Positions 1 to 64,000 of a stretch of 64,000 nt of DNA are shown piece by piece. The DNA is taken from assembly GCA_000993685.1 (NCBI GenBank), contig LBWP01000001.1, forward strand, positions 9,739-73,738. The letters run 5' to 3'. This DNA comes from Candidatus Woesebacteria bacterium GW2011_GWA1_39_21. Its GTDB lineage: Bacteria; Patescibacteriota; Microgenomatia; UBA8517. Numbering within the stretch: position 1 is the first letter of the stretch; each line of letters opens with the position of its first letter. The notes under the pieces were generated by a model. It worked only from the letters and a program-made list of their open reading frames with translations, had not been told where the DNA came from and made no database searches. The position numbers were made by a program, and so were the translations under genes.

Positions 1-1
1 A

Positions 2-733
2 AATACCCAAGGATTAACCGTCCAGGAGGCAGTGAGTTTTATCCGTGGCGTGAAGGGGACAAGCGTCTTTCTTACGCTTGTCCGCGAGGGTGTGCAAAAA
101 CCTCTTGAGGTTGAACTCGTTCGCGATACGTTGGATGTTCCCAGTGTTGCGGTTGATTACGTTGGCGAAGACGGAAAGACAGCACACATTACACTCACCA
201 AATTCAGCGCGGATACGGAAACCGAGTGGAACAGTGCAATTACAGACCTTTTGACACACGATTTTAACGGGATAGTTCTTGATCTTCGCAACAACCCTGG
301 AGGTTACATGAAAGGAGCTATTGATCTGGGAGCTGATTTTATGGACCAGGGTAAAGTGGTTGTCGTTGAACAGACGGCGAAAGATAAAACTGAATACAAA
401 ATTGAGAAGTTGGGGAGGTTGAAAAACAGAAAACTTGTTGTCTTGATAAATGGCGGGTCTGCGTCTGCTTCGGAAATACTTTCGGGGGCACTACGTGACA
501 ATAACAAAACCCCGCTTGTTGGGGAAAAATCATTTGGAAAAGGAACAATACAGGAGCCGGAAGAAATTGAAAACGGTGTAGGGCTTCATATTACAATCGC
601 AAAGTGGTTAACTCCTAAAGGAAATTGGGTGAACGAAGTCGGGCTGAAACCAGACTATGAAGTTTCTGACAACTCGGATACGACCCAGGATGAACAGCTT
701 GAAAAAGCGATCTCGGTTTTACAGAGTTTGTAA
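2..733 (+). CDS. C-terminal processing peptidase (S41 family, CtpA/Prc-like), 5'-truncated by the window edge
   Basis: The reading frame is open from the window start. It carries the S41 motifs GGSASASEI (catalytic Ser) and KSFGKGT (catalytic Lys) and ends at TAA 731-733. Confidence 0.8.
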   Translation, partial: NTQGLTVQEAVSFIRGVKGTSVFLTLVREGVQKPLEVELVRDTLDVPSVAVDYVGEDGKTAHITLTKFSADTETEWNSAITDLLTHDFNGIVLDLRNNPGGYMKGAIDLGADFMDQGKVVVVEQTAKDKTEYKIEKLGRLKNRKLVVLINGGSASASEILSGALRDNNKTPLVGEKSFGKGTIQEPEEIENGVGLHITIAKWLTPKGNWVNEVGLKPDYEVSDNSDTTQDEQLEKAISVLQSL

Positions 734-787
734 ATTTAAAACAAAGCTTTCAGCTATTTTTAAGTTAGTATAATTATAAAGTAAAAT

Positions 788-1945
788 ATGAAATCGAAAT
801 TGAAGGGAGTTTTAATTTTAATCGTTGTTGTTGTGATTCTTTCAACTGCGGCTGTTGGCGGTGCAGTTGCTGATCGGGTTTTAAACATTAAAGTTTTTGA
901 TGCCATTATAACAAGAATAAATCCGTTAAAAACTTCGATAAACAGCGGCACAACGAAGGTGGTTTATGAAGAATCAATTGTCGTTGACGTTGCTAAAAAA
1001 GTTTCGCCGTCTGTTGTGACGGTTTCGGTGCAAACACCCCAAAGAAGAGTACTTCAATTTAATCCGTTTGGCGGAGGTTTTAGCCAAAGTATTCAGGGTG
1101 GAAAGCCACAAGATATTGGTACAGGTTTTATTGTCGCCTCAGATGGTTTGATTGTCACCAACAAGCATGTTGTTTCCGACACGACTGCGACTTACCAAGT
1201 AATCACCAGTAACGAGAAGACTTATGATGTTATTAATATTGCCAGAGACCCCTCAAATGACATTGCCGTCCTTAAAATTGACGCCAGTAGTTTACAGCCC
1301 GTGGAAATGGGGGATTCATCAAATCTAGAGGTCGGCCAGTTTGTGGTTGCTATTGGAACAGCTTTGGGTGAGTTTCGAAATACTGTAACGCAGGGTGTTG
1401 TTTCCGGCTTGGGAAGAGGGATAACGGCGGGAGACCAATACCAAGGATATGTCGAGCAGCTGGACAACGTTATTCAAACAGATGCCGCAATTAACCCCGG
1501 TAATTCAGGCGGTCCGCTTTTGAATTCCTCTGGTCAGGTCATTGGTATCAACGTTGCCGTGGCGTCTGGTGCACAAAATGTAGGTTTTGCAATTCCAATA
1601 AATATTGTTAAGGATGCATTGGCCCAATATAACCAAAACGGGGCCTTTATTGGAAAGGCTTATCTTGGTGTTGAATACCAGATGGTATCAAAGCAAGCGG
1701 CGGTGTTAAATGATGTTCCCGAAGGAGCGTATGTCGTTAACGTTGTTTCAGGTTCTCCGGCTGCCGATTCCGGATTAAAGGTTGACGATATTATTACCAA
1801 GATGGATGGAAAAGCGCTAAATGCTAATACCACCTTGGCTGATGTGATTAAGACAAAGAAGCCCGGGGACGAAGTCTCTCTGGAAGTTTATCGGGACGGA
1901 AATACGATGACTGTTCGTGCTACGTTGGGTTCTTCGGAAAGTTGA
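788..1945 (+). CDS. htrA: HtrA/DegP-family serine protease (S1C) with an N-terminal TM helix and a C-terminal PDZ domain
   Basis: Trypsin-like catalytic triad context is present: TNKHVV, DIAVLKID and GNSGGPLLN. A PDZ-like C-terminus and an N-terminal hydrophobic anchor are present. Confidence 0.85.
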   Translation: MKSKLKGVLILIVVVVILSTAAVGGAVADRVLNIKVFDAIITRINPLKTSINSGTTKVVYEESIVVDVAKKVSPSVVTVSVQTPQRRVLQFNPFGGGFSQSIQGGKPQDIGTGFIVASDGLIVTNKHVVSDTTATYQVITSNEKTYDVINIARDPSNDIAVLKIDASSLQPVEMGDSSNLEVGQFVVAIGTALGEFRNTVTQGVVSGLGRGITAGDQYQGYVEQLDNVIQTDAAINPGNSGGPLLNSSGQVIGINVAVASGAQNVGFAIPINIVKDALAQYNQNGAFIGKAYLGVEYQMVSKQAAVLNDVPEGAYVVNVVSGSPAADSGLKVDDIITKMDGKALNANTTLADVIKTKKPGDEVSLEVYRDGNTMTVRATLGSSES

Positions 1946-1999
1946 GCGTGGTTTTAGTATAGGTTGCCGATTATTAGTTTTACTTACTGACTTTGAAAA

Positions 2000-2752
2000 T
2001 TAGAAATCCGTATCTTTCAGAAGTGTAAGTATTTTTTCCAAATTTCCTTCCATGACAGCGTCTAAATTACCCCAGGATTTTCCAATCCTGTGGTCGGTAA
2101 GCCTGTTTTGAGGAAAGTTATAGGTTCTTATTTTTTCTGCGCGCATTCCACGACCGATGGCACTTCGATAGCCCGCAACGGTTTTTTCCTTTTCAAGTTC
2201 AGCTTTTTCCCAGAGGCGTGATCGGAGCATCGACATGGCAATCTCGCGATTTTGCCCCTGAAAACGTTCCTCACGAGCTGTGATGACAATTCCCGATGGT
2301 TTGTGAATTAGTCTTACCGCCGTTGAAACTTTATTGACGTTTTGACCGCCGTGTCCGCCTGCACGAAAAAATTGAAAATCAACGTCTGTAGGGTTGATTT
2401 TAATTTCGGAGTCGGTTACTTCCGGAAGAACTGCAACTGTTGCTGTCGATGTGTGGATGCGTCCGCGTTTTTCGGTCGATGGAACTCGCTGAACTCGGTG
2501 AACTCCGGATTCGTTTTTCAATAGGTCAAAAGCATTAAGTCCGGTAACTTGCAGTGTTAATTCGTCAATCATCACTGCTTTCCAATTTTTCTTGACCGCG
2601 TAGCGGTAGTACATTCGCAGAAGGTCCGACCCCCAAATTTTAGCCTCGTCCCCGCCGGTTGCTCCACGGATTTCAATATAGACCTTTTGCGGCTGATTTT
2701 GTTGAGCGGAACCATTTTGGTTGTAATTATCCATAGCTAATATATTAAACAA
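2000..2752 (-). CDS. prfA: Peptide chain release factor 1-like protein lacking N-terminal domain 1
   Basis: It carries GGQ ([14 protein letters not shown]) and an RF1-type tripeptide region, RVPSTE...[15 protein letters not shown]. It is only 250 aa because an in-frame stop lies 15 codons upstream of the Met. Confidence 0.8.
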
Positions 2753-2781
2753 GACAAAAAAATAAACAAAGAAGTATCAAC

Positions 2782-3120
2782 CTAATTTTTTGCTTTCTTT
2801 TTACTGACTTTCGCGAGTTTACGAAGCTCATCGAGCGTGTCGGGTCTTTCCAGCTCCTTTTCAAGCTGCTTTTGTTTTTTGACCCTTCTTTTTTCGGATT
2901 TTGAAAGATGTTTGGTCTGTGCTTTTGCTTGTTTTGATAAGAAAGCATCGACACGTCCGGCAGTGTCGACATATTTCATCTGCCCTGTATAAAAAGGATG
3001 GCAATTACTACAGACCTCGACTTGGATTTGTGGAACGCTGGCACCGATAGTGAAAGTATTGCCACAGGCACAACTCACTTGGCAGTCATCGTACCATTTT
3101 GGGTGAATATTTGTTTTCAT
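2782..3120 (-). CDS. rpmE: 50S ribosomal protein L31 with a lysine-rich C-terminal extension
   Basis: MKTNIHPKWY...CACGNTF...VEVCSNCHPFYTG is the L31 zinc-ribbon signature. Confidence 0.85.
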   Translation of the reverse strand: MKTNIHPKWYDDCQVSCACGNTFTIGASVPQIQVEVCSNCHPFYTGQMKYVDTAGRVDAFLSKQAKAQTKHLSKSEKRRVKKQKQLEKELERPDTLDELRKLAKVSKKKAKN

Positions 3121-3211
3121 AATATAAGAATTCCTTTAATGTATTATTTAAGTTTACTAGGGAATTATATCAAAACTGAATAAATTTACAAAGATCGAAA
3201 TAGAAAAAGTC

Positions 3212-3703
3212 CTATCCGAACAGTCGTCTCAGAAGATTCCTTCCTTTAGGGGCTTTACCAATTTCTTTATCAACACTTTTTTTGGCAGCTTCTGAGGCAG
3301 AATCTCTTGCCCTTCTCAAAGTATTTACGGGAATATTTTCAGAAAATACCCCATCAAGTCCAAGGGTATTGAACCAGGCGTAATAAGTATCATCATCAAC
3401 ATATCCTTTTAACCGGAGCTCTTCGGCGATCTTCTTTGCGTTTTTTTCATCCGTTAAAATTTCCGTGCCGCCCCGGCAAGGTTTAAAAGTTATGGGTGGC
3501 TCGTCACCCTGATGAATCGATCCTACTTGCTCTGCGGCTTCTAGAATATCATGAGCCTCACCAACGCTTGACTCCGGTTCGAGTCTTCTTCTTGTGTTCC
3601 CCATCACACCATCCGGGGTAATTTTATAAAAGCGAACGTTAATCGCAATCGCCGGTGGAAAAATTTCAAGGTTGTCAGGTGATTGTTCTTTAAATCTCGG
3701 CAT
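3212..3703 (-). CDS. hypothetical protein
   Basis: A 163-aa ORF with good coding compaction between neighbouring genes. No family was recognised. Confidence 0.4.
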   Translation of the reverse strand: MPRFKEQSPDNLEIFPPAIAINVRFYKITPDGVMGNTRRRLEPESSVGEAHDILEAAEQVGSIHQGDEPPITFKPCRGGTEILTDEKNAKKIAEELRLKGYVDDDTYYAWFNTLGLDGVFSENIPVNTLRRARDSASEAAKKSVDKEIGKAPKGRNLLRRLFG

Positions 3704-3735
3704 ACTGGGAAATTTAATATATCATTTTCTTGTGA

Positions 3736-4662
3736 TTATTCAATCCCCTTTTTTGTAACCTTTTTATATTCGGCAATGAATACGCCGATTGTGACAACTG
3801 CCGTGCCAATGATAAAGGGAACGCTAAGGGTTTCCTTCAGCCAGAATATTGCCAATGGGGCTGCAAAAAGGGGGGAGAGGTAACCAAACAATGTTGCTTC
3901 CGAAGCCTCGATTTTTCTTTGGCCTTCCTGGTATAAAAAGTAAGCCAGAGATCCTGACAGAACTGCCATATACCAAACACCCAAATGAGAAAGAAGCGGG
4001 GCAGCGGAGACCATAAGTAGAAGATTAACAGCGCCTTTTGTTTGCAAAAGCGCAAACGGTAGCGAAGTTAAAAAACCGATCAAGAATGTAAACGTTGTCA
4101 TCGTTAGGTTGTCGACACGGTGTTTGAGTTCGGTTTTAGTAATAATTACGTAAAAAACCCAGGCGATGTTGGCAGCGACAATTAGAAGGTTTCCTACTAT
4201 CGCTTGGGAGTTAAAAAGGTTGCCTTCAAAAAGAGGTTGGACAACAATAATCAGCGTTCCAAAGAATGTGACGATAATTCCGGCAAGTTCTTTTTTGGAA
4301 ATTTTTTCTTTTAAGAAATACATTCCTCCGATTACGACAAAGATCGGCGCAGTATTTCCAATTATGATGGCGTCAAGGACAGTTGTTTTTTCGATGCCTA
4401 AGAAAAGTAGTCCGAGGTTTAAGGTTGATCCTAAAAGCCCGGCTGCCGTGAGCATGACAATCTCCCTTTTGGAGTAAAGAAATTTCGGTTTAAAAACCCA
4501 GACGATTGGAAGCATTAAAAGCGTCGAAATGAAAAAACGGTAGGTTAAAAAAACCATCGGCGGAAAGTTGGGTAGCGTGTATTTGATTACAGGCCCGGCA
4601 ATACCCCAAATGGCTGCGACAACCAGAAGGAGTGTGTATGATTTAAGACGGTCTTTGCTCAC
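3736..4662 (-). CDS. EamA/DMT-family transporter (about 10 TM helices)
   Basis: A polytopic hydrophobic protein with the duplicated 5-TM architecture typical of EamA. Confidence 0.55.
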   Translation of the reverse strand: MSKDRLKSYTLLLVVAAIWGIAGPVIKYTLPNFPPMVFLTYRFFISTLLMLPIVWVFKPKFLYSKREIVMLTAAGLLGSTLNLGLLFLGIEKTTVLDAIIIGNTAPIFVVIGGMYFLKEKISKKELAGIIVTFFGTLIIVVQPLFEGNLFNSQAIVGNLLIVAANIAWVFYVIITKTELKHRVDNLTMTTFTFLIGFLTSLPFALLQTKGAVNLLLMVSAAPLLSHLGVWYMAVLSGSLAYFLYQEGQRKIEASEATLFGYLSPLFAAPLAIFWLKETLSVPFIIGTAVVTIGVFIAEYKKVTKKGIE

Positions 4663-4761
4663 AGTTAATTATTGCTTAGGCATGAGGTATAAGGCAAGAG
4701 GTAGAAAGAAAAAAGTAAGAATCTACATTGATCCATAATTTCTTAATCGAAATAATTAAAC

Positions 4762-5988
4762 CTATTTGTTTATAATTGAAGCTATTCCGTTACTGAAGAC
4801 TTTTTTTTGTGATTGAGTATTAAGGTTTTTTATTGTCACAGTATCTGATGCAACTTCTTCGGGACCCAGAATCGCAACATACGGAATTTCTTTTTTGTCG
4901 GCATATTTGAGTTGTTTTTCCAATTTTACTTGGGGGTCGGGATAGAGTTCACAGTTAATTCCTTGCGCCCTTATTTTAAGACTTAGGTTAAGTGAATTGT
5001 TATATAAATCGGGCGAAAACACTGTAACTAATATTTTTGTGATAGGTTCGAGATTGGGGATAAGCCCATTGAACTCAAGTGCCTCTAATGTTCTGTCAAA
5101 ACCGAAAGCGATTCCCGTTGCGAAGATTTTTTTGCCGGTGATTTTTTCTGCCATCGAATCATAGCGTTCGCCGCCCCCGACCGACCCGCCAAAAGAGGCG
5201 GTTGAATATTCTGGGACAGTCATTTCCCAGATGGGGCCTTGTGAGTAGGAAAATGATCTTGCCAAGGTAGGCTCGAATTTATAATTGTCTGAAGAAACCC
5301 CGGCGTTTTCTAAATACTCGAAGATAATTTTAAGCGTTTCGTCGGGTTTTAAATTTTCAACTTTATCAAAAAACCTTGCCGCTTCTTCTTTTTCAAAACC
5401 TTTTTGGACGATTTCTGTTATCACTCCGTCTTTTCCTATTTTTTTCATCTTGTCGATTGCTGCGATAACGGGGTAGGGAATTCCTTCCAACAGATCACGA
5501 TTATTGATAAGCGCAGCGGCGTTTTTAAACCCGAGAGATCTATAAAGTTCAATACTTAAGGCAATGCATTCGGCATCTGCCGTTGGTGATTCAATACCGA
5601 AGATGTCAACGTCGGCTTGCGTAAACTCACGGTAACGCCCTTTTTGCGGTTTCTCTGCTCTATATGCGTTTTGAATTTGATAGCGTCTGAATGGAAACGT
5701 CAGCTGGTCATAGTATTGTCCGACAACCCTGCATGTTGGGACCGTTTGATCGTAGCGCATGACAACTTCACGGTCACCCTGATCTTTGAATTTGTAGTAA
5801 AGTTTTTCGTCTTCGCCGATCTGTCCCTCAAAAAGTTCAATTGGCTCAAGTGTTGGGGTTTCTAATGGCTCGTAACCCCATTTTTCAAAAATTTTTATCA
5901 TCTCACTTTTGAGCCACGCGCGTTTTCTTGCCTCCGAAGGCAAGAAATCCCTAAATCCTTTTAGTGATTGTATTTTGTATTTTGTCAT
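4762..5988 (-). CDS. hisS: Histidine--tRNA ligase
   Basis: It has the class II HisRS motifs GFRDFLP, RYDQTVP and YREFTQADVDIFG, plus a C-terminal anticodon-binding domain. Confidence 0.92.
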   Translation of the reverse strand: MTKYKIQSLKGFRDFLPSEARKRAWLKSEMIKIFEKWGYEPLETPTLEPIELFEGQIGEDEKLYYKFKDQGDREVVMRYDQTVPTCRVVGQYYDQLTFPFRRYQIQNAYRAEKPQKGRYREFTQADVDIFGIESPTADAECIALSIELYRSLGFKNAAALINNRDLLEGIPYPVIAAIDKMKKIGKDGVITEIVQKGFEKEEAARFFDKVENLKPDETLKIIFEYLENAGVSSDNYKFEPTLARSFSYSQGPIWEMTVPEYSTASFGGSVGGGERYDSMAEKITGKKIFATGIAFGFDRTLEALEFNGLIPNLEPITKILVTVFSPDLYNNSLNLSLKIRAQGINCELYPDPQVKLEKQLKYADKKEIPYVAILGPEEVASDTVTIKNLNTQSQKKVFSNGIASIINK

Positions 5989-5992
5989 ATTG

Positions 5993-6691
5993 TTATTTTA
6001 CGATTTTTGCAGACGTTTTGATAGTAAAATATTTTGAGCCTGTCAAAATATTAATAAAGTCGCCGGAAGGTTGTAAGATTCTTTTGTGTCCTGTAAAAAT
6101 TGTGGCTGATAAGGATCCTGATCCGCAAGCATTTTCCCAAACTAGAGAGTCTGTTTTAACTACGTAGATACACGGTACTATTCTTGAATTTTCCAGATAA
6201 ATAATTCCAGCAGCATAGGATTTATATTTTATTGCAAGAGTTTTTAGATTGTTTTTCAGATAAAACTCATTGGTGTTGTTTATTTTGTTACGTATTTCAT
6301 AAACAATTCCTTTAAGAAGAAATACATTATTAATTTTTTTTATAAAAATACATTTGGGTAGCTTGACTGATACACTTCTTTGTGTTGCAATACCGCTTAC
6401 TACTTCGTTGATACCAGAAGTTCTAAGTTTTACGTTAGGATTTTTAGTCATTTCGGATGTCAGATAAATTCCAGCAAGAGTTCCGTTGATACTTAATTCA
6501 TTTCCCATCATTACAAGGGAGTAATATTTACTATTTGAATCTTTTTGTAAAAATGCCACTTGTTCAATTGACTTGTCTTCTGCCATTATTCTTTTCGCAC
6601 GTAATGACTGGGATTTTGGGTTTTTGGAATATAAAACTACTGCTGTTTTTTGTCCAGCAGTATCAATTATTTTGTAATTTACGTTTTCCAT
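5993..6691 (-). CDS. DapF/PhzF-fold epimerase-like protein (low-confidence family call)
   Basis: WENACGSGSLSA resembles the C-terminal active-site Cys region of diaminopimelate epimerase. The start was placed at the internal Met (MENVNYKIID) because the longer ORF would overlap tRNA-His. Confidence 0.35.
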   Translation of the reverse strand: MENVNYKIIDTAGQKTAVVLYSKNPKSQSLRAKRIMAEDKSIEQVAFLQKDSNSKYYSLVMMGNELSINGTLAGIYLTSEMTKNPNVKLRTSGINEVVSGIATQRSVSVKLPKCIFIKKINNVFLLKGIVYEIRNKINNTNEFYLKNNLKTLAIKYKSYAAGIIYLENSRIVPCIYVVKTDSLVWENACGSGSLSATIFTGHKRILQPSGDFINILTGSKYFTIKTSAKIVK

Positions 6692-6692
6692 A

Positions 6693-6766
6693 TGGGTAGG
6701 TGAAGGGAGTTGAACCTTCATCTTTGGTTTCACAGGCCAAAGCTTTAACCGTTAAGCTACACCCAC
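6693..6766 (-). tRNA. tRNA-His (anticodon GTG)
   Basis: The reverse complement folds as a cloverleaf. The acceptor is GTGGGTG/CACCTAC with a G3·U70 wobble, the D-stem is GCTT/AAGC, the anticodon loop is CTGTGAA (U33, GTG, A37) and the T-loop is TTCAACT. Position 73 is C and position -1 is A rather than G. The gene is adjacent to hisS. Confidence 0.75.
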
Positions 6767-6767
6767 T

Positions 6768-6797
6768 AAAAAACCCAGCCTTGGCTGGGTTATCGAG
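6768..6797 (-). terminator. Intrinsic terminator-like hairpin (CCCAGCC-AAG-GCTGGG plus T6) downstream of the 6906..7922 gene, abutting the tRNA-His 5' end
   Basis: The minus-strand sequence is AACCCAGCCAAGGCTGGGTTTTTT. Confidence 0.5.
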
Positions 6798-6905
6798 TCT
6801 GACCTTGTTGATTTTTTAAACTAAAAAACCACCGGTTTGGAGGGTTAACTTTTCTCACACAATATTATATTTATCGTTTAAAAGTCAAGTTTTTTCAATT
6901 TTGAT

Positions 6906-7922
6906 TTACGACTCAGGTGTTGGTGTGGGGGATGGGAGGATGTAAATCTTTCTTGCAGAATTAACGTCTTTTTCCGTTGTGTAAGTGCCGATTACGGTGT
7001 CGCCTTCGGAAACGTTTGTATAGCGGCTTTTTGTAGGGACAGAAACGTCTCCAGTATAGGTATTTGTGTTGTTGTTGATGTTAAGCGAAACCTTACCTGA
7101 ATCTTTTTCGTCAATTCCGAAATCGGCCTTGTTTTTCTCGATAACGGTTCCGTAGAAAATTTTTACTTCGAGTGGTGTTTGCGGTTGTGTTACAACAATT
7201 CTAACTGCTTCGAGCAGACTGTTTGCCTTGATATGCCCCATTGCAAGAATAAAATCTCCGATTGCAATGTCAACCGCGGAAATTTTTGAAGTTTTTACAC
7301 CAAACTTTGCGAAGCTTGTTGACGCGACAGAATAAGAAACCTGTTCAATGTCGCCATTTTTGTCTTTCAGTTGAACGCCGCTTTCAGTCAGGTCAGTAAC
7401 CGTTCCTTGGAAAAATTCAATCCTGTTTTGTGTTGCTTCTAGTTTTTGGTCTGCTGAATCTTTTGTGTCATTTACTTCTTGATCTTTATTAGGGTTTGCA
7501 ATTTCCGAAGAGTAGGCAACTTCAAGACTGGTTGAGACTCTTTGGTTGTCGGCGGTTACAGAAGTGATATTAAGATAGTTCACCGATGGGTCGATTTCGT
7601 AATCAAATTCAAACGAGCCATCAATTTTGCTTTTTTGAACAGTATCGCTTGTTCCACCGGTTGTGACAATGTAACTTTGGGCGTGGGTAATTCCAGAGAC
7701 CTGAATGATGTCACTGGCAACGGCTGAGTTATCGGCAGGTTTGAGAAGCGTGAGCGTTTTTAGATCGTTTGTCTTGGAAGAGCTGGTGTCTGCATTATTG
7801 GTGTCGGGGTTGGCCACAGAATCTTTACTCTTCATTGCCGAGTTGACGCGGAAAATACCGAATGCAAAAATCAATCCGATAAACAAACCGAAAAAAATTG
7901 CGAATAGCACCTCTTTACGCAT
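6906..7922 (-). CDS. Membrane-anchored Ser/Thr-rich hypothetical protein with a PSPTPTPES C-terminal tail
   Basis: It has an N-terminal TM helix and low-complexity S/T/N-rich extracellular regions. Confidence 0.5.
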   Translation of the reverse strand: MRKEVLFAIFFGLFIGLIFAFGIFRVNSAMKSKDSVANPDTNNADTSSSKTNDLKTLTLLKPADNSAVASDIIQVSGITHAQSYIVTTGGTSDTVQKSKIDGSFEFDYEIDPSVNYLNITSVTADNQRVSTSLEVAYSSEIANPNKDQEVNDTKDSADQKLEATQNRIEFFQGTVTDLTESGVQLKDKNGDIEQVSYSVASTSFAKFGVKTSKISAVDIAIGDFILAMGHIKANSLLEAVRIVVTQPQTPLEVKIFYGTVIEKNKADFGIDEKDSGKVSLNINNNTNTYTGDVSVPTKSRYTNVSEGDTVIGTYTTEKDVNSARKIYILPSPTPTPES

Positions 7923-7944
7923 GATGTTTTATTGAATTCATCTG

Positions 7945-8028
7945 CGAAATCCACGGACTTTAGTCCGTGGATGAAGCAAGAATCCAATCTTGTCGACAAA
8001 ATACCATGGGCTTTAGCCCGTGGTATTT
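7945..8028. repeat. REP-like two-hairpin repeat, copy 1
   Basis: Two perfect hairpins, CCACGGACT-TT-AGTCCGTGG and TACCATGGGC-TTT-AGCCCGTGGTA, are joined by a conserved spacer. An inverted copy lies at 46289..46369. Confidence 0.8.
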
Positions 8029-8174
8029 TATTGCCACTTTGCCTAAAACCATGTCTATAGAGAAACTCATCCTATAGGAGGATGACTAGGACCTTGTCAA
8101 CTATATTTTACTGATTTGTCCTTGTCAAGTTTAACACCTTTTGCTAGGATGTCATTGATGCGATTCAGAACAAT

Positions 8175-8825
8175 ATGGATATAGTATATTTGGGCCATTC
8201 GTCGTTTAAACTAAAAGGGAAAAACACTTCTGTAATTACAGATCCTTTTGATCCGCAAATGCTTGGTCTTAAGTTTCCCAAAAATGAAGCCGATATCGTT
8301 ACCGTATCTCACAATCACAGCGATCATAATCACCTTGAACTAGTTAGCGGTGTCAAAATGGTTATCAACTCTCCCGGAGAGTATGAAGTTATGGACGTTT
8401 CGGTTATTGGAATTGAGGTTGATCATGATAGTGAGGGAGGAAAAGTAAGGGGTAAAAATACCGTTTTTGTATTTGAAATCGACGGAATCAGGCTTGCACA
8501 TTTAGGTGATTTGGGCCATAAACTGACCGATAAAGTTACAGAAACAATCAGTGACGTTGATGTCTTGATGCTTCCGGTTGGTGGTTTTTTTACCATCGGT
8601 GCCAAAGAGGCTTCCGAGATTGCAAAAGGGTTTGAATCGCCATTTATTATTCCAATGCATTATCGTGTCCCAGGAATGAAAGAAGAGATTGCCTCGAAGA
8701 TTGCTCCGGTTGACGATTTTTTAAAGGAATTTGGAGTTGAGGTTGACAAGACGGATAAGTTGAATATTAAAAAAGAGTTGATTAACTACGAGCAACAGAA
8801 AGTAATATTATTGGAGAAACGTTGA
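8175..8825 (+). CDS. MBL-fold metal-dependent hydrolase (UPF0173-like)
   Basis: It has the SHNHSDHNH metal-binding motif and the beta-lactamase-fold pattern. Confidence 0.75.
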   Translation: MDIVYLGHSSFKLKGKNTSVITDPFDPQMLGLKFPKNEADIVTVSHNHSDHNHLELVSGVKMVINSPGEYEVMDVSVIGIEVDHDSEGGKVRGKNTVFVFEIDGIRLAHLGDLGHKLTDKVTETISDVDVLMLPVGGFFTIGAKEASEIAKGFESPFIIPMHYRVPGMKEEIASKIAPVDDFLKEFGVEVDKTDKLNIKKELINYEQQKVILLEKR

Positions 8826-9027
8826 TGGGTTAACTTCTGATTTTAATATCTGATTAATCTATTCAATTCCCAATAATCAGGTGACCAATTTTGAAAGGAG
8901 TTGCCAACCTCTTCATCTTTTTAGTCATTTTGTTATTGAAAATTGTTTTAAAATTAGATATTAGTAAGTATAAATCAACAGTTTTGAAAAAAGCAGAGTT
9001 GCCTTCTTAGTTAATTAATTTAGTTAC

Positions 9028-10359
9028 ATGATATCTGATACTTCTAAAATCAACCCCAAAGTACCTCCGCATTCTGGTGAAGCTGAAACTTCCGTTTTAG
9101 GCGCGATGCTTTTGGATAAAGATGCAATTATCTCCGTCGCGGAGTTTTTGACATCGGGCGATTTTTATGAAGACCGCAACAAAAATGTTTATGAGGCTAT
9201 GGTCTCGTTGTACGAAGACCGCGTTCCGATTGACACGTTGACGGTGACGGAAAAGTTACGAAAGAGAAAAGTTCTTAAAAACATTGGTGGAGCTTCATAT
9301 CTTGCGGAGCTTACAGCCCAGGTTCCAACGGCGGCGCATGTTGAGCATTACGGGAGAATTGTCAAAAATCTGGCTACAAAAAGACAACTTTTGACCGCTT
9401 CATCCCGCCTTACTGAAATGTCGTTTGATGAAAGTGTTTCGGCTGAAGATTTATTAGACCGGGCGGAATCTGAAATATTTTCACTTTCGCAAAAACATTT
9501 GGCGAAATCGTTTACTTCTGTTCGTAGTGCTTTAGAAGAAAGTTTTGACAGACTTGATGAACTCCATAAACGTGCAGATGGATTGAGGGGGGTTCCTACA
9601 GGGTATAAGGATTTAGACGATAGTCTTGCGGGGTTTCAAGAATCTAATTTGATAATTTTAGCTGCAAGACCGGGTGTTGGAAAGACATCACTTGCTTTAA
9701 ATATTGCACAAAACGTTGCCGTCAAATATAAAAAAAATGTGGGTTTTTTCTCGCTTGAAATGAGCAAGGAAGAACTGGTAGATAGGCTTTTGGTTTCTCA
9801 AGCTGATATAGATGCATGGAAATTAAAAACAGGGAAACTTTCTGAAACGGATTTTACTTCGCTTTCTAACGCGATGGGTGTCTTGGCCGAAGCTCCAATT
9901 TATATTGACGACACTCCGGCACTATCGATTTTGGAGATGCGGACGAAGGCCAGAAGATTACAAGTTGAACACGGGCTCGATCTAATTATTGTCGACTATC
10001 TCCAGCTGGCCCGTTCAAGGCAATTGGAAAACCGAGTTCAAGAAGTCTCTGAAATATCACAAGGTCTTAAGAATTTGGCGAGAGAGCTTAAAGTACCCGT
10101 CCTGACCATATCACAGCTATCAAGAGCGGTGGAACAGCGTGGAGGACCCAAACGACCGCAACTGTCCGACCTTCGTGAATCGGGGTCGATTGAACAGGAT
10201 GCCGACGTTGTCATGTTTTTATGGCGTGAAGATGAAGACAATCTGGAAAATTTCCAGCTTGATATTGCAAAACACAGAAACGGCCCCATTGGAAACATAA
10301 AACTCTACTTTAAGGGTGACAGAATCAAATTCTACGGAAGAGATAGCAAGCACAGTTAG
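9028..10359 (+). CDS. dnaB: Replicative DNA helicase DnaB
   Basis: An N-terminal DnaB domain (SVLGAMLLD) precedes a RecA-like domain with Walker A (ARPGVGKTS) and the conserved LSDLRESGSIEQDAD motif. Confidence 0.95.
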   Translation: MISDTSKINPKVPPHSGEAETSVLGAMLLDKDAIISVAEFLTSGDFYEDRNKNVYEAMVSLYEDRVPIDTLTVTEKLRKRKVLKNIGGASYLAELTAQVPTAAHVEHYGRIVKNLATKRQLLTASSRLTEMSFDESVSAEDLLDRAESEIFSLSQKHLAKSFTSVRSALEESFDRLDELHKRADGLRGVPTGYKDLDDSLAGFQESNLIILAARPGVGKTSLALNIAQNVAVKYKKNVGFFSLEMSKEELVDRLLVSQADIDAWKLKTGKLSETDFTSLSNAMGVLAEAPIYIDDTPALSILEMRTKARRLQVEHGLDLIIVDYLQLARSRQLENRVQEVSEISQGLKNLARELKVPVLTISQLSRAVEQRGGPKRPQLSDLRESGSIEQDADVVMFLWREDEDNLENFQLDIAKHRNGPIGNIKLYFKGDRIKFYGRDSKHS

Positions 10360-10361
10360 GT

Positions 10362-10622
10362 TTATTTTTGTACGTCTGATTCATATACATCCTCGTCGTT
10401 TTCTACACGGAAAGTTTCCTTTGTATCCAAAGCTGTAATGACGTGAGAATGTTTTGTCGCGTTAACAATGCCGACGCGTACTCTTTTGTTGCCTAAATTG
10501 TATAGGTCAAGTCTAGTGCCCGACTTTACAACTAGATGCGAATAACTCATATCCTCAATATCGGCAGCGTCGTCAGCCAGGTCACGTCGGTTTTCAAAGA
10601 TTTGTTCCAATGATGGTGTCAT
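10362..10622 (-). CDS. hypothetical protein
   Basis: An 86-aa ORF tightly packed after dnaB. No family was recognised. Confidence 0.35.
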   Translation of the reverse strand: MTPSLEQIFENRRDLADDAADIEDMSYSHLVVKSGTRLDLYNLGNKRVRVGIVNATKHSHVITALDTKETFRVENDEDVYESDVQK

Positions 10623-10782
10623 AATTTGTTTAGACTAAAATTTAATCTATAAAAGGTATTGCCTGGTGTCGAGCACGATACAGTAGTCGACCTTTTCAAA
10701 TTGTTTAATGAGACGTCAGGTGAGGCTAAATTTCAAGTCTCGCAGCCTGAAATTCTTAATAACCACTCAGGTGAAAACTTAC

Positions 10783-11157
10783 CTATTGGGATATCATGAG
10801 CAGGGTTCCAGATATGACTACGAATACCAAAAGTGTCAAACCTCTTATGTAGTACCGCTTATTTATATATGAAGCAGATTTGATGCACAGAGCCAATGTA
10901 ATTATATTTGATAGTATTTGGTAAACAAGATAGGGCAAATTATTGAATTCGAGAGCGACTGAATACTTAACCGGTTTTTCTGCACAAGTTGGATATGGAC
11001 AAAAGGATGTAGGTACTAACTTAGCTACTACATGACCAGGGAAACCGAAATAATAATAATAATTTTTGTAAGAGTTGCTAGCAATATTTACCGAAGAAGA
11101 AGCAACTGCTAACAATAAATACAAAGTTAATCCAATAAATATCGACTTATACTTCAT
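10783..11157 (-). CDS. hypothetical small membrane protein (may be spurious)
   Basis: A hydrophobic 124-aa ORF in AT-rich sequence with low-complexity Tyr runs. Confidence 0.25.
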   Translation of the reverse strand: MKYKSIFIGLTLYLLLAVASSSVNIASNSYKNYYYYFGFPGHVVAKLVPTSFCPYPTCAEKPVKYSVALEFNNLPYLVYQILSNIITLALCIKSASYINKRYYIRGLTLLVFVVISGTLLMISQ

Positions 11158-11214
11158 TAATCTGTGTCAGACAATATCAAATTTGTACTTTGTGCTCTAC
11201 ATATATTCAAATTT

Positions 11215-11500
11215 GAACGTATTTCAAAGGAGCGGCGGTTGCCGCCATCCAACCGCCGCAATATCTTTAAGCTCGGCTTTCAGCCTCGCAAAAAGTCGGC
11301 TCGAACTTCTTACTGCAGAATAAACGGATTGAGTTTTGCTCGAATCCACCGCACAATGCGCTTGCCGCGCGGCCATTCGCGGCTCGCGCATACCCATCTG
11401 ATCTCCTTGTGTGCCGAGTACGGTACTATACTCGAACCTTTTCAACTACTTCAATGATACTTCAAATGAAGCCGAACTTCTATCTTCACGACTAACTTTA
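11215..11500 (+). ncRNA. rnpB: GC-rich structured RNA, candidate reduced RNase P RNA (rnpB)
   Basis: It is a GC-rich island in AT-rich intergenic DNA that contains only short shadow ORFs. Within it are a perfect 10-bp hairpin (GCGGCGGTTG...CAACCGCCGC) and a second GC hairpin. There is a CR-I-like AAAAAGTCGGCTCG and a CR-V-like GAAGCCGAACTTCTATC whose UCGGCU/AGCCGA segments can pair as a P4-like helix. There is also a P18-like GTACGGTACTATACTCGAACC. Confidence 0.4.
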
Positions 11501-11522
11501 TTAAATAACCACCTTGCAGAGA

Positions 11523-12293
11523 TTAATTCGATATACACCCAGGGTTGACCTTTTTAACTTTTTGAGGATTATCAAACAGGATATCTTGATGAACTTCAGA
11601 TGGATACGAATTCCGTATAACGATAATTCCTTTATCAACCACATAACCAAAATCATTGGCTCGACCAGACCTTGAGTCGCCTATGACATAGAATGGAAGT
11701 TTTTGTGACTTAGTTTTAACCTCTGATGGACAATATATATCTTCTTTTGTTGCGTTTTCACCGGCTAGTTTGACAACCCACTTATTCGTTGCGTTATCGT
11801 ATCTTAATGTTTCCGAAAAAGAGCCATTATTCATAAACCAATTGAATTTTGAGAAACTATCGAAAAAATACACTTCTAGTCCAACTTCGCCAGTACCCGT
11901 TTCATTAAAATTGCGTTTGGGCTCTATATCAGTTAAGAGTTCGCCATAATCAGTAGGATTATATTTAAACTCAAATCCAAATTCTTCGTTGCGGTATGTT
12001 TTAAGGTCAGAAGTGTAGTTTGACGCCTCCGAAGCTGTTTCTCTCGGTTGCCATGTTCCTATTTTCTTAGTGCACTCCCTCAAAAACTTTTCATTTGCTT
12101 TCGCTTCATTCTGGTTTTGTGCTACGCCAACCTGACATAAACCCTGAAAAAGATAGCATTGCTTTCCAGTTTTTTTCTCACATTCGTCTTTAGATGTGTA
12201 AGAACCTGATTTATTATCTCTCTTAGTAGAAATAAACAAAGCAACTACTACAGTTGTAAAAAGTAAGAGGCATATTAGTAGAATTTTCCTCAT
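11523..12293 (-). CDS. Secreted or membrane-anchored hypothetical protein with several cysteines
   Basis: It has an N-terminal signal/anchor (MRKILLICLLLFTTVVVALF). No family was recognised. Confidence 0.5.
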   Translation of the reverse strand: MRKILLICLLLFTTVVVALFISTKRDNKSGSYTSKDECEKKTGKQCYLFQGLCQVGVAQNQNEAKANEKFLRECTKKIGTWQPRETASEASNYTSDLKTYRNEEFGFEFKYNPTDYGELLTDIEPKRNFNETGTGEVGLEVYFFDSFSKFNWFMNNGSFSETLRYDNATNKWVVKLAGENATKEDIYCPSEVKTKSQKLPFYVIGDSRSGRANDFGYVVDKGIIVIRNSYPSEVHQDILFDNPQKVKKVNPGCISN

Positions 12294-12333
12294 AATCTAT
12301 CTTATATCAACTTACATCATCTTTGTCACTTTG

Positions 12334-12418
12334 TGCCGAGAAGAGGAGTCGAACCTCCACAAGCTGTTATGCTTACAGGTTTTTGAGACCTGCGCGTCTG
12401 CCATTCCGCCACCTCGGC
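12334..12418 (-). tRNA. tRNA-Leu (anticodon CAA), type II with a long variable arm
   Basis: The reverse complement has acceptor GCCGAGG/TCTCGGC, A73, a 3-bp D-stem, anticodon stem CAGGT/ACCTG with loop CTCAAAA, a variable arm AAGC-ATAACA-GCTT and T-arm GGAGG-TTCGACT-CCTCT. Confidence 0.9.
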
Positions 12419-12587
12419 GCGTCGAAACAAGTTTTGTTTTTTTGAATTGTTCGACTTACCTCACAATTCATAGCACTTCACTGTTTCTCCTTTCAAAAAT
12501 TCTTTGAATTTTTGTAGGTAGTTCCTATTTTACCAAATTCCACTGTATTTTTCTCGATATTCGAGATACTATACTCGATATACAAGT

Positions 12588-13664
12588 ATGGTCGATCCTC
12601 GGATACAAAAACAAGCCGATATTTTGGTTAATCACAGTGCAAAAGTTAAAAAAGGTGACAGTGTAATAATTTCGGGAGACATAATTTCAAAGCCGTTGAT
12701 CTTTGAAATCTACAAGTTGTGTATTAAAAACGGTGCCATTGATGTCGCGACAAAATTCGATGCTTACGAATTCGGCGAGTATTTTTTCAAAAACGCCAAT
12801 GACAACCAGCTTCATTTTTTTCCAAAGTTAGATTTCGAAGAGATTAAACAGACTGATTGCTACATTCGCATCGCAGCCCCCGTAAACACCAAGGCACTGT
12901 CAAACGTTGATGCAGATAAAATTTCGCAGCGGATCAAAGTGTTGGAGCCAATTTCTAATTACCGCGTTGAGCACACCCGTTGGGTGATTACCCGCTTTCC
13001 TACTGATGCGCAGGCACAAGAGGCGGACATGTCGCTTTCCGAATACGAGGATTTTGTCTTTGGTGCAATTAACGACGTTGATTGGAAGAAAAAATGGCTC
13101 GAGCAGGAAAAATTACGCAAACTTGTTGATGTTACTAAAACAGTGAGAATTGTTGGTCGACAAACTGATCTGACAATTTCAATAAAGGGTCGGAAGTCTG
13201 AAAATGCCGGCGGAGAATTTAATATGCCTGACGGTGAGGTCTTTACATCGGCTGTAGAAGATTCTGCAGAAGGCTACATTAGATATAGTTTTCCAGCCCT
13301 TTACATGGGACGTGAATTTCAAAATGTCAGCCTGGTATTTAAGAATGGCAAGGTTGTTAAAGCTACAGCCTCAAAAAACGAAAGCGATCTGAACAGAATT
13401 TTGAACATGGATCGGGGAGCTAGATATATTGGCGAGCTTGGAATTGGAAATAATTTTTCTATTACAAAGTTTACAAAAGATATTCTTTTTGACGAAAAAA
13501 TTGGCGGAACAATTCATATTGCCCTCGGTAGGGGATACAAAGAGACTTTAAGTAAAAATAAATCGAACCTGCACTGGGATATGATCTACGATCTGCGCAC
13601 CGACGGGCAATTATGGTTTGATCAAAGACTGGTCCAGAAAAATGGAAAGTGGCTTTCTCTTTAA
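12588..13664 (+). CDS. M29-family aminopeptidase (AmpS/PepS-like)
   Basis: The N-terminal pattern MVDPRIQKQADILVNHSAKVKKGDSVII and the overall length are typical of thermophilic metalloprotease M29. Confidence 0.7.
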   Translation: MVDPRIQKQADILVNHSAKVKKGDSVIISGDIISKPLIFEIYKLCIKNGAIDVATKFDAYEFGEYFFKNANDNQLHFFPKLDFEEIKQTDCYIRIAAPVNTKALSNVDADKISQRIKVLEPISNYRVEHTRWVITRFPTDAQAQEADMSLSEYEDFVFGAINDVDWKKKWLEQEKLRKLVDVTKTVRIVGRQTDLTISIKGRKSENAGGEFNMPDGEVFTSAVEDSAEGYIRYSFPALYMGREFQNVSLVFKNGKVVKATASKNESDLNRILNMDRGARYIGELGIGNNFSITKFTKDILFDEKIGGTIHIALGRGYKETLSKNKSNLHWDMIYDLRTDGQLWFDQRLVQKNGKWLSL

Positions 13665-13685
13665 CTGGAACGGCTCAAACAGGTG

Positions 13686-14174
13686 TTAGGCTGTTGTCAT
13701 CCACAAGATAGAAGCTACAATTACTACAATTTGTGTTGCAAATCCAAGAAAGACGTTGGTGTTGAATTGATGATTTTTTTGAAAGAATAATATTTTTTTC
13801 ATCCACGGCTTTTTGTAATTAAGGAAAATATAAGGCGCTTCAATCAGATCGGGCAGTACAGAGGCAAAGCAGCAAGCTAGAACAAGAATTGTTTGTTTGA
13901 CATTGGGCAGAAACGACGCTGCGATGATACTGCCTAAAACTAAGGCTAGGGTGGAATCGGCAATAATTATCTTTAAACTTTTTGAGTCGATAGTTTTAAC
14001 TTCCGCCTGTTGGTTTGTGATGTGTGGGTTCCAATGTGGAACCTCGTCTAAAACGAAATGGGAAAAGAAAGACAGCGATACTGCCAGAAAGGGATTTCCG
14101 GTTTTGACGGCAATTGCCGCCGCGACTATTACATGTGGTGTCTCGAGCACAAGTCTTATCATAGTAAATAACAC
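13686..14174 (-). CDS. Membrane-bound metal-dependent hydrolase-like protein (YdjM/DUF457-like)
   Basis: It is polytopic with a His/Asp-rich SHFVLDEVPHWNPH segment. Confidence 0.35.
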   Translation of the reverse strand: MLFTMIRLVLETPHVIVAAAIAVKTGNPFLAVSLSFFSHFVLDEVPHWNPHITNQQAEVKTIDSKSLKIIIADSTLALVLGSIIAASFLPNVKQTILVLACCFASVLPDLIEAPYIFLNYKKPWMKKILFFQKNHQFNTNVFLGFATQIVVIVASILWMTTA

Positions 14175-14232
14175 TTTATAATGTCAAACATAGGTAAATG
14201 TAAAGATCAATTGTGCTAATATCATAGATATT

Positions 14233-14832
14233 ATGGAAAGTGTACTTCTGACCGTTTTAGTTTCTGTTTTTTGCGGTTTGACCTTTCTTTTTATATTTTG
14301 GAAAAATCTCAAGGACGATTACATGCCGAGTCAAATTTTTTCTGTCGGCTTTATCGTACTCATTTCGTTTGCACTGGGCTTTTTCCTTTCGGGGTTTGCA
14401 AGCACTTATCGTTTTTGGATTCTTTTTATTGCGATCGTAATCGGTTATATTATAGGTTATTCAAAGTCGAAAATTAAATTTTACGAAGGACTTGATAGCT
14501 TAACAATTGCCTTGGCGATATCTCTGATTCCTTCTGCTTTATTTTTTATTAACGATTGGAGTCTTGACCTGTTTTTGTTTTATCTATCATTGGCGCTTTC
14601 ATGCCTGGTTTACTTTTCTGTCAGAAGATATTATAAAACATTTATTTGGTATAAGTCGGGCAAGAGAGGTTTTTCTGGCCTCTTTACCTTGGGCGTAGTC
14701 TTTTTGTTTCGTTCAGTTGTTTCGATTGTTAAACCCGATTATACTTTGTTTTTGACAGAATACGACATCTTTATTTCAGGATTGATTTCCTTTTCAGCAT
14801 TTCTTAATATATTCATATTGGGGGAAAAATAA
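14233..14832 (+). CDS. Polytopic membrane protein, hypothetical
   Basis: A 199-aa ORF with about 6 TM helices. Confidence 0.45.
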   Translation: MESVLLTVLVSVFCGLTFLFIFWKNLKDDYMPSQIFSVGFIVLISFALGFFLSGFASTYRFWILFIAIVIGYIIGYSKSKIKFYEGLDSLTIALAISLIPSALFFINDWSLDLFLFYLSLALSCLVYFSVRRYYKTFIWYKSGKRGFSGLFTLGVVFLFRSVVSIVKPDYTLFLTEYDIFISGLISFSAFLNIFILGEK

Positions 14833-15215
14833 TGAAGACTAAAGACAAAACTCAAACATTGCGCTTTCCATCAAATCTCGTTGCTCCTATTGGGAGGTTT
14901 TTAAGAACCAGCCTTAAGAAACTTGAGTCTCGTAAAAACGATATAGTGAGGGAGGATCCGTTTAGGAATAAGTCACGGCTTTTAGACAATGCTTCCCCGG
15001 ACGCAGATGCTGAAGAACAATTCGGACACGCACGTACATCGGCAATAAAGGAACAAATTGATCGACAGATTATACAAACCAGAAAAGCATTAACCCGGGT
15101 TAAGGTAGGGAAGTATGGTATCTGTGAGGACTGTGGGAATATGATTGATACCGAAAGGTTAATGGCATATCCCGAGGCAACACTTTGTACAAAATGTCAG
15201 GCTAAACGGGAATAG
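14832..15215 (+). CDS. DksA/TraR-family C4-type zinc-finger protein
   Basis: It has the C-terminal CEDCGNMID...CTKCQ four-Cys finger. Confidence 0.7.
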   Translation: MKTKDKTQTLRFPSNLVAPIGRFLRTSLKKLESRKNDIVREDPFRNKSRLLDNASPDADAEEQFGHARTSAIKEQIDRQIIQTRKALTRVKVGKYGICEDCGNMIDTERLMAYPEATLCTKCQAKRE

Positions 15216-15247
15216 CGGGAAATATACTTTCGCGTTAAACTATCTTC

Positions 15248-15964
15248 ATGGAAACCCCAAAGGTCATTTACCAAGACGACGACGTACTTGTTTTGGATAA
15301 ACCTTCCGGCTGGGTTGTCAATGATGCAAAGACGGCTCACGGAAACCCAATTCTGCAAAATTGGTTGAAAGAGAATTACAACTATCCGATTTCGCAGTCG
15401 ATCGAGAAAAGGTCTGGAATTGTCCACCGCTTGGATAAGGAAACGAGTGGGCTTTTGCTCATTGCAAAAAACGAAGCGGCTTTTGACGGCTTGCAAAGCC
15501 AATTTAAAGAGAGGTTAGTTAAAAAAACCTATTCTGCTTTGGTTCATGGTAAGTTTAATGATATGGAGGGGGTAATTTCTGAACCAGTCGGAAGACTTCC
15601 GTGGAACAGGGAAAGATTTGGTGTTTTACCTTCCGGTAAAGCTTCCTTGACAGAATACTGTGTTACTGCATCGTATTTAGATAAGCAAAAAAATATGTAT
15701 AGCTTATTAGAGCTTCTGCCAAAAACCGGTAGGACTCACCAGATTCGAGTACACTTAAAGTCAATTAACCACCCGATTGTTTCAGACCTATTTTATGCCG
15801 GGAGAAAAACATCTCGAAAGGATAGACTTTGGTGTCCAAGGCTTTTTCTCCATGCAGGGGTAATCGGGTTTAAAAATCCTGGAAGCGGTAAAGCGATGTC
15901 TTTAAATTCTTCGCTTCCAGCCGATTTAAATTCTGCTTTGGCGAAGCTTAGCCTCTTGATATAG
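15248..15964 (+). CDS. RluA-family pseudouridine synthase
   Basis: The motifs VLVLDKPSGWVV and HRLDKETSGLLLIAKN (catalytic Asp) are present. Confidence 0.85.
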   Translation: METPKVIYQDDDVLVLDKPSGWVVNDAKTAHGNPILQNWLKENYNYPISQSIEKRSGIVHRLDKETSGLLLIAKNEAAFDGLQSQFKERLVKKTYSALVHGKFNDMEGVISEPVGRLPWNRERFGVLPSGKASLTEYCVTASYLDKQKNMYSLLELLPKTGRTHQIRVHLKSINHPIVSDLFYAGRKTSRKDRLWCPRLFLHAGVIGFKNPGSGKAMSLNSSLPADLNSALAKLSLLI

Positions 15965-16006
15965 AGACTCTTTACTATCGTACTTCGTTTGCTTTAGACT
16001 GAAAAC

Positions 16007-16930
16007 GTGATCAGAGGCAGCCGGCGTCGGGCGAAAAAATTCAAAAGAGTTCGCAATTTTCAAAAATTTCCTTTAAAGAAAACCATTATTGGCTTCGGTA
16101 TTGGTTTATTTTTGGTTTTCATTGTCTTTGTGGTAACAATCGTTTTGAGTATTCGAAAAAGTGTCGGTATCGGTAAACCCATCAATACGGTTATCGTCTA
16201 CCGGGACGGGTTGGTTTTTGCAGGGTTTGACCCATCTGTTAATGATTTATTGTTAGTAAAAGTTCCTGGAAATTTGATGGTTAATACCGCAGGTGGGTAT
16301 GGAAAGTATCAACTAAAAAACGTGTACGACTTGGGAGAGAACGAAAAAAAAGCGGATGACTTAGTTAAAAAAACGATTATGAAAAATTTTCATATCCCGA
16401 TACATCTGGTGGTTGATTGTAGAAAGATTAGTTTTAACGGTGAAAGCGTTGGCACAAGTACTTTTTCGTGTCCGAAGCGACGGAATTTATTTTCGTTAGT
16501 AAATTTGTTATACGAGAGCATCAAAAGCGGCGGAAATACAAGCACAAAAGATTTGAAAGATTACCGGGCGATTGTTACTGATACAACTGACGATGGTTTT
16601 TTTGAATTATCGGATAGTATTTTTGACAAGTTGGAATTTGATTTTTCCCAAGATATGAGTCTTGACCAAATTGTTAATGTTAGGTTGGAAATAGGAAATA
16701 GTTCAGATCTGCCTGAATATTTGTACGACGTAATAAAAATCATGGGTGGAAGGGTAGTTGAGGGCACGTCTGGAAAAGATGTTGTTAGCAGTGGCTGTGC
16801 CGTTTTTGGCGATGATAAAAAGTTTATCGAAGATGTTGGAAGAGTGTTTGGTTGTCGGGTCGAATATGAGGAAATGGTTGCTAAAGAAGCACGGGTAAGT
16901 ATCTCCGAGAGCTACTTAAGATCACTTTAA
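16007..16930 (+). CDS. Membrane-anchored hypothetical protein (possibly LytR-CpsA-Psr-like)
   Basis: It has an N-terminal TM helix. A VKVPGNLMVNTAGGYGKY segment is weakly reminiscent of the LCP domain. Confidence 0.3.
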   Translation: MIRGSRRRAKKFKRVRNFQKFPLKKTIIGFGIGLFLVFIVFVVTIVLSIRKSVGIGKPINTVIVYRDGLVFAGFDPSVNDLLLVKVPGNLMVNTAGGYGKYQLKNVYDLGENEKKADDLVKKTIMKNFHIPIHLVVDCRKISFNGESVGTSTFSCPKRRNLFSLVNLLYESIKSGGNTSTKDLKDYRAIVTDTTDDGFFELSDSIFDKLEFDFSQDMSLDQIVNVRLEIGNSSDLPEYLYDVIKIMGGRVVEGTSGKDVVSSGCAVFGDDKKFIEDVGRVFGCRVEYEEMVAKEARVSISESYLRSL

Positions 16931-16934
16931 AGCG

Positions 16935-17672
16935 CTAGCTTTCAATTCCGTTACTAAACTGCTGGCTATCGCTACCTTGTGTTTCACTCTCGTCATCCTC
17001 GTTTGAGACAATGGTTGGTTTTTCATGAATTAATTCTGGGGCGGTGTAGGGGTTATAGTCGATTTTTTCTGAAGAAAATGAAGGTTGGTTTTGAAAATGT
17101 TCTGGGCGATCCGCTTCTCTGATAAAGACTTTGATTTCGTTATTCGAAACGGATTTAATCGAAAAAGTGTATTTATACCCAAGCCTTATTAGTTTTTTGA
17201 TGCGGATTGAAATGTCATCTGGGAGTTTTCCAATATATGTGTCCGAATCGGTAACGATGGAGATGCGTTGACCCTTGATGTTTTCGTAAACGATGTCACC
17301 ACAATCAAGTTTTGCGATCACCGGTTTGTCACAAGGATGAATTAATCGCACAATTTTGGTTTTCCCGGGTTCCTCCAAAAAAAGTTCTGCCGACATTTTT
17401 CCAGATGGATTTTTGTCAGCTTTTTTGACGTTTTTCCATTTCTCCCAACATTTAAGGGCAATTTGATTATAGGGATCAAGTTTCAAAGTTTTTTTAATTG
17501 AAGATTTTGCGGAGGAGATATTTCCAAGTTCAAAATATGCTTTGGATAGTCTATTGAGCGCTTCAATGTCATGTGGGGAATCCTGTAGGATCAACTTATT
17601 GGTGTCTCTGGCATTTTTCCAGTTGCCAAGTAGTGCAAAATTTACAGCTTTTTGGGCAAGGGATTGATTCAT
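16935..17672 (-). CDS. TPR-repeat protein with an uncharacterised C-terminal domain
   Basis: N-terminal TPR-like helices are present (AYFELGNISSAKSSIKKTLKLDPYNQIA). Confidence 0.5.
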   Translation of the reverse strand: MNQSLAQKAVNFALLGNWKNARDTNKLILQDSPHDIEALNRLSKAYFELGNISSAKSSIKKTLKLDPYNQIALKCWEKWKNVKKADKNPSGKMSAELFLEEPGKTKIVRLIHPCDKPVIAKLDCGDIVYENIKGQRISIVTDSDTYIGKLPDDISIRIKKLIRLGYKYTFSIKSVSNNEIKVFIREADRPEHFQNQPSFSSEKIDYNPYTAPELIHEKPTIVSNEDDESETQGSDSQQFSNGIES

Positions 17673-17876
17673 TAATTTTTATCTTACATGTAAGTATATT
17701 GTTCGAATTTTTCTTGTCAATAACTTATTGTTCGGCAAAAACCTTCGTGATTGATGTGCTAATTTGTAGTGACGATTAAATACGTATTAGTAAAACCAAG
17801 ACGCTCAATTTTCTAATTTTACCCTTTAAGTTAGTCAGATTAGCTAGTATAATTACACTCGAGGAATTATTTAATT

Positions 17877-18617
17877 ATGTCGGGCCACTCACATTTTGCA
17901 ACAATTAAAAGGGCCAAGGAGCTTAAGGATTCACAGAAAGGTAAGATCTTTTCTAAACACGCTAGGTCAATTTCGATGGCAGTAAAGGCAGGTGGAGGAA
18001 CCGATCCTACCGCAAATTACAAGCTGCGAATGGCTATCGAAGCTGCGCGGGCCGATAACCTTCCTAAAGAAAATATCGAGAGGGCAATTTCAAAAGCTTC
18101 AACCGAAGCCAGTAATTTAGAAGAATATGTCTACGAAGGTTATGGACCTTTCGGAGTTTCCTTTTTGATTGAAGCAACAACAGATAACAAAAACAGAACT
18201 GCTCAAGAAATTAAAAATATTTTTGAAAGGGGAGGGGGTAGCATGGCCGGTCCAGGTTCGGTATCTTTTAACTTTGAAAGTATAGGGATGATTAAGGTTA
18301 AAAAATCGGAAAGTCCAGAAACTCAACTTCTTGACCTGATTGACTTGGGAATAGACGACTACGAAGAAGTCGGTGATGAGTTGATTTTATACGTTCCTTT
18401 TGATAAGACGGCGCAATTAAAAGATGCGATTTCCTCTAAAGGATATTCTGTGGTTAGTACTCAACTAATTAAAAAAGCGAAAACTTTTTTAGACATCACA
18501 GAGATCGGAAAAGCAAAAAAGATTTTTGATTTGATAAAAAAAATGGAAGAACAAGATGACGTGCAAAATGTTTACACGAATGTTAATGTAAGTGGCGAGT
18601 TGTTGGCCACTTTGTAG
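17877..18617 (+). CDS. yebC: YebC/PmpR-family transcriptional regulator
   Basis: The N-terminus MSGHSHFATIKRAK...KAGGGTDPTANYKLR is diagnostic. Confidence 0.9.
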   Translation: MSGHSHFATIKRAKELKDSQKGKIFSKHARSISMAVKAGGGTDPTANYKLRMAIEAARADNLPKENIERAISKASTEASNLEEYVYEGYGPFGVSFLIEATTDNKNRTAQEIKNIFERGGGSMAGPGSVSFNFESIGMIKVKKSESPETQLLDLIDLGIDDYEEVGDELILYVPFDKTAQLKDAISSKGYSVVSTQLIKKAKTFLDITEIGKAKKIFDLIKKMEEQDDVQNVYTNVNVSGELLATL

Positions 18618-18638
18618 TATGAGAGAATATTTTTCTTT

Positions 18639-19415
18639 ATGGATAAAAGAAAACGCTTCATCATAAGCTCCGCAATTTTAACCGCGACCCTTATTACTGT
18701 ACAATTGTTGGAAAATCAGACATATAAATTTATTTGCATAGCTTTACTGGGAGTACTCTTGGTCATCCTTTTTTGGTGGTCGCTTCGAGAGGGATTAAAA
18801 AGCAAAATTTCATTTTTAATTTTAGTTCTTCCTTTGTACTACTCGATCGGTTCGGCTGTCTTTTGGTTTTTGCTTCCCAAATCGCTGTGGGTAACGACTT
18901 TCGTTTCAATCTTTTATGGCGTGTCGATATATGCGCTTTTTCTTACAGCAAATGTTTACTCGGTTTCATATTTGAAAACAATTGCACTTTATCGCGCCGC
19001 TAAAGGTGTCGGCTTTTTACTTACTTTGATTGCTTTTTTCTTGACTCTAGATGGGATTATTTCTCTAAGACTGTCTTATCTAATAATTGGCCCATTGGTT
19101 TTTGTTCTGACTTTTCCGTTATATCTTCAAGGTTTTTGGACGACTACTTTGGAAAGTAATATGAATCCAAAAGCCGTCAACATGGCATTAGTAGCGTCAC
19201 TATTACAAGCGCAAGTTTCAATTGTGCTGTTTTTTTGGCCGGTTAGTGTAATTGTCGGGTCGCTTTTCTTAACAATATTTTTTTATATCGTAATGGGTTT
19301 GGGACAAAGTGAAATTGAGGGGAGACTTTTTTCACAAACCGTTAGAGAATACCTTATGGTTGGCACGGTTGTGTTTATTGTAATGTTGCTATCTACAAGC
19401 TGGAGCGGATATTAA
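18639..19415 (+). CDS. Polytopic membrane protein, hypothetical
   Basis: A 258-aa ORF with about 8 TM helices. Confidence 0.45.
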   Translation: MDKRKRFIISSAILTATLITVQLLENQTYKFICIALLGVLLVILFWWSLREGLKSKISFLILVLPLYYSIGSAVFWFLLPKSLWVTTFVSIFYGVSIYALFLTANVYSVSYLKTIALYRAAKGVGFLLTLIAFFLTLDGIISLRLSYLIIGPLVFVLTFPLYLQGFWTTTLESNMNPKAVNMALVASLLQAQVSIVLFFWPVSVIVGSLFLTIFFYIVMGLGQSEIEGRLFSQTVREYLMVGTVVFIVMLLSTSWSGY

Positions 19416-19912
19416 AAAACATTTTTTGATTTGTTACGTTTAAAATTATACTGATACACCAAGGGAGGGGAGAGAGAAGAGACAACACTATTTTATTATA
19501 GGCTATTGTTTGAGCGGTACATTTTTCACGGATAATAAAAGTTATTTTCACATTATTATAAGATATGACAATCAATCGAAAATAACCTGAAGATCTTGCT
19601 CGCTTTTTTCTGACGATCACCTTGATAGAAGCTATATGTGATATAGTTTGATATACAAGGTTGTTTCTCTAAAGACGTGACTATCAAACCTAATTGTGGA
19701 TAACTTCATATTTAATTTTGCATAGATTGAGGACTCTTGAGGTAGAGTAAAGTGACTTTGTGTAATTAAACGTGTTGATGGGCTTGTTGTTTGTATTCTA
19801 GTAAGAGGCTTTGTCGGCGGAGAGTGACAGTAGAAATCCCTTACTACTTCTAACATCGGTCGTTATTTTTAGAAAGTGGATAAGTTTGTTAAGAAGAGCA
19901 GAAGGAACCCGC

Positions 19913-19940
19913 GTATATATAGTGTCGCACAATATAACTT
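19913..19940. repeat. Partial copy of the dif-like motif (ATATAGTGTCGCACAATATAAC)
   Basis: It shares ATATAGT..TGTCGCACAAT..ATA with the site at 21071..21103. Confidence 0.5.
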
Positions 19941-20264
19941 TTACGACGTAAATACGCATACATGGGGATAGAGTGTGTTTTTCCCGTCTTTTTCGCAAAG
20001 ATTATTTATTAATCTTTTATAACTTATTATTAAATTTAATTTTCTTCTCTACTTATGGTATGTCCTTCAAATATAAAAACCAAAAATAAGCCGAACAAAA
20101 TTTTAACAACCTTCGTCTCCCCCACTTTTTTATTTGATTTCGTGATATGTGCGGAAAATGCCGTAAATACGGCATATTATGCATAATAGTAAGATGATTA
20201 ATTGGTCGTCTTTAATAAATAACAGGCCTTAAAATCGATTTGGTGAAGCCGCTTTTTTGGCTAA

Positions 20265-21065
20265 TTGTTATTATTAATATTTAATTATAAAATCCAAAAA
20301 AATATAAAAATGAAAGTCGAAAGCTCTAGTTATTCGCATAAAGAAATAGAAATTATCGATAAGCTTACAGAAGTTAATCGCGTATTAAAGAAAAATGGTG
20401 TTTCAACAGATGTTGACAGTACAGATTTGCTTTCTGAAGTTACAGCATTGCGAATCTACAACAAAATTACAAATAGTAATAAAGTGTTATCCGATCTTAA
20501 AGACAGATATATTATGGTTCTTTGGTTCAAAGAGCTTGGTTATAAAGACCCTTTGGCGATGGCTATCAAATGCTGGAATGATCCAAATGAGATGCGTAAT
20601 TATCAGCCGTCTCCAGGTTCAGCTATTTTATCAATGTTTTTAAGCAGGTCGGAGGTAGATCTGCATAGAATTACGGCCAGACCGGGAAGCGACGAAATCG
20701 TTGAATCGACATTAGACTGTTATAAACAGCAGATGCCTTGGGTTGACGCGAGATTAATACATATGCAAAAAGGTAAAAAAATCAGTTCGCAGTACAAATA
20801 CGAAACTGTTCCAAAGTATTCAAAATATCATTTTGACGACGCTCAGGAAGAAACTGAAATATTGGCAAGTATGGGCATAATTTGCATATTATTTCCACAA
20901 CCTTGGAATGAAGGCTATGTTTCAAAACAGGATAATCTGCTTACTATTAATAGAGCTCAATCCAAAGGACTTGCTAATTTGGGTGTAAACAGTTCTGATT
21001 TTAAGAGCCAGCCTAAAATGGTTCAGGCATATTTCGTTTTGGCAGACCATATTTTAGGTAGATGA
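20265..21065 (+). CDS. ORFan hypothetical protein
   Basis: A 266-aa ORF with no recognisable family, preceded by about 850 bp of AT-rich non-coding DNA. The likely start is MKVESSSY at about 20310. Confidence 0.45.
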   Translation: MLLLIFNYKIQKNIKMKVESSSYSHKEIEIIDKLTEVNRVLKKNGVSTDVDSTDLLSEVTALRIYNKITNSNKVLSDLKDRYIMVLWFKELGYKDPLAMAIKCWNDPNEMRNYQPSPGSAILSMFLSRSEVDLHRITARPGSDEIVESTLDCYKQQMPWVDARLIHMQKGKKISSQYKYETVPKYSKYHFDDAQEETEILASMGIICILFPQPWNEGYVSKQDNLLTINRAQSKGLANLGVNSSDFKSQPKMVQAYFVLADHILGR

Positions 21066-21070
21066 AAAAT

Positions 21071-21103
21071 ATAGTAATGTCGCACAATGATATTGACACA
21101 CGC
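21071..21103. promoter_or_regulatory. Candidate dif-like Xer recombination site immediately upstream of xer
   Basis: AATGTCGCACAATGATATTGACACACGCC contains a palindromic core CAAT-GAT-ATTG. It lies 30 bp upstream of the xer start codon. Confidence 0.35.
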
Positions 21104-21130
21104 CTTCTTATATTTTAATATTTAACCAGA

Positions 21131-22087
21131 TTGATGCCTGCCGCCAAAAAATCATCAGAAATAGCCAACGAAGTTGAAAAATTTCTTGAATACCTTGAGG
21201 TCGAGAAGGGTTCCTCTCCCCTAACGATAAGAAATTATAAACATTACCTTAATAGATTTATTAATTGGCTTACAGAAGAGAAAATTAGAATGACTTTGAA
21301 AGATATTAACCCGGAAATTATTAGGCAATTTCGAGTTCACCTCTCAAGACTTCCTGGATACAAGGGACAAGGAACGATGAGCCGCAAAACCCAGGGATAC
21401 CATGCAATTGCCCTACGGTCGTTTTTACGATGGTTGACAAAAAATGATTTTGAGGTGATGGCGGCCGACAAGATAGAACTTCCGAAAATTACCGAGCGGC
21501 AGGTAAAGTTTTTAAATGGTGAACAAGTTGAGCGACTTTTGAACGCGCCGACTCTTTCAAACTTGGCCGGAAAGCGCGATAAGGCAATTCTTGAGCTTTT
21601 GTATTCGACAGGTTTGCGTGTCTCAGAACTTTGCAAGTTAAATCGAGATATGATCAGTCTCGACAGGCGTGAGTTTGGGGTTGTCGGAAAAGGCGGCCGT
21701 GGAAGAGTTGTGTTTTTATCAAGGCGTGCGGCTGATTGGATAGAACAGTATTTACAAGCGCGTCCTGATGATTATGCGCCACTTTTTATCAGACACCAGG
21801 GTGAACCAGATCCGACAACCCCCGATGAAAAAATGCGGCTTTCTGTCCGTTCAATTCAGCGGATGATTAAAAAATATGTCCGTAAGGTTCACTTGCCGGT
21901 TGATGCGACACCGCATGTTATGAGGCATAGTTTTGCGACAGATCTGCTTATGGCCGGTGCTGACATTAGATCGGTTCAGGAGATGTTAGGGCATAAAAAC
22001 ATCCAAACGACGCAAATTTATACTCATGTAACCCACAAGCACCTCAAAGATGTTTACGAAGCGTTTCACGGAAAGGGCGGAAATTAA
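21131..22087 (+). CDS. xerC: Tyrosine recombinase XerC/XerD family
   Basis: An N-terminal SAM-like domain precedes the C-terminal catalytic box RHSFATDLLMAGADIRSVQEMLGHKNIQTTQIYTHV. Confidence 0.85.
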   Translation: MMPAAKKSSEIANEVEKFLEYLEVEKGSSPLTIRNYKHYLNRFINWLTEEKIRMTLKDINPEIIRQFRVHLSRLPGYKGQGTMSRKTQGYHAIALRSFLRWLTKNDFEVMAADKIELPKITERQVKFLNGEQVERLLNAPTLSNLAGKRDKAILELLYSTGLRVSELCKLNRDMISLDRREFGVVGKGGRGRVVFLSRRAADWIEQYLQARPDDYAPLFIRHQGEPDPTTPDEKMRLSVRSIQRMIKKYVRKVHLPVDATPHVMRHSFATDLLMAGADIRSVQEMLGHKNIQTTQIYTHVTHKHLKDVYEAFHGKGGN

Positions 22088-22147
22088 CGTTTGACCCACA
22101 AATATAACAAATAAAATTGACGGCTTTTTGGTAAACCGCCACGGGAT

Positions 22148-24805
22148 TTAATCTGACAGTTTGTTTTTCTCTTTTTCTGGTACTTTTGAGGTCCTGCTTT
22201 CTTCTTCTTGCTCGCCATCTTTGGCCAGTGTGGCGATTGCTGCAACACCGTCAGATTTATCAGAGAAGCGCATCAAAATTACACCCTGCGTTGAACGGCC
22301 CATTTGTGGAATATTTTTAATTGGAAGTTTTATCACCTGTCCAAATTTCGAGGTAATTATAATTTGTTCGATTTTTTCGTTGACGATAACTTCGCCTGTC
22401 AGGTCTCCAGTTTTTGTGTTAACAACAGCCGCTTTGACACCCTTCCCTGCTCTTTTTTGAATGGGAAAAAGATGAAGTGGTGTTCTTTTACCTAGCCCGT
22501 TTTCCGAAACGGTTAAAAGATCTCTAAAAGATTTTTTGCGTTTGTCGTTATGCTCGGCGTGTTTTTCTGGAAAGATTTCCATTCCGATGACACGATCGTT
22601 TTGATCAAGTCTTATTCCACGCATTCCCGATGTCGCTCTTCCCATTGCCCGCGTGTTACTTTCCGGAAAACGAATTGATTTCCCCTTTTTAGTAATTAAT
22701 AGAATGTGGTCGTCGCCAGTTGTTTCTTTGACAGTAACAACTGAGTCATCGGAATCGAGTCGAATAGCGATAATTCCGGATGCTCTAATATTTTTAAATT
22801 CAGCTACTTCCGTCTTTTTAACAATACCCTTTGCAGAAGCAATAACCAGATTTTTCCCAACCTCACTAGTTGGTAAAAACGACATAACCTCTTCACCCTG
22901 TTCGATGTTCAGGATATTTACAATTGCCTGTCCTTTTGCCTGCCTACTCGCCTCCTGGACATCCCACACTTTGGTACCGTAGACCTTCCCTTTATTGGTG
23001 AAGAACAAGAGCGTATCGTGCGTCGAAGCGGAAACTAAATGTGAAATCTCGTCTTCTTCTTTTGTTGTCATTCCAACAACACCCTTACCGCCCCTGCGCT
23101 GTGCTTTGTAGGTGCTTCTTGGAACTCTTTTGATGTAACCAGTCTTGGTAATTGTAACCAGAGTTTCCTCTTTAGGAATCAGGTCTTCTTCTGAAAATTC
23201 GCCGATTTTTTGTTTGTAAATTTTTGTCATTCTTTTATCACCGAATTTTTCCCTTAGAGTTGTAAGCTCATCGGTAATAATGTCAAGGATCTTTTGTGGG
23301 TTTTTCAGAATTGCGATAAGTCTATCGATCAGTTTTTTAATTTCCTCGTATTCCTTTTCGATCTTCTCCCGTTCGAGTGCGGCCAGACGTCGCAGTTGCA
23401 TATCGAGAATTGCCGTTGCCTGAATTTCTGAAAGTTTAAAACGGGTGACGAGATTGTTTTTCGCATCTTCCTGGGTTTTGCTGCCTCTGATGGTTGCGAT
23501 GACCTCATCAAGATTGTCGAGAGCGATTTTTAATCCTTCTAAAATATGAGCTCTTCTTTTTGCTTCCGTCAGCTCAAAAATTGTTCGCCTTGTAATGACT
23601 TTTTGACGGTGTTTAATATACTCAACTAATATTTGTTTGAGATTTAAGGTGTGCGGGACTCCGTCAACAAGCGCAACGAAATTTGCCGGAAAAGACGACT
23701 GCAACTTTGTGTATTTATATAAATTATTGAGCACCGATTTGGGTTTTGCGTCGCGTTTGAGATCGACGACAACGCGCATTCCGTCCTTGTCTGATTCATC
23801 GCGCAAATCGGAGATTCCGACCAACTTTTTCTCTTTAACAAGGTCGGCAATCTTTCTTACCAGTTCTGATTTATTGGCCTGGTATGGGATTTGGCTAATT
23901 AAAATATGCGTTTTTCCGTCTTTGGCCTCCGTTATCTCGGCTACACCACGGACAACGATTCTTCCTCTTCCGGTTGAATAGACTTCTTTTAAGGACTCCC
24001 CGTCATAGATTGTTGCACCGGTTGGAAAGTCTGGCCCGGGGATAAATTTGATTAATTCTTCGATCGTGATATCACTATCGAAACTGATATTTGAAGGTGT
24101 AACATCATCGTTTGATAATTTCTTTTCCTCTCCGGCTGCGACAAGATTAATTTTTTTGATGACAAAATCCGTCTTTTCTTCGACACTGTTTGTGTCGCTA
24201 ACGACATGTCCTTTTTTAATGGTTTCAACAATCCCGTTGACAATTTCACTCAAGTTATGCGGAGGGATTTTTGTCGCCATTCCAACAGCAATTCCTTCTG
24301 ATCCCATTAGTAGTAAGTTAGGAAGAAGTGACGGTAGGAAGACGGGTTCCTTTAAGGTTGTATCAAAATTGTCGATTAACTCGACCGTATCTTTTTCGAT
24401 GTCTTTAAGCATCCATTCGGAGATTTGGGCGAGCTTAACTTCCGTGTAGCGCATTGCTGCGGCGGGATCTCCATCCACAGAGCCAAAGTTTCCTTGTCCT
24501 TTGATTAATGGGTAGCGGAGTGAAAATGTCTGCGCCATACGAACAAGTGCGTCGTAAACCGCAACGTCGCCGTGGGGGTGGTATTTACCCAAAACCTCAC
24601 CGACAACTTTGGCGCTTTTTGTAAAAGCTGAAGAGTGTGTTAAACCCATTTGCTGCATGGCGTATAAAATCCGTCGGTGGACTGGTTTTAATCCGTCGCG
24701 AACATCTGGAAGCGCTCTTTCGACGATTACGCTCATTGCATAATCAACGTATGATTTCGCCAGTTCGTCGGTGATTTCTACAGGTCTAATTTTTCCTATA
24801 TCCAT
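22148..24805 (-). CDS. gyrA: DNA gyrase subunit A
   Basis: It carries the active-site AAMRYTE, the GyrA box QRRGGKG and C-terminal beta-pinwheel repeats. Confidence 0.95.
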
Positions 24806-24911
24806 AAAATGAGTTTATATTCTCTTAACAAGAATTGCCTGCAACTATTAAATGCTTTGTCTGATTGTGTGGCACTTCACCACGACAATGATTGTACACA
24901 AGCTATTAATT

Positions 24912-25802
24912 TTAGCCAAGTTTAGCTTCAGTTACAAGTTGACTTTTCGTTTTTTTGTTGAAAATTACAATGCCTGATGTTAATGAAATTAAGCCAAAGA
25001 CGGTAAAAATATAGACGAGTGGTGTTGCGTACAATTGTACGAGCGTTCCTGCAAGGATTTCTGTCCAGCCGGTTTTAATAAATGCCGTTCCTTCGGTGAA
25101 GACGTTGTTGGCAGTAAATAGTATCCAGGCAATTAATAAAACTCCAATACCGATAAAGAATAACAATTTTCCCAGTACTTGGCTTCTGCCACCCTTTTTA
25201 TAAAGGACAACATAAATCACAATTAACAAAGTTTGCGAAACAATTGATGCGATTAGAGAAATAGTCAGATACGTATGGGTTTTGGCGAGTTTTTGAATAA
25301 CCGACAAATTTTGCGTTGTATCTGAGCCTCTTTGCTTAAGTATGTCTTTGGCGCTAACTTGACCGTTTTTGAGGTAGTCAGGAATTTGTGAAAGGGTTTG
25401 CTCCGATAACCCCCAATCTTTTATTGGTAGATAAAAGATTAACTCATTTTTATTACTACCAAGATAACTCAAGATACTGCCAATATTTTGCTGAAGAAAG
25501 TTTTTGACATTCGCCTCATTAATAAAGGAAGTGTAATTTTCGATTTGGCTATCGATTTGTTGTCTTTCGCCGACCGTTAATTTACTATAATCTTCAGATT
25601 GATTTACTTGATTAATTAAAGTCTCCCTTGCTGCTTCCTTTACCGCCTTTGTAAGGTTTTTATACGTATCGTTGCGTTGCAGGGAATAGACATAAAAAAC
25701 TTCGTTTAGGACGATAAATTTCACAAAAAAGATAAGCAATGTCGTTAGCGATAAAAGAAAAACCATAATGAAAGATATTATTTTTAATAGCGAAGAGATC
25801 AT
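24912..25802 (-). CDS. Membrane protein, hypothetical
   Basis: An N-terminal TM helix and a soluble domain are followed by C-terminal TM helices. Confidence 0.45.
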   Translation of the reverse strand: MISSLLKIISFIMVFLLSLTTLLIFFVKFIVLNEVFYVYSLQRNDTYKNLTKAVKEAARETLINQVNQSEDYSKLTVGERQQIDSQIENYTSFINEANVKNFLQQNIGSILSYLGSNKNELIFYLPIKDWGLSEQTLSQIPDYLKNGQVSAKDILKQRGSDTTQNLSVIQKLAKTHTYLTISLIASIVSQTLLIVIYVVLYKKGGRSQVLGKLLFFIGIGVLLIAWILFTANNVFTEGTAFIKTGWTEILAGTLVQLYATPLVYIFTVFGLISLTSGIVIFNKKTKSQLVTEAKLG

Positions 25803-25810
25803 ATTATTAG

Positions 25811-26470
25811 TTAATGGGTTTGTTCCCCGTGTGGAATTTTCAGCCCGATATATCGAATGAAAGTAGCATTTTCTGTTTCGTGTGTTTGCTCTGACGCATC
25901 GAGAACTACAGGTTTAAACAAACCATCGGTTTCCTTTTGCACTTCTTCAATTGTAAAAAACCTTTCGACGATTCCCTGTGGTGTTTGGTAGAAATTTTCA
26001 TCGAGTTTAAGGGAATTCAAAATCTCGGGATCTTCTTTTGATTTTAAAAGAGTCGCAAAGCTACCCCCGTCTTTGAGTACCCGATGTATTTCTCGAAAAA
26101 GTTGGTCAGTAATTTCATGGCTGAAGTAATGTAAAACTGCATGGGCGTAGCAAATATCAAACTGTTCGTTGGCGAAAGGGAGAGGTTTTTTAAGATCGAC
26201 GTTTTGGTAATCAATGTTCATCAGTTTTTGCATCGTCGATTCCCATTTGGAAATTTCCAAGGCTTTGTCGGCGAAATCGGTACTAACAACGAAGTATCCA
26301 TGTTGGGCGAAGTAGCGTGTATCTTTGCCAATCCCGGCGCCAAGTTCCAACACTCTTCCTTCTTTTGGATAATAGCTAATGGCAAACTGGGCAAAGATTG
26401 AAGGTGTATCTTCCCATCCATCGTCATCTATTTTCTGCCACCATTTTTCCCAGAATTCTTTTGTGTCCAT
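25811..26470 (-). CDS. Class I SAM-dependent methyltransferase
   Basis: Motif I is VLELGAGIGKD and there is an acidic residue after beta-2 (VVSTDFA). Confidence 0.75.
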   Translation of the reverse strand: MDTKEFWEKWWQKIDDDGWEDTPSIFAQFAISYYPKEGRVLELGAGIGKDTRYFAQHGYFVVSTDFADKALEISKWESTMQKLMNIDYQNVDLKKPLPFANEQFDICYAHAVLHYFSHEITDQLFREIHRVLKDGGSFATLLKSKEDPEILNSLKLDENFYQTPQGIVERFFTIEEVQKETDGLFKPVVLDASEQTHETENATFIRYIGLKIPHGEQTH

Positions 26471-26578
26471 TATTTTATATAATATGTATAATTGATTTTA
26501 CTAATTTTAGATACAACATCAATAGCGAATGTGTATTTTTCATCCTCCATACTTTACAAGTTATTTACAATTACAATT

Positions 26579-27304
26579 TTAACCCGATTCGAATTTCATA
26601 TGTCTGAATGTTGGATCAACAGAAGTCGGCACTTTTTTTCCGGTAATCGCAAACATCCGAATATCTTTATCTGAACCATCAATTCGGATGTCTTCCAACC
26701 ACTTCCCTTCGGATATGAGTTTATCTCTTGTTTTATTTAATAGAGCTATAACTTCAACACACTCTTTTTCTGAAGGAATGATACCGTCGGTATATAACGA
26801 TGAGTAAAAGTTTGTGGTTGAAAAATATGATGGAATTACAGGACATCCATTATTTCTAAGAAGTTCGTTGTGTATTAAACGCTCTGGTCCTGTGATATCA
26901 ATAAATTTCATATAAACTCCAGCTAGTAAGATGTCTTTGTGTTTAAAATACACTGCAGTGGAAAAATTAGCGTTATCCAATAATCGCAGCGGCTTTTTAA
27001 TACCCATAGAGTATTCAAGTAGTGTTTTCAGACCCTGTTGGTCGTCAATGAGTTTTGATTTTTCAGGTAAACAAATTTCAAAAGGATACCTCTTTTCAGT
27101 AAGGGTGTCTTTTACGAAAAGATTAGGTATTGATAAGATAGAATTTCCAAATTCATCTTTTAGCCACTCGTCGCTGATTAAAGCCTTGTTAATCCCGCCA
27201 GTCTGTAGTTCGCGTTTAATGTCAATTTTTCCAATCTGATCATAAAAAATCCAATCTCTCCAACTATTTGAAAATTGCTCGACTCGTTTTCTTTCTCTAA
27301 ACAT
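26579..27304 (-). CDS. hypothetical protein
   Basis: A 241-aa ORF with no recognised family, co-directional with hppA and the methyltransferase. Confidence 0.4.
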   Translation of the reverse strand: MFRERKRVEQFSNSWRDWIFYDQIGKIDIKRELQTGGINKALISDEWLKDEFGNSILSIPNLFVKDTLTEKRYPFEICLPEKSKLIDDQQGLKTLLEYSMGIKKPLRLLDNANFSTAVYFKHKDILLAGVYMKFIDITGPERLIHNELLRNNGCPVIPSYFSTTNFYSSLYTDGIIPSEKECVEVIALLNKTRDKLISEGKWLEDIRIDGSDKDIRMFAITGKKVPTSVDPTFRHMKFESG

Positions 27305-27444
27305 ACGGATTAAGTATTTTAACTATAAAAAGGGTAAAATTCTACTTTAATAGAGAATGTTTTTAAATATGTCTTGAAGAGTTCCTGCAAATATTGCGAA
27401 TCAATTAACCTTTAAAAAAAGCGGTTCAAAATTAAATTAAGATA

Positions 27445-29583
27445 TTACATTACAGATTTTTGTGATCTTGCCAGAGCGTAAAGAAGTACTCCGAAAGAGA
27501 GGATGATAAGTGTCCAATGGGTGGTTGTTAGTGTTTTTGTTGCAACAACCATGGGTGCAATAAGAAGAGCTACCAAATTCATAACTTTAATTAGCGGATT
27601 AACGGCCGGTCCGGCGGTGTCTTTGAGTGGATCACCGACTGTATCTCCGACAACGGTTGCTTTGTGCGCGTCCGAACCTTTACCTCCGAAAACTCCTTCT
27701 TCAATCATCTTTTTCGCATTATCCCATGCGCCGCCAGTGTTGGTCATAAAAACCGCTAAAAGTTGTCCTGTAAGAATTGTACCTGCCAAATAACCACCAA
27801 GAGCTTCAGCCTTAAGTAGAAATCCGACCAAAACTGGGACAATGATTGCAACAAGCGCAGGTGTCGCAAGAGCATCTAAGGCTGCTTTCGTTGTCAGATC
27901 AACAACCCTAGCATAATCTGGTTTTTGTGTCCCCTTCATAATTCCTGGCATCTCTTTGAACTGTCTTCTAACCTCGTTAATAACTGCAAAGCATGAATTT
28001 GAAACAGCTCTGATTGTCAGTGAGGAGAACAAAAATGGAATTGCGCCACCAATTAGGAATCCGACAAAGACAACGGGTAGCGAAATATTAATTCCCGTTA
28101 AATGAGTGTCTGTAAGGTATGATTCAAAAAGCGATACTGCGGCAACGACGGCAGAAGCAATCGCAAAACCTTTTGTCGTTGCTTTTGTTGTGTTTCCGAT
28201 CGAATCAAGTTTTGCCAAAATTCCTAATGCTTTTCCTTTGAGCCCCGCCAACTCAGAAAGGCCTTGAGCGTTATCCGCAATTGGTCCGTATGAATCCATT
28301 GAAACAATCAAACCTGTTGTCGTAAGCATTCCCATACCGGCTAAGGCCACACCGTAAGCGGCTGTTAATGGGTCGTTGAATAGAAGGTATGACAAAAGAA
28401 TCGTCAGTGCGATTGCAAGGATTTGCCATACTGTTGACGAGAATCCTGACACCAGCCCTGAAAGAATAACGGTTGCCGGACCCGTTTGTGACTGTTTGAC
28501 AATATCTTTTACGGGTGCGTGATTGCCCGTCGCGTGATCGGTCAAAAGGAAAATGACTACGGAAAGAATGATTCCGATTGTTGTTGCGATTGCGAGTTTC
28601 GGTTCATGGACCAAATAGTTTGAAAGAAAGAAGAAGCCAACTATTGAAATGACTGTAGAAATTCCGAAGGCTTTTAGAATAGCCATCATTCCTTCACCGA
28701 TTTGTGATTTGCCTTTTGCGTTGACGCTGTAAATTCCAATCACAGAAGTTACGACACCGAGAGCCCTAACGGCAAGTGGAAAGAGTACTCCGGGAAGTCC
28801 GAAGGTTGCCCCACCTAATATCATTGCGGCAACAAGTGTGACTTCGTAACTCTCAAAAAGATCTGCTGCCATTCCTGCACAATCTCCGACATTGTCACCG
28901 ACTAGGTCAGCAATAACAGCGGCGTTTCTGGGGTCGTCTTCAGGAATCCCTTTTTCAACTTTTCCAACTAGATCGGCACCAACGTCTGCAGCTTTTGTAT
29001 AAATTCCTCCTCCGACCCTCATAAAGAGTGCAATCAGTGATCCTCCGAAGCCAAATCCGATAAGGATTTCTGTTGCTAATTCTCGATAATGCCAGTAAAT
29101 AATTGTTGCACCCAAAAGTCCGAGCCCGACGGTTAACATACCTGTTGTCGCGCCAGCTTTAAAAGCCAAAGCCAAAGCTTCGCCAAAACCCTTTTTTGCT
29201 TCATTTGTAACCCTAACATTTGCTCTTGTTGCAATATTCATTCCTACTGTCCCAACGAGAGCTGAAAAGAATGCGCCCAGTAAAAATGCAACAGACCTTC
29301 CTATCGCCAACTCTGGGGTTTTACCTGTGAAATACAAAAAGAAGGAAAGAAGTAAAATGATTGGGACGATTGTTTTGAACTGTCGTTTAAGATATGCATT
29401 TGCTCCATTTTGAATTGCCAAGCCAACTTCTTGAACCTCTTTATCTCCTGTTGAGAATGACAAGACGTGTCTTGCAAGAAAGAAGGCTACACCGATGCCT
29501 GCGACAGATGTTAGAAGAACAACAGTCAAAAGCATGTTGATTTGTTGTATATCCATGTTTCTGATATAAAAAGACTCTTTCAA
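27445..29583 (-). CDS. hppA: Membrane-bound proton/sodium-translocating pyrophosphatase
   Basis: It has the GGG.[16 protein letters not shown] and [21 protein letters not shown] motifs within a 16-TM architecture. Confidence 0.95.
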   Translation of the reverse strand: [712 protein letters not shown]

Positions 29584-29676
29584 ATAGAGTCTAGGTGTAT
29601 TTTATTAGAGCTTTGTTAAATTATCAATATCTAATTGAATTCTTGTTAAAACAACCGGCTAAAATGTAAACAGATA

Positions 29677-29904
29677 TTATCTTCGGATATTTTCATTATA
29701 ATTCTTTAGCAACAACGAGATATGACGAACCCTATCGTTATAAGAATTGTGATTTTTCGTAAGTGATAGATGTTCTTCGCCACTGATGCAACTGTATAAA
29801 CCAAAAACAAAATATGTATCTTTTAGTTTTTTTCTTCCTCTAACGTTTTCCAAACACCATTGCATTTCCGCTTTTGTAACTTTGGATGCCGGATGTTCGA
29901 ACAA
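29677..29904 (-). CDS. Small ORF fragment (possible 3' piece of a disrupted gene)
   Basis: It overlaps the 29823..30092 ORF in a different frame. Confidence 0.2.
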   Translation of the reverse strand: MFEHPASKVTKAEMQWCLENVRGRKKLKDTYFVFGLYSCISGEEHLSLTKNHNSYNDRVRHISLLLKNYNENIRR

Positions 29905-30092
29905 GTTTTCGGAGACAAAAAAACAACTGGGTGGCCTTGCTGATGGATTATTTCCAAATATTTTCTAGTTTGTTCGATTATATCGTCCTTGGGTTGGGGT
30001 GCATCTGAAGAATAAAAATCTCGACCAAAGTCGTCGTAAATATCGCTTTTATAGACTAAACCATATTTATAACAGCGTTCAAGAAAACCCAA
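29823..30092 (-). CDS. Small hypothetical ORF that begins with TTG inside repeat copy A
   Basis: The 89-aa ORF's first codons are supplied by the repeat element, so it may be a remnant. Confidence 0.25.
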   Translation of the reverse strand: MGFLERCYKYGLVYKSDIYDDFGRDFYSSDAPQPKDDIIEQTRKYLEIIHQQGHPVVFLSPKTCSNIRHPKLQKRKCNGVWKTLEEEKN

Positions 30093-30208
30093 CCCTTCAG
30101 GGTGGGGATGACCCGCCTGCTTAGCTGCGCAAGCTAGCGGGCAGGATTCAACTCTGATATGTCATCCTCCTTGGGGAAACCCCGCCTTTTAAGGCGGGGA
30201 GGATGTCA
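30067..30208. repeat. Composite multi-hairpin repeat, copy A (with an extra internal GC hairpin insert)
   Basis: TTATAACAGCGTTCAAGAAAACCCAACCCTTCAGGGTGGGGATGA...CTCTGATATGTCATCCTCCTTGGGGAAACCCCGCCTTTTAAGGCGGGGAGGATGTCA matches the copies at 55187 and 57344. Confidence 0.85.
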
Positions 30209-30476
30209 TTAAAACCGTATTCCCAATTAATTTGTATAAATCTTTATCGTTGGTAATTCCCAGTGAATAACCGAGATATTTATCGTCGAACTTTGGTGCT
30301 TTGCCCATCTTTTGTTTGTTTAAATCAGAAAATTGTTCGATTGAAAAAATACCGGCGGAATATTTTTTTAGAGATTCAATGTCTTTGCGGTTCAGCCCGC
30401 TTTGCAGAATCTCCTGATCAAGATTTGTGGGGTTAAGGATGAATCTGTCTTGAGGAGTTTCTAAATACTCAAACAT
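30189..30476 (-). CDS. Small hypothetical protein (possible 5' piece of a gene interrupted by repeat copy A)
   Basis: The 95-aa ORF's stop codon lies inside the repeat element. Confidence 0.35.
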   Translation of the reverse strand: MFEYLETPQDRFILNPTNLDQEILQSGLNRKDIESLKKYSAGIFSIEQFSDLNKQKMGKAPKFDDKYLGYSLGITNDKDLYKLIGNTVLMTSSPP

Positions 30477-30484
30477 TTGTTAGA

Positions 30485-32473
<1,989 letters not shown>

Positions 32474-32480
32474 TTAAACT

Positions 32481-33086
32481 TCAATTGCTAATATTTTTTA
32501 AAAAGTGTAGGAAATGGAGATTGATGTTACCATTTCCGTTGATTGCTTTTCTTAGCAAAAGAGCATTTTTTGCGTATCTAATACCTTTTTCAAAGTTATC
32601 ACTTTTGATCTGCTCTGATGAAAACAATACCAGATTATCGCAAAAGTTCAAAATTTCGTTTCGCTCCTTCATCTTAGATAAGTATGCTGATTTTTCCAAA
32701 AGATCCATCTTAATAAAGGATGAAATTTCCGAAAGATCATTCTGTGTGTCAAAATTTCTGATTCTGACGATTTGACAACGTGATTTTATTGTTGGCAGTA
32801 CTAGATTCTCATTTTTGCTGTGGATGATAAAAATTAGATTTTCCTGAGGCTCCTCAATTTTTTTTAGTACGGCGTTTGCGCATTCCTCTGTCGCTTGGTG
32901 AAAATTTCTAACAACAATTGCAGTTTTTTCGGGAAGAGAAAGTTTGACAAAAGCGTTGAAATTTCTCGCATCTTCAATTTTTTGCAGCGCAAATTCCACA
33001 ATTTTGTAGCCCGTCAGATCAATCTGATTTTTGACTTCTTCCGTGAGTCTCGATTCGTCCTTTGTAACGATAAGGTACGCATGCAT
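32481..33086 (-). CDS. holB: DNA polymerase III delta-prime-like clamp-loader subunit (short form, no Walker A)
   Basis: It begins HAYLI and carries the VLKKIEEPQENLIFII and TIKSRCQ (SRC) motifs. Confidence 0.6.
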   Translation of the reverse strand: MHAYLIVTKDESRLTEEVKNQIDLTGYKIVEFALQKIEDARNFNAFVKLSLPEKTAIVVRNFHQATEECANAVLKKIEEPQENLIFIIHSKNENLVLPTIKSRCQIVRIRNFDTQNDLSEISSFIKMDLLEKSAYLSKMKERNEILNFCDNLVLFSSEQIKSDNFEKGIRYAKNALLLRKAINGNGNINLHFLHFLKNISN

Positions 33087-33176
33087 CTACTATATTTTAC
33101 TATTTTTGGCGCTCTTTCCCAAGCGTAATTTTATTTAATGTGTTATTTTGCTGTCCACCAGATGCTTGATGAGTGA

Positions 33177-34952
33177 TTGATATTAAGTCATAATAGTCAT
33201 AAATATATGCCTGCCCAACCATTAAATGCTCAGAATGACCAGAATTTTTCAAACGTAGTCAAAACGTTAGCCGACATTTTACTTCTTCAGGGTTCGATTT
33301 CCCAAGAGCAGTCAAGGCAAATAAAATTTACTGAAATTCAAACCGGCAAAACCCAAGAGGAAATTGTTTTGGAGCAAGGATTTGTCGCAGAAGCGGATCT
33401 GGTTCGTGCAAAATCTAATTTGTACAATATTCCCTTTTTGGATTTGGAGACGACACCAAGTTCGCCGGAAGCTCTGTCAATCCTCCCCCAACAGGTGGCA
33501 CAGCGGTTTAGGGTATTTCCCATTTCTATTGATAAGAACTCAAAAATTCTCAACTTAGCGATGGCTGACCCTCTTGACTTAACAGCAGTTGGCTTTATCG
33601 AGCAAAAAACCGGCTATCGTGTCAAGCCCTACGCTTCGCAGCCCACCAAAATCGACACGCAGGTTACGGCGGCGTATTCGAGCTCTTTAGCTAAAGAGGT
33701 TACGGAAGCGCTCAAAGAAGTTGCTCCAGAAAAAAGACTTATCCAGGTTGTTGATAGTGGTCGCACAAGTGTCGTCCGTGAAGAAAAAGTTTCGGAAATT
33801 GTCAAACAAATTTTGAGTTTTGCTGTGAAATCGCGTGCATCAGACATCCATATTGAACCGCAAGAAAAATCGACACGTGTTCGATATCGTATCGACGGAA
33901 TTTTGCAGGAGAAATTGACCACCCCCAAGGAGCTTCACGATGGGCTTGTCTCGAGAATCAAAATCCTGTCGGGGATGAAGATTGATGAAAAACGTGTTCC
34001 CCAGGATGGTAGATTTAATTTTTCCGCGGACAATGAAGAGGTTGACCTTCGTGTATCAACCCTGCCGACCACCTGGGGGGAGAAAATTGTGATCAGGCTT
34101 TTGAAGAAAACCGGAGGGATTCCTGATCTGACAGAACTTGGACTTCGTGGCCGGGCGATGAAACACCTTGAGGATGCGATTGTCAGACCGCATGGGATTA
34201 TTTTGATTACTGGTCCGACGGGTTCAGGTAAGACGACAACACTTTATTCAATTATCCAGAGGATTAACACTCCAAAGGTCAACATTATGACACTGGAGGA
34301 TCCGATTGAGTATAAAATTGCCGGCGTCAATCAGGTGCAGGTTAATCCGGGGGCTGGTTTGACATTTGCTTCAGGATTGCGATCTTTTTTGAGGCAGGAT
34401 CCTAACGTAATTCTTGTTGGTGAAATTCGTGATCAGGAAACAGCTGACCTTGCCGTTCAGGCATCGCTCACTGGTCATTTGGTATTTTCTACTCTTCACA
34501 CGACCGATGCCTCGGGCGCACTTCCGAGGATGTTAGATATGGGTGCGGAACCTTACCTTCTCGCCTCGTCGATTACCGCAATTATGGCACAGAGAGTCTT
34601 AAGAAAAATTCACACGGCCTGCAGGATTGATTACACACCCGATGAAAAAGTCGTAATGGAAATTAAAAAAACCTTAGGGAATTTATGGAAACCAGATACG
34701 GGTGTAAAATTCTATAAAGGTCAGGGTTGCAACGAATGTGGAAACTCCGGATATTATGGCCGTGTTGGAATTTTTGAGGTCTTGCCTGTTTCCGAAAAAA
34801 TTAGTAGGCTTATATTAGAGCGTTCTTCTTCGGCTGAAATTGAAAACACTGCCAAAGAAGAAGGTATGGTTACAATGAAGCAGGATGGTTATATGAAGGT
34901 TATTGATGGGATGACGAGTCTCGAAGAAGTTCTGCGCGTTGCGCAAGAATAA
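33177..34952 (+). CDS. pilB: Type IV pilus assembly ATPase PilB (GspE family)
   Basis: It has an N-terminal T2SSE_N domain, Walker A GPTGSGKTTT, Asp and His boxes and a tetracysteine CNECGNSGYYGR. Confidence 0.93.
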   Translation: MILSHNSHKYMPAQPLNAQNDQNFSNVVKTLADILLLQGSISQEQSRQIKFTEIQTGKTQEEIVLEQGFVAEADLVRAKSNLYNIPFLDLETTPSSPEALSILPQQVAQRFRVFPISIDKNSKILNLAMADPLDLTAVGFIEQKTGYRVKPYASQPTKIDTQVTAAYSSSLAKEVTEALKEVAPEKRLIQVVDSGRTSVVREEKVSEIVKQILSFAVKSRASDIHIEPQEKSTRVRYRIDGILQEKLTTPKELHDGLVSRIKILSGMKIDEKRVPQDGRFNFSADNEEVDLRVSTLPTTWGEKIVIRLLKKTGGIPDLTELGLRGRAMKHLEDAIVRPHGIILITGPTGSGKTTTLYSIIQRINTPKVNIMTLEDPIEYKIAGVNQVQVNPGAGLTFASGLRSFLRQDPNVILVGEIRDQETADLAVQASLTGHLVFSTLHTTDASGALPRMLDMGAEPYLLASSITAIMAQRVLRKIHTACRIDYTPDEKVVMEIKKTLGNLWKPDTGVKFYKGQGCNECGNSGYYGRVGIFEVLPVSEKISRLILERSSSAEIENTAKEEGMVTMKQDGYMKVIDGMTSLEEVLRVAQE

Positions 34953-34995
34953 TAAGTAAGTAGTTTTCAAGTTTGATTTTAAATATTTCATAATC

Positions 34996-36057
34996 ATGAG
35001 TATCAAAGATTTGTTGGAGTTGACAATCCAAAGGCGTGCATCTGACCTGCATATTATTTGCGGTTTACCACCATACTTGAGAATTGAGGGTGTTTTAGCT
35101 CCGGTGAATAGCGCCCCAATTGTTACGCAAGATGTTGTCGACAAATATCTGAGGGAGATCCTTTCAGCTGATAACCTTGAACGATTTTATGTCAACAAGG
35201 AGCTTGACTTTTCACTGGCGTTTTCGGCCAAGGCCAGGTTTAGAGTGAACGCTTATACACAAAAGAATCAATTTGCAATTTCATTCAGGATGATTCCAAT
35301 CGAGATCTCGGCGGTCGATGATTTGGGACTTCCGAAAATCGTCCACTCATTTGCAAATTTGCGGCAAGGATTCATTCTTATAACCGGTCCGACTGGACAT
35401 GGTAAGTCAACAACGCTTGCGGCAATTCTAAACGAGATTAACCAAATCAGGGCTTGTCATATCGTTACAATTGAAGACCCAATTGAATTTGTCTTCAGAC
35501 CGAGAAATTCAATTATTTCTCAAAGAGAAATGGGTTCAGATACACTTTCTTGGCAAGTTGCACTTCGAAGCGTGCTTAGGGAAGACCCTGACGTTGTTAT
35601 GGTGGGAGAAATGCGTGATTATGAAACGGTGTCCGCTGCTCTAACGATTGCAGAAACCGGGCATTTGGTTTTTGCTACTCTGCATACTAACTCTGCTGCG
35701 CAGACGATTGACAGGATTGTTGATGTTTTTCCCGATGAGCAGCAAAAGCAGGTAAAACTTCAAATGTCAAATGTTATCGAAGCTGTGTTTTCAATGCGCT
35801 TAATTCCTGCAGTGTCTGGCGACAGAGTTGTTGCATACGAAGTAATGTTGGGAACGTCAGCTGTTAAAAGTTCTATTAGGGAAGGCAAGACGCACCAAAT
35901 TGATAACATTCTACAAACTTCGACTGAAGTGGGAATGAATACACTTGAAATGTCTTTGGCGTCACTTGTAAAAACCGGAAAGGTGACTTTTGAGACGGCA
36001 CAATCCTTCTCGTTGAGACCTGAAGAGCTAACAAGACTTGTACGTTCGAGTAAGTGA
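34996..36057 (+). CDS. pilT: Type IV pilus retraction ATPase PilT
   Basis: It has Walker A GPTGHGKSTTL and REDPDVVMVGEMRD and is about 350 aa, which is typical of PilT. Confidence 0.9.
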   Translation: MSIKDLLELTIQRRASDLHIICGLPPYLRIEGVLAPVNSAPIVTQDVVDKYLREILSADNLERFYVNKELDFSLAFSAKARFRVNAYTQKNQFAISFRMIPIEISAVDDLGLPKIVHSFANLRQGFILITGPTGHGKSTTLAAILNEINQIRACHIVTIEDPIEFVFRPRNSIISQREMGSDTLSWQVALRSVLREDPDVVMVGEMRDYETVSAALTIAETGHLVFATLHTNSAAQTIDRIVDVFPDEQQKQVKLQMSNVIEAVFSMRLIPAVSGDRVVAYEVMLGTSAVKSSIREGKTHQIDNILQTSTEVGMNTLEMSLASLVKTGKVTFETAQSFSLRPEELTRLVRSSK

Positions 36058-36114
36058 ACCACTAACTCATTGAATCACTAACTCATCGGATCATTGAATT
36101 AGTGAGTCAATGGT

Positions 36115-37320
36115 ATGAAAAGATTCAAATACAGGGCAAGAACAACCACGGGCGAAGTTGTTAAAGGTGAAGTTGAAGCCACAAGCGACAAGATCGCCGC
36201 TAAACTTCTGAAAAGAAAAGGATACATCATCGTTTCCATTAAACCTAAAGCCGAGTTTATTATTGATATTACAAGAAAATTTAGAGACAGAGTAACTTCA
36301 AAGGATGTCGCAAATTTTACAAGACAGTTAGCAACGATGATGAATGCGGGACTTCCGATCACCGAGTCCTTGTTAATTTTAAGAAACCAATCAACGGGAA
36401 GGCTTCAAGTAATTTTAACCGAAATTCTAAATGATGTCGAAGGTGGACACTCTCTATCATCATCGCTTGAAAAGTATCCTTCGGTTTTCAATAAGACATA
36501 TGTTGCGCTTATTAAATCGGGCGAGATCGGCGGTGTTTTGGATGCAGTATTGGCAAAACTATCCGACAGTTTGGAAAAGCAACAGGAGTTTTCAGGTAGA
36601 GTGAAAGGTGCAATGGTTTACCCTTCAATAATCGTTATTGGAATGCTAATTGTGACCTTTATCATGCTTGTCTTTGTAATCCCACGTTTGACCTCGCTGT
36701 ATGACCAGTTTGATGCAGAGCTTCCGATAACGACAAAGTTGCTTCTTGCTGTTTCTGATGCGGTGAGTAAATACTGGTATTTGGTAATTGGAGCGGGTGT
36801 GGCGATATACTATATGTTTAAACTCTATATCAAAACGAAGACCGGAAGAAAAAAATTTGACGAATTTAAATTTAAAATCCCGCTTATTGGCAGTTTACAG
36901 AGGCAAGTGATTTTAACTGATTTGACGAGAACGATTTCGCTGATGGTTGGATCGCGCGTCTCGATTCTTGAAAGTTTGTACATTACCTCCGAAGTGGCAG
37001 ATAACTCGATTATTTCTGAAGCCTTAATTGATGCCGGAAAAATGGTTGAAAAAGGTTTTCCCGTCGCTTTCTCTTTTGCAAAACATCCGGAGGCGTTTCC
37101 GCCAATCCTCTCTCAAATGATCTCCGTTGGAGAAGAAACGGGAAAAATGGATGAGGTTTTGGATAAAATATCTCATGTTTTTGAAAGTGAGAGTGACCAG
37201 AAATTGAAGGCAATCACCGCGGCAATTGAACCAATTATTTTAATCTTTTTAGGTGTTGGCGTAGCATTTTTAGTCATTTCGGTGATCATGCCGATCTACA
37301 ATTTGACATCGCAAATTTAA
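36115..37320 (+). CDS. pilC: Type IV pilus inner-membrane platform protein PilC (GspF family)
   Basis: A duplicated T2SSF domain is present with three TM segments. Confidence 0.9.
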   Translation: MKRFKYRARTTTGEVVKGEVEATSDKIAAKLLKRKGYIIVSIKPKAEFIIDITRKFRDRVTSKDVANFTRQLATMMNAGLPITESLLILRNQSTGRLQVILTEILNDVEGGHSLSSSLEKYPSVFNKTYVALIKSGEIGGVLDAVLAKLSDSLEKQQEFSGRVKGAMVYPSIIVIGMLIVTFIMLVFVIPRLTSLYDQFDAELPITTKLLLAVSDAVSKYWYLVIGAGVAIYYMFKLYIKTKTGRKKFDEFKFKIPLIGSLQRQVILTDLTRTISLMVGSRVSILESLYITSEVADNSIISEALIDAGKMVEKGFPVAFSFAKHPEAFPPILSQMISVGEETGKMDEVLDKISHVFESESDQKLKAITAAIEPIILIFLGVGVAFLVISVIMPIYNLTSQI

Positions 37321-37403
37321 TCTAAAAACTTTGTCTATATTATTGCTGGCGCTTCATTAAAAATTTAAAATTGAAAATTGAAAATTGGTTTGCCCCTCTC
37401 CCC

Positions 37404-37430
37404 TTGACAGGCCATGTCCTTTTGTACAAT
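37404..37430 (+). promoter_or_regulatory. Sigma70-like promoter with an extended -10 (TTGACA, 15-nt spacer, TG-TACAAT) upstream of the first pilin gene
   Basis: CTTGACAGGCCATGTCCTTTTGTACAAT. The element is preceded by CCCCTCTCCCC and tandem AAATTGAAAATT repeats. The leader to the ATG at 37589 is about 160 nt. Confidence 0.5.
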
Positions 37431-37588
37431 ACTGAATATGGTTAATCAGACTTACGAAATTCGAAATATTGGATTTGAAGTTTGAATCGTTTCGACAACA
37501 TTTATGTTGGGTTCCAATTTCGAATCTAGTATTTTCAAAAATTAACCTACTGAGAGGGGGTGAAACTTACAAAGTTTTATAAACTATT

Positions 37589-38116
37589 ATGAAAAAGATA
37601 TATAAAGGCCTGACTACGCAGGCAGGTTTCACACTTATTGAGCTTCTGATTGTCATGGCAATTCTTGGTGTTTTAGCGGTTGTTGTCCTTGTTGCAATCA
37701 ATCCGGTTCAACAACTCGCAAGAACGCGTGATGCTGGAAGAAAAGCCGGTGTCGCCCAAATCGGTAGAGCATTGGAGGCTTACTATACTTCTCATAGTGG
37801 AAGCTATCTTCCTCTTTCGGACACGTTCTTAAATAGTCTTTCTACTTCGGGAGAGATTTCAACTCCTCCCAGTACGATATCATACAGAAGCGGATTTACA
37901 CCCCAAGCATGCATCAACAGTCAGAATGGGTGGTGTTATCTTATGGGTTCGGGAGAAGCCGTTTTATATACGGAATTGGAATCTGATTCGGAAAGAAGTA
38001 AATGTAGCGGTGTGGTCTCTTACTTTGTGTGGTCGACTGTTGACGGTCGTGGAGGATTGGTTTGTACAAATGTTGCAGCAGCTGGAACAGCTCAAACATG
38101 GAGCGCCCAGCAGTAA
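37589..38116 (+). CDS. pilA: Type IV pilin (prepilin with a G|FTLIELL class III signal), paralog 1
   Basis: MKKIYKGLTTQAG|FTLIELLIVMAILGVLAVVVLVAINP, with Glu at +5. The conserved C-terminal region contains LESDSERSKC...VWST.DGRGGLVC. Confidence 0.88.
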   Translation: MKKIYKGLTTQAGFTLIELLIVMAILGVLAVVVLVAINPVQQLARTRDAGRKAGVAQIGRALEAYYTSHSGSYLPLSDTFLNSLSTSGEISTPPSTISYRSGFTPQACINSQNGWCYLMGSGEAVLYTELESDSERSKCSGVVSYFVWSTVDGRGGLVCTNVAAAGTAQTWSAQQ

Positions 38117-38146
38117 CTTATTCTTAATTAGTTGAGAATAAAAATA

Positions 38147-38179
38147 ATGAGCCTGTGATAAAGCAGGCTCATTTATTTT
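38147..38179. terminator. Bidirectional intrinsic terminator between pilin 1 and the convergent GT-C gene
   Basis: ATGAGCCTG-TGATAAAG-CAGGCTCAT is followed by TTTATTTT, and by an A/T run on the other strand. Confidence 0.6.
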
Positions 38180-40037
38180 GTTCCCCAGGAGGAAGTGTCG
38201 AAAGGATGGGGTCGGTGAGGATGGATTTCACAAGGAATGACCCGTATAATTCTTCATCCTTATAATAATATTTCATAAAAAGTGCTATATTCTTGTATCC
38301 TATTGAGTAATATCTTTTCATATTTGTAAGACTGAAGCTGTAACCCACAACATCCTTGTAGGAATCATATTCTCCCAAAAGGAAATTATTGTAAATTTCA
38401 TCCTGGGCGGTTACGTAATCTTCTTTTTTGGGTACCGATTCGGCCCCAACAACAAAGTGATACACCAATCCGTGAGGTATTGTGCCCAATTTCTTATCCT
38501 GGTCATTCACGATGACCCTGGGTACAGTTGAATAAATGTTATACCCCCTTCTTATGAGATTGACGATGCAGGAATATAATGTTTCCTGATCGATCGTGTT
38601 TCTGTTTTTAATAAGATAAGTCTTTGCCTGATCGGGGTTCATGGTACCTGATTCTACAAGAAATTTCTCAAAACCGGTGTTTCTTCCGGGGATGGTGATA
38701 TCCGGTCGGAAATTTTCTTCAAGTTGGATATATAGAGTATTGAATGCAAATTCATCGTTATCAACGAATAGGAAACTTTTATTTTCCAATGGCCCCAGTA
38801 CGTCTTTTGCAAGGTTATTGCCGATGTAAATGTCGGATAGATCGGTCTTCGGGTAATTTGCAATGAAATATGATATCGGAACTAAAGCGAATGCGGCCAG
38901 CGTCAATGGATAAAATAAACGGTATAAAGGCCTCCTTTTGATGATTTTATTAAGTAATTTTGTTAATAACAAAATACCGGGACCGGAAAAAAGCAAAAGA
39001 AAAATTACGGAAGGAATGTAAAATCTTTCGATTGTTGAAATGTTAGCAAGGCTTTTGGTTTCAACTTTTGCGTAAAAAATATAAAAAGGACCGATAAAAA
39101 AAAGTGCAGTCAGTAAATAAAATAATAAAAGGCGTCTTTTTTGTTTTAGAAAATAGATTACGCCCAAAACGAAAGCAAAAGGAATAATCGGATTTAAATA
39201 CTCCTTCCAATATATGTAATAAGAATGAAAATCGTTTACAAACATGAATGGTCTGTTCTCCGTATCGATCCATCCATAGTCCTTTCGTAATATCAGATAG
39301 AGTAAATTTTTGGCCGTGACAGCCCGATCCCAGTTAACTATCGGATTTTGTGCTGCAGCTATAGGTATGTAAAGATACGGTAACAGACCCAGGATGAATA
39401 AAAATATGCAAGTCAATATTAATTTTAAATCTTTCAGGATTTTAATGTCTGTAAATAAGACCGAGAGTCCAACTGCAGGAAACATAAGCAAAACTGTCAT
39501 GTTATTTGTGAGCGATAAACCGAGGAAGAAAGACAGCGGGTACAAAAGTCTGTTTTCTTTGCTAATTATAAACTTGATTGTGATAAGTGAGATTAGAAGG
39601 ATAAAAAAAAAGTGGAGGGAAAAGACTTCTGCAACCTCTGCGTATATCCAAAAAGGATAGATAAAAGCAAGAATTAAACTTATAATAATCGATATTATTT
39701 TATTTTTTGTTAGTGTTAGTGAGATTAGATAAGTTAAGATAATGGAGAGCGATGCAAATAATGAAGATATCAATCCGACTCTCCAGGCTACTGTATGTCC
39801 CAATGGAAGTGAGTTAAAGGTAATCCCAAGAAGTATATAAAGTGGATATCCCGAAGGATGTGGAACGCCTTTTGAAATGATCGCTGAAAGAAAGTCTCCC
39901 GAATCGCCAGCAAACACGCCAGGACAAATTCCGTTAACGTATATCAAAAAAGTCGATAAAAACAAAAACAATACAATAAAATGCCCAGACAGAAACTTAA
40001 GAAGAATCTTTGTTTTACTTATTTTTTTTACTACCAT
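38169..40037 (-). CDS. DUF2723/TMEM260-like GT-C-fold membrane glycosyltransferase (putative protein O-glycosyltransferase)
   Basis: The 622-aa protein has more than 12 TM helices. The N-terminal loop GDSGDFLSAI...GVPHPSGYPLYILLG matches the WDSGEF...HPPGYPLY signature of DUF2723/GT117. Confidence 0.55.
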   Translation of the reverse strand: MVVKKISKTKILLKFLSGHFIVLFLFLSTFLIYVNGICPGVFAGDSGDFLSAIISKGVPHPSGYPLYILLGITFNSLPLGHTVAWRVGLISSLFASLSIILTYLISLTLTKNKIISIIISLILAFIYPFWIYAEVAEVFSLHFFFILLISLITIKFIISKENRLLYPLSFFLGLSLTNNMTVLLMFPAVGLSVLFTDIKILKDLKLILTCIFLFILGLLPYLYIPIAAAQNPIVNWDRAVTAKNLLYLILRKDYGWIDTENRPFMFVNDFHSYYIYWKEYLNPIIPFAFVLGVIYFLKQKRRLLLFYLLTALFFIGPFYIFYAKVETKSLANISTIERFYIPSVIFLLLFSGPGILLLTKLLNKIIKRRPLYRLFYPLTLAAFALVPISYFIANYPKTDLSDIYIGNNLAKDVLGPLENKSFLFVDNDEFAFNTLYIQLEENFRPDITIPGRNTGFEKFLVESGTMNPDQAKTYLIKNRNTIDQETLYSCIVNLIRRGYNIYSTVPRVIVNDQDKKLGTIPHGLVYHFVVGAESVPKKEDYVTAQDEIYNNFLLGEYDSYKDVVGYSFSLTNMKRYYSIGYKNIALFMKYYYKDEELYGSFLVKSILTDPILSTLPPGEQNK

Positions 40038-40816
40038 TTCTTAATGAGGAATAGGTTATTAATATATATCGATTTGGAAGAATAGTAGTTTTCTACAAGG
40101 ACGGCTAGATACGATAATAAAAGTAAGGGAATGTATAAAGGTAAAGTCAGAAAGTAGTATAGTTTGTTTTTTTGATTTAATTCAACCAAATAGTTCTCCA
40201 ATAAAGTTTCAATTGCAGATAATAAACCACCTTGTTTTTTATAATAGTGCAGCCGGCAATGGTGGAGTTTGATGAGCCGGTCAAATGTATAACGCGTAAA
40301 CCTGAAATGATCATTCGGTTCTTCATGAAGAGCCCAGAGAAAGGGTGCAGTTATTAATAAGTATCCATTTCTTTTTAATATTCTAACCATTTCATCAAAT
40401 AGTATAAACGGGTCAGTAACATGTTCAAATACCTGGAAAGCACAGACAATATCAAAGGTATTATCCTGGAAAGGGAGCTTTCCAACGAGTTTATAATTTT
40501 CAGGAAAGTATATGTTTGGTTCATCTTTAATATTTACACTTTTATTCGGTGAGAAATTGGGAAAATCAATACCTAGGTATTTTGTATTTTTAAATAAAAA
40601 TTTATATGGTTTTTCTCCGCAACCAACATCCAGTAATTTTCCTTTTAGTTTATATTTTTTAACAACATATCCGATGTCTTTGCGCAAGAAATATCTTTGT
40701 GAAAAATGAGGTATTGTATAAAAAAGAAATTCATCTGTGAGGCTTTTACTCATATAATGTTTGTGATGTAAATAGTTTACAGTTAAAATCAGATTAATGA
40801 AAATAGCATTTTTCAC
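40031..40816 (-). CDS. Class I SAM-dependent methyltransferase
   Basis: Motif I is LLDVGCGEKPY, followed by ILKRNGYLLITAP. Confidence 0.75.
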   Translation of the reverse strand: MKNAIFINLILTVNYLHHKHYMSKSLTDEFLFYTIPHFSQRYFLRKDIGYVVKKYKLKGKLLDVGCGEKPYKFLFKNTKYLGIDFPNFSPNKSVNIKDEPNIYFPENYKLVGKLPFQDNTFDIVCAFQVFEHVTDPFILFDEMVRILKRNGYLLITAPFLWALHEEPNDHFRFTRYTFDRLIKLHHCRLHYYKKQGGLLSAIETLLENYLVELNQKNKLYYFLTLPLYIPLLLLSYLAVLVENYYSSKSIYINNLFLIKKW

Positions 40817-41954
40817 TTATACCAGACTCGAATATGGAGGCGGTGTTGCAAAATACTATATCGAGACGGCCTCAGGTTTAGCGAAAAGATATAAGAATTT
40901 GAAGATCGATATTATTAGTTTTGAAAAAAAGACGTTAAGAAAATTTCTTTTATTATATTTTTTATATTTTTTCGGGAAGCAGGATATGGACCAAAAAGAT
41001 AAGGAAAATATTATTTCGATCAAGAAAAAATTGGGCTTCGCCGGTTACTATCAATACAATTTTAAAAGTTTACTTAAAAAACTTAAAGGTTACGATTTGA
41101 TTTATACGACTAACAATTTATTGGAGGTTATGCTATTTAAATATTTGATTGGTTACCGACATATACCGCCTATTGTTTATGGATTCCACATCCCCATGTA
41201 TTATGAGTTTACCAGTTCACTGCAATCGAAAATTCATAATTTACTATATCGATCGCCATTATATATTAAGGCTCTGAAGGGAGCTAAAGTACTTCATGTG
41301 ATGAATACCTTTGATGAAGATATTATTAAAGATAAGTTTAATATTCATAATGTCAAAAAGATCTATTATGCGTTTAATTTTGATCAATTCGCAAAAGTTG
41401 TCTTTGAATATAAACCTCCTTACAAATGGAATAAACTCCGAACAAATATTTTATGGACAGGAAGGTTGACCGAACAGAAAGGCATAGATAAACTTTTTGA
41501 GATAATCGAAGGTGTTAATGCCGGAAAATGCGGTAAAAAAATTATATGGAATATATTTGGCGACGGTGAGCTTAAAGACAGGGTTCGCGCATTTTCATTG
41601 AAGCATAAAAATGTCAGTTTTTTTGGATACGTGGAAAATCGTTTTATGGCAGACATTATGAACAAATGCGATTTTTTTATTTCAACAAGCAATTGGGAAA
41701 GCTTCCCGTATAATATCTTAGAAGCACAGGCTTTCGGACTCCCTGTTGTTTGTTTTGATATCAGTGGTTGCAATGATATTGTTAAGGATGGGGTAAATGG
41801 ATATCTGGTAACCGACACCGCCGAATTTAAAAAACGGATTAACGATATTGTTATAAAAAATAAGTTTAAAAAAGAGAAGATACGAAATTATATTGTTTCG
41901 CGATTTAATTTCGAGGATTTGTTTTCGAAAATGTATCGATTATTCACAGAATGA
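40797..41954 (+). CDS. Glycosyltransferase family 4 (GT-B, retaining)
   Basis: A C-terminal GT1/GT4 domain is present (GRLTEQKGIDKLFE). The E-x7-E region is FPYNILEAQAFGLPVVCFDISG. Confidence 0.85.
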   Translation: MKIAFFTYTRLEYGGGVAKYYIETASGLAKRYKNLKIDIISFEKKTLRKFLLLYFLYFFGKQDMDQKDKENIISIKKKLGFAGYYQYNFKSLLKKLKGYDLIYTTNNLLEVMLFKYLIGYRHIPPIVYGFHIPMYYEFTSSLQSKIHNLLYRSPLYIKALKGAKVLHVMNTFDEDIIKDKFNIHNVKKIYYAFNFDQFAKVVFEYKPPYKWNKLRTNILWTGRLTEQKGIDKLFEIIEGVNAGKCGKKIIWNIFGDGELKDRVRAFSLKHKNVSFFGYVENRFMADIMNKCDFFISTSNWESFPYNILEAQAFGLPVVCFDISGCNDIVKDGVNGYLVTDTAEFKKRINDIVIKNKFKKEKIRNYIVSRFNFEDLFSKMYRLFTE

Positions 41955-42457
41955 AAAAATATAATTTAGGTTGCGGTAAAAAGTATATCAAAGGTTACAT
42001 CAACGTAGATGTAACACGGTCTGTTAAGGCAGACCTCTATTTCAATTTAAATAAATTCCCTTACCCAATTAAAAAGAAATCGGCTGACGAGGTTTTGATG
42101 GATAACGTTCTTGAACACTTGGATGATGTAGTATTGGTTATGGAAGAAATATATCGGATTCTAAAGCCAGGTGGTATTGTTAAAATTTATTTGCCTTATG
42201 CGAAGTCGGACGGTGCTTTGCAGGACCCTACACATAAACATCTGTTTACAGAAAAAAGCATGGATTATTTTAGACAAGATGATAAATATAATTATTATAC
42301 AAATGCAAAATTTCGTATATTGGTGAGTAAACCTTTTAACGCAAATAAAACACTCTTAAGTAAAATGCGAGTCTTTATCCCATTCAAACCTGTTCTCAAA
42401 TATTTCTTATTAAATATTTACGATGGTTTATATTTCGAAATGAAAGCGGTTAAGTAA
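41951..42457 (+). CDS. Class I SAM-dependent methyltransferase (Methyltransf_11-like)
   Basis: KKYNLGCGKKYIKGYINVDV...LEHLDD...ILKPGGIV. Confidence 0.75.
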   Translation: MKKYNLGCGKKYIKGYINVDVTRSVKADLYFNLNKFPYPIKKKSADEVLMDNVLEHLDDVVLVMEEIYRILKPGGIVKIYLPYAKSDGALQDPTHKHLFTEKSMDYFRQDDKYNYYTNAKFRILVSKPFNANKTLLSKMRVFIPFKPVLKYFLLNIYDGLYFEMKAVK

Positions 42458-43367
42458 TTGTCGATTTTGGGTTTTTTGAAGAGGTAACAATCTTCCACAC
42501 ACTATGGTCACGAAGTTTGTAAGTTACATCAAGATAACCAAAAATTCTCGCAATAATTTCCAGAATAACAGTAAATGCAGAAAAGATAAGTTCTTTGGCG
42601 TTGAAATTTAGTGTTGATAAAAATACGGGTAATATTAAAAAGTTAGAGAAAGTTATCACCTCATAGCCGTAATGGAGTTTTGTTTCATAATGCCCGGCAA
42701 AGATTCTTCGCCTTTGGCTTAAGAGTTCCCTGATCGTTTTCGGACCGCTATTGTAAACAATGGCTTTCTCTTCATAAATAACTTTATAATCCTGGAGTTT
42801 GATTAACGGCTCAATACTTGCTTCGTCAACGGCGGTATTTGGGGGAATCCGTTTGAAAACCTTTTTAAATGCTATCAACTCACCTACTTTTGGCCGTTCC
42901 GGAAATTTGAGATTAACAAGATGATGAAGTTTCCACTTTAGTTGGTTTGCGAAACCGCAAAATGTGTCCGGATTATCTGTTGGAATCACTTTGCCGCCGA
43001 CCATTCCGACACTTTTGTTCTTTAATTTATTCAAGAGTAGGAAATAGCATTTTTTATCTAATATCGTGTCAGCGCTTTGGAGTATCAGATATTTAGATTT
43101 TGCATATTTGATGAACAAGTTGACTGCCTTGGCTTTTCCTTCTCTGTTTACCTGAATAATCAGTCTGATTTTTTTATTTTTCTTTTTAAGCTTCTTGATA
43201 ATACTTACGGTATTATCCGTGCACCCCGACGCAATAATTAAAATCTCTCTAATCGAAAATTCGCTACCCAGCTCTTGTTTAGTAATTGATTTTATTAAAT
43301 TAGTAATATTTTCTTCTTCATTATAGGCGCAAATACCGATACTGAAATGAATTTTTACTTTTTCCAT
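42450..43367 (-). CDS. Glycosyltransferase family 2 (GT-A)
   Basis: FSIGICAYNEEENI...ASGCTDNT plus a DxD-like QSADTILD. Confidence 0.85.
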   Translation of the reverse strand: MEKVKIHFSIGICAYNEEENITNLIKSITKQELGSEFSIREILIIASGCTDNTVSIIKKLKKKNKKIRLIIQVNREGKAKAVNLFIKYAKSKYLILQSADTILDKKCYFLLLNKLKNKSVGMVGGKVIPTDNPDTFCGFANQLKWKLHHLVNLKFPERPKVGELIAFKKVFKRIPPNTAVDEASIEPLIKLQDYKVIYEEKAIVYNSGPKTIRELLSQRRRIFAGHYETKLHYGYEVITFSNFLILPVFLSTLNFNAKELIFSAFTVILEIIARIFGYLDVTYKLRDHSVWKIVTSSKNPKSTIT

Positions 43368-43470
43368 AAAATTAAAACAATTCTAACATATAAATTTCGT
43401 GTATTGAGTTTTGAAAAAAATGTGTGTCATAATGAACATGTAGTCTTTTCTTTTGTAAGGGGGTGAAAGA

Positions 43471-44100
43471 ATGAATAAACGTTATATTAAAGGACCAGAG
43501 GCGGGCGGATTTACGCTAATAGAGCTTCTTATTGTCATGGCGATCCTCGGTGTTTTAGCGGTTGTTGTCCTTGTTGCAATCAATCCGGTTCAACAACTTG
43601 CAAGAACTCGTGATGCAGGAAGAAAATCCGGTGTTTCTCAAGTTGGACGTGCTTTAGAAGCATTTTATACTTCCCATGGGGGAAAATATTTGTATGGAAG
43701 GACAGCTGGTTCAAATCCTGGTACCAACTGTAACACAGACGGTAACCAAGTTTTTTCTGATGCTGACGACTGGCTAACATGTTTAGTAAATACAGGAGAA
43801 ATTTCAACAGAACCAGGATTGATTAATTACTCTGTAGCTGGAACTGGTGTATGTACAATAGGGGCTCAATATTCATCGGAACAAAATGGTCTATGTTATA
43901 CGGTTAGTTCAGCTGACGATGAAGCTGTTGTTTATGCCAGGCTCGAATCTGACTCCGAACGAAGTAAATGTCCAGACTCAGGTGGGCCTTTCCAACCATT
44001 TTTTGTTTGGTCGACACGTGATGGTAGAGGTGGGTTGGTTTGCATAGCAGGCATCAATGTTCCAGCCCCAGGTGCACAAAATTGGAACCCGCAACAATAA
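43471..44100 (+). CDS. Type IV pilin, paralog 2
   Basis: MNKRYIKGPEAGG|FTLIELLIVMAILGVLAVVVLVAINPVQQLARTRDAGRK. It has a 50-nt stretch of perfect DNA identity with paralog 1 (GGTGTTTTAGCGGTTGTTGTCCTTGTTGCAATCAATCCGGTTCAACAACT). The central region has diverged. Confidence 0.88.
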   Translation: MNKRYIKGPEAGGFTLIELLIVMAILGVLAVVVLVAINPVQQLARTRDAGRKSGVSQVGRALEAFYTSHGGKYLYGRTAGSNPGTNCNTDGNQVFSDADDWLTCLVNTGEISTEPGLINYSVAGTGVCTIGAQYSSEQNGLCYTVSSADDEAVVYARLESDSERSKCPDSGGPFQPFFVWSTRDGRGGLVCIAGINVPAPGAQNWNPQQ

Positions 44101-44102
44101 AA

Positions 44103-44633
44103 ATGCGCGATAACAAGAGAGGTTTTACTCTGATCGAGCTATTGATAGTCATCGCGATATTGGGAATACTTGCGGTGATTATATTAGTAGTCATGAATCC
44201 CGGCGAAAGACAGGCCCAAGCCCGGGATACGGGTAGGATTTCCTCAGTTACACAAATTGGAAGGGCGCTGCAAGCGTACTATACGACAGAATCGTCTTTC
44301 CCCGACGTTGCAAATTGGGCGAATGATTTGGTGACGTCGGGTGAATTATCAACGTTTCCGGCAGGGGTAGCCTACACTTATAATTCAGTTACTGCCTGTG
44401 AGAGTTATCTCCAGCCTCTGACCGATGGTACGTATTGTTATGATGAAGATCAAGCGAATAATAATGGGGCTTTAATCTTTGCAAAGGCGGAATCAACGAC
44501 TTATCGTAGCAAATGCACATCTCCAGAAGAAGCATATTTTGTTTACTCAACCGAGGATTCTCGAGGCGGGACGATTTGTAGTCTTGGTGACCCGGTGCCC
44601 TGGGCAGGCGGAAGCATGAGCTATCAGAATTGA
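44103..44633 (+). CDS. Type IV pilin, paralog 3
   Basis: MRDNKRG|FTLIELLIVIAILGILAVIILVV. The start is taken at the internal Met of the 44040 ORF, 2 nt after the paralog 2 stop. Confidence 0.8.
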   Translation: MRDNKRGFTLIELLIVIAILGILAVIILVVMNPGERQAQARDTGRISSVTQIGRALQAYYTTESSFPDVANWANDLVTSGELSTFPAGVAYTYNSVTACESYLQPLTDGTYCYDEDQANNNGALIFAKAESTTYRSKCTSPEEAYFVYSTEDSRGGTICSLGDPVPWAGGSMSYQN

Positions 44634-44697
44634 TATAGTCCTTCTGAATTATTGCAGGTTGTTCACAAGCAGCGAACGACTTGTGTATACTTAATTA

Positions 44698-45513
44698 ATG
44701 TCTGAAATCTTTCTGATAGTCTCCCTTGCTCTTTTTGGATTAGTTTTCGGCTCTTTTATCACAGCTCTATCTTATCGCAGTATACGCGGTGTAAGTATTT
44801 TTAAAGGAAGATCTCTCTGCCCTCTATGTAAAAAGAAAATTTCTTGGAGTGACAATATTCCAATCATTTCCTATTTGTCACTGAATGGTAAGTCGCGTTG
44901 TTGTGGAAAACCAATCTCTTGGCGCTACCCTTTGATCGAATTTTTTACAATGTTGACTTTTTTGTTAATCGGCCTCGTCTATACAAATTGCAGCACTGTA
45001 ACTCCGCCGTTATGCGTACTTAACAACACCTTTTCTTTTTTAGTTCTCCCCTATCTACTTCTGATTTCGCTTTTTTTAATTACCGTTTTTATAACTGACT
45101 TTGAGCACAAGATTATCCTTGACGAATTTATATTTATTCCTTACGGGCTCACACTACTGTTGTTGATTTTTTTTAACCCGGAGTTTTCGTACACTAATAT
45201 TTTCTTATCGTTTACTTGCGCAGCATTTCTTCTTTTGGTCCATTTAATTACTCGTGGAAAAGGGATGGGTCTTGGTGATGTCAAACTTGCACTTCTGCCG
45301 CCATTGATTCTCGGTTGGCCATTTACTTTGCCATGGCTATTTTTGTCTTTTATCATCGGCGCTTTGGTAGGTGTAATTTTGATGCTTATGAAAAAGGCAA
45401 AATTTGGAAAACAAATTCCATTCGGGCCGTTTTTGATTTTAGCCTTCTTTTTAGTATTATTCTGGGGTGATAAATTGATGTTTTTATTTGGTTTTTTGAC
45501 ACTCTCACCGTGA
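44698..45513 (+). CDS. pilD: Prepilin peptidase PilD (A24 family)
   Basis: An N-terminal tetracysteine (CPLCKKK...CCGKPISWRYPLIE) and a polytopic C-terminal A24 domain are present. Confidence 0.9.
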   Translation: MSEIFLIVSLALFGLVFGSFITALSYRSIRGVSIFKGRSLCPLCKKKISWSDNIPIISYLSLNGKSRCCGKPISWRYPLIEFFTMLTFLLIGLVYTNCSTVTPPLCVLNNTFSFLVLPYLLLISLFLITVFITDFEHKIILDEFIFIPYGLTLLLLIFFNPEFSYTNIFLSFTCAAFLLLVHLITRGKGMGLGDVKLALLPPLILGWPFTLPWLFLSFIIGALVGVILMLMKKAKFGKQIPFGPFLILAFFLVLFWGDKLMFLFGFLTLSP

Positions 45514-46133
45514 CTTATTTTATGAAGTTTTTTACGAAAAACGAAATCATTGGTGTTCTGGTAATTCTTTTACTGATCCTTGTTTTGACTGGATTTAACT
45601 TACGGATTTCTCTGCGTCGTTCGCGAGATGCGCAGCGGCGTGCTGATGTCAACGATATTGTGAATGCTTTGGATAAGTACCAAAAAGATTTTGGCTTTTT
45701 TCCACCTTCTTCGGATGACGGAAAGATTATTGCGTGCAAAGGTGCGAATTTTGGAACTATTCCGTCTGATATTAAGGACGAGAATAGGCGGGGATATTTT
45801 ATCAATATGCTTAGAGGCTGTGATTGGGGTGACGATTCGCTACGTGATGTTGGGGACGATACATATCAAGCCTATCTTAATCGAATTCCAAGGGATCCGA
45901 AAGCGGATGAAGGGTTGGCGTATTTTTACATTTCCGATATGAATACTTTTCAGCTGTATGCCTACCTAGAAGGTGGTAAAACGGAGGAAGGTTTCAGACG
46001 AGGAATTATTGAGCGGAATTTGCAGTGTGGCAACCGGGTTTGCAATTTTGGCAAGGCGTACGGTGAGACGCCGCTTGAAATATCTCTGCAAGAGTATGAG
46101 AATGAAGTCAGCAAAGGGAATGCACAAAAATAA
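45510..46133 (+). CDS. Pilin-like protein with non-canonical processing site (MKFF|TKNE...)
   Basis: A hydrophobic N-terminal helix is followed by the pilin alpha1-C pattern SRDAQRRADVNDIVNALDKY. Glu is at +5 only if cleavage follows Phe. Confidence 0.45.
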   Translation: MTYFMKFFTKNEIIGVLVILLLILVLTGFNLRISLRRSRDAQRRADVNDIVNALDKYQKDFGFFPPSSDDGKIIACKGANFGTIPSDIKDENRRGYFINMLRGCDWGDDSLRDVGDDTYQAYLNRIPRDPKADEGLAYFYISDMNTFQLYAYLEGGKTEEGFRRGIIERNLQCGNRVCNFGKAYGETPLEISLQEYENEVSKGNAQK

Positions 46134-46288
46134 ACAACTCATGCCTCTTAGGCATGAGTTTTCTCGCCTAACAGGTTCAAAGAGTCCTTCGACTGTACTC
46201 AGGATGATTGACATGGCGAACCATTTGTTCACCGCTTCGCTTCAGCACAGGGCTAAAAGCCCTGAGTTATCGCGAAGTTTGAATAAAC

Positions 46289-46369
46289 TACCACGGGCTA
46301 AAGCCCATGGTATTTTGTCGACAAGATTGGATTCTTGCTTCACCCACGGACTTAAGTCCGTGGGTTTCG
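46289..46369. repeat. REP-like two-hairpin repeat, copy 2 (inverted relative to copy 1)
   Basis: It is the reverse complement of 7945..8028, about 95% identical. It overlaps the likely GTG start (46360) of the next pilin-like gene. Confidence 0.8.
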
Positions 46370-46827
46370 AAGAGGAATTCAATAAATCAAAAAGATCTTT
46401 TACACTTATTGAGCTATTGCTTACAATGGTTATTTTGGGTGGCATTGCTTCGATTGTTATCATCAAATACCCATCGTCACTACAAAAGACGCGCGATGTC
46501 CAAAGAATGAATGATTTAAAAACCTATCAGACAGCACTTGAAGTATGGGCTGGAAAAAATAGCGGGATTTATCCTACAACTGCTCCTTCTACACCAATAA
46601 ATGTTACAACGCTTTGTTCTCAACTTGATATTTCATCAACTTCATGCCCGAGCGATCCCAAGGGTTGGATTTATTCGTATGAAACAGATTCTGCAGGAAT
46701 AAAGTATACAATTTCATCTCAGATGGAGAAAGAGGCGTCCAACTATGTTGTTTGTTCAAGTGGAAAATCGGGGAACACAACGTCTGCCCCCTCAGATGGA
46801 ACTTGCCCGACATTTGTTGTGGATTGA
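46360..46827 (+). CDS. Pilin-like protein (class III signal KRS|FTLIELL, Ser at -1)
   Basis: SFTLIELLLTMVILGGIASIVII followed by TRDVQRMNDLKTYQTALEVW. No in-frame ATG is close, so the start is assigned to the in-frame GTG inside the repeat. The long ORF 45973..46827 is read-through. Confidence 0.6.
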   Translation: MGFEEEFNKSKRSFTLIELLLTMVILGGIASIVIIKYPSSLQKTRDVQRMNDLKTYQTALEVWAGKNSGIYPTTAPSTPINVTTLCSQLDISSTSCPSDPKGWIYSYETDSAGIKYTISSQMEKEASNYVVCSSGKSGNTTSAPSDGTCPTFVVD

Positions 46828-46976
46828 TGCAGGGGCAACGGGGGGAATATGTTGGTAACAGAATGGATACTTGTTTTCCTTGAAGTGGAACTTGTGATAC
46901 TGCGATGGTTGCGGGGGGCATTTGATTGCCCTCCACAAATAAAATTTACATATTGCAGATGTAGTAAATAATAATT

Positions 46977-47516
46977 ATGCAGCTTTCTGTATTTAAAAAA
47001 TATATAAAAATTACCCGTGGTTTTTCCATGATCGAACTTTTAGTAGTGATGTCAATAATTGGACTTATGGCAACATTTGGTGTTATGACATACCCCGGTG
47101 TGCAAAAAAATTCCCGTGACACAAAAAGAAGGTCGGATTTAAAACAGTACCAGACTTCACTAGAGTCGTTTGCAAACAGCAAGGGTGGCTTTTATCCTTC
47201 AAGAACCTCTCAAACTTATGCTTCGGATATGTCAGGCAATGCAGGAGACCCAGATTTATGCACGGACATGGGTCTTTCCCAGTGTCCGGTTGACCCCAAA
47301 AAAAGTTACACAATCTGTGCCGGAGCAGGTGTTTGCGAATATTATTATTGGTCTAACGGAACAAATACTACACCTACGGCCACAAGCTATGTTTTGTATT
47401 CACGTTTGGAGAATAAGGTTAATGATAATTATGTTTTTTTTGTGATATGCGGTAGTGGCGTATCGGGCACGGTTGTATCTAGTAGCTGGACCCCAAGCGC
47501 GACGTGTCCTTTGTAA
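46977..47516 (+). CDS. Pilin-like protein (G|FSMIELLVV)
   Basis: It carries the prepilin N-terminal methylation motif and SRDTKRRSDLKQYQTSLESF. Confidence 0.8.
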   Translation: MQLSVFKKYIKITRGFSMIELLVVMSIIGLMATFGVMTYPGVQKNSRDTKRRSDLKQYQTSLESFANSKGGFYPSRTSQTYASDMSGNAGDPDLCTDMGLSQCPVDPKKSYTICAGAGVCEYYYWSNGTNTTPTATSYVLYSRLENKVNDNYVFFVICGSGVSGTVVSSSWTPSATCPL

Positions 47517-47545
47517 ATTTGATTTTAATAATCTATATTTAATAT

Positions 47546-48007
47546 ATGAACGCTCGAGTTATTAAAAATGGATTTACTTTGATAGAACTATTAGTAGTAG
47601 TGTCGATTATGGTAATTTTAATTGGTCTTTCGGCTTTTGGTCTGCAACAAGCCCGTGAGAGTGCGCGTGATGGACAGCGCAAAGCCAATCTTGAAACAAT
47701 CAGAACCGGACTTTCGTTTTATAAAGCCGATTGCAATGTTTATCCAACACCAAACGCCTCAACCACAACAAAACTGGGTACAAGTTTGATTGGAAACGCA
47801 ACTATCTGTGGCGGATCTGCCAACACATATATTCAAAAAATGCCAACAGATCCCGTTTCCGGCAGAAATTATTATTATTCGCAGAGTGGTTCAACGTATA
47901 AGATTTGCGCCGGACTTGAAGGAGAAACGTCAGCAGACGCAAACTGCGCATTTCCGATAAGTTGCGGTTCTGGAGTTACTTGCAGTTACTCGGTTGCCAA
48001 TCCTTAG
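47546..48007 (+). CDS. Pilin-like protein (G|FTLIELLVVV)
   Basis: MNARVIKNGFTLIELLVV followed by ARESARDGQRKANLETIRTGLSFY. Confidence 0.8.
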   Translation: MNARVIKNGFTLIELLVVVSIMVILIGLSAFGLQQARESARDGQRKANLETIRTGLSFYKADCNVYPTPNASTTTKLGTSLIGNATICGGSANTYIQKMPTDPVSGRNYYYSQSGSTYKICAGLEGETSADANCAFPISCGSGVTCSYSVANP

Positions 48008-48011
48008 ATGA

Positions 48012-48530
48012 ATGAAAATACACCTGCCGAAAAAGCGAGCTTCTGGTTATACAATAATTGAACTTATTATTTCAATCTTCATTTTGATTTTGATTTTTAC
48101 GGTCGCGCAGACTAATTATCGTGGGTATATTTTGAATAAAAGTCTGGATGCCGCCAGAAGCCAGATGATTTCCGACATCAGGCTTGCACAGGAATATGCT
48201 TTAGCCGGAAGAAAATCATTAACTTGCAGTGGACTTAATGGTTACACCTTTACTCTAAATGCTGCAAGTAATGCTACAAGCTATTTAGTGAGGGCGAGCT
48301 GCGGAGGCAGTTTTGAAACTGTGAAAAGTGTCTCTTTATCAAAAATTGCCACGAATGTGACTGCAAATTACAGCGGAAGTACTGGCACGACTAACGGGAT
48401 TCTTTTTAAAATTCTTGGTCAGGGAAACGACATCTCAACCACAAATACAAATGTGGTAATTACGCTTAGTCAAGAAACGTCGGGCTATTCACGCGCGATA
48501 ACGATTTCGCAAGGTGGAGAAATAAAATGA
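48012..48530 (+). CDS. Minor pilin / pseudopilin-like protein (G|YTIIELI, FimT/GspH-like)
   Basis: A prepilin-type N-terminus with Glu at +5. Confidence 0.6.
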   Translation: MKIHLPKKRASGYTIIELIISIFILILIFTVAQTNYRGYILNKSLDAARSQMISDIRLAQEYALAGRKSLTCSGLNGYTFTLNAASNATSYLVRASCGGSFETVKSVSLSKIATNVTANYSGSTGTTNGILFKILGQGNDISTTNTNVVITLSQETSGYSRAITISQGGEIK

Positions 48531-48991
48531 AAATAAACTCTATATCTGGGAACATCAAGTATTTTGGACAATCGTTATTCGAGGTAATTTTGGCCTTAGC
48601 AGTTGCAACCATTATAATTATGGCAATTGTTTCGCTAACATCAAAAACTGTTTCGACTTCCACCTATTCGAGCAATAAAGCACAGGCGGGTAGGTACCTT
48701 AGCGAGGCGATGGAATATTTGCGAAAGGAAAAACAGTTTGGCACTTGGAACACTTTAAAAACGAATATTACAGCTGGTGGCGGTGTGTGGTGCATGACAA
48801 ACCTTTCTTTGACGAAGAATTATGCCTGTAACCCTGCAACTTCAGGTGATTTTATACCTGGGACGATTTTCCAAAGGACAGTTACCGCATCCGCGACCGT
48901 ATCGACAGTCAATGTCGAAATTACCGTTACGTGGGTTGATGAGCAGGGATCGCATGCGGTGAATACAATTAGTGCAATAAGTAACTGGTAA
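48527..48991 (+). CDS. Minor pilin-like protein (G|QSLFEVILA)
   Basis: A prepilin-type N-terminus with Glu at +5 and a hydrophobic helix. Confidence 0.55.
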   Translation: MKINSISGNIKYFGQSLFEVILALAVATIIIMAIVSLTSKTVSTSTYSSNKAQAGRYLSEAMEYLRKEKQFGTWNTLKTNITAGGGVWCMTNLSLTKNYACNPATSGDFIPGTIFQRTVTASATVSTVNVEITVTWVDEQGSHAVNTISAISNW

Positions 48992-48992
48992 T

Positions 48993-49538
48993 ATGATGAA
49001 AAAAGGTTATTCAGTTGTCGAAATTTTGGTCGTCGTCGGTGTCTTTGCGGTTATCGGTGTAATTGCAACACAAGCAATCTCGTTAAGTCTAAGGTCGACA
49101 AAGAAGGGCGACTCGATAGTTTTAGTTAAACAGGAATTAAATTTTGTGTCCGAAAATATTGAAAGATTACTGCAGACGGCAAACGCGATCGATGTCCCGG
49201 GCTGTATCGATGCAAGCGTTGCAACTCCCTCAGTAGGTTTTATGGGTGCCGGTGGAAATCGAGGTGACGTTGCGTGTCTTGACATGACGGCCGGTTTTTA
49301 TGTTGTCAATAATGATAAAAGAGTAGCGTCTTCTTCAGCTGCATCGATTTCGTATACAAAGCGGATGACTTCGAGCGGGATAAACATTACCAACTGTAGT
49401 TTTACATGTACCAACCAATCCAATCAAAATTATATCGAATTTTTAATCTCGGCTTCGGCGAAAGGAGTTGATGCGGCGGAAGGTGCGGCAGTTACAACCT
49501 CAAGAAAGATACTCGTGCGTTCTAACTATAAAAAATAA
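48993..49538 (+). CDS. Minor pilin-like protein (G|YSVVEILVVV)
   Basis: A prepilin-type N-terminus with Glu at +5. Confidence 0.6.
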   Translation: MMKKGYSVVEILVVVGVFAVIGVIATQAISLSLRSTKKGDSIVLVKQELNFVSENIERLLQTANAIDVPGCIDASVATPSVGFMGAGGNRGDVACLDMTAGFYVVNNDKRVASSSAASISYTKRMTSSGINITNCSFTCTNQSNQNYIEFLISASAKGVDAAEGAAVTTSRKILVRSNYKK

Positions 49539-49544
49539 TAACAA

Positions 49545-50531
49545 TTGACCCCCAATGCCGTAAGTTGCTACACTAAGATGATGCGCAAACTGCCTGTTTT
49601 AGTGGTTAAAAGAGAAAGTGGGCAAGCACTTCTTTTAGTTCTTCTTGTTTTGTCTCTCGTTTTAACTTTGGTTCTTTCGTCGGTTTCAAGGTCTGTTACC
49701 GATGTTGAAATTTCTACATATGAGGATAATTCAATCCGTGCCTTTGATGCAGCGGAGGCGGGAATTGAAAAAACCGTTGTTGGCGAGGCGACATCGGGGA
49801 TTACTGTAAGTCTTGATGACAATGTTACTTTTACTCCCCAGACGACGACGAGTACGGGCACAGCTAACAGCTACGAGTATCCGTTAGACCTAATCTCTGG
49901 TGAATCGGCCGTTATTTCTTATATTGATTATAAAAAAAATACAAACGGTGATTACGTTTTTACATGCCCATCAAATAACTGTAAAAATAACGAACCGGCG
50001 CAAATACGGGTTTGTTGGGGAAAACCCGGCACTGCATCAAACTCCAGTAACACCCCGGCAATCTATCTGGAGTTTTATTATACAACGGACTCGGTAACAA
50101 CGTCGAAATTTGAAGATATGGTAAATTTATCCGACATTAAGGTGATTGCCTCTTCCGCGGACAGTCATACAACGAGGGCGATTACAAACCATTTTTCCGC
50201 AGCAGACACGGGTAGCGCAAGCCCTTTGCCGTGCACAATACCTTCATCTTTTTCGGTGCTATTTCAAAGGAGTGACGCAGGTTCCCCGTTGGATATTGTA
50301 GATTCAAGCGGAGGGTCGCTACTTTTTGTAAGAATTACGATGCTATACAATAATATTGCACAGCCTTTGAATATTCGCAGCGCATCCCCTCTCCCAAGTC
50401 AGGGTACACTGATTTCTTCAATAGGTCAGTCGGCGGATGTTTACCGAAAACTGGTTTTATTTCAGGGCTATCCGGAGCTTCCTTTTGAGGTAGGAAATGC
50501 TATTTATTCGAAAAGCGTTATAAATAAATAA
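49545..50531 (+). CDS. PilX-like large minor pilin
   Basis: The PilX_N-like segment SGQALLLVLLVLSLVL...AFDAAEAGIEKTV is present in a 300+ aa protein. The likely start is MMRKLP at about 49578. Confidence 0.55.
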   Translation: MTPNAVSCYTKMMRKLPVLVVKRESGQALLLVLLVLSLVLTLVLSSVSRSVTDVEISTYEDNSIRAFDAAEAGIEKTVVGEATSGITVSLDDNVTFTPQTTTSTGTANSYEYPLDLISGESAVISYIDYKKNTNGDYVFTCPSNNCKNNEPAQIRVCWGKPGTASNSSNTPAIYLEFYYTTDSVTTSKFEDMVNLSDIKVIASSADSHTTRAITNHFSAADTGSASPLPCTIPSSFSVLFQRSDAGSPLDIVDSSGGSLLFVRITMLYNNIAQPLNIRSASPLPSQGTLISSIGQSADVYRKLVLFQGYPELPFEVGNAIYSKSVINK

Positions 50532-50536
50532 AAACT

Positions 50537-51547
50537 ATGGTAGGACTTGATATTGGTTCCAAAACAATTAAGATTGTCGAGCTTGAGGAGACGCGCGGTA
50601 CTTACAGGCTAAGGGCCAGCGGAATTATTGGTTATAAAAGTAGCGCCAATGATAACTTAGTTGACGACAAGGAAGTTGCCGTACTTTCGGACATCATCAG
50701 AAAACTGCACAAAGAAGCAAAAATAGTTGGCAAAGACACCGTGGTTTCCATTCCCGAAACCCAGGTTTATACCCGAATGATTCATTTCCCTCTTTTGACC
50801 GATTCTGAAATAGCATCCGCGGTTAAATGGGAAGCCGAACAGTATATCCCCTTCCCCATCGACGAAGCTGTTATTGATTATCAGGTTGTTGATAAAAATG
50901 AAAATGCAACGCCACCCAATGTGCAAGTGCTTTTAATTGCCGCACCAAAGGTTTTGGTAAATAGATATATTAAGTTAATACAAATGAGCAAACTTGACCT
51001 TGTTGCTGTCGAGACTGAGTTGATGGCGATTTCCCGGTCGATTTGCCCTCTTGATCAAACAGTGATTGTTGCAGATTTCGGCGCCAGATCAACAAATATT
51101 GCGATTGTAAAAAATGCTAGTTTGATGATGTCAAGGAGTATTCCAACCGCAGGTGACGCTTTTACACGCGCTGTTGCACAGGGACTGGGAATTGAAAGCC
51201 AACAAGCAGAAGAGTATAAAAAAACTTACGGACTCTCCTCTTCCAATTTAGATGGAAAAATTAAATCGATACTTTATCCGGTTTTGAGGATGGTGTCCGA
51301 CGAAATAAAAAAAGCGATGCATTTTTATCAGTCGGAAGCTGAGGGGCAAGCGCCGAGATCTTTAATTTTGACCGGCGGTTCGTCGGGAATGCCGGAAGTT
51401 GCTTCAATGATGACTGAACTTTTGGGAATAGAAGTTTCGATTGGCAGCCCTTTCTCGAAAATTCAAATGGAAGCTGACGCGCTCAAAACTTTGTCTGGAT
51501 ATGCGCCGTTTTATGCAATTTCAGTTGGACTTGCGATGAGAACTTAA
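50537..51547 (+). CDS. pilM: Type IV pilus assembly protein PilM (actin-like ATPase fold)
   Basis: It begins MVGLDIGSKTIKIVELEE and has an FtsA/actin-like two-domain architecture. Confidence 0.85.
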   Translation: MVGLDIGSKTIKIVELEETRGTYRLRASGIIGYKSSANDNLVDDKEVAVLSDIIRKLHKEAKIVGKDTVVSIPETQVYTRMIHFPLLTDSEIASAVKWEAEQYIPFPIDEAVIDYQVVDKNENATPPNVQVLLIAAPKVLVNRYIKLIQMSKLDLVAVETELMAISRSICPLDQTVIVADFGARSTNIAIVKNASLMMSRSIPTAGDAFTRAVAQGLGIESQQAEEYKKTYGLSSSNLDGKIKSILYPVLRMVSDEIKKAMHFYQSEAEGQAPRSLILTGGSSGMPEVASMMTELLGIEVSIGSPFSKIQMEADALKTLSGYAPFYAISVGLAMRT

Positions 51548-51548
51548 T

Positions 51549-52076
51549 ATGAGACAAATTAATTTGCTTCCTACTGAGTTTAGGCCGGGAAGACAAGTGA
51601 ATTTAGCGGTTAAGAAAGCCGAGCGAGTGATTCTAGCGCTTTTGGGCATATATATTATCGTTGCCGTGGCTGCGTTGGCTGCGACTTACTATTTAGGCAA
51701 GAAACTCAAGACCATAAATGTCGAAAAACAAGCACTATCTGCCGAGTTAAAAGGTTTGTCATCGGTTGAAAATTCGACCGTTTACATCCGAGATAGGGTT
51801 ACAAAATATAAATTGATGGAGAATAAAGATATTGAGATGAAAAATTACGGTAAGTTCAACGAGTCACTTGCCTTTTTGCCCGCTGACGCGAAAATTACCG
51901 ATGTATCAATCAGCGGAAATTCAGTGACTTATAGCGTTGGTGTTGGATCGGTCCAGTCTTTTTCCTATGTCTTAAAACAACTGGCTGATTCGCAAATTTA
52001 TAAAGACATTCTTGTTTCGGGAATTAGTTATCGACAGAACGAGGGCTATGTTTTTAATCTCGCGATGAGTTTTTAA
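51549..52076 (+). CDS. pilN: Type IV pilus assembly protein PilN
   Basis: The INLLP motif is followed by a single TM helix and a periplasmic domain. The gene is coupled to pilM by a 1-nt gap. Confidence 0.8.
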   Translation: MRQINLLPTEFRPGRQVNLAVKKAERVILALLGIYIIVAVAALAATYYLGKKLKTINVEKQALSAELKGLSSVENSTVYIRDRVTKYKLMENKDIEMKNYGKFNESLAFLPADAKITDVSISGNSVTYSVGVGSVQSFSYVLKQLADSQIYKDILVSGISYRQNEGYVFNLAMSF

Positions 52077-52137
52077 AAATCAGTTAAGGTTTTATTTAAA
52101 TATAGTTTAAGTGTAAATTTTATAAGTATTAATCATC

Positions 52138-52878
52138 ATGTCACTGGAACTAAAAGGTGGTGTTTCGTTAGCTAATAGTAAGCCTTACCTAATTGTCTTT
52201 GCGGGGTTTGTCATTCTTTTCGCTCTGATTTATGCAACGGCAGGACGGATTTATAACGGAATGATAAAGACTATAAATGACAGTAAAGAAGTTGAGAAAG
52301 ATGTTGGCCTGCTTGACTCGAAAATAAATTCTCTGAAGACAATTAAGGTTGACTTGGGTAGCGATGATGTTAATTCTCTTAATGTTGCGTTTCCGGAAGA
52401 AGATAAAATGCTTTTTTTGTTTTCGCAACTGAAGGAATTAGCAAAAAATGATGGCGTGACACTAACAAATATTGATTTTACAACACCCTCCGTTCAAGAA
52501 GGCGATTTGTCAAGAAGCGTCATCAATTTGAGTATTAGTGGTGTTAAGACATCGGTTGAGAGTTTTATGTCGTCGGTCGCGGCGATTGCGCCGCTTTCCG
52601 GAATTGGACCTGTGAACTTTAGTAACGTTACTACCGAGGAAGGTCTTTTTGTGGTCAATGCATCCGTGGAAACTTATTTTTCCCCACTTCCAAAAAACCT
52701 GCCCAGCCAAAGTAGTTACATAAGCGTTTTAACTGATGATGAGAAGCAAACACTAAATACGCTTAAAAGTTTGAAAGTTCTGTCGGTTTACGTGAGTCAG
52801 GCTAAGCCGGCGGACGAAAGCGCAGTTAACCCATTTAATGAAGAAGAAACACAGCCTGTGCCCACACCGGCGCAGTAA
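52138..52878 (+). CDS. pilO: PilO-like pilus assembly protein
   Basis: A single N-terminal TM helix and a coiled-coil segment sit directly after pilMN. Confidence 0.5.
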   Translation: MSLELKGGVSLANSKPYLIVFAGFVILFALIYATAGRIYNGMIKTINDSKEVEKDVGLLDSKINSLKTIKVDLGSDDVNSLNVAFPEEDKMLFLFSQLKELAKNDGVTLTNIDFTTPSVQEGDLSRSVINLSISGVKTSVESFMSSVAAIAPLSGIGPVNFSNVTTEEGLFVVNASVETYFSPLPKNLPSQSSYISVLTDDEKQTLNTLKSLKVLSVYVSQAKPADESAVNPFNEEETQPVPTPAQ

Positions 52879-52880
52879 AT

Positions 52881-53126
52881 TTATTCGGTGGCTTTGTTTT
52901 CTTCGATCTCGAGAGTGAAGCCTATTCTTTCGAGGGTTGCCTTCGTTTTTAGAAGGGTGCGGATTGCTTTAATCATTCGCCCTTTTTTCCCGATAATTAT
53001 TCCCATATTTTCAGGTTTCGTGACGATTTTAAGTTTACTAAAACCTTCAGTTTGGTTATCCTCTTCAATTTTGAAATCTTTATTATCAAGGATTTCACTT
53101 ATGATGTGTTGTAGTAGGCTCTTCAT
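52881..53126 (-). CDS. khpA: KH-domain RNA-binding protein KhpA-like
   Basis: It has the GIIIGKKGRMIKAIRTLL (GxxG KH) motif. The start is taken at MKSLLQ, giving a 4-nt overlap with rpsP. Confidence 0.7.
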   Translation of the reverse strand: MKSLLQHIISEILDNKDFKIEEDNQTEGFSKLKIVTKPENMGIIIGKKGRMIKAIRTLLKTKATLERIGFTLEIEENKATE

Positions 53127-53344
53127 TTTGTTAATAGTTTTTTTAAAGAAGCCGATGCAATTGCACCCCGGCCAATCCATTTTTTGTAAGCATCATTGTC
53201 AATTTTGAACTCTTTTTTCGCGGGATTGAAAAACCCGATGTTTTCGATATACTTGCCGGTGTTTTTCTTTTCACCCTCAATAACAACAACTCTATAAAAG
53301 AGACTGTTTTTGCCTCCCCGTTTTGATAAGCGTATTTTTATCAT
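53123..53344 (-). CDS. rpsP: 30S ribosomal protein S16
   Basis: MIKIRLSKRGGKNSLFYRVVV...GFFNP. Confidence 0.9.
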   Translation of the reverse strand: MIKIRLSKRGGKNSLFYRVVVIEGEKKNTGKYIENIGFFNPAKKEFKIDNDAYKKWIGRGAIASASLKKLLTK

Positions 53345-53413
53345 ATAAATTTCAAGAAAACCGTCAATAAGTACTCGACGGAGGAATTGACAATGCAAAG
53401 CATTGGTTATTCA

Positions 53414-53470
53414 CTTGATATGTCATCCTCCCTCAAGTGGAATCGCCGATTAATTCGGCGAAGGATGACA
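53414..53470. repeat. Variant/partial copy D of the composite repeat
   Basis: It has the TGATATGTCATCCTCC...AAGGATGACATAAC outer stem with a different inner hairpin, TCGCCGA-TTAA-TTCGGCGA. It lies at the 3' end of rnc. Confidence 0.6.
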
Positions 53471-53504
53471 TAACATTAGTGATTTTAACGATTTTTGCTT
53501 CCGA

Positions 53505-54173
53505 TTACAAGTTTTTCTCGAGAGCATCTTTGGCGGCGTTCTGCGCGGCTTCACTTTTGCTTTTGCCGGTTCCTGTTCCCATGGTATTTCCGTCAACGGT
53601 TACATCAAGTGTAAATGTTTTATCATGGTCCGGGCCAACCTCTTTAATAACCTGATATTTAGGTGTAGAAAGACCCTTGGCTTGAACATATTCTTGAAAA
53701 AGGCTTTTTGGGTCTTTTAACGGCTCCTTACTGATTTCTTCGAGATTTGGAATGATTTTCTCTTTGATAAAATTTTTACAACTAACGAGTCCTTGGTCGA
53801 GATAAACGGCTCCAATGACCGCCTCGAGCGTGTCGGCTAAAAGTGAATGATTGGATCTTCCCCCAGTGTCCTCTTCACCTTTGCTCAGAAGCAAAAATTT
53901 ACCAAGGGCGAATTTTTCTGAGGCTTCGGATAGACTTTCGGTGTTTACTATCCGAGCGCGCAGCGCGGTTAGGAACCCCTCTTCTTTTTCTGGAAATTGG
54001 ACGTAGATCAGATCAGAAACGACGTATTCGAGGATTGCATCGCCAAGAAACTCCAATCTTTCATTTGAACGATTTTGGTTTTTATGTTCGTTGACCCACG
54101 AACGGTGAGTGAGTGCGGTGTTTAAAAGCTTTGCATCCTTAAAACTTTTTTTGAGTTCGTTAAACGATTTCAT
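53505..54173 (-). CDS. rnc: Ribonuclease III
   Basis: The signature ERLEFLGDAILEYVVSD is followed by a C-terminal dsRBD. Confidence 0.95.
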   Translation of the reverse strand: MKSFNELKKSFKDAKLLNTALTHRSWVNEHKNQNRSNERLEFLGDAILEYVVSDLIYVQFPEKEEGFLTALRARIVNTESLSEASEKFALGKFLLLSKGEEDTGGRSNHSLLADTLEAVIGAVYLDQGLVSCKNFIKEKIIPNLEEISKEPLKDPKSLFQEYVQAKGLSTPKYQVIKEVGPDHDKTFTLDVTVDGNTMGTGTGKSKSEAAQNAAKDALEKNL

Positions 54174-54178
54174 ATATT

Positions 54179-54433
54179 TTAAAATTCTTCATTTTCGACA
54201 ATTGTATCAATAATATCTGAAATGCACTGAATTTTTTGAATTTCGGAAAAATCCGTTTTTATTTCTTGCGTGGCGAGCAAGTTAAGAAAATCGGAGATTT
54301 CTGCCGGGCTCATATGCAGGTCCTCTTTTAGTGAGTCATCGGTGGCAATATCTTCGACATCAATACCAAGGTATTCTGACAACTTCCTTTTTATGATATT
54401 TTCAACTTTTGTGTGCTTGCCTTCTTCGTTCAT
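54179..54433 (-). CDS. Acyl carrier protein-like
   Basis: An 84-aa acidic protein with a DDSLKEDL segment resembling the ACP phosphopantetheine site. It is adjacent to rnc. Confidence 0.5.
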   Translation of the reverse strand: MNEEGKHTKVENIIKRKLSEYLGIDVEDIATDDSLKEDLHMSPAEISDFLNLLATQEIKTDFSEIQKIQCISDIIDTIVENEEF

Positions 54434-54783
54434 GTTTTGTTTTCGTATATTGTACCCAATACACCATTGATAAAGGAAGACGAACTTTCAGAGCCGTATT
54501 CTTTTGCGATTTCAACCGCTTCGTCGATAACTACTTTTTGGGGAACGGCCTTTTCCATAAGTTCGTAAACGGCAAAGCGCAAAATTGCAAGGTCGATTTT
54601 GTTGATTTTGTCTATCGGCCATGTCGGCGCCGCCTTTGTAATCTCTTCGTCAATTTTTGGAAGCAAAGCGAGAATTTTCTTAACATTTTTGGGAACATTT
54701 GTTTGATTTCCAAAACTTTTTGCAAAAAGATATTTGACGAGTTGTTTTCGATAGATATGTCTGGGGTCTTTCGCTGTTTTCAT
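54430..54783 (-). CDS. nusB: Transcription antitermination factor NusB
   Basis: It has a NusB-fold helical pattern and the ending NGVLGTI. The length of 117 aa fits. Confidence 0.8.
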   Translation of the reverse strand: MKTAKDPRHIYRKQLVKYLFAKSFGNQTNVPKNVKKILALLPKIDEEITKAAPTWPIDKINKIDLAILRFAVYELMEKAVPQKVVIDEAVEIAKEYGSESSSSFINGVLGTIYENKT

Positions 54784-54844
54784 ACATTAATACTAATCAA
54801 CGTCTATATCCAAATGCAATCGGTGAAAATACAAAAAGTTCAGC

Positions 54845-55000
54845 CTACTTGTAGAAGCCGCAATATTTACAGGCTTTGTGTGGTTCCCTGAGTCTTTTAC
54901 AAGATGGACATTTTGCCAGTGTTGGGAATTTTGCCGGATCAGAATTTCTTCTGATGTTGCTGCGCGAACGTGTGTGCTTCTTTTTTGGTAGAGGTGTCAT
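54845..55000 (-). CDS. rpmF: 50S ribosomal protein L32
   Basis: This 51-aa ORF is not in the ORF track. Its translation is MTPLPKKKHTRSRSNIRRNSDPAKFPTLAKCPSCKRLREPHKACKYCGFYK, which carries the L32 C-x2-C...C-x2-C signature. Confidence 0.8.
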   Translation of the reverse strand: MTPLPKKKHTRSRSNIRRNSDPAKFPTLAKCPSCKRLREPHKACKYCGFYK

Positions 55001-55186
55001 ACACGAGTGATTTTACAAAATAATCGCCGTTTATACAATTGGGGAAATGATTTTAGCGTGTAGTTTGTAAATATCGTGGACTTTCATCTCACCGATAACC
55101 TGCCTGTTTTTACGCAGGTAAACGCGGGTAGAAGTAAACGAGTGTACTTATTTAGCCCGTAAGGCCGAGAATACGGAGGGCCTGCC

Positions 55187-55307
55187 CTTAGGTAGTTTAT
55201 AACAGCGTTCAAGAAAACCCCACCCTTCAGGGTGGGGATGAATTGAACTCTGATATGTGTCATCCTCCTTGGGGAAACCCCGCCTTTTAAGGCGGGGAGG
55301 ATGTCAC
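55187..55307. repeat. Composite multi-hairpin repeat, copy B (abuts the recG stop codon)
   Basis: It is near-identical to copy C. Read on the minus strand it presents CCCCACCC-TGAA-GGGTGGGG followed by TTTTCTT, and CCCCGCCTT-AA-AAGGCGGGG followed by TTTCCCC. Both are terminator-like. Confidence 0.85.
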
Positions 55308-55310
55308 TTT

Positions 55311-57326
55311 TTAGTTTAATCCAATTTCTTCACCAAGTACGTGATTAAGTAATTTTTTGTATTTACTGCGGTTGACAATGATACGGTCGGCATATCCTTT
55401 TGCGAGTTTAATCAGTTTGGTATCTTCCCATGAGGCATTTTTCAACTCGTAGAATCCGTGTTGGGCTGTCCCAAAGATTTCTCCGGGACCCCTGATTTTC
55501 AGATCGATTTCGGCAAGTTCAAATCCCGAGTTGTGAGATTTTAATGCGGCCAATCTTTTTGAGACATAACGGTCGTATTTTGTTGGAAGCAGGAGGCAAT
55601 ATGACTTTTTGCTACCGCGCCCGACACGTCCTCGCAATTGATGTAGTTGTGCCAATCCGAATCTTTCCGCGGCTTCTACAATCATAATTGTGGCATTGGC
55701 AATATCGATACCGACTTCGACAACAGGAGTTGAGACAAGGATATCGCTTTTTCCTTCTTTAAAACGCTTGATAGCAAGGTCCTTTTCCGCCGGTTTCATT
55801 CTTCCATGCAGGATATCGACACGATAGCCCTTAAAAATTTTTTTGAGTGATTCGAATTCGGCGACGACTGCCCGTACCGATTTAAGTGTTTCGGCTTCCG
55901 ACTCTTCAATCAAAGGACAAATATTGAAAACCTGAATATGTTCATTCTTGATTTGTTTTTTGATCCAATCGTATGCAGGTGACCTTTTTTTTGACGGGAC
56001 AATCCAGGTGGTGACAGGTTTTCTTCCCACGGGTAGTTCGGTAAGAAGCGACAAATCAAGATCGCCGTAGATTGTCAGCGCAACAGTTCTTGGAATTGGT
56101 GTTGCTGTCATAGTTAAGACGTGTGGAATTTTGTTGCCACTCCCCGACTGTTTAATCAGGTGCGTCCTTTGTTCAACTCCGAAACGATGCTGTTCGTCGA
56201 TGACGATAATTCCAACTTGCTCGCTATCAATAATTCTGTGGATAAGTGCATGTGTTCCAACAAAAACGTCAGTTTTGCCAAGGTCACCCTTTTTTGTATT
56301 CGAAGTGATTAGTTTGACTCTGATTTTGTATTTTTCAAAAAGCTTGTTAAGGGTTTCGAAATGTTGGTTTGCCAGGATTTGTGTTGGCGCCATCACAATG
56401 GATTGATATCCGGCAAGAAATGTTGCAAAAATACCAATAGCCGCGACGACGGTTTTTCCGCTTCCAACATCACCTTCGAGAAGTCGATTCATCGGTGTTT
56501 CTTTCGTGAGGTCGGTTAATATTTCTTTGACGCTTTTTTCCTGTGACAATGTGAGCATAAAGGGAAGGTTTTTGATAAACGTGTCAATCTGACTACTATT
56601 GACCTTGATTTTGTAAAGAGCGATGTTTTCTTTCCAACGCTCTTTGCGATACGTGCTGCGAATTGTCAAAGTGAGAAGCTCATTAAACGCCAATCGTTTC
56701 TTAGCGTTTAGATACTCGTCTTCATTTTCAGGAAAGTGAAGCTTATGAATTGCAGCTTCGTAATCCATCAACGAATATTTTTGAAGATCGGTTACAGGTA
56801 TAAAGTCTACAATTTCCGGTTTTGAAACCTGCAGTGCGAAAGCAATTTTTGTACGGAGCCATTTTGACGACACGCCGTATGTTTCTGGATATATTGGAAT
56901 GAGTCGACCGGTGTGGATTGAACCAGCGCCGAGTTCATAATCTGGAGCAATAAAAGCTTTATCGGATCCAAAAAATTCGATCTTTCCTGCAAACCAATAT
57001 TCAATTTTTCGCTTCAGGCTCATCATCAGGTAGGGTTGGTTAAACCAAATGATTTTCATTTTCCCACTTGTGTCTTCGATTTCGGCTAATTGCATAACTT
57101 TTCCGGATTTGGTGTATTGGTTTCGTATGAAATTTAACTTGGCCTTCACAGATGCAATATCACCAATCCTTAGTTTCGCAATCGGTTTTGTTTTTCGGTA
57201 GTCAAGATATCTACTTGGGGGGTGTGTTAACAAATCGGAAATTTTTGCAATCCCCAGTTTTTCAAGTCTTTTTAAATAAACAGGGCCGATTTTTGGCAAT
57301 CTTGAGACTGGATTAGACAATTTCAT
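55311..57326 (-). CDS. recG: ATP-dependent DNA helicase RecG
   Basis: A wedge domain precedes a DEAH helicase core with GDVGSGKT, DEQHRFG and the QLRGRVGR motif VI. The start is taken at ATG (MKLSNPVSRLPKIGP). The ORF track extends it to a TTG inside repeat copy C. Confidence 0.9.
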   Translation of the reverse strand: MKLSNPVSRLPKIGPVYLKRLEKLGIAKISDLLTHPPSRYLDYRKTKPIAKLRIGDIASVKAKLNFIRNQYTKSGKVMQLAEIEDTSGKMKIIWFNQPYLMMSLKRKIEYWFAGKIEFFGSDKAFIAPDYELGAGSIHTGRLIPIYPETYGVSSKWLRTKIAFALQVSKPEIVDFIPVTDLQKYSLMDYEAAIHKLHFPENEDEYLNAKKRLAFNELLTLTIRSTYRKERWKENIALYKIKVNSSQIDTFIKNLPFMLTLSQEKSVKEILTDLTKETPMNRLLEGDVGSGKTVVAAIGIFATFLAGYQSIVMAPTQILANQHFETLNKLFEKYKIRVKLITSNTKKGDLGKTDVFVGTHALIHRIIDSEQVGIIVIDEQHRFGVEQRTHLIKQSGSGNKIPHVLTMTATPIPRTVALTIYGDLDLSLLTELPVGRKPVTTWIVPSKKRSPAYDWIKKQIKNEHIQVFNICPLIEESEAETLKSVRAVVAEFESLKKIFKGYRVDILHGRMKPAEKDLAIKRFKEGKSDILVSTPVVEVGIDIANATIMIVEAAERFGLAQLHQLRGRVGRGSKKSYCLLLPTKYDRYVSKRLAALKSHNSGFELAEIDLKIRGPGEIFGTAQHGFYELKNASWEDTKLIKLAKGYADRIIVNRSKYKKLLNHVLGEEIGLN

Positions 57327-57343
57327 TAAGATTATGATAACAC

Positions 57344-57451
57344 TTATAACAGCGTTCAAGAAAACCCCACCCTTCAGGGTGGGGATGAATTGAACTCTGA
57401 TATGTCATCCTCCTTGGGGAAACCCCGTCTTTTAAGGCGGGGAGGATGTCA
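57344..57451. repeat. Composite multi-hairpin repeat, copy C (16 nt upstream of the recG start)
   Basis: It has the same sequence as copy B with one substitution. Confidence 0.85.
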
Positions 57452-57607
57452 TTTTTAGCGCTCGTGGTTGATTTAATTTATCTAAACGATGTAGAAAAGC
57501 ATCGGAATGAAGGTGGTTAGAAGTAACGCAATTGTCGCGATAATTACAAGAATTCTAATTAAACTCTGTTGTTTTTTAGTTCTTAACATTATTTTGTAAT
57601 GTGGAGT

Positions 57608-58759
57608 TTACGTTATTTTTATAAAGACTTTCTCCCCAACTTTAATTTTATCACCGCTTTTCAATTTATATGATGGATCTGTGACTGTAGTACCATTGAT
57701 ATCAACCGACCCTTGGTTGATATATCTTTTGGCGTCCGAGGTGCTGCGAAGATTTGTAAACGGAGCGATTGTTTCCGCAAGATTGCTGGCAGGCGCAATT
57801 GGAGAGTATTCCGGTTCTTTCTCCTGAAACGTCCTTTCAAAAATGTCTTGAGCATTATTAGCGGCATCTTCTCCCCAAACCAGCTTTACAATTTCGTAAG
57901 CGAGGCGCTTTTTTTCTTGCATTGGGTTGTCCTTTATTTTTTCTGCAAGACCTTCTAAATCCACCTCCGTCAAAAGTTCAAATCCTTGATTGATAGTTTC
58001 ATCTGGGAAAGACATCACCCCACCATAAAAATCCGCAGGAGTTGAATCCAAAAAAAGTGCGTTGCCTGTGGTTTTGCCTACTTTTCTCCCCTCTTTATCG
58101 ACCAATAGTTTAGTTGTTAAACAGTACTTTTCTTTGTTTTTCATCGCTTTCATTAAAGTTCGTCCTGCAAGCAGATTGAACATTTGGTCGTTTCCTCCAA
58201 TTTCGAGATCAACATCCATTTCTACACAGTCAATTGAGACAGATAAAGGGTATAAAAATTCATGCAGGTATATCGGCTCATTCTTTTTTAGTCTCTCCTG
58301 AAACATATCGCGTTCGATCATTTGTTGGACGGTGTAATTTGAAGAAATCTCGATGAGATTTTTAAACGAAACTTTATCGAGCCACTGTGAATTGTATTTT
58401 ATCTCCACAGCATTTTCGCCTTCAAAGTCGAGTACGTTTTTGATTTGAGATTTCCAATTTTTGGCATTCTCCGTTACCTGTTCGCGGGTTAATTTTTTCC
58501 TGGCTGAAAGCTTATCAGTCGGGTCGCCGATCATTCCCGTAAAATCTCCAATTAAAAAGATGACTTTATGGCCTAATTTTTGGAATTGCCTTAGTTTCAT
58601 GACTCCAACCAAATTTCCCAAATGAAGCGACGGCATTGAAGGGTCGAATCCCTGGTAAAGGCTAATCTTTTTTTCTTGCATCAATTTTGCCAAACCGGCT
58701 TTGGTTGGTAGAATTTCAGCAACCCCTCGTGTTAGAACTTCGTCAATTGTAGTATTCAT
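57608..58759 (-). CDS. tyrS: Tyrosine--tRNA ligase
   Basis: The HIGH-class motif PSLHLGNLVG, a KMSKS-like RKVGKT and a C-terminal S4-like domain are present. Confidence 0.9.
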   Translation of the reverse strand: MNTTIDEVLTRGVAEILPTKAGLAKLMQEKKISLYQGFDPSMPSLHLGNLVGVMKLRQFQKLGHKVIFLIGDFTGMIGDPTDKLSARKKLTREQVTENAKNWKSQIKNVLDFEGENAVEIKYNSQWLDKVSFKNLIEISSNYTVQQMIERDMFQERLKKNEPIYLHEFLYPLSVSIDCVEMDVDLEIGGNDQMFNLLAGRTLMKAMKNKEKYCLTTKLLVDKEGRKVGKTTGNALFLDSTPADFYGGVMSFPDETINQGFELLTEVDLEGLAEKIKDNPMQEKKRLAYEIVKLVWGEDAANNAQDIFERTFQEKEPEYSPIAPASNLAETIAPFTNLRSTSDAKRYINQGSVDINGTTVTDPSYKLKSGDKIKVGEKVFIKIT

Positions 58760-58850
58760 ATACCTTAATTATAGCTTCTGTTTTTTTCTTTACAACATAC
58801 ATGCTTTTTGGAACTTAACGTTAAATGCTATCATTAAATAGTTTGCTAAA

Positions 58851-61550
58851 ATGAAAAAACTAAGTAGAATTAGAATACTTTCGCTGGGCAGCGGCGAAGA
58901 TGCTTTAATAAATATTAGTAGCTCGGAAGATGCTTTAAGTATGTGGAGAAGACGTTTTGAAAGGCAACGTGTGCCAAAGAGGAATTCGGGGTTTCGTAGT
59001 AAGGAAAACTTCTCTTCACTGCTTTTAAGAATTTCTAAATTTGCTTTTTTTGCGCTAATCGCGGCGGTTGTGGTTGGTGTTGCTATTTTGAGTTACATCG
59101 CATACGATCTTCCTTCCCCCGACAAAATTGTAAGAAGAGAGGGTTTTTCCACAAAAATTCTTGACCGTAGCGGCGAGGTTTTATACGATATTTACCAGGA
59201 TCAAAAAAGAGTTCCTGTAAAATTTGAGGACGTTCCTGACTATCTTAAGGAAGCGACAATTTCGATTGAGGATAAGAACTTTTATTCGCATGAGGGTTTT
59301 GATGTGCTTGGTATTGTCAGGGGTTTTACGAAAATCTTTACCAAAGGACGTGCGGAAGGTGGTTCAACGATGACACAACAGCTTGTAAAAAATGTTCTTC
59401 TAACTTCGGAAAGATCGGTACTCCGTAAGATCAAAGAGTTTGTTCTCGCTGTTCAGATTGAACGTAAATATACAAAAGACGAGATTCTTTTGATGTATCT
59501 TAACGAAGCTCCGTATGGTGGAACGGCGTGGGGTGTCGAGGCTGCATCAGAAGCTTATTTTGGAAAAAGCGTTAAAGACCTAAATCTTGTCGAATCTGCA
59601 GTTTTGGCTGGTTTGCCGCAACGACCTTCGTACTACTCACCGTATTCCGCCAATTCCGATGCGTATAAAGCGCGGACACGTGATGTTCTTAGACGAATGC
59701 GCGAGGATGGACATATCACTTCTGACCTGGAGGATGAGGCCATCCAGATGCTTGACGAGATAAAATTTGCCGGCAAGGGTGGGAACTTTAAAGCACCACA
59801 TTTTGTTTCTTATGTCGAGCAAATTTTGGAAGATAAGTACGGTTCTGCAATTTTGGAGCAAGGCGGGTACACGATCACAACGACGCTTGATTGGAAAATT
59901 CAGGAGGAGGCGCAAAAGATAGTCACTGACGAGGTTAATAAAGTTGAGGGTTTAAATATCACCAATGGTGCGTCGGTAGTTTTGGACTCGCAGACGGGTG
60001 AAATATTAGCGATGGTCGGCTCGAAAGATTTTAGTGCCAAGGATTATGATGGCCAGGTTAATGTAACAACTGCACTTCGTCAACCGGGTTCGGCATTCAA
60101 GCCATTTACCTACGTTACGGCTTTTAAAAAGTATTACACGCCTTCAACTCTGATTATGGATGTTCCGACGGAATTTCCAGGGGGAATTGGCCAACCGGTT
60201 TATAAACCGGTTGACTATGACGGTAAATATCGTGGTCCGATTCAACTACGTTATGCCTTAGCCAATTCGATAAACATTCCTGCTGTTAAGCTTCTGGCGA
60301 TGGTAGGTATCCGTGATGTTTTGCGAACAGCGTATGACCTTGGCATCAATTCGCTTAAACCAACGGATGAAACAATGTCGCGGGTTGGTTTATCACTTAC
60401 TTTGGGAGGCGGAGAAGTCAGGCTTTTAGAGTTGACCTCTGCATATAGTGCTTTTATGAATAAGGGCTATAGAGTCGATCCGGTTTCAATCTTAAAGATC
60501 GAAGATGCAAATGGTAAAGTGCTTGAAGAAAATAAGCCGGAGAAAGGCAAACAAGTTTTGTCGGAAGCAGAGGCGTTTTTAATCGCTAACATTTTGTCGG
60601 ATAACAGTGCTAGGGCAATGATTTTTGGTGAAAACTCGCTTTTGAATATTGCAGGAAAACAGATTGCTGTTAAGACAGGAACGACGAATGATAAAAGAGA
60701 TAACTGGGCAGTTGGTGGAAATCCCCAGGTGGTTGTCGGAACTTGGGTTGGTAATAACGATAATTCGCCGATGAAGCAAGTTGCCTCGGGTGTTTCTGGA
60801 GCTTCGCCGATTTGGCGTAAGATTTTACTTAAATCCCTGGACGGTAAACCGAACGCCACCTTTGAAATTCCGGAAAATGTCGTTACTAAGGAGGTGGATT
60901 CTGTTTCCGGTTACTCAGCACACGATGGTTTTCCATCAAGGCTGGAATATTTTATAAAAGGGACAGAACCCGGAAACGACCTAGTCCATATCAAATTAAA
61001 GATGTGTAAAAGTCAGGGGAAATTAGCTACTCCGTCGGACGTTTCCTCGGGGAATTATGAAGAGCGCGAGTACTTCGTGTTTAAGGAAGAAGATGTTACA
61101 GGCGGAATTGATGGGGTGAATAAATGGCAGGAAGGAATTCTTGCGTGGATTACTTCGCAAAATGATTCACGGTACAATCCACCTACCGATTATTGTGAAG
61201 GCTCAAACCCGATAAGTGTTGATTTTAATTCCCCACGCGACCACAATTCAAACCTTCCTGAAAAGTTTAACGTTGATATTAAGGTTGACTCGGTAAACGA
61301 TATTTCAGAGGTCGTTCTTGAAATTGATGGAGTGAAACTACGAACATTTACCGGAAAACCTTTCAGTCAAGATGTTGATCTTTCAAGCGGCGTACACCAG
61401 TTGAGAGCGGTTTCCAGAGATGTTAATGGAAAAGAATCTGATAAGACCATTACAATTGGAGTTGGTGTCCCTTGGGATTATTTCCCCTCACCTACTCCAA
61501 CGCCGACACCTGTGTCCACAAGTGCGCCAACTAACACACCCACACCTTGA
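58851..61550 (+). CDS. Penicillin-binding protein 1A (bifunctional transglycosylase/transpeptidase) with a Pro/Thr-rich C-terminal tail
   Basis: The GT51 motifs EDKNFYSHEGFD and GGSTMTQQLVKN are followed by the transpeptidase motifs SAFKPF (SxxK) and KTGTTND. The C-terminal tail is PSPTPTPTPVSTSAPTNTPTP. Confidence 0.9.
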   Translation: MKKLSRIRILSLGSGEDALINISSSEDALSMWRRRFERQRVPKRNSGFRSKENFSSLLLRISKFAFFALIAAVVVGVAILSYIAYDLPSPDKIVRREGFSTKILDRSGEVLYDIYQDQKRVPVKFEDVPDYLKEATISIEDKNFYSHEGFDVLGIVRGFTKIFTKGRAEGGSTMTQQLVKNVLLTSERSVLRKIKEFVLAVQIERKYTKDEILLMYLNEAPYGGTAWGVEAASEAYFGKSVKDLNLVESAVLAGLPQRPSYYSPYSANSDAYKARTRDVLRRMREDGHITSDLEDEAIQMLDEIKFAGKGGNFKAPHFVSYVEQILEDKYGSAILEQGGYTITTTLDWKIQEEAQKIVTDEVNKVEGLNITNGASVVLDSQTGEILAMVGSKDFSAKDYDGQVNVTTALRQPGSAFKPFTYVTAFKKYYTPSTLIMDVPTEFPGGIGQPVYKPVDYDGKYRGPIQLRYALANSINIPAVKLLAMVGIRDVLRTAYDLGINSLKPTDETMSRVGLSLTLGGGEVRLLELTSAYSAFMNKGYRVDPVSILKIEDANGKVLEENKPEKGKQVLSEAEAFLIANILSDNSARAMIFGENSLLNIAGKQIAVKTGTTNDKRDNWAVGGNPQVVVGTWVGNNDNSPMKQVASGVSGASPIWRKILLKSLDGKPNATFEIPENVVTKEVDSVSGYSAHDGFPSRLEYFIKGTEPGNDLVHIKLKMCKSQGKLATPSDVSSGNYEEREYFVFKEEDVTGGIDGVNKWQEGILAWITSQNDSRYNPPTDYCEGSNPISVDFNSPRDHNSNLPEKFNVDIKVDSVNDISEVVLEIDGVKLRTFTGKPFSQDVDLSSGVHQLRAVSRDVNGKESDKTITIGVGVPWDYFPSPTPTPTPVSTSAPTNTPTP

Positions 61551-61597
61551 CAGTGTGATATAATCCCCTTAATAGAATTTTGTATTAGCTATAAAGT

Positions 61598-62011
61598 ATG
61601 TCAGAAAGATTAGCAAAAGGAGACCGGACTCATATCCGTGATTTAAAAAGACAAAGACTTTTAGAGGAAGTGAGAGTTGTGAGAGCAATTGTGCTTCAAA
61701 AGCGTTTGGATCAAAGTTGGGAAGACGGTTTGAATGACAGTTTGAGGTCGCAGGGTTATAAAGATGGTGTGGGAACCCTTTCCCCAGACGAAAAAAGTGC
61801 AATTGGCGAGTATTATGAATTAACACAACGGTTGCGTAAACAACTATACGACGGAGAAATTGCGCGAAAAGATGTTGCGGAAAAGACACACGATTTTAAT
61901 GTTAAACACGCGCCGTTGTTTCCTGATGTTGAGGATAAAAACGGTGAAATGCAAACTCCATTTATTCTGTCTTTACGTTTTATAACTCAAAAATACCGCG
62001 GTGAAAAGTAA
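61598..62011 (+). CDS. hypothetical protein
   Basis: A 137-aa charged protein. No family was recognised. Confidence 0.4.
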   Translation: MSERLAKGDRTHIRDLKRQRLLEEVRVVRAIVLQKRLDQSWEDGLNDSLRSQGYKDGVGTLSPDEKSAIGEYYELTQRLRKQLYDGEIARKDVAEKTHDFNVKHAPLFPDVEDKNGEMQTPFILSLRFITQKYRGEK

Positions 62012-62022
62012 GTGGATGTGAA

Positions 62023-63960
62023 CTACTTAAACTCGAGGGAGTATTTTTCTTTAAGAACTCTGCGTATTTTATTTCTCTGACCGGCAACTTCATCATCCGT
62101 CAGGGTTTTTTCAGGATTTTGGTAAGTTACCCTAAACGTAAAAGAGTTTTTATAGGTACCGGAAAGTCCAATATCTGAAACCAAGTTACTGGCTGATTTA
62201 ATTGATTGCATTATTTTTGCAATTTCTACACCGGCGGGAACGTTGAGTGTTAAATCCTCGATCTGAGGCGGATGTTTAGGAATCGAAACAAAGCTACGGA
62301 GTGGTCGATACAATTTTTGTAGAGCCTGCGAATCAATTTCCGATACAATTATTCCGTCGTCCCGTTCGGTGAGGTATCCGATTGGTGTCTTTGCAGAGCT
62401 GATATTTATCTTTTCAGAAGGTGGGTCTTTTTCAAAGGAAACGGGAATGTTTAGTTGGTCGTTAAGAAGGGTTTCCAAAATTCCTTTCACCTGAACGTAT
62501 TTATAACCATCGAAACACATGCCCAGAAGCAATTTTTCTTCAGGCAAATCGCCCACTGTTTGAAGATAGACGTTAGCAAGTTCAAACATAAAAAGTGATT
62601 CATAATCACCTTTATTTTCTTTGAGTGCGGTAACCAATGAATGTACTAAATCACTTCGAAGGTATTTACTTTCCGGACCGATTGGGTTTTTAAGACTTAG
62701 TGCTTTTTCTGCGTCTAGATAATTGTTTGGAACCAGAGAAAGTGTGTAAACTTCGGTTCCTCCAAGCGCTTTGATAATGTTTTTTATTTTCCATTCAAGG
62801 GAAAATGGTGATTTATACAAGGGATCCGGAAGTTTTCCCTCCATCAATCTGCTTGGAAGGTTGAAATAACCATAAACCCGCGCAATTTCCTCGACGATAT
62901 CTTCAGGAATTTCAATATCTCTTGCTCTAAAACTGGGGACATGTACGCTCAGAGTCTCGGCCTTCCAAACTGGGGAGAATTCCAAGGAGGTTAGTATTTT
63001 TGTAATATCATCTTTCGCGATGTCGACTCCAAGGATTTTTTCGATAAAAGCTTTACTGGTAATAACTGTTTTTACAGCGGCAGGTTTGGGATAATCATCG
63101 TAAATTGCGCTTGCTACTTCTGCACGGCAAACTTTTTGATAAAGTTCGATTCCACGTAAAAGTGCTGATTTCCCAAGATCCGGGTCGACGCCTTTTTCGT
63201 TAATACTCGCCGCCATTGTCCTGATGGTGTATTTCATTGAAGTACCTCTGATGCGAGTGGGGTTATTATTGTCAATAAAAAGTAAAACTCTTTTTGTCTC
63301 GGGGCCAACGACCGAGTTTTTTGTTCCGATAATACCCGGGAGATCAATAATCTCACCATCCCCGTCATCAAAAACAATATCACCGCCTGTTAATTCATAT
63401 GTCTTTTCGTCAAAGCTTGTCACTTTTTCACCCTTTTTCGAGAGTCTGATAAAGAATTTCTTATATTTGATCTTATCGTAATCAAAAGCGTGGCAGGGGT
63501 GCCCGGTTTCGAGCATGACATAATTTGTGATGTCAACAATTGCATTAAGCGACCGGACACCACAAGCAAGTAATCTTTTTTGCATCCAATCTGGGGTTTT
63601 ACGGTTTTTAAAATTTGTTAGAACAACACCTAGTGTTCTGTACACAATTGATTCGTCGGAAACGACACTAAATGGAAGGTTGTCAATTTTGTTAATTTTG
63701 TTGTTAGGATTTAATTTTTTGAGTTTTGCAGGAATTTTGAAGCGTGGAAGGATGGCGGCAGCTTCGCGGGCAAAGCCGTAAACCCCGACGCAATCGATGC
63801 GGTTGGTTGTAATTTCAACATGATAAAGAATATCTCCGTCTTTCTCCTCAACTTTTTCGATTGAAGGACCACATAGGGATAGATATTCGGAAATTTGTTT
63901 TGGCGTTGCCTTTGTTTGTAAATACTCTCTGAGCCAGTTGTCCGAAATGGTAATATCCAT
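62023..63960 (-). CDS. pheT: Phenylalanine--tRNA ligase beta subunit (short form)
   Basis: It begins MDITISDNWLREYL like PheT. B3/B4 and B5 domains are followed by the C-terminal FDX-ACB-like end ...RVTYQNPEKTLTDDEV. Confidence 0.85.
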   Translation of the reverse strand: MDITISDNWLREYLQTKATPKQISEYLSLCGPSIEKVEEKDGDILYHVEITTNRIDCVGVYGFAREAAAILPRFKIPAKLKKLNPNNKINKIDNLPFSVVSDESIVYRTLGVVLTNFKNRKTPDWMQKRLLACGVRSLNAIVDITNYVMLETGHPCHAFDYDKIKYKKFFIRLSKKGEKVTSFDEKTYELTGGDIVFDDGDGEIIDLPGIIGTKNSVVGPETKRVLLFIDNNNPTRIRGTSMKYTIRTMAASINEKGVDPDLGKSALLRGIELYQKVCRAEVASAIYDDYPKPAAVKTVITSKAFIEKILGVDIAKDDITKILTSLEFSPVWKAETLSVHVPSFRARDIEIPEDIVEEIARVYGYFNLPSRLMEGKLPDPLYKSPFSLEWKIKNIIKALGGTEVYTLSLVPNNYLDAEKALSLKNPIGPESKYLRSDLVHSLVTALKENKGDYESLFMFELANVYLQTVGDLPEEKLLLGMCFDGYKYVQVKGILETLLNDQLNIPVSFEKDPPSEKINISSAKTPIGYLTERDDGIIVSEIDSQALQKLYRPLRSFVSIPKHPPQIEDLTLNVPAGVEIAKIMQSIKSASNLVSDIGLSGTYKNSFTFRVTYQNPEKTLTDDEVAGQRNKIRRVLKEKYSLEFK

Positions 63961-64000
63961 AATTCTAAATTCAAAATTCAGACATCAAAAATCAAAATTG

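What the first reader, a model, noticed from the sequence alone, without database searches (positions are those of the whole stretch)
19416..21130. dif-like site adjacent to the single Xer recombinase plus a partial copy 1.15 kb upstream bracketing an AT-rich ORFan: an IMEX-like arrangement
Thirty bp upstream of xer lies AATGTCGCACAATGATATTGACACACGCC. It has a CAAT-GAT-ATTG palindromic core and arms loosely resembling dif (GGTGCGCATAA / TGTCGCACAAT). That mirrors the adjacent placement of difSL and xerS or difH and xerH in other bacteria. A second copy of the left arm with flanking bases, ATATAGTGTCGCACAATATAAC, lies at 19913..19940. The two copies bracket an 850-bp, unusually AT-rich, ORF-poor stretch and a 266-aa ORFan (20265..21065). 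Elements that integrate at dif by hijacking Xer (IMEXs) are flanked in exactly this way, by a full site plus a degenerate one.
Basis: partly seen in the sequence, partly recalled or inferred. Interest (0 to 1): 0.55.

Follow-up and report, generated by a model that had tools for sequence, protein, structure and literature searches.

The report
CPR dif site with Xer operator
The repeat is real, but it does not mark an inserted mobile element: the upstream copy is most likely the chromosome-unlinking (dif) site shared by the whole Patescibacteria/CPR group, apparently undescribed, and the copy beside the recombinase gene is a half-site built into that gene's promoter.

Summary
The window is Candidatus Woesebacteria GW2011_GWA1_39_21. 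TGTCGCACAAT does occur exactly twice, at 19923 and 21078.

- **Upstream copy (19922-19949), GTGTCGCACAA-TATAAC-TTTTACGACGT.** This is a complete 11-6-11 dif-type site. The same arms with a variable central hexamer occur once per locus in at least 120 Patescibacteria genomes. The site lies 0.33-1.9 kb upstream of xer in 41 of 45 Woesebacteria loci retrieved through Xer alone. A polar motif, RGGGRAG, converges exactly on it, regardless of gene strand. In Saccharibacteria, Zot-carrying prophages sit at this site.
- **xer-proximal copy.** This is only the left arm, placed 2 or 5 nt from a TTGACA-N17-TAnnnT promoter in 61 of 75 xer loci. It is also present in relatives with no gene between site and xer, so it is not an integration junction. 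It is probably a Xer operator.
- **The "ORFan".** It is a vertically inherited HAD/NT5C-like phosphatase.

IMEX is rejected.

One anomaly remains: third-codon GC skew does not switch at the site in this lineage. I found no published description of a CPR dif in the held library.

The parts
19922..19949 (+). Candidate dif site: GT-GTCGCACAA | TATAAC | TTTTACGAC-GT. It has 11-bp imperfect inverted arms, a 6-bp central region, and a conserved core at 19924-19947.
   Evidence: - The 24 core bases are identical in four relatives whose flanks differ.
- The same arms with a variable centre occur in at least 120 Patescibacteria genomes and 60 viral contigs.
- It is the only match in the window at up to 3 mismatches.
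- It was found independently upstream of xer in 41 of 45 loci.
21079..21088 (+). Half-site GTCGCACAA+T. It copies the left arm of the site plus the first central base, and lies 5 nt upstream of the -35 hexamer. It is the presumed Xer operator.
   Evidence: GTCGYACAA followed by 2 or 5 nt and then TTGACW lies upstream of xer in 61 of 75 Xer-anchored loci, including loci with no intervening gene.
21093..21121 (+). xer promoter: TTGACA (21093-21098), 17-nt spacer, TAATAT (21116-21121).
   Evidence: It is the best promoter-like match in 19300-21250, with 10 of 12 positions. TTGACW-N16-18-TAnnnT is present in 60 of the 61 loci that have the half-site.
21134..22087 (+). xer: a 317-aa tyrosine recombinase of the Xer family.
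   Evidence: - Pfam Phage_integrase E = 9e-43, plus an N-terminal SAM-like domain.
- NCBIfam scores: XerC 257 bits and XerD 248 bits, both below their cut-offs. Archaeal XerA scores 234 bits against a cut-off of 220, so it passes. XerS scores 133 bits against a cut-off of 267, so it fails.
20310..21065 (+). The 251-aa 'ORFan': a divergent HAD-superfamily, NT5C-like phosphatase.
   Evidence: - Homologues occupy the same position.
- D34, D36, T134, K163 and D177 are invariant.
- A profile of the family hits only HAD phosphatases in the PDB, for example 2i33 at E = 4e-4 and 3bwv, a 5'(3')-deoxyribonucleotidase, at E = 8e-4.
- The homologue in L104 hits PF06941 NT5C at E = 7.5e-5.
19950..20309 (.). 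Conserved non-coding module to the right of the site. It includes AAGATGATTAATTGGTCGTCTTT (20191-20213) and GGCCTTAAAATCGATTTGGTGAAGCC (20225-20250). Function unknown.
   Evidence: The blocks are conserved in relatives both with and without the phosphatase gene. There is no Rfam match and no consensus fold.
19416..19921 (.). Conserved non-coding region to the left of the site. It holds DnaA-box-like 9-mers at 19695-19703 (perfect, minus strand) and 19875-19883 (one mismatch).
   Evidence: One perfect box lies 100-300 nt to the left of the site in 34 of about 46 Woesebacteria loci.
18228..22991 (.). Inner zone of converging polar motif RGGGRAG. Copies on the + strand are at 18228, 19318 and 19466. 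Copies on the - strand are at 20117, 21216, 22442 and 22985.
   Evidence: In the window the counts are 5+/1- to the left of the site and 0+/8- from the site to 33.1 kb (Fisher p = 0.003).
18639..19415 (+). DUF5656 membrane protein: the conserved left neighbour of the site in Microgenomates.

Best explanation
**What it is.** Bases 19922-19949 are the chromosome's Xer recombination (dif-type) site. Two 11-bp imperfect inverted arms each bind a monomer of the neighbouring Xer recombinase, and strand exchange occurs across the 6-bp centre. This resolves chromosome dimers. A G-rich polar motif, RGGGRAG, points at the site from both sides. It presumably steers an FtsK-type translocase toward the site, as KOPS does in E. 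coli.

**The second copy.** The copy at 21079-21088 is a single left arm placed directly upstream of the -35 box of the xer promoter. Xer binding there most likely feeds back on its own transcription.

**The DNA between them.** This is a conserved non-coding module plus a HAD/NT5C-like phosphatase gene. It is ordinary, vertically inherited chromosome, not an integrated element.

**Shown here:**
- The architecture, conservation and single-copy status of the site.
- Its linkage to xer.
- Convergence of the polar motif on it.
- The half-site and promoter arrangement.
- The absence of any mobile-element signature.

**Inferred:**
- That Xer binds and recombines the site.
- That RGGGRAG acts through FtsK.
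- That the half-site regulates xer.
For: **Architecture.** The logic follows established dif criteria: 11-bp arms, 6-bp spacer, conserved, single, intergenic, and at the inversion of skewed words (PMC2958812). The consensus is A-Y-GTCGCACAA-N6-TTTTACGAC-R-T. The central hexamer varies (TATATC 48, TATAAC 13, TGTATA 9, and others) and the flanks are unconserved.

**Distribution.**
- At least 120 species-level Patescibacteria genomes carry it, one match per locus and all from different assemblies.
- It occurs once in the 64-kb window.
- It is intergenic in about 110 of 120 loci.

**Test independent of the motif.** 80 loci were fetched through the Xer protein. 41 of the 45 with at least 2 kb upstream have the site at 3 or fewer arm mismatches, 331-1916 nt upstream of xer and in the same orientation. 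Apart from three single-locus left-arm variants, variation falls at the symmetry-related position 5 of each arm: GTCG[C/T]ACAA and TTTT[A/G]CGAC.

**Polarity.**
- AGGGGAG points toward versus away from the site 209:21.
- It is not a Shine-Dalgarno effect: only 65 of 509 copies lie near a start codon.
- The bias holds inside genes that point away from the site (43:7), in co-oriented genes (299:37) and in intergenic DNA (168:35).
- In the independent Xer-anchored set the counts are 214+/25- to the left and 39+/197- to the right, switching within the 1-kb bins on either side of the site.
- In the window the counts are 5+/1- then 0+/8-.

**Gene orientation.** Genes converge on the site: 326+/62- to the left and 51+/281- to the right in the 120 genome loci.

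**Exploitation by mobile elements.**
- 60 IMG/VR contigs carry the site and none has a Xer homologue.
- 21 of them carry a Zot-like gene next to it.
- In L155, L168 and L182 a 5.3-5.4-kb Zot-bearing segment lies between a copy with a perfect left arm, the same central hexamer and a degenerate right arm, and a full site.

**Half-site as operator.**
Against: - **GC skew.** Third-codon GC skew of the top strand is positive on both sides of the site in the window (52 of 59 genes). The same holds in Woesebacteria-type loci (0.16 left, 0.10-0.13 right) and in xer-linked genome loci. The mutational skew therefore does not switch here as it does at most dif sites.
- **Weakening polarity.** Beyond 33 kb in the window the polar motif is only 7-/4+.
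- **No biochemistry.** No binding or recombination has been shown.
- **Biased sample.** The 120-genome set was retrieved with the arms fixed, so by itself it cannot show that the arms are conserved.
- **Copy number.** Single copy per whole genome was not verified.
- **Prophage comparison.** Between L168 and L031, about 380 bp to the left of the site is duplicated. Homologous integration therefore cannot be excluded.
- **Autoregulation.** This is inferred from position alone.
Confidence: 0.72

Rival explanations
1. The segment between the two copies (about 19950-21075) is an element integrated at dif by host Xer (an IMEX). A full site and a degenerate site would mark its ends.
For: - Two directly repeated copies of the left arm bracket 1.13 kb of AT-rich DNA and one gene.
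- The gene content between site and xer differs among Microgenomates lineages.
- Candidate Zot-bearing insertions at this site, with the junction pattern expected of IMEXs, occur in Saccharibacteria.
Against: - Loci with nothing between site and xer still have both copies.
- The central hexamers differ, and the degenerate copy's 'right arm' is a conserved -35 box.
- The gene is a HAD phosphatase kept at this position in relatives down to about 20% identity.
- No replication, morphogenesis or integrase genes are present.
Confidence: 0.04
2. The interval between the full site and the promoter half-site is an old capture point. Genes would be inserted or exchanged there by Xer-mediated recombination of small circles, in the manner of the pdif modules of Acinetobacter. 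The HAD gene would be a domesticated cassette.
For: Between the same flanks (DUF5656 and xer), different lineages carry HAD/NT5C-like, HD 5'-deoxynucleotidase, glycosyltransferase plus radical SAM, trehalase or GNAT genes, or nothing.
Against: - No second full site or hybrid site flanks any of these genes.
- The conserved module to the right of the site stays attached to the site, and the insertions lie beyond it.
- Gene turnover over class-level divergence needs no special mechanism.
Confidence: 0.08
3. The 24-28-bp element is not a recombination site. It would instead bind another conserved protein, or form a hairpin, tied to replication. For example, it could be part of an origin or a fork-arrest region. 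Its nearness to xer would be only synteny.
For: - A conserved DnaA-box 9-mer and AT-rich DNA lie beside it.
- gyrA, gyrB and dnaB are nearby.
- GC3 skew does not flip at the site.
Against: - There is only one perfect box. The window shows no enrichment of boxes.
- Genes and the polar motif converge on the site rather than diverge.
- A copy of one arm sits in the xer promoter.
- The central 6 bp vary freely while the arms are fixed, and phages lacking recombinases carry the site.
- Complementarity in the flanks is barely above the shuffled control.
Confidence: 0.08

Closest known systems
XerCD/dif of E. coli and B. subtilis, with KOPS/SRS polar motifs
   Same: - A 28-bp site with 11-bp imperfect inverted arms and a 6-bp centre, single and intergenic.
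- Some CPR genomes even use the E. coli central hexamer TGTATA.
- A G-rich 7-8-mer converges on the site independently of gene strand.
- Filamentous-phage-like elements lacking integrases sit at it.
   Different: - Only one xer gene is seen. It scores about equally to XerC and XerD and passes neither model.
- The arm sequences are different: GTCGYACAA and TTTTRCGAC.
- The polar word is RGGGRAG.
- In Microgenomates the site is linked to xer.
- The mutational GC3 skew does not invert at the site.
Single-recombinase systems XerS/difSL (streptococci and lactococci; PMC1914069) and XerH/difH (Helicobacter; PMC3325230)
   Same: The recombinase gene and its site are neighbours, with the site upstream of the gene.
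   Different: - Here the site has the canonical 11-6-11 layout, and the recombinase is of ordinary Xer length.
- The XerS model scores far below its cut-off (133 bits against 267).
- Linkage holds only in Microgenomates (21 of the 120 genome loci), with 0.33-3.7 kb between site and xer.
- There is an additional half-site in the xer promoter.
Archaeal XerA/dif (PMC2958812)
   Same: - It is a single recombinase, and the window's Xer passes NCBI's XerA model (234 bits against a cut-off of 220).
- The site has 11-6-11 architecture.
- The site lies at the inversion point of short polar words.
   Different: In archaea dif is not next to xerA. Here the organism is bacterial. No evidence bears on whether FtsK is needed.
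IMEXs such as CTXphi, TLCphi and XacF1 (PMC5666396, PMC9226527)
   Same: Saccharibacteria contigs show a 5.3-5.4-kb Zot-bearing segment between a degenerate copy and a full copy of the site. The two copies share the same central hexamer, and no recombinase gene is present.
   Different: The window's pair of copies does not have this structure. Even in the L168/L031 comparison, about 380 bp beside the site is duplicated, so the integration route is unproven.

Membership tests
dif (chromosomal Xer recombination site) | Two roughly 11-bp imperfect inverted arms separated by a 6-bp (6-8) central region | tested here: met
   The site reads GTGTCGCACAA | TATAAC | TTTTACGACGT. Within the 9-bp conserved core the arms match at 7 of 9 positions. 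The logo extends to A-Y on the left and R-T on the right.
dif (chromosomal Xer recombination site) | Arms conserved among related genomes while the centre and flanks drift | tested here: met
   The core is 24 of 24 identical in four relatives with divergent flanks. In 41 Xer-anchored loci the arms vary at position 5 of each arm, apart from three single-locus left-arm variants, and eight different central hexamers occur.
dif (chromosomal Xer recombination site) | One copy per chromosome | tested here: inconclusive
   There is one copy in the 64-kb window at up to 3 mismatches. There is one stretch per assembly among 120 genomes.
dif (chromosomal Xer recombination site) | Lies where chromosome polarity (KOPS-type words, gene orientation) converges | tested here: met
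   RGGGRAG flips at the site in the window, in 120 genome loci and in 50 independent loci, and does so regardless of gene strand. Genes converge on the site.
dif (chromosomal Xer recombination site) | Coincides with the GC-skew switch, i.e. the replication terminus. This is typical of known dif sites. It is a positional correlate rather than part of the mechanism. | tested here: not met
   Top-strand GC3 skew is positive on both sides of the site across the window and in Woesebacteria-type loci. The plain sliding-window skew only mirrors gene orientation.
dif (chromosomal Xer recombination site) | A cognate Xer recombinase binds the arms and exchanges strands in the centre | not testable with these tools
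   A Xer-family gene is adjacent. Binding and catalysis need biochemistry.
IMEX (integrative mobile element exploiting Xer) | The element is bounded by two dif-like sites that are recombination products, with a shared central region and one host arm each | tested here: not met
   The centres are TATAAC and TGATAT. The second copy has only a left arm, and its other side is the xer -35 box.
IMEX (integrative mobile element exploiting Xer) | Unoccupied relatives carry a single dif joining the two flanks | tested here: not met
   Loci with the site 331-542 nt upstream of xer and no gene in between still have the full site plus the half-site.
IMEX (integrative mobile element exploiting Xer) | Cargo includes replication or morphogenesis genes of a phage or plasmid | tested here: not met
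   The only gene is a HAD/NT5C-like phosphatase. The DNA motif does occur on viral contigs, but I did not search this protein itself against the viral collection or PHROGs.
XerS/difSL-type or XerH/difH-type linked single-recombinase module | A single xer gene in the genome, with its site immediately beside it | tested here: inconclusive
   There is one xer in the window, with the site 1.18 kb upstream. Linkage is seen in Microgenomates only. The whole-genome xer count is not available. The XerS model is not passed.
oriC | A cluster of DnaA boxes with an unwinding element, at a skew switch from negative to positive | tested here: not met
   19416-20310 holds one perfect box and one box with one mismatch. 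The maximum for any 900-nt stretch of the window is 3, and there is no enrichment. There is no skew switch, and genes and the polar motif converge rather than diverge.

The most novel reading that the evidence does not exclude
In Woesebacteria and other Microgenomates, the dimer-resolution site may not be at the replication terminus. The strand-specific mutational skew (GC3) runs through the site unchanged for at least 20 kb on one side and 44 kb on the other. Meanwhile the translocase-type polar motif and a conserved DnaA-box 9-mer are centred on the site.

That would mean one of two things. Either segregation polarity is uncoupled from replication termination in this lineage, or these small chromosomes replicate very asymmetrically or in one direction, with origin and dif side by side.
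Probability: 0.15. Interest if true: 0.85.

Novelty: new variant of a known kind. Interest (0 to 1): 0.62.

Why it matters
- **A missing piece for a large group.** Patescibacteria/CPR make up a large share of bacterial diversity, and in the held library I found no description of their chromosome dimer-resolution site.
- **A practical landmark.** A 28-bp site plus a 7-nt polar word marks the segregation terminus in fragmentary metagenome-assembled genomes. That is useful for checking assemblies and for replication-rate estimates.
- **An attachment site for mobile elements.** It points to the attachment site of integrase-less phages of Saccharibacteria.
- **A genetic tool.** It offers dif-flanked marker excision for the CPR species that can now be manipulated genetically.
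- **Two new biological leads.** The half-site in the xer promoter suggests that Xer controls its own synthesis, which I am not aware of having been reported for known Xer systems. The failure of GC skew to switch at the site raises a testable question about how these very small genomes replicate.

Tried and rejected
- **Plain GC skew.** Sliding-window GC skew looked terminus-like but only reflected gene orientation. I replaced it with third-codon skew per gene.
- **Rfam.** Rfam at gathering and permissive thresholds, on the window and on 18 loci, found nothing near the site. There are no tRNA or tmRNA genes nearby.
- **RNA folding.** RNAalifold on the conserved module right of the site gave no consensus fold on either strand.
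- **Hairpin test.** Complementarity in the flanks of the site exceeded shuffled partners by only 2-3 SD at four positions. This is compatible with relatedness alone.
- **oriC idea.** TTWTNCACA is not enriched in the window, and only one conserved box lies near the site.
- **Structure prediction.** The AlphaFold2 model of the 251-aa protein from 7 sequences had mean pLDDT 48.7, so I did not use it or search folds with it.
- **Family searches on the 251-aa protein.** Pfam and NCBIfam on the protein alone gave nothing. A 7-sequence profile against the PDB also gave nothing. Only the wider 13-sequence profile gave HAD hits.
- **Shine-Dalgarno explanation.** This explanation for the polar motif was rejected.
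- **Literature.** Searches for a CPR dif, for the motif strings and for inoviruses of Saccharibacteria found no prior description of the site.
- **Position on near-complete contigs.** The site's position on these contigs could not be interpreted without knowing the origin positions.
Full report
The exact 11-mer TGTCGCACAAT occurs only at 19923 and 21078 in the 64 kb. The stretch 19416-20309 has no credible ORF and 31.5% GC, against 39.6% for the window. The neighbours are YebC and a DUF5656 membrane protein on the left. On the right are a Xer-family recombinase, then gyrA.

**Relatives reverse the roles of the two copies.** The 'ORFan' has six homologues at about 50% identity. In the three homologue loci I looked up (L011, L012, L013) the gene lies directly upstream of xer, and L011, the only one reaching far enough left, shows the full order YebC, DUF5656, about 900 nt non-coding, this gene, xer. 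In those loci the upstream copy is embedded in 24 invariant bases, GTCGCACAATATAACTTTTACGAC, while the sequence around it differs. This 24-mer is an imperfect palindrome of 9+6+9. With the weakly conserved outer positions (A-Y on the left, R-T on the right) it becomes the classical 11-6-11 layout of dif.

The xer-proximal copy is different. Only GTCGCACAAT is conserved. It is followed, after a variable spacer, by TTGACA, 17 nt, then TAnnnT, which is a sigma-70-type promoter.

**Distribution.**
Each has one match.
- The titled records are almost all Patescibacteria (Saccharibacteria, Paceibacterota, Shapiro-, Gottesman-, Levy-, Pace-, Nomura-, Morani-, Campbell- and Yonath-bacteria). All come from different assemblies.
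- A handful are titled Gammaproteobacteria, Pseudomonadales or Bdellovibrionales but carry the Microgenomates gene order. One Mycobacterium hit inside an ORF looks like chance.
- The central hexamer varies (TATATC 48, TATAAC 13, TATACC 13, TGTATA 9, TAATAC 9, and others) and the flanks are unrelated.
- The site is intergenic in about 110 of the 120 loci.

**A motif-independent test.** That scan fixed the arms, so I retrieved 80 further loci through the Xer protein alone (60-76% identity).
- Of the 45 with at least 2 kb upstream, 41 have the site at 3 or fewer arm mismatches. It lies 331-1916 nt upstream of xer, always in the same orientation.
- Apart from three single-locus left-arm variants, the arms vary only at the symmetry-related fifth position: GTCG[C/T]ACAA and TTTT[A/G]CGAC.
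- This is what a single protein reading both arms would allow.
- It also shows that the first scan under-sampled Microgenomates, where TTTTGCGAC is the commoner right arm.

**Polarity.**
- In the 120 genome loci, genes converge on the site: 326+/62- on the left and 51+/281- on the right.
- An unbiased k-mer screen for words pointing at the site put AGGGGAG first, at 209 toward and 21 away. Relatives such as GGGGAGTG (49:1) were also far above generic purine-rich words, which run at about 2-3:1.
- The word is not a ribosome-binding site: only 65 of 509 copies precede a start codon.
- Its polarity is kept inside genes that point away from the site (43:7), as in co-oriented genes (299:37) and intergenic DNA (168:35).
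- In the independent Xer-anchored set the counts are 214+/25- to the left and 39+/197- to the right. The switch falls between the two 1-kb bins flanking the site (95:8, then 8:58). This holds even though xer and the phosphatase gene on the right are on the plus strand.
- In the window itself the counts are 5+/1- to the left and 0+/8- from the site to 33 kb (Fisher p = 0.003).
- This is the behaviour of KOPS/SRS-type words around dif. It is also the criterion used to validate archaeal dif (PMC2958812).

**Mobile elements elsewhere use the site.**
- Sixty IMG/VR contigs carry it, and none encodes a detectable Xer homologue in the fetched stretch.
- Some are tailed phages. L139 has a terminase large subunit (E = 1e-65), and L170 and L176 have primase and helicase genes.
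- Twenty-one carry a Zot-like morphogenesis ATPase just left of the site, and most of these also keep the usual Saccharibacteria right-hand neighbour beyond it.
- In L155, L168 and L182 a 5.3-5.4-kb Zot-bearing segment lies between two copies in direct orientation. One has a perfect left arm, the same central hexamer and a degenerate right arm. The other is a full site.
- Relative to the closely related contig L031, L168 has exactly this insertion. However, about 380 bp left of the site is duplicated at both ends, so Xer-mediated and homologous integration cannot be separated.

**The half-site.**
- In 61 of 75 Xer-anchored loci, GTCGYACAA lies 2 nt (36 loci) or 5 nt (19 loci) from TTGACW. In 60 of those 61, TAnnnT follows at 16-18 nt.
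- In the window this is 21079-21088, then TTGACA at 21093 and TAATAT ending at 21121. It is the best promoter-like match in the region.
- The element is present whether or not a gene separates the full site from xer.
- I infer that Xer binds it and modulates its own promoter. This step is not shown.

**Why the IMEX reading fails here.**
1. 'Empty' relatives keep both copies.
2. The central hexamers differ (TATAAC and TGATAT), whereas the candidate prophage junctions share theirs.
3. An integration product downstream of an element should keep the host right arm. Here the downstream copy has a perfect left arm and a promoter instead of a right arm.
4. The gene is a HAD-superfamily phosphatase.
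   - D34, D36, T134, K163 and D177 are invariant across 13 homologues.
   - Its profile matches only HAD phosphatases in the PDB, including a 5'(3')-deoxyribonucleotidase.
   - One homologue hits PF06941 NT5C.
   - Homologues as distant as about 20% identity occupy the same interval.
5. Other lineages have other metabolic genes there, or none. That is ordinary turnover. The conserved non-coding module right of the site stays with the site.

**The anomaly.** Third-codon GC skew, expressed on the top strand, is positive for 52 of 59 genes across the whole window, irrespective of gene strand. The same holds on both sides of the site in Woesebacteria-type loci (0.16 left, 0.10-0.13 right) and in xer-linked genome loci. 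The replication-associated skew therefore does not switch at the site in this lineage, although the polar motif does. In the other CPR classes GC3 skew is too weak to tell. I could not locate origins on the long contigs. This keeps me from calling the site a textbook dif, and it is the basis of the 'novel case'.

**Other unexplained features around the site.**
- A single perfect DnaA-box 9-mer points at the site. In Woesebacteria it lies 100-300 nt to the left (34 of about 46 loci; window 19695-19703). In Saccharibacteria it lies 219-285 nt to the right.
- A short hairpin-like element, AAGATGATTAATTGGTCGTCTTT, has a stem that covaries. It is found near the site in both phyla.
- The block GGCCTTAAAATCGATTTGGTGAAGCC is conserved.
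- None of these matches Rfam.

**Comparison with known systems and verdict.**
- The site works like dif in every respect testable in silico except coincidence with the GC-skew switch.
- The recombinase is a generic Xer. It passes only NCBI's archaeal XerA model and is clearly not XerS.
- Linkage of site and gene recalls XerS/difSL and XerH/difH, but it is restricted to Microgenomates.
- I found no description of a CPR dif, of this motif or of its polar word in the held literature. That library is incomplete, so 'undescribed' is provisional.

Noticed in passing
window 1-64000; also L194-L273 and xer-linked loci among L014-L133: Third-codon GC skew of the top strand is positive for 52 of 59 genes, whatever their strand. 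It does not switch at the dif-like site or anywhere else in the window. The same holds in Woesebacteria-type relatives.
   Followed up: partly
window 19695-19703 and 19875-19883; +219 to +285 from the site in Saccharibacteria loci such as L026, L050, L090, L106: A single conserved DnaA-box 9-mer (TTATCCACA) lies next to the site in two CPR phyla. It is oriented so that 5'-TGTGGATAA-3' points at the site. It is not part of a box cluster.
   Followed up: partly
window 20191-20213 and 20225-20250: Two conserved non-coding elements lie to the right of the site. One is a short hairpin-like AAGATGATT...CGTCTTT with covarying stem bases, also found about 20 nt from the site in Saccharibacteria. The other is GGCCTTAAAATCGATTTGGTGAAGCC, which contains the palindrome AAATCGATTT. 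There is no Rfam match and no consensus fold.
   Followed up: partly
L155 1647-6982; L168 2623-8059; L182 3581-9036; also L135, L148, L163, L172 and 14 further IMG/VR contigs: Inovirus-like prophages carrying a Zot-like ATPase sit at the dif-like site of Saccharibacteria. In three cases they are bounded by a degenerate copy and a full copy of the site. About 380 bp left of the site is duplicated in L168 relative to L031.
   Followed up: partly
L139 7329; L161 4578; L170 1440; L176 13168; L149 71: Contigs with tailed-phage-type genes (terminase in L139; primase in L170; helicase in L176) carry the site without a recognisable recombinase nearby. Several have CCCCTGTT/AACAGGGG repeats flanking it.
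   Followed up: no
L001 10353-12979 and L005 10716-13347, compared with window 22148-24805: In two strains with an identical Xer protein, gyrA is called as two separate genes (360+481 aa and 417+385 aa) instead of one 885-aa gene. In L004 the genes beyond gyrA are entirely different, which indicates strain-level rearrangement just right of xer.
   Followed up: no
L025, L040, L041, L043-L045, L048, L062, L088, L104, L105, L107, L109, L131 (record titles): These MAGs are titled Gammaproteobacteria, Pseudomonadales or Bdellovibrionales, yet they carry the Microgenomates order DUF5656, site, xer. Their Xer is 48-67% identical to the window's. The taxonomic labels look wrong.
   Followed up: no
L107 4422-5045 compared with window 20310-21065: Two unrelated folds with the same predicted activity occupy the site-xer interval in different lineages. 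One is an HD-domain YfbR-like 5'-deoxynucleotidase, the other a HAD/NT5C-like phosphatase.
   Followed up: no
window 39000-43000: GC drops to 31-33% over a block of glycosyltransferase and TMEM260-like genes. This may be a cell-envelope island.
   Followed up: no
Left of the site in about 20 Saccharibacteria loci (e.g. L071 5021-7735): The conserved left neighbour of the site in Saccharibacteria is an approximately 900-aa membrane ATPase of the TrwB/TraG/HerA (FtsK-related) type.
   Followed up: no

What the first reader, a model, noticed from the sequence alone, without database searches (positions are those of the whole stretch)
37589..44100. Paralogous major pilin genes share a 50-nt perfectly identical core despite synonymous divergence elsewhere: signature of gene conversion or antigenic variation
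Pilin 1 (37589..38116) and pilin 2 (43471..44100) encode near-identical N-terminal helices and conserved C-termini (ESDSERSKC...VWST.DGRGGLVC). Their central regions have diverged. At the DNA level the segments flanking the helix differ at many synonymous sites. For example GGTTTCACACTTATTGAGCTTCTGATT contrasts with GGATTTACGCTAATAGAGCTTCTTATT. However a 50-nt block, GGTGTTTTAGCGGTTGTTGTCCTTGTTGCAATCAATCCGGTTCAACAACT, is identical in both. That pattern fits recent recombination between the copies rather than purifying selection alone. Both genes have their own extended -10 promoters (TG-TACAAT and TGT-CATAAT) and a shared GGGGGTGAAA leader motif. A third, more divergent pilin follows pilin 2 at a 2-nt spacing.
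Basis: seen in the sequence. Interest (0 to 1): 0.6.

Follow-up and report, generated by a model that had tools for sequence, protein, structure and literature searches.

The report
Short gene conversion between pilin paralogues
Two type IV pilin genes 5.9 kb apart in a groundwater Woesebacteria (CPR) genome have swapped a 50-78 nt stretch of DNA that encodes their shared, invariant N-terminal helix; this is ordinary gene conversion with no effect on the protein, not an antigenic-variation system.

Summary
Pilin 1 (37589-38116) and pilin 2 (43471-44100) share an exact 50-nt block (37667-37716 = 43549-43598), although synonymous sites are saturated everywhere else between them.

Orthologous p1/p2 pairs from seven related genomes decide the cause. 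All encode the same helix, but its synonymous sites differ freely between species. In the block region the window's p1 and p2 are 96% identical to each other and only 77-82% identical to their own orthologues. The flanking segments group by orthologue. So the block reflects gene conversion between the paralogues, not codon or nucleotide constraint.

The same homogenisation recurs in other genomes (exact permutation P = 0.0009; 0.007 without the window genome). It is confined to the helix-coding DNA.

The antigenic-variation reading is not supported:
- the tract lies in sequence that is identical at the protein level;
- both genes are complete and have their own expression signals;
- there is no G4 motif;
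- thirteen assemblies of the same population show no central-region mosaics.

Two short contigs with foreign 5' parts joined at the edges of the helix-coding DNA remain unresolved; they may be recombinants or assembly chimeras.

Verdict: a clean but ordinary case, a new member of a known kind, of low interest.

The parts
37589..38116 (+). Pilin 1 (p1): prepilin of 175 aa with leader MKKIYKGLTTQAG|FTLIE. It is monocistronic, lying between its own promoter and a terminator.
   Evidence: ORF and translation. PF07963 and TIGR02532 score above their cut-offs. The AF2 model has pLDDT 88.7, with a long helix (residues 16-68) and a 4-stranded sheet. Orthologues sit in the same position after pilC in 11 other genomes.
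43471..44100 (+). Pilin 2 (p2): prepilin of 209 aa, 54% identical to p1, with the same first 40 mature residues and larger central insertions.
   Evidence: P0113 is 54% identical over 100% coverage. Orthologues are present in 7 other genomes.
37667..37716 (+). Core of the conversion tract in p1: 50 nt identical to p2 (codons 27-42 plus 2 nt).
   Evidence: Exact match. Run tests. dS 0.07.
43549..43598 (+). Core of the conversion tract in p2: 50 nt identical to p1.
   Evidence: The positions are invariant in all population contigs that cover them.
37667..37744 (+). Extended low-divergence tract in p1 (78 nt; its partner is 43549-43626). There are only 3 synonymous differences, at 37717, 37726 and 37735. 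It is bounded by differences at 37666 and 37745.
   Evidence: List of differences. Identity is 96% over mature codons 15-40, against 77-82% to orthologues. dS 0.16.
37625..37807 (+). 183-nt homologous segment in p1 (partner 43507-43689, 83% identity, spacing 5,882 nt) encoding the shared N-terminal helix. This is the substrate for recombination.
   Evidence: the repeat finder family D1.
43507..43689 (+). The partner copy of the 183-nt homologous segment, in p2.
37404..37433 (+). Promoter-like site of p1: TTGACA-18 nt-AATACT. About 155 nt of 5' UTR follows.
   Evidence: Scan. CTTGACA and ATACT are invariant in 12 p1 upstream regions.
37556..37563 (+).
   Evidence: Invariant in 12 orthologues. 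A potential hairpin at 37562-37578 lies between it and the ATG.
43404..43433 (+). Promoter-like site of p2: TTGAGT-18 nt-CATAAT with an upstream TG (extended -10).
   Evidence: Scan. TGTCATAATGA is conserved in most p2 orthologues.
43459..43466 (+). Shine-Dalgarno GGGGGTGA of p2, 4 nt before the ATG.
   Evidence: GG[GA]GGTGA in all 8 p2 genes.
44103..44633 (+). Pilin 3: a more divergent paralogue lying 2 nt after p2. It is not involved in the conversion.
38169..43367 (.). Glycosylation/methylation cassette separating p1 from p2: TMEM260-like GT-C (38169-40037, -), methyltransferase, GT1, methyltransferase and GT2.
   Evidence: Pfam. The gene content varies between relatives, and the cassette is absent in L180.
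38146..38173 (.). Bidirectional terminator-like hairpin between p1 and the convergent TMEM260-like gene.
44698..45513 (+). Prepilin peptidase (A24), downstream of pilin 3.
   Evidence: Pfam.

Best explanation
What it is. p1 and p2 are ancient paralogous type IV pilin genes. Both are kept in the same positions of the pilus locus in related Woesebacteria. Their first 40 mature residues, the hydrophobic assembly helix, are held identical by strong purifying selection.

What happened. This keeps about 180 nt of DNA at roughly 80% identity in direct orientation, 5.9 kb apart. In the lineage of this genome a short non-reciprocal homologous-recombination event (gene conversion) copied at least 50 nt, and probably about 78 nt, of one copy over the other. 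That erased the synonymous differences in the tract.

Consequences. The two templates already encoded the same residues, so the event is silent at the protein level and most likely neutral. It is fixed in the sampled population. Similar events have happened independently in other genomes of the family, so the helix-coding segment evolves partly in concert while the rest of each gene diverges.

Shown versus inferred. Shown: the tract, its limits, its absence in orthologues and its recurrence. Inferred: the enzymology (RecA-type strand invasion with heteroduplex repair), the neutrality, and the donor, which could not be determined.
For: 1. Age of the paralogues. Synteny pilB-pilT-pilC-p1-[cassette]-p2-p3-pilD is shared by the window, L014, L015, L016, L097, L177 and L182. 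L180 has p1-p2-p3 in tandem. The duplication is therefore older than these species.

2. Identity patterns. In mature codons 15-40, W_p1/W_p2 are 0.96 identical, W_p1 to other p1 genes 0.77-0.82, and W_p2 to other p2 genes 0.77-0.79. In codons 1-14 and 41-62 the sequences group by orthologue; for example TTC/CTT/ATT in p1 against TTT/CTA/ATA in p2.

3. Run length. The 50-nt run exceeds all 317 between-genome pairs encoding the same peptide (maximum 39, 95th percentile 23).

4. GENECONV-style column permutation. There are 20 consecutive concordant polymorphic sites out of 94, P = 0.001. This is the best of 120 pairs.

5. dS is 0.07-0.16 inside the tract and saturated outside it.

6. Recurrence. 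Exact permutation of genome labels gives within-genome p1-p2 identity in codons 15-40 of 0.851 against 0.791, P = 0.0009 (0.007 without the window). Codons 41-62 show no effect (P = 0.73). The L014 pair is 0.92. The L180 pair is 0.98 and 0.91, and its p2 carries the p1-type synonymous signature.

7. Not an assembly artefact. The same sequence appears in 13 contigs from different samples and assemblers.

8. Recombination machinery. A RecG helicase gene lies in the window at 55311-57359. Short-tract RecA-dependent conversion between bacterial paralogues is established for the Salmonella tuf genes (PMC5485169).
Against: - The tract is short. After Bonferroni correction over all 120 pairs, the column-permutation P is 0.12; it is 0.008 if only the 8 within-genome pairs are counted.
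- Only eight genomes have both paralogues, and they are not phylogenetically independent.
- The present flanks offer only 8-11 nt exact runs. Other genomes' pairs have runs of 11-23 nt. That is short for efficient RecA-mediated exchange, so the event must be rare.
- The three synonymous differences in 37717-37735 need either later mutation, two events, or patchy heteroduplex repair.
- The donor is undetermined.
- Whether recA is present in this genome could not be checked from the window.
Confidence: 0.8

Rival explanations
1. Nucleotide-level purifying selection. The 50 nt would be kept identical because the DNA or mRNA itself carries a function, such as codon choice for membrane insertion of the helix, an RNA structure, or a binding site for a small RNA or protein.
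For: The block encodes the hydrophobic helix, where translation kinetics and membrane targeting could matter. The run of identical codons is non-random.
Against: - The same 40 residues are encoded in 26 genes from 18 related loci with freely varying synonymous sites. Between-genome identity in codons 15-40 has median 0.78 and maximum 0.91, no higher than in the flanking codons 1-14 (median 0.79).
- The window's block is not shared with any orthologue.
- Pilin 3 and the minor pilins use other codons.
- Rfam finds nothing in the region.
Confidence: 0.04
2. A programmed pilin antigenic-variation system of the Neisseria pilE/pilS type. Conversion between the copies would generate mosaic surface-exposed pilins.
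For: - Several pilin paralogues sit in one locus, and their central regions have diverged.
- Conversion between the copies does occur.
- Two short contigs join pilin 1 sequence to foreign 5' parts at the edges of the helix-coding DNA: L183, and P0122.
- L003 has a 4-nt slippage deletion in the pilin 2 leader.
Against: - The tract lies wholly in the invariant helix and changes no residue.
- There is no excess within-genome similarity in the variable part (segment C, P = 0.73).
- Both copies are complete, each with promoter, SD and leader.
- There is no G4 motif.
- The 13 population contigs and all 90%-cluster members show no central-region mosaics.
- The p1 and p2 orthologues are stable across eight genomes.
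Confidence: 0.05
3. Chance. The two ancient paralogues would simply happen to use the same codons over 16 residues.
For: Several of the block's codons are among the locally preferred ones, such as GTT, GGT, AAT and CAA.
Against: Shuffle P is 0.001-0.002. Codon-usage draws give about 1e-8. None of 317 comparable between-genome pairs reaches 50 nt. A family-wide excess remains even without this genome (P = 0.007).
Confidence: 0.03
4. Assembly artefact. Reads from one copy would have been used to build the other copy in the metagenome assembly.
For: The window derives from a metagenome-assembled genome. Short repeats can confuse assemblers, and the odd short contigs (L183, P0122) exist.
Against: - The sequence is identical at both loci in contigs from ENA, JGI and other assemblies of different samples made with different assemblers.
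- A 50-nt repeat is shorter than the reads and k-mers used (k127, k141).
- Flanking differences lie within 1 nt of the block on each side and are reproduced everywhere.
Confidence: 0.01

Closest known systems
Interparalogue gene conversion / concerted evolution in bacteria (for example tufA/tufB of Salmonella, and rRNA operons)
   Same: Sequence is transferred non-reciprocally between dispersed paralogues in one chromosome. The paralogues are more alike than the orthologues within the tract. Synonymous sites are homogenised, and the events recur over evolutionary time (mechanism as described in PMC5485169; survey in PMC6053082).
   Different: - Here only about 50-78 nt of a 530-630 nt gene is homogenised, whereas tuf genes are kept nearly identical over about 1.2 kb.
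- The substrates are only about 80% identical, and the rest of each gene is free to diverge.
- Pilins are never mentioned in the main text of the 2018 survey of long-lasting concerted evolution, PMC6053082 (0 occurrences of 'pilin', 'pilus' or 'fimbria').
Neisseria pilE/pilS pilin antigenic variation
   Same: The genes are type IV pilin paralogues, and the mechanistic principle is gene conversion between them.
   Different: - In Neisseria, by my own knowledge, the donors are promoterless silent cassettes that lack the 5' constant region. Conversion transfers the variable region and depends on a G4-forming element upstream of pilE.
- Here both genes are complete and have expression signals, the tract is in the constant region, no G4 motif exists, and the population is monomorphic.
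Multiple major pilins in CPR bacteria (Nanosynbacter lyticus TM7x, two distinct T4P)
   Same: A CPR bacterium encodes several pilin paralogues together with one set of PilB/T/C/D/M components. Distinct pilins can build distinct filaments used for host contact and motility (abstract of PMC11623550).
   Different: That work is functional and concerns Saccharibacteria. Nothing here shows which of p1 or p2 is assembled. I found no description of conversion between such paralogues.
Pilin glycosylation islands next to pilA (for example TfpO/TfpW of Pseudomonas aeruginosa; from my own knowledge)
   Same: A membrane glycosyltransferase gene sits directly beside the major pilin gene, accompanied by a variable set of sugar-modifying genes.
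   Different: The adjacent enzyme here is a TMEM260-like (DUF2723) GT-C protein. No paper in the library links DUF2723 to pilins. Glycosylation of these pilins is an inference only.

Membership tests
Type IV pilin (class III signal peptide proteins) | Short basic leader ending in Gly, followed by Phe+1 and Glu+5, with the N-methylation motif | tested here: met
   The leaders are MKKIYKGLTTQAG|FTLIE and MNKRYIKGPEAGG|FTLIE. PF07963 scores 32.1 and 26.6 bits against a cut-off of 21.2. TIGR02532 scores 33.3 and 28.9 bits against a cut-off of 16.3.
Type IV pilin (class III signal peptide proteins) | Long N-terminal alpha-helix packed on a beta-sheet head domain | tested here: inconclusive
Type IV pilin (class III signal peptide proteins) | C-terminal disulfide-bonded loop (D-region) | not testable with these tools
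   Cys139 and Cys159, and also Cys108 and Cys116, are invariant in 20 p1 orthologues. Formation of the bonds cannot be tested.
Type IV pilin (class III signal peptide proteins) | Encoded alongside a prepilin peptidase and PilB/PilT/PilC-type machinery | tested here: met
   T2SSE x2 and T2SSF lie upstream. Peptidase A24 is at 44698-45513. PilM and a PilO-like gene lie downstream.
Interparalogue gene conversion (concerted evolution) | Within the tract, paralogues of one genome are more similar to each other than to their orthologues | tested here: met
   0.96 against 0.77-0.82. The 50-nt run exceeds all 317 between-genome pairs.
Interparalogue gene conversion (concerted evolution) | Outside the tract, orthology is retained, giving a mosaic phylogenetic signal | tested here: met
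   Segments A and C group by orthologue and carry diagnostic synonymous sites. Column permutation gives P = 0.001.
Interparalogue gene conversion (concerted evolution) | The similarity extends to synonymous sites, so it is not explained by protein-level selection | tested here: met
   dS is 0.07-0.16 inside the tract and saturated outside it. The same peptide is encoded with different codons in other genomes.
Interparalogue gene conversion (concerted evolution) | Dependence on homologous recombination (RecA) | not testable with these tools
   The organism is uncultured. Only RecG is seen in the window.
Neisseria-type pilin antigenic variation | Silent, promoterless, 5'-truncated donor cassettes | tested here: not met
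   Both genes have a promoter-like site, an SD, a start codon and a leader peptide, and these are conserved in orthologues.
Neisseria-type pilin antigenic variation | Conversion tracts cover the variable, surface-exposed region | tested here: not met
   The tract covers mature residues 15-40, which are invariant in all genomes. There is no within-genome excess in codons 41-62.
Neisseria-type pilin antigenic variation | A G-quadruplex-forming initiator near the expression locus | tested here: not met
   A regular-expression search for four G runs of 3 or more found 0 hits on either strand of 37000-45000.
Neisseria-type pilin antigenic variation | Mosaic pilin alleles within a population | tested here: inconclusive
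   The 13 contigs and all 90%-cluster members lack central-region mosaics. However, L183 and P0122 join pilin 1 to foreign 5' sequence at the edges of the helix DNA. Reads were not available.

The most novel reading that the evidence does not exclude
The invariant helix-coding DNA could be more than a passive target of silent conversion. It might serve as a general crossover 'handle' through which CPR pilin genes exchange modules, that is, promoter and leader on one side and the globular domain on the other, within or between genomes.

In favour:
- Contig L183 is 533/533 nt identical to pilin 1 from the Gly-1 codon onward, but has an unrelated promoter and leader upstream.
- Protein P0122 is identical to pilin 1 from codon 48 onward, with a foreign N-terminus.
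- Conversion recurs in several genomes.

A crossover between the two direct repeats would also delete the 5.9-kb glycosylation cassette and fuse the p1 promoter to the p2 head domain.
Probability: 0.12. Interest if true: 0.5.

Novelty: new member of a known kind. Interest (0 to 1): 0.22.

Why it matters
The practical value is modest.

- It gives a well-controlled example of short-tract gene conversion in an uncultured, small-genome CPR bacterium. It acts on substrates only about 80% identical, and it recurs across a family of Woesebacteria. This shows that homologous recombination between dispersed repeats operates in these organisms.
- It is a caution for phylogenies and for dN/dS or recombination scans of pilin families. 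The N-terminal helix DNA does not carry a clean orthology signal.
- It removes a tempting but unsupported reading, antigenic variation.
- The conserved arrangement (two major-type pilins with identical assembly helices flanking a variable glycosylation cassette) and the structured pilin 1 leader may interest people who work on CPR pili more than the conversion tract itself.

Tried and rejected
- Donor direction. I looked for p1- or p2-diagnostic synonymous states inside the block. GTT19, ATC25 and CAA30 lean weakly towards p2, but mean identities to the p1 and p2 orthologues are equal. The direction is left undetermined.
- Rfam search of 37250-44750 gave only two chance-level hits.
- Search for the origin of the foreign leader of P0121/L183. 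BLAST against the window and all 180 or so fetched loci found nothing. A protein search with leader plus helix returned 10 short proteins, none with that leader.
- The P0122 contig could not be fetched because the look-ups were exhausted.
- A possible upstream ORF starting at GTG 37560 and overlapping the pilin 1 ATG was considered. I rejected it because there is no usable SD spacing and the frame is not conserved in L014 or L016 (read).
- Conversion involving pilin 3 was considered, because L016 p3 and L014 p3 have p1/p2-like Met11. The nucleotide sequences are not alike, so this was rejected.
- Literature searches found no description of pilin-paralogue conversion in CPR and no DUF2723-pilin link.

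Full report
**What is there.** The window comes from a groundwater Candidatus Woesebacteria (CPR/Patescibacteria) genome. The exact pilin 1 protein is annotated in GW2011_GWA1_39_21. The region is a type IV pilus locus, in this order:
- PilB-like ATPase (33177-34952), PilT-like ATPase (34996-36057) and PilC (36115-37320);
- pilin 1 (37589-38116);
- a convergent/divergent cassette: a TMEM260-like GT-C glycosyltransferase (38169-40037, minus strand), two methyltransferases, a GT1 and a GT2 (to 43367);
- pilin 2 (43471-44100), then pilin 3 two nucleotides later (44103-44633);
- a prepilin peptidase (44698-45513), minor pilins, PilM and a PilO-like gene.

All three pilins have a class III leader ending in Gly, followed by FTLIE. 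They pass the Pfam and TIGRFAM N-methylation models. An AlphaFold model of pilin 1 (pLDDT 88.7) shows a long N-terminal helix and a four-stranded sheet. Structural matches to solved pilins were not significant.

**Checking the observation.** It occurs nowhere else in the window. It lies inside a 183-nt direct repeat of 83% identity with 5,882-nt spacing. The two proteins are 54% identical overall, and aligned nucleotides are 64% identical.

Three within-genome tests show the run is more than chance.
- Of 110 aligned codons that encode the same degenerate residue, only 60 are identical. Sixteen of them form one uninterrupted run. Shuffling gives P = 0.0011, or 0.0021 within the N-terminal domain.
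- Independent draws from local codon usage would give the run with probability about 1e-8.
- Nei-Gojobori dS is 0.07 for codons 27-43 and 0.16 for codons 27-52. In every other segment the synonymous difference is too large for the correction to be computed.

**Distinguishing conversion from constraint.** I fetched the same locus from related organisms. Seven further genomes carry both paralogues, six of them in the same positions. In the seventh (L180) the cassette is missing and p1, p2 and p3 are in tandem. The duplication therefore predates these species.

All sixteen genes encode essentially the same first 40 mature residues, but with freely varying codons. The segment-by-segment comparison shows the following.
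- In mature codons 15-40, the window's two genes are 96% identical to each other. Pilin 1 is only 77-82% identical to other p1 genes, and pilin 2 only 77-79% identical to other p2 genes.
- In codons 1-14 and 41-62, the sequences group by orthologue and carry diagnostic synonymous states. For example, the close p1 genes have TTC-ACA-CTT-ATT, and the p2 genes have TTT-...-CTA-ATA.

Three cross-genome tests agree.
- Across 317 between-genome pairs encoding the same peptide, the longest in-register identical run has median 12, 95th percentile 23 and maximum 39 nt. The window pair has 50.
- A GENECONV-style permutation of the 94 polymorphic columns gives P = 0.001 for the window pair (20 consecutive concordant sites). 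That is the strongest of all 120 pairs. Bonferroni correction gives 0.12 over all pairs and 0.008 over the eight within-genome pairs.
- The block is therefore not conserved between species, yet it is nearly identical within this genome.

This is the signature of gene conversion. It excludes codon- or nucleotide-level constraint as the main cause.

**Tract limits.** The core runs from 37667 to 37716. Upstream, differences resume at 37666, 37663 and 37660. Downstream there are only three synonymous differences (37717, 37726, 37735) before the first replacement at 37745 and dense divergence after it. The event probably covered about 78 nt (37667-37744 / 43549-43626). Later point mutations or patchy repair would account for the three differences; alternatively a more recent 50-nt event overlies an older one. 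I could not tell which copy was the donor.

**Recurrence.** Within-genome p1-p2 identity in codons 15-40 is 0.96, 0.92, 0.79, 0.78, 0.83, 0.76, 0.91 and 0.85 in the eight genomes, against a mean of 0.791 for between-genome p1-p2 pairs. Exact permutation of genome labels gives P = 0.0009, and P = 0.007 when the window genome is left out. Codons 41-62 show nothing (P = 0.73), and codons 1-14 are borderline (P = 0.037). In L180 the tandem p2 carries the p1-type synonymous signature over the first 14 codons, which suggests a p1-to-p2 event there. The helix-coding DNA thus evolves partly in concert across this family, while the head domains diverge independently.

**Antigenic variation.** Nothing supports it.
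- The converted residues are invariant, so no protein change results.
- Both genes are complete. Each has a conserved promoter-like site, a Shine-Dalgarno sequence and a leader peptide.
- No G-quadruplex motif lies in 37000-45000.
- Thirteen contigs from different samples and assemblers are 99.4-100% identical to the window. In the pilins they carry one replacement SNP (43939 A>G, R157G in pilin 2), one synonymous SNP (44429, pilin 3) and one UTR SNP (37502).
- Members of the 90% clusters of the three pilins show no central-region mosaics.

**Two unresolved contigs.** Two items are odd and remain open.
- Contig L183 (667 bp) is 533/533 nt identical to the window from the Gly-1 codon (37624) to the terminator. 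Its first 134 nt are unrelated. They carry their own TTGACA...TACTAT site, no SD, and a different leader peptide.
- Protein P0122, on a 2.5-kb JGI contig, is identical to pilin 1 from codon 48 onward, with six foreign residues before that.

Both junctions sit at the edges of the helix-coding DNA. That is where a true recombinant and an assembler chimera would each be expected to break. I could not find the source of the foreign parts, and I have no reads.

**Mechanism.**
- Shown: a short non-reciprocal transfer between direct repeats 5.9 kb apart, fixed in the population and silent at the protein level.
- Inferred from established knowledge of bacterial gene conversion (the DSB-repair model for Salmonella tuf genes, PMC5485169): strand invasion by a RecA-type recombinase into the roughly 80%-identical paralogue, a short heteroduplex or synthesis tract, and resolution without crossover. 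A crossover would have deleted the cassette.
- Supporting detail: a RecG gene is present in the window.
- Substrate: strong purifying selection on the assembly helix keeps the two DNAs similar enough to recombine. The conversion itself is most likely a neutral by-product.

- The shared 'GGGGGTGAAA leader motif' is the ribosome-binding site. It is invariant upstream of all p1 and p2 orthologues, and reads GGAGGTGA in four p2 genes.
- For pilin 1, the bases conserved across twelve genomes are CTTGACA-18 nt-(A/G)ATACT (37404-37433), not TG-TACAAT.
- The pilin 2 extended -10, TGT-CATAAT, is conserved.

**Comparison with what is known, and verdict.** Interparalogue conversion and concerted evolution are well documented in bacteria (PMC5485169; PMC6053082, whose main text never mentions pilins). 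Pilin genes are the classic conversion substrates in Neisseria. This case meets the defining features of conversion and fails those of the Neisseria-type variation system. I found no prior description for CPR pilins, but it is a new instance of a known process, not a new kind of system. Interest is low. The residual novel possibility, module exchange through the helix DNA, depends on the two ambiguous contigs.

Noticed in passing
L183 (ENA ERZ27254846 k141_3147897), nt 1-667; junction corresponds to window 37624: This 667-bp contig is 533/533 nt identical to pilin 1 from the Gly-1 codon to the terminator. Its first 134 nt are unrelated: they have their own TTGACA...TACTAT site, no GGGGGTGA SD, and the leader MKLPSLPKALRSQQ. 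It is either a recombinant or an assembly chimera, and the source of the 5' part was not found.
   Followed up: partly
Protein P0122 (JGI, 2,488-bp contig, DNA not fetched); junction near window 37727-37730: A member of the pilin 1 cluster that starts MAVKPG and is then identical to pilin 1 from codon 48 (DAGRK...) onward. Its breakpoint is at the 3' edge of the low-divergence tract.
   Followed up: partly
window 37434-37591 (pilin 1 5' UTR): The leader is about 155 nt long and is conserved in L014, L016, L177 and L180. It contains a long hairpin (about 37463-37537) whose tip is deleted in L014 and L180, with 2 compensatory pairs. There is also a possible anti-SD pairing, ACCU (37545-37548) with GGGG (37556-37559). 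Only five sequences were compared, and there is no Rfam match.
   Followed up: partly
window 37556-37591: The pilin 1 SD (GGGGGTGA) lies 25 nt from the ATG, against 4 nt for pilin 2. A potential hairpin, GAAACUU-ACA-AAGUUUU (37562-37578), lies in between. Its stem is kept and its loop length varies in the close orthologues. It might bring the SD and the start codon together, or regulate translation.
   Followed up: partly
window 43500-43503 (L003, JGI 3300025030): One assembly lacks one GGCG unit of GGCGGGCG in the part of pilin 2 that encodes the leader peptide. This frameshift removes the leader and leads to a 187-aa gene call (P0125). It could be slipped-strand on/off variation or an assembly error.
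   Followed up: no
window 38169-43367, and L014, L015, L016, L177, L180, L181, L182: The cassette between p1 and p2 always begins with a TMEM260-like (DUF2723) GT-C glycosyltransferase next to pilin 1. Its other genes vary: a fused GT2-GT1, extra GT2 genes, methyltransferases, and an amine-oxidase-like gene in L177. It is absent in L180, and L181 lacks p2. This suggests a variable pilin-glycosylation island. No literature link between DUF2723 and pilins was found.
   Followed up: partly
window 43939: An A>G polymorphism (R157G in pilin 2, just before the conserved LESDSERSKC motif) is present in several assemblies (L001, L003, L004, L005; cluster representative P0113). It is the only replacement polymorphism seen in the three pilins.
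   Followed up: no
Protein P0134 (Logan, 12,476-bp contig; relative of L177 p2): A pilin 2 orthologue is frameshifted right after ...ARTRDA, within the GGAAGAAAA stretch at the 3' end of the invariant segment, which truncates it to 68 aa. This may be a sequencing error or a pseudogene.
   Followed up: no
window 38146-38173: An 11-bp stem with T runs on both sides forms a bidirectional terminator-like hairpin between pilin 1 and the convergent TMEM260-like gene.
   Followed up: no
window 55311-57359 (-) and 21131-22087 (+): A RecG helicase gene and a XerC/D-type tyrosine recombinase gene lie in the window. RecG is relevant as part of the recombination machinery.
   Followed up: no

What the first reader, a model, noticed from the sequence alone, without database searches (positions are those of the whole stretch)
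38169..43367. Five-gene glycan modification island embedded between paralogous pilin genes: candidate pilin O-glycosylation and O-methylation system built on a DUF2723/TMEM260-like GT-C enzyme
A block of five non-pilus genes interrupts a contiguous type IV pilus locus. They are a 622-aa polytopic DUF2723/GT117 (TMEM260-like) GT-C membrane glycosyltransferase, a GT4, a GT2 and two class I SAM methyltransferases, in mixed orientation. The block sits between pilin paralog 1 (ends 38116) and pilin paralog 2 (starts 43471). GT-C enzymes transfer sugars from lipid-linked donors to proteins on the outer face of the membrane. The eukaryotic TMEM260 homolog is a protein O-mannosyltransferase. The position inside the pilus locus implies that the pilins are the substrates. 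The two methyltransferases suggest methylated sugars. The known pilin glycosylation systems use TfpO/PilO or PglL O-oligosaccharyltransferases. A DUF2723-based system would be a different enzymology. No PilQ secretin was found in the window, which suggests the pili cross the envelope without one.
Basis: partly seen in the sequence, partly recalled or inferred. Interest (0 to 1): 0.8.

Follow-up and report, generated by a model that had tools for sequence, protein, structure and literature searches.

The report
Pilus-linked TMEM260-like glycosyltransferase cassette in CPR bacteria
A bacterial relative of the human protein O-mannosyltransferase TMEM260 sits next to the main pilin gene in this Woesebacteria genome and in many other ultra-small (CPR) bacteria, alongside a fast-changing set of sugar-building and sugar-decorating genes, so these bacteria most likely coat their type IV pili with variable sugars.

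Summary
Five genes lie between pilin 1 and pilin 2 of a complete, secretin-less type IV pilus locus of Ca. Woesebacteria GW2011_GWA1_39_21: a TMEM260-like GT-C, two methyltransferase-like genes, a GT4 and a membrane GT2.

- **The GT-C is a true TMEM260 homologue.** It scores E = 4.6e-32 against the solved human enzyme, and 9.5e-82 as a family profile. All six functionally tested residues are conserved, and the predicted fold matches only GT-C enzymes.
- **The GT-C is a conserved part of the pilus locus, not an insertion.** In 23 of the 32 closest species representatives, a pilin ORF lies within 350 bp of it (most under 100 bp). About 45 non-CPR homologues show no such link.
- **Only the accessory genes vary.** Ten Woesebacteria-type loci carry ten different low-GC cassettes: GT2, GT4, fusions, four methyltransferase types and one sulfotransferase.

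Best reading (about 0.6): extracytoplasmic O-glycosylation of pilins from a polyprenyl-phosphate-linked, variably decorated sugar.

The missing secretin is already known to be normal for CPR. No biochemical evidence exists. This is a new variant of a known kind.

The parts
33207..34952 (+). PilB assembly ATPase (the ORF extends to a TTG at 33177)
   Evidence: PF00437 T2SSE E = 8e-131 plus MshEN. Gene call on an identical contig.
34996..36057 (+). PilT retraction ATPase
   Evidence: PF00437 E = 5e-43.
36115..37320 (+). PilC platform protein
   Evidence: PF00482 T2SSF E = 7e-57, two stretches.
37589..38116 (+). Pilin 1, the candidate major pilin and the proposed glycosylation substrate
   Evidence: N_methyl/TIGR02532 prepilin motif. 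It is followed by a strong terminator. Orthologues hold the same position in 10 related loci.
38146..38173 (.). Bidirectional intrinsic terminator hairpin between the convergent pilin 1 and GT-C genes
   Evidence: Stem of 10-11 bp with T-runs on both strands.
38169..40037 (-). TMEM260-like (PF11028/DUF2723, CAZy GT117-type) GT-C glycosyltransferase. It has about 11 TM helices, an extracytoplasmic alpha/beta domain and a helical C-terminal domain.
   Evidence: Pfam 84.8 bits. PDB 9rql E = 4.6e-32; family profile E = 9.5e-82. D45, H60, R251, Y254, R338 and D428 conserved. AF2 pLDDT 90.5 with GT-C-only fold hits.
40031..40753 (-). MT1, a class I SAM methyltransferase with a C-terminal hydrophobic segment. 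It overlaps the GT-C start by 7 bp. The ORF extends to a GTG at 40816.
   Evidence: Methyltransf_11 E = 1.3e-13. PDB methyltransferases E = 3e-7. TM prediction. 240-aa gene call.
40797..41954 (+). GT4 (GT-B fold) soluble glycosyltransferase
   Evidence: Glycos_transf_1 E = 1e-26. Only sub-threshold NCBIfam hits. No TM segment.
41951..42457 (+). MT2, a small (168 aa) methyltransferase-like protein that overlaps the GT4 stop by 4 bp
   Evidence: Methyltransf_11 E = 2.4e-8, C-terminal half of the profile only. Weak PDB hits.
42450..43367 (-). Membrane-anchored GT2 with a minimal cellulose-synthase-like GT-A fold and two C-terminal TM helices. Proposed to start the lipid-linked glycan.
   Evidence: PF00535 E = 1.5e-24. 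AF2 pLDDT 91.2. Best folds are PcManGT 6yv7 and hyaluronan synthases, with GtrB/ArnC weaker. Orthologues lie in the cassettes of L004, L094 and L096.
43471..44100 (+). Pilin 2, a paralogue of pilin 1 at 65% identity
44103..44633 (+). Pilin 3, 45% identical to pilin 1
44698..45513 (+). PilD prepilin peptidase
   Evidence: PF06750 and PF01478.
46977..48530 (+). Three minor pilin genes (46977-47516, 47546-48007, 48012-48530)
   Evidence: N_methyl, T2SSG and GspH hits.
50537..51547 (+). PilM-like actin-fold pilus alignment protein
   Evidence: The positional orthologue in L095 carries PF11104 PilM_2. Homologues recur at the end of CPR pilus loci.

Best explanation
This is a pilin O-glycosylation module built into a CPR type IV pilus locus.

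Proposed steps:
1. At the cytoplasmic face, the membrane GT2 loads a sugar onto a polyprenyl phosphate.
2. The GT4 may add a second sugar, and MT1 and MT2 methylate the lipid-linked glycan. In other genomes the decorating enzymes are different methyltransferases or a sulfotransferase.
3. An unidentified flippase moves the lipid-linked glycan outward.
4. The TMEM260-like GT-C transfers the glycan to Ser/Thr hydroxyls of pilins. Its active site faces outward, with D45 aligning the donor and D428 acting as general base. The pilins (pilin 1, and probably pilins 2 and 3) are still membrane-anchored and extended at that point, before or during pilus assembly.

The conserved GT-C combined with a rapidly swapped, low-GC accessory cassette would give each lineage a different pilus glycan. 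This is analogous to O-antigen or flagellin glycan diversity, and it is relevant to host recognition and phage evasion.

What is shown: gene identities, homology to TMEM260, conservation of the catalytic residues, the GT-C fold, conserved pilin adjacency across CPR, and cassette variability.

What is inferred: the pilin as acceptor, O-linkage, the identity of the sugar, the order of cytoplasmic steps, the role of the GT2 as initiating enzyme, and the biological purpose of the diversity.
For: (1) Homology and catalytic competence.
- PF11028 at 84.8 bits.
- Human TMEM260 structure 9rql: E = 4.6e-32 over residues 25-452, and E = 9.5e-82 with the family profile.
- The residues shown by mutagenesis and cryo-EM to bind Dol-P-Man or to catalyse transfer are D52, H67, R264, Y267, R355 and D441 (preprint 10.64898/2026.03.17.711096). 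They map to D45, H60, R251, Y254, R338 and D428.
- Across 26 family members, D45, H60, R251 and D428 are 26/26. Y254 is 25/26. R338 is R or K in 25/26.

(2) Fold and topology.
- AF2 pLDDT 90.5 and pTM 0.91.
- Every significant PDB match is a GT-C enzyme: PglB, STT3, ArnT, ALG9/12, DPY19, PMT, AftB, Emb.
- The N-terminus is Lys-rich (positive-inside rule), which places D45 and the C-terminal domain outside the membrane.

(3) Linkage to pilins.
- In 23 of the 32 closest species representatives, a pilin ORF lies within 350 bp of the GT-C; most are under 100 bp.
- 29 of the 32 have a pilin or pilus-machinery gene within about 5 kb.
- Most of the exceptions lack upstream flank.
- The usual gene order is PilB-PilT-PilC-pilin-GTC-(0-3 genes)-PilD-minor pilins-PilM.
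- The lineages titled as Woese-, Levy-, Gottesman-, Curtiss- and Buchananbacteria and Paceibacterota are covered.
- Among ranks 33-80, the three loci adjacent to a pilin are also CPR (L043, L047, L055). The other 45 have no adjacent pilin or pilus gene. They are almost all from other phyla: Verrucomicrobiota, Acidobacteriota, Elusimicrobiota, Planctomycetota and deltaproteobacteria.

(4) Cassette behaviour.
- Ten Woesebacteria-type loci share the frame pilin1 | GT-C + cassette | pilin2/3-PilD. Each has a different accessory content, and each has at least one membrane GT2.
- Low GC recurs in the five loci measured.

(5) Precedent.
- TfpW is a GT-C with a TPR tail, encoded directly after pilA, that O-glycosylates pilin from a polyprenyl-P-sugar.
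Against: - No experimental data exist for any bacterial PF11028 protein.
- No flippase and no sugar-nucleotide biosynthesis gene is present in the island or anywhere in the window.
- The GT2 resembles PcManGT and hyaluronan synthases more than the known polyprenyl-P-sugar synthases GtrB and ArnC. Its role as donor synthase is therefore unproven.
- TMEM260-type enzymes use monosaccharide-P-lipid donors. This fits poorly with a cassette that appears to build more than one sugar.
- The window protein's own C-terminal 195 residues give no TPR or other Pfam hit.
- No acceptor motif conserved across CPR pilins was found.
- Gene adjacency cannot separate pilin-specific glycosylation from general glycosylation.
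- Saccharibacteria homologues (L029, L071) show no pilus context in the flank available.
Confidence: 0.6

Rival explanations
1. The GT-C is a general protein O-glycosyltransferase. Like Neisseria PglL, it would modify many secreted or surface proteins, with pilins being only one client or even a minor one. On this view it sits in the pilus operon for co-expression or for historical reasons.
For: - PglL-type systems target pilin plus many other proteins, and pglL is not linked to pilE (text).
- Family members carry TPR domains, which in TMEM260 bind extended peptides.
- CPR genomes are small and may have a single protein glycosylation enzyme.
Against: Tight, near-universal placement directly after the major pilin gene across CPR classes is what dedicated pilin enzymes such as TfpO and TfpW show. 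It is not the pattern of general OTases.
Confidence: 0.17
2. The GT-C and cassette decorate a non-protein envelope polymer through a GtrABC/CsbB-YfhO-type three-component route. The polymer could be teichoic-acid-like, a lipoglycan or a wall polysaccharide. The modification would be needed for the pilus to pass through, or anchor in, the CPR cell wall.
For: - Many GT-C enzymes (ArnT, YfhO, Emb/Aft, GtrC) act on lipids or polysaccharides, and structural hits include ArnT, AftB and Emb.
- Other CPR pilus loci carry a second polytopic protein with weak YfhO, PMT_2 or PIG-V similarity.
- The cassette content resembles polysaccharide clusters.
Against: - The closest characterised homologue by far is a protein O-mannosyltransferase. 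The general base D441 (D428 here), which deprotonates a Thr hydroxyl, is invariant.
- Non-CPR homologues are not linked to pilus genes, while CPR ones are fixed beside the pilin gene itself rather than beside wall-synthesis genes.
- Family members carry peptide-binding TPR modules.
Confidence: 0.15
3. The five genes are a horizontally acquired exopolysaccharide or capsule island that landed by chance inside the pilus locus and has no functional tie to pili.
For: Low GC (0.31-0.36) relative to the flanks, and mixed gene orientation.
Against: - The GT-C occupies the same slot in every related locus examined, and in CPR classes far from Woesebacteria.
- No polymerase, export or chain-length genes are present.
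- All strains of this species carry the same arrangement.
Confidence: 0.03

Closest known systems
Human TMEM260 (CAZy GT117), an ER protein O-mannosyltransferase for IPT domains of plexins, cMET and RON
   Same: - Significant full-length homology of the membrane core (E = 4.6e-32; profile E = 9.5e-82).
- About 11 TM helices in a GT-C fold, followed by an extracytoplasmic alpha/beta domain and a helical C-terminal domain.
- All six functionally tested residues are conserved, including the donor-aligning Asp and the general-base Asp.
   Different: - Bacterial (CPR), roughly 100 residues shorter, and about 25-30% identical.
- The C-terminal domain of the window protein has no detectable TPR signature.
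- The presumed lipid carrier is a bacterial polyprenyl phosphate rather than dolichol.
- The presumed acceptor is a type IV pilin rather than an IPT domain.
- It is accompanied by glycan-building and glycan-decorating genes. The TMEM260 O-mannose, in contrast, is a terminal modification that is not extended.
Pseudomonas aeruginosa TfpW (group IV pilin D-arabinofuranosyl transferase)
   Same: - A polytopic GT-C enzyme of about 620-650 aa with about 11 TM helices and a periplasmic C-terminal TPR-type domain.
- Encoded immediately next to the major pilin gene.
- Uses a polyprenyl-phosphate-linked sugar and modifies several Ser/Thr residues of pilin.
- This is the nearest match in how the system would work.
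   Different: - TfpW is described as distantly Emb/ArnT-like with a DDX motif. The CPR enzyme has D-S-G-D and belongs to PF11028.
- The TfpW donor pathway (DprE1/E2-type D-Araf genes) is unrelated to the GT2/GT4/MT cassette and is encoded elsewhere.
- TfpW works in a diderm with a secretin-dependent pilus.
- Sequence relatedness between TfpW and PF11028 could not be tested here.
PglL / TfpO (PilO) / TfpM O-oligosaccharyltransferases (Wzy_C family)
   Same: They perform extracytoplasmic O-glycosylation of pilins from lipid-linked donors. tfpO also lies directly after pilA.
   Different: - A different protein family and fold. The window protein has no Wzy_C hit.
- They transfer Und-PP-linked oligosaccharides borrowed from O-antigen or pgl pathways.
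Three-component periplasmic glycosylation systems (GtrA/GtrB/GtrC; CsbB/GtcA/YfhO; ArnC/ArnEF/ArnT), and the Haloferax Agl pathway (AglJ GT2 on Dol-P, further GTs, AglP methyltransferase, AglB GT-C). The Agl comparison rests on my own knowledge.
   Same: The logic is shared: a membrane GT2 charges a polyprenyl monophosphate, optional further cytoplasmic GTs and a SAM methyltransferase act on the lipid-linked glycan, and a GT-C enzyme transfers it outside the membrane. Sub-threshold NCBIfam hits of the GT2 to AglJ and of the GT4 to Agl16 are only hints.
   Different: - No GtrA, GtcA or ArnEF-type flippase is present in the island.
- The GT2 is closer in fold to PcManGT and hyaluronan synthases than to GtrB or ArnC.
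- The acceptor would be a protein Ser/Thr rather than O-antigen, LTA, lipid A or Asn.

Membership tests
TMEM260-like / DUF2723 (Pfam PF11028; CAZy GT117) | Significant match to the family HMM above the curated threshold | tested here: met
   84.8 bits against a gathering cutoff of 24.2, E = 8e-24, profile positions 1-175 of 179.
TMEM260-like / DUF2723 (Pfam PF11028; CAZy GT117) | Homology to experimentally characterised TMEM260 across the whole GT-C core | tested here: met
   PDB 9rql: E = 4.6e-32 over residues 25-452. Family profile: E = 9.5e-82.
TMEM260-like / DUF2723 (Pfam PF11028; CAZy GT117) | Catalytic and donor-binding residues (human D52, H67, R264, Y267, R355, D441) | tested here: met
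   D45, H60, R251, Y254, R338 and D428 are present. They are invariant or nearly so in 26 homologues.
TMEM260-like / DUF2723 (Pfam PF11028; CAZy GT117) | GT-C fold with about 11 TM helices and an extracytoplasmic C-terminal module (Rossmann-like plus TPR) | tested here: inconclusive
   The GT-C fold is confirmed. The model shows an alpha/beta segment at about 420-530 and about 5 helices at 538-613, and the family profile matches TPR proteins. However, the window protein's C-terminus has no Pfam or TPR hit, and the TMEM260 structure was not in the fold library.
TMEM260-like / DUF2723 (Pfam PF11028; CAZy GT117) | Protein O-mannosyl transfer from a polyprenyl-P-mannose donor | not testable with these tools
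   This needs biochemistry. Only the conservation of the sugar- and phosphate-contacting residues is known.
TfpW-type pilin GT-C glycosyltransferases | GT-C enzyme encoded immediately adjacent to the major pilin gene | tested here: met
   There are 52 bp between the pilin 1 stop and the GT-C stop in the window. The spacing is under 100 bp in most CPR loci.
TfpW-type pilin GT-C glycosyltransferases | DDX motif in the first periplasmic loop, and sequence relatedness to TfpW or Emb | tested here: not met
   Loop 1 reads G-D45-S-G-D48, not DDX. Emb proteins are only marginal fold hits (E = 0.1-0.4). No TfpW sequence was available for direct comparison.
PglL/TfpO O-oligosaccharyltransferases (Wzy_C) | Wzy_C (O-antigen ligase-like) domain | tested here: not met
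   PF11028 is the only Pfam family at E <= 0.01. No ligase or polymerase appears among the fold hits.
PMT/POMT protein O-mannosyltransferases (GT39) | PMT and PMT_4TMC domains with a luminal MIR domain | tested here: not met
   No PMT or MIR hit. Pmt1/2/4 align only over about 250 columns at TM about 0.27.
Three-component polyprenyl-P-sugar systems (GtrB/ArnC/DPM1-type GT2 + flippase + GT-C) | A GtrB/ArnC/DPM1-type polyprenyl-phosphate glycosyltransferase | tested here: inconclusive
   The GT2 has the right size and two C-terminal TM helices. GtrB and ArnC are hits (E about 1e-11, TMq 0.44-0.49), but PcManGT and hyaluronan synthases match better (TMq 0.58-0.69).
Three-component polyprenyl-P-sugar systems (GtrB/ArnC/DPM1-type GT2 + flippase + GT-C) | A small GtrA/ArnEF-type flippase encoded with the system | tested here: not met
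   The island is fully occupied by the five genes. No such family was found among the window ORFs scanned. ORFs shorter than 250 aa outside the locus were not scanned.

The most novel reading that the evidence does not exclude
TMEM260-like GT-C enzymes are an ancestral, near-universal core component of the type IV pilus machinery in the Microgenomates and Parcubacteria branches of CPR. They act as dedicated pilin O-glycosyltransferases on still-unfolded pilins. The adjacent hypervariable cassette (methyl, sulfate, extra sugars) writes a lineage-specific glycan code on the pilus, and that code governs host recognition and phage evasion in these episymbionts. The metazoan disease gene TMEM260 would then descend from a bacterial filament-glycosylating enzyme family.
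Probability: 0.35. Interest if true: 0.8.

Novelty: new variant of a known kind. Interest (0 to 1): 0.66.

Why it matters
- **First functional context for bacterial PF11028.** No bacterial PF11028/GT117 protein has a known function. The only statement found in the searched literature is 'distant homologs in bacteria'. A fixed position beside the major pilin gives this family a concrete, testable substrate. It also connects a human congenital-disease enzyme to a prokaryotic process.
- **Relevance to CPR biology.** Type IV pili are central to how CPR/Patescibacteria attach to hosts. Yet pilin glycosylation in this group is described only as 'unexplored', with no enzyme named (PMC11623550).
- **A source of surface variation.** A conserved transferase with a swappable decoration cassette would be a new source of surface-glycan diversity in a superphylum that makes up a large share of bacterial diversity.
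- **Possible tool.** It could also add a new O-glycosyltransferase scaffold for glycoengineering.

Tried and rejected
- **AFDB50 fold search** (to look for TfpW-like or annotated neighbours): the library was unavailable.
- **Fold search against PDB:** the library did not contain the TMEM260 entry, so the structural comparison is only with other GT-C families.
- **Metagenome scan with the single GT-C sequence:** it returned only one extra locus. Pre-annotated contigs of individual homologues were used instead.
- **C-terminal 195 residues against Pfam at E <= 10:** no hit.
- **NCBIfam:** no model matched the GT-C, and only sub-threshold, uninformative hits were found for the GT2, GT4 and MTs.
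- **GT2 as a GtrB-like donor synthase:** not confirmed by sequence or by fold.
- **GT2 + GT4 as a split version of the GT2-GT4 fusions in sister loci:** only weak similarity (30-34% over about 90 residues). They are not simple orthologues.
- **Conserved acceptor motif in GT-C-adjacent pilins across CPR:** none is evident. An invariant Ser-Thr (S149/T150) exists only within the Woesebacteria pilins.
- **Strain-level cassette swapping:** all contigs carrying the identical PilC have the identical island.
- **Promoter scan:** not above the shuffled background (35 found against 27.9 +/- 5.8), so it was not used.
- **Rejected readings:** O-antigen ligase or polymerase, and a chance EPS island.

Full report
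**1. Observation**

The five ORFs are present exactly as described.

| ORF | Size | Pfam result |
|---|---|---|
| 38169-40037(-) | 622 aa | PF11028 'TMEM260-like', 84.8 bits against a cutoff of 24.2; no other family at E <= 0.01 |
| 40031-40816(-) | 261 aa | Methyltransf_11, E = 1.3e-13 |
| 40797-41954(+) | 385 aa | GT4 (Glycos_transf_1), E = 1e-26 |
| 41951-42457(+) | 168 aa | C-terminal half of Methyltransf_11 only, E = 2.4e-8 |
| 42450-43367(-) | 305 aa | GT2, E = 1.5e-24 |

- The 168-aa ORF has an N-terminal LGCG...NVD motif, readable in the sequence.
- Upstream are PilB, PilT, PilC and a prepilin at 37589-38116.
- Downstream are two more prepilins, PilD, several minor pilins and a PilM-like gene.
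- Pilins 1 and 2 are 65% identical. Pilin 3 is 45% identical to pilin 1.
- GC falls to 0.31-0.36 over the five genes, against 0.39-0.47 for the pilus genes other than membrane PilD at 0.37.
- A 10-11-bp hairpin with T-runs on both strands lies at 38146-38173, between the convergent pilin 1 and GT-C genes.
- Gene callers on identical public contigs start MT1 at the internal ATG (40031-40753, 240 aa) and pilin 3 at 44103.
- None of the window's ORFs of 250 aa or more is a secretin. The rest of the window is housekeeping: gyrA, gyrB, dnaB, tRNA synthetases, H+-PPase, recG and a PBP.

**2. Source organism**

The GT2 is 100% identical to a protein of 'Candidatus Woesebacteria bacterium GW2011_GWA1_39_21'. 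Contigs with the identical PilC come from Rifle groundwater metagenomes. The organism belongs to CPR/Patescibacteria (Microgenomates). Absence of PilQ is already described as a general CPR property consistent with a non-diderm envelope (PMC6744442). That part of the finding is ordinary.

**3. The 622-aa protein**

- It aligns with the cryo-EM-solved human TMEM260 (9rql) over residues 25-452 at E = 4.6e-32.
- A profile of 26 family members reaches E = 9.5e-82, and its C-terminal positions match TPR proteins.
- The TMEM260 structure preprint (10.64898/2026.03.17.711096) identifies the key residues. D52, H67, Y267 and R355 contact the mannose. R264 contacts the phosphate. D441 acts as the general base. 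Mutating D52, H67, R264 or Y267 abolishes activity, and R355A reduces it to about 20%.
- Counting through the alignment, these residues correspond to D45, H60, Y254, R338, R251 and D428.
- Conservation in the 26-sequence alignment:

| Window residue | Conservation |
|---|---|
| D45, H60, R251, D428 | 26/26 |
| Y254 | 25/26 |
| R338 | R or K in 25/26 |

- The AF2 model is confident (pLDDT 90.5, pTM 0.91). It shows about 11 TM helices, then an alpha/beta segment (about 420-530) and about five helices (538-613).
- All significant PDB fold matches are GT-C enzymes: PglB, STT3, ArnT, ALG9/12, DPY19, PMTs, AftB and Emb. None is an O-antigen ligase or polymerase.
- The Lys-rich N-terminus before TM1 places D45 and the C-terminal domains outside the membrane.
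- One weakness remains. The window protein's own C-terminal 195 residues give no Pfam or TPR hit.

**4. Linkage to pili**

This is the key result.

Close relatives at 52-56% identity (L001, L003, L004) have the GT-C in exactly the same slot of the same locus: holB-gyrB | PilB-PilT-PilC-pilin1 | GT-C + accessory genes | pilin2-pilin3-PilD.

A scan of one genome per species returned 80 loci. I annotated them with the window's pilus proteins and a prepilin motif:
- Among the 32 closest representatives, 23 have a pilin ORF within 350 bp of the GT-C; most are under 100 bp.
- 29 of the 32 have a pilin or pilus-machinery gene within about 5 kb.
- Most exceptions lack upstream flank (for example L025, L028, L029, L033).
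- The usual order is PilB-PilT-PilC-pilin-GTC-(0-3 genes)-PilD-minor pilins-PilM, on one strand.
- The records are titled Woese-, Levy-, Gottesman-, Curtiss- and Buchananbacteria, Paceibacterota and 'Patescibacteria group'.
- Many 'uncultured Gammaproteobacteria' MAGs carry the same CPR-type synteny.
- Among ranks 33-80, the three loci adjacent to a pilin are again CPR (L043, L047, L055).
- The other 45 have no adjacent pilin or pilus gene. They are almost all from other phyla: Verrucomicrobiota, Acidobacteriota, Elusimicrobiota, Planctomycetota, deltaproteobacteria and others.

A random gene in a genome of about 1 Mb with 10-20 pilin genes would neighbour a pilin a few percent of the time (my estimate). 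The GT-C is therefore a conserved member of CPR pilus loci, not an inserted island.

**5. The accessory genes**

Ten Woesebacteria-type loci share the frame, but their cassettes all differ.

| Locus | Cassette content |
|---|---|
| window | GT2 + MT + GT4 + MT |
| L001 | GT2-GT4 fusion + Methyltransf_24 |
| L003 | Methyltransf_21 (RfbT-like) + GT2 + fusion |
| L004 | two MTs + two GT2s |
| L005 | GT2 + fusion |
| L092 | fusion + MT |
| L093 | GT2 + sulfotransferase |
| L094 | two unknowns + MT + two GT2s |
| L095 | fusion only |
| L096 | Methyltransf_21 + GT2 + Methyltransf_25 + two GT2s |

- Every cassette has at least one membrane GT2 of the Glyco_tranf_2_3 type.
- The window's GT2 has 55-62% identical orthologues in L004, L094 and L096.
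- The other accessory genes are only distantly related between loci.
- Low GC recurs in the five loci measured.
- Within the species the island is invariant.
- This pattern of a fixed transferase with swappable, low-GC glycan genes is what O-antigen, capsule and flagellin-glycan loci show (established knowledge).
- The GT2 model (pLDDT 91.2) is closest to PcManGT and hyaluronan synthases. GtrB and ArnC match less well.
- The GT2 is thus a membrane-anchored, lipid-proximal GT-A, but its acceptor is not established.
- MT1 has a C-terminal hydrophobic segment, which is consistent with acting at the membrane.

**6. Mechanism proposed**

Shown: gene identities, TMEM260 homology, catalytic residues, fold and topology, pilin linkage, and cassette variability.

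Inferred:
1. The GT2 charges a polyprenyl phosphate with a sugar.
2. The GT4 may extend the glycan, and the MTs methylate it while it is still lipid-linked at the cytoplasmic face.
3. An unidentified flippase exports it.
4. The GT-C transfers it to Ser/Thr of membrane-anchored, not yet assembled pilins.

Conservation of the residues that contact the mannose and the single phosphate in TMEM260 favours a monophosphate-linked hexose-type donor. This sits uneasily with a multi-GT cassette. Archaeal Agl pathways do build short oligosaccharides and methylate them on dolichol monophosphate before GT-C transfer (my own knowledge).

S149/T150 is invariant in all three pilin groups of four Woesebacteria genomes. 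It is a speculative acceptor site. No motif is shared across CPR pilins.

**7. Rival explanations**

| Rival | Weight | Comment |
|---|---|---|
| General protein O-glycosylation with pilins among the clients | about 0.17 | Cannot be excluded by genomics |
| Decoration of a non-protein envelope polymer needed for pilus passage | about 0.15 | Disfavoured by the protein-specific nature of the only characterised homologue and the invariant general base; weakly supported by second GT-C-like proteins (weak YfhO, PMT_2, PIG-V hits) in other CPR pilus loci |
| Chance EPS island | about 0.03 | Contradicted by the synteny |

**8. Comparison with known systems**

- By homology, the enzyme is a member of the TMEM260/DUF2723 family (see the membership table).
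- In how it would work, the closest system is P. aeruginosa TfpW. TfpW is a 646-aa, 11-TM GT-C with a periplasmic TPR domain. It is encoded immediately downstream of pilA, uses a polyprenyl-P-D-Araf donor and modifies several pilin Ser/Thr residues.
A pilin-adjacent GT-C is a known kind.
- What is new: the GT-C family (GT117-type, with no bacterial function known), the phylogenetic breadth (CPR-wide, embedded in the pilus operon), the monoderm-like secretin-less context, and the co-located hypervariable cassette.
- The searched literature gave no report of DUF2723/PF11028 function in bacteria.
- It also gave no CPR pilin glycosyltransferase. The Saccharibacteria T4P study only predicts possible sites and calls the process unexplored. 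A 2026 CPR pilus preprint notes an unidentified modification on a serine of a non-T4P pilin.

**9. Verdict**

Three corrections apply:
- The GT-C is a core locus component rather than an island.
- TfpW was overlooked.
- The missing secretin is ordinary for CPR.

Novelty: new variant of a known kind. Interest is about 0.66. The substrate hypothesis is strong and directly testable, and it links a human disease enzyme family to pili of a major uncultured radiation. It still rests on genomic inference alone.

Noticed in passing
L018:11919-14171(-), L019:12024-14174(-), L027:11895-14051(-), L030:7535-9769(-); L015:11224-12420(+), L026:10249-11394(+), L035:11979-13124(+): In Gottesmanbacteria-type and other CPR pilus loci, the gap between the TMEM260-like gene and PilD holds a second polytopic membrane protein. 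It is either about 720-750 aa (weak YfhO hit in L018) or about 380-400 aa (weak PMT_2 hit in L015, PIG-V mannosyltransferase hit in L035). This may be a second GT-C-type enzyme acting on the same substrate.
   Followed up: partly
L093:7005-7946(-): One cassette carries a sulfotransferase (PF00685/PF13469) between the GT2 and the GT-C, where other loci have methyltransferases. This hints at sulfated pilus glycans in some lineages.
   Followed up: no
L088:4305-6181(-): In one groundwater sample, the otherwise identical GT-C gene is called as two pieces (534 + 85 aa). This is either a frameshift or pseudogene variant in the population, or an assembly error.
   Followed up: no
L006, L007, L009-L012, L015, L017, L026, L028, L031, L035, L036, L047, L048 (record titles): Many TPA_asm MAGs titled 'uncultured Gammaproteobacteria bacterium' carry the CPR-type holB-gyrB-PilBTC-pilin-GTC synteny and CPR-like pilins. 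Their taxonomic labels are probably placeholders or errors.
   Followed up: no
L044:7758-13900: An Elusimicrobia contig has three DUF2723 paralogues in tandem and no pilus genes nearby. Outside CPR, the family has clearly been put to other, unknown uses.
   Followed up: no
window 42450-42457, 40031-40037 and 41951-41954: Gene ends overlap within the island. MT2 and GT2 are convergent and overlap by 8 bp. MT1 and the GT-C overlap by 7 bp. GT4 and MT2 overlap by 4 bp. The island therefore splits into three tightly packed transcription units in mixed orientation.
   Followed up: partly
window 20001-22087: A tyrosine recombinase (Phage_integrase family, 21131-22087) follows a low-GC kilobase (0.328 at 20-21 kb) that holds an ORF without Pfam hits (20265-21065). 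This may be XerC/D, or a small integrated element.
   Followed up: no
L028:2698-5787(-): In one CPR locus, three ORFs of about 340 aa separate the GT-C from PilD. The one scanned (L028:2698-3723) is a C-5 cytosine DNA methylase (E = 3e-62). A restriction-modification-type insertion may have landed in the variable slot.
   Followed up: partly
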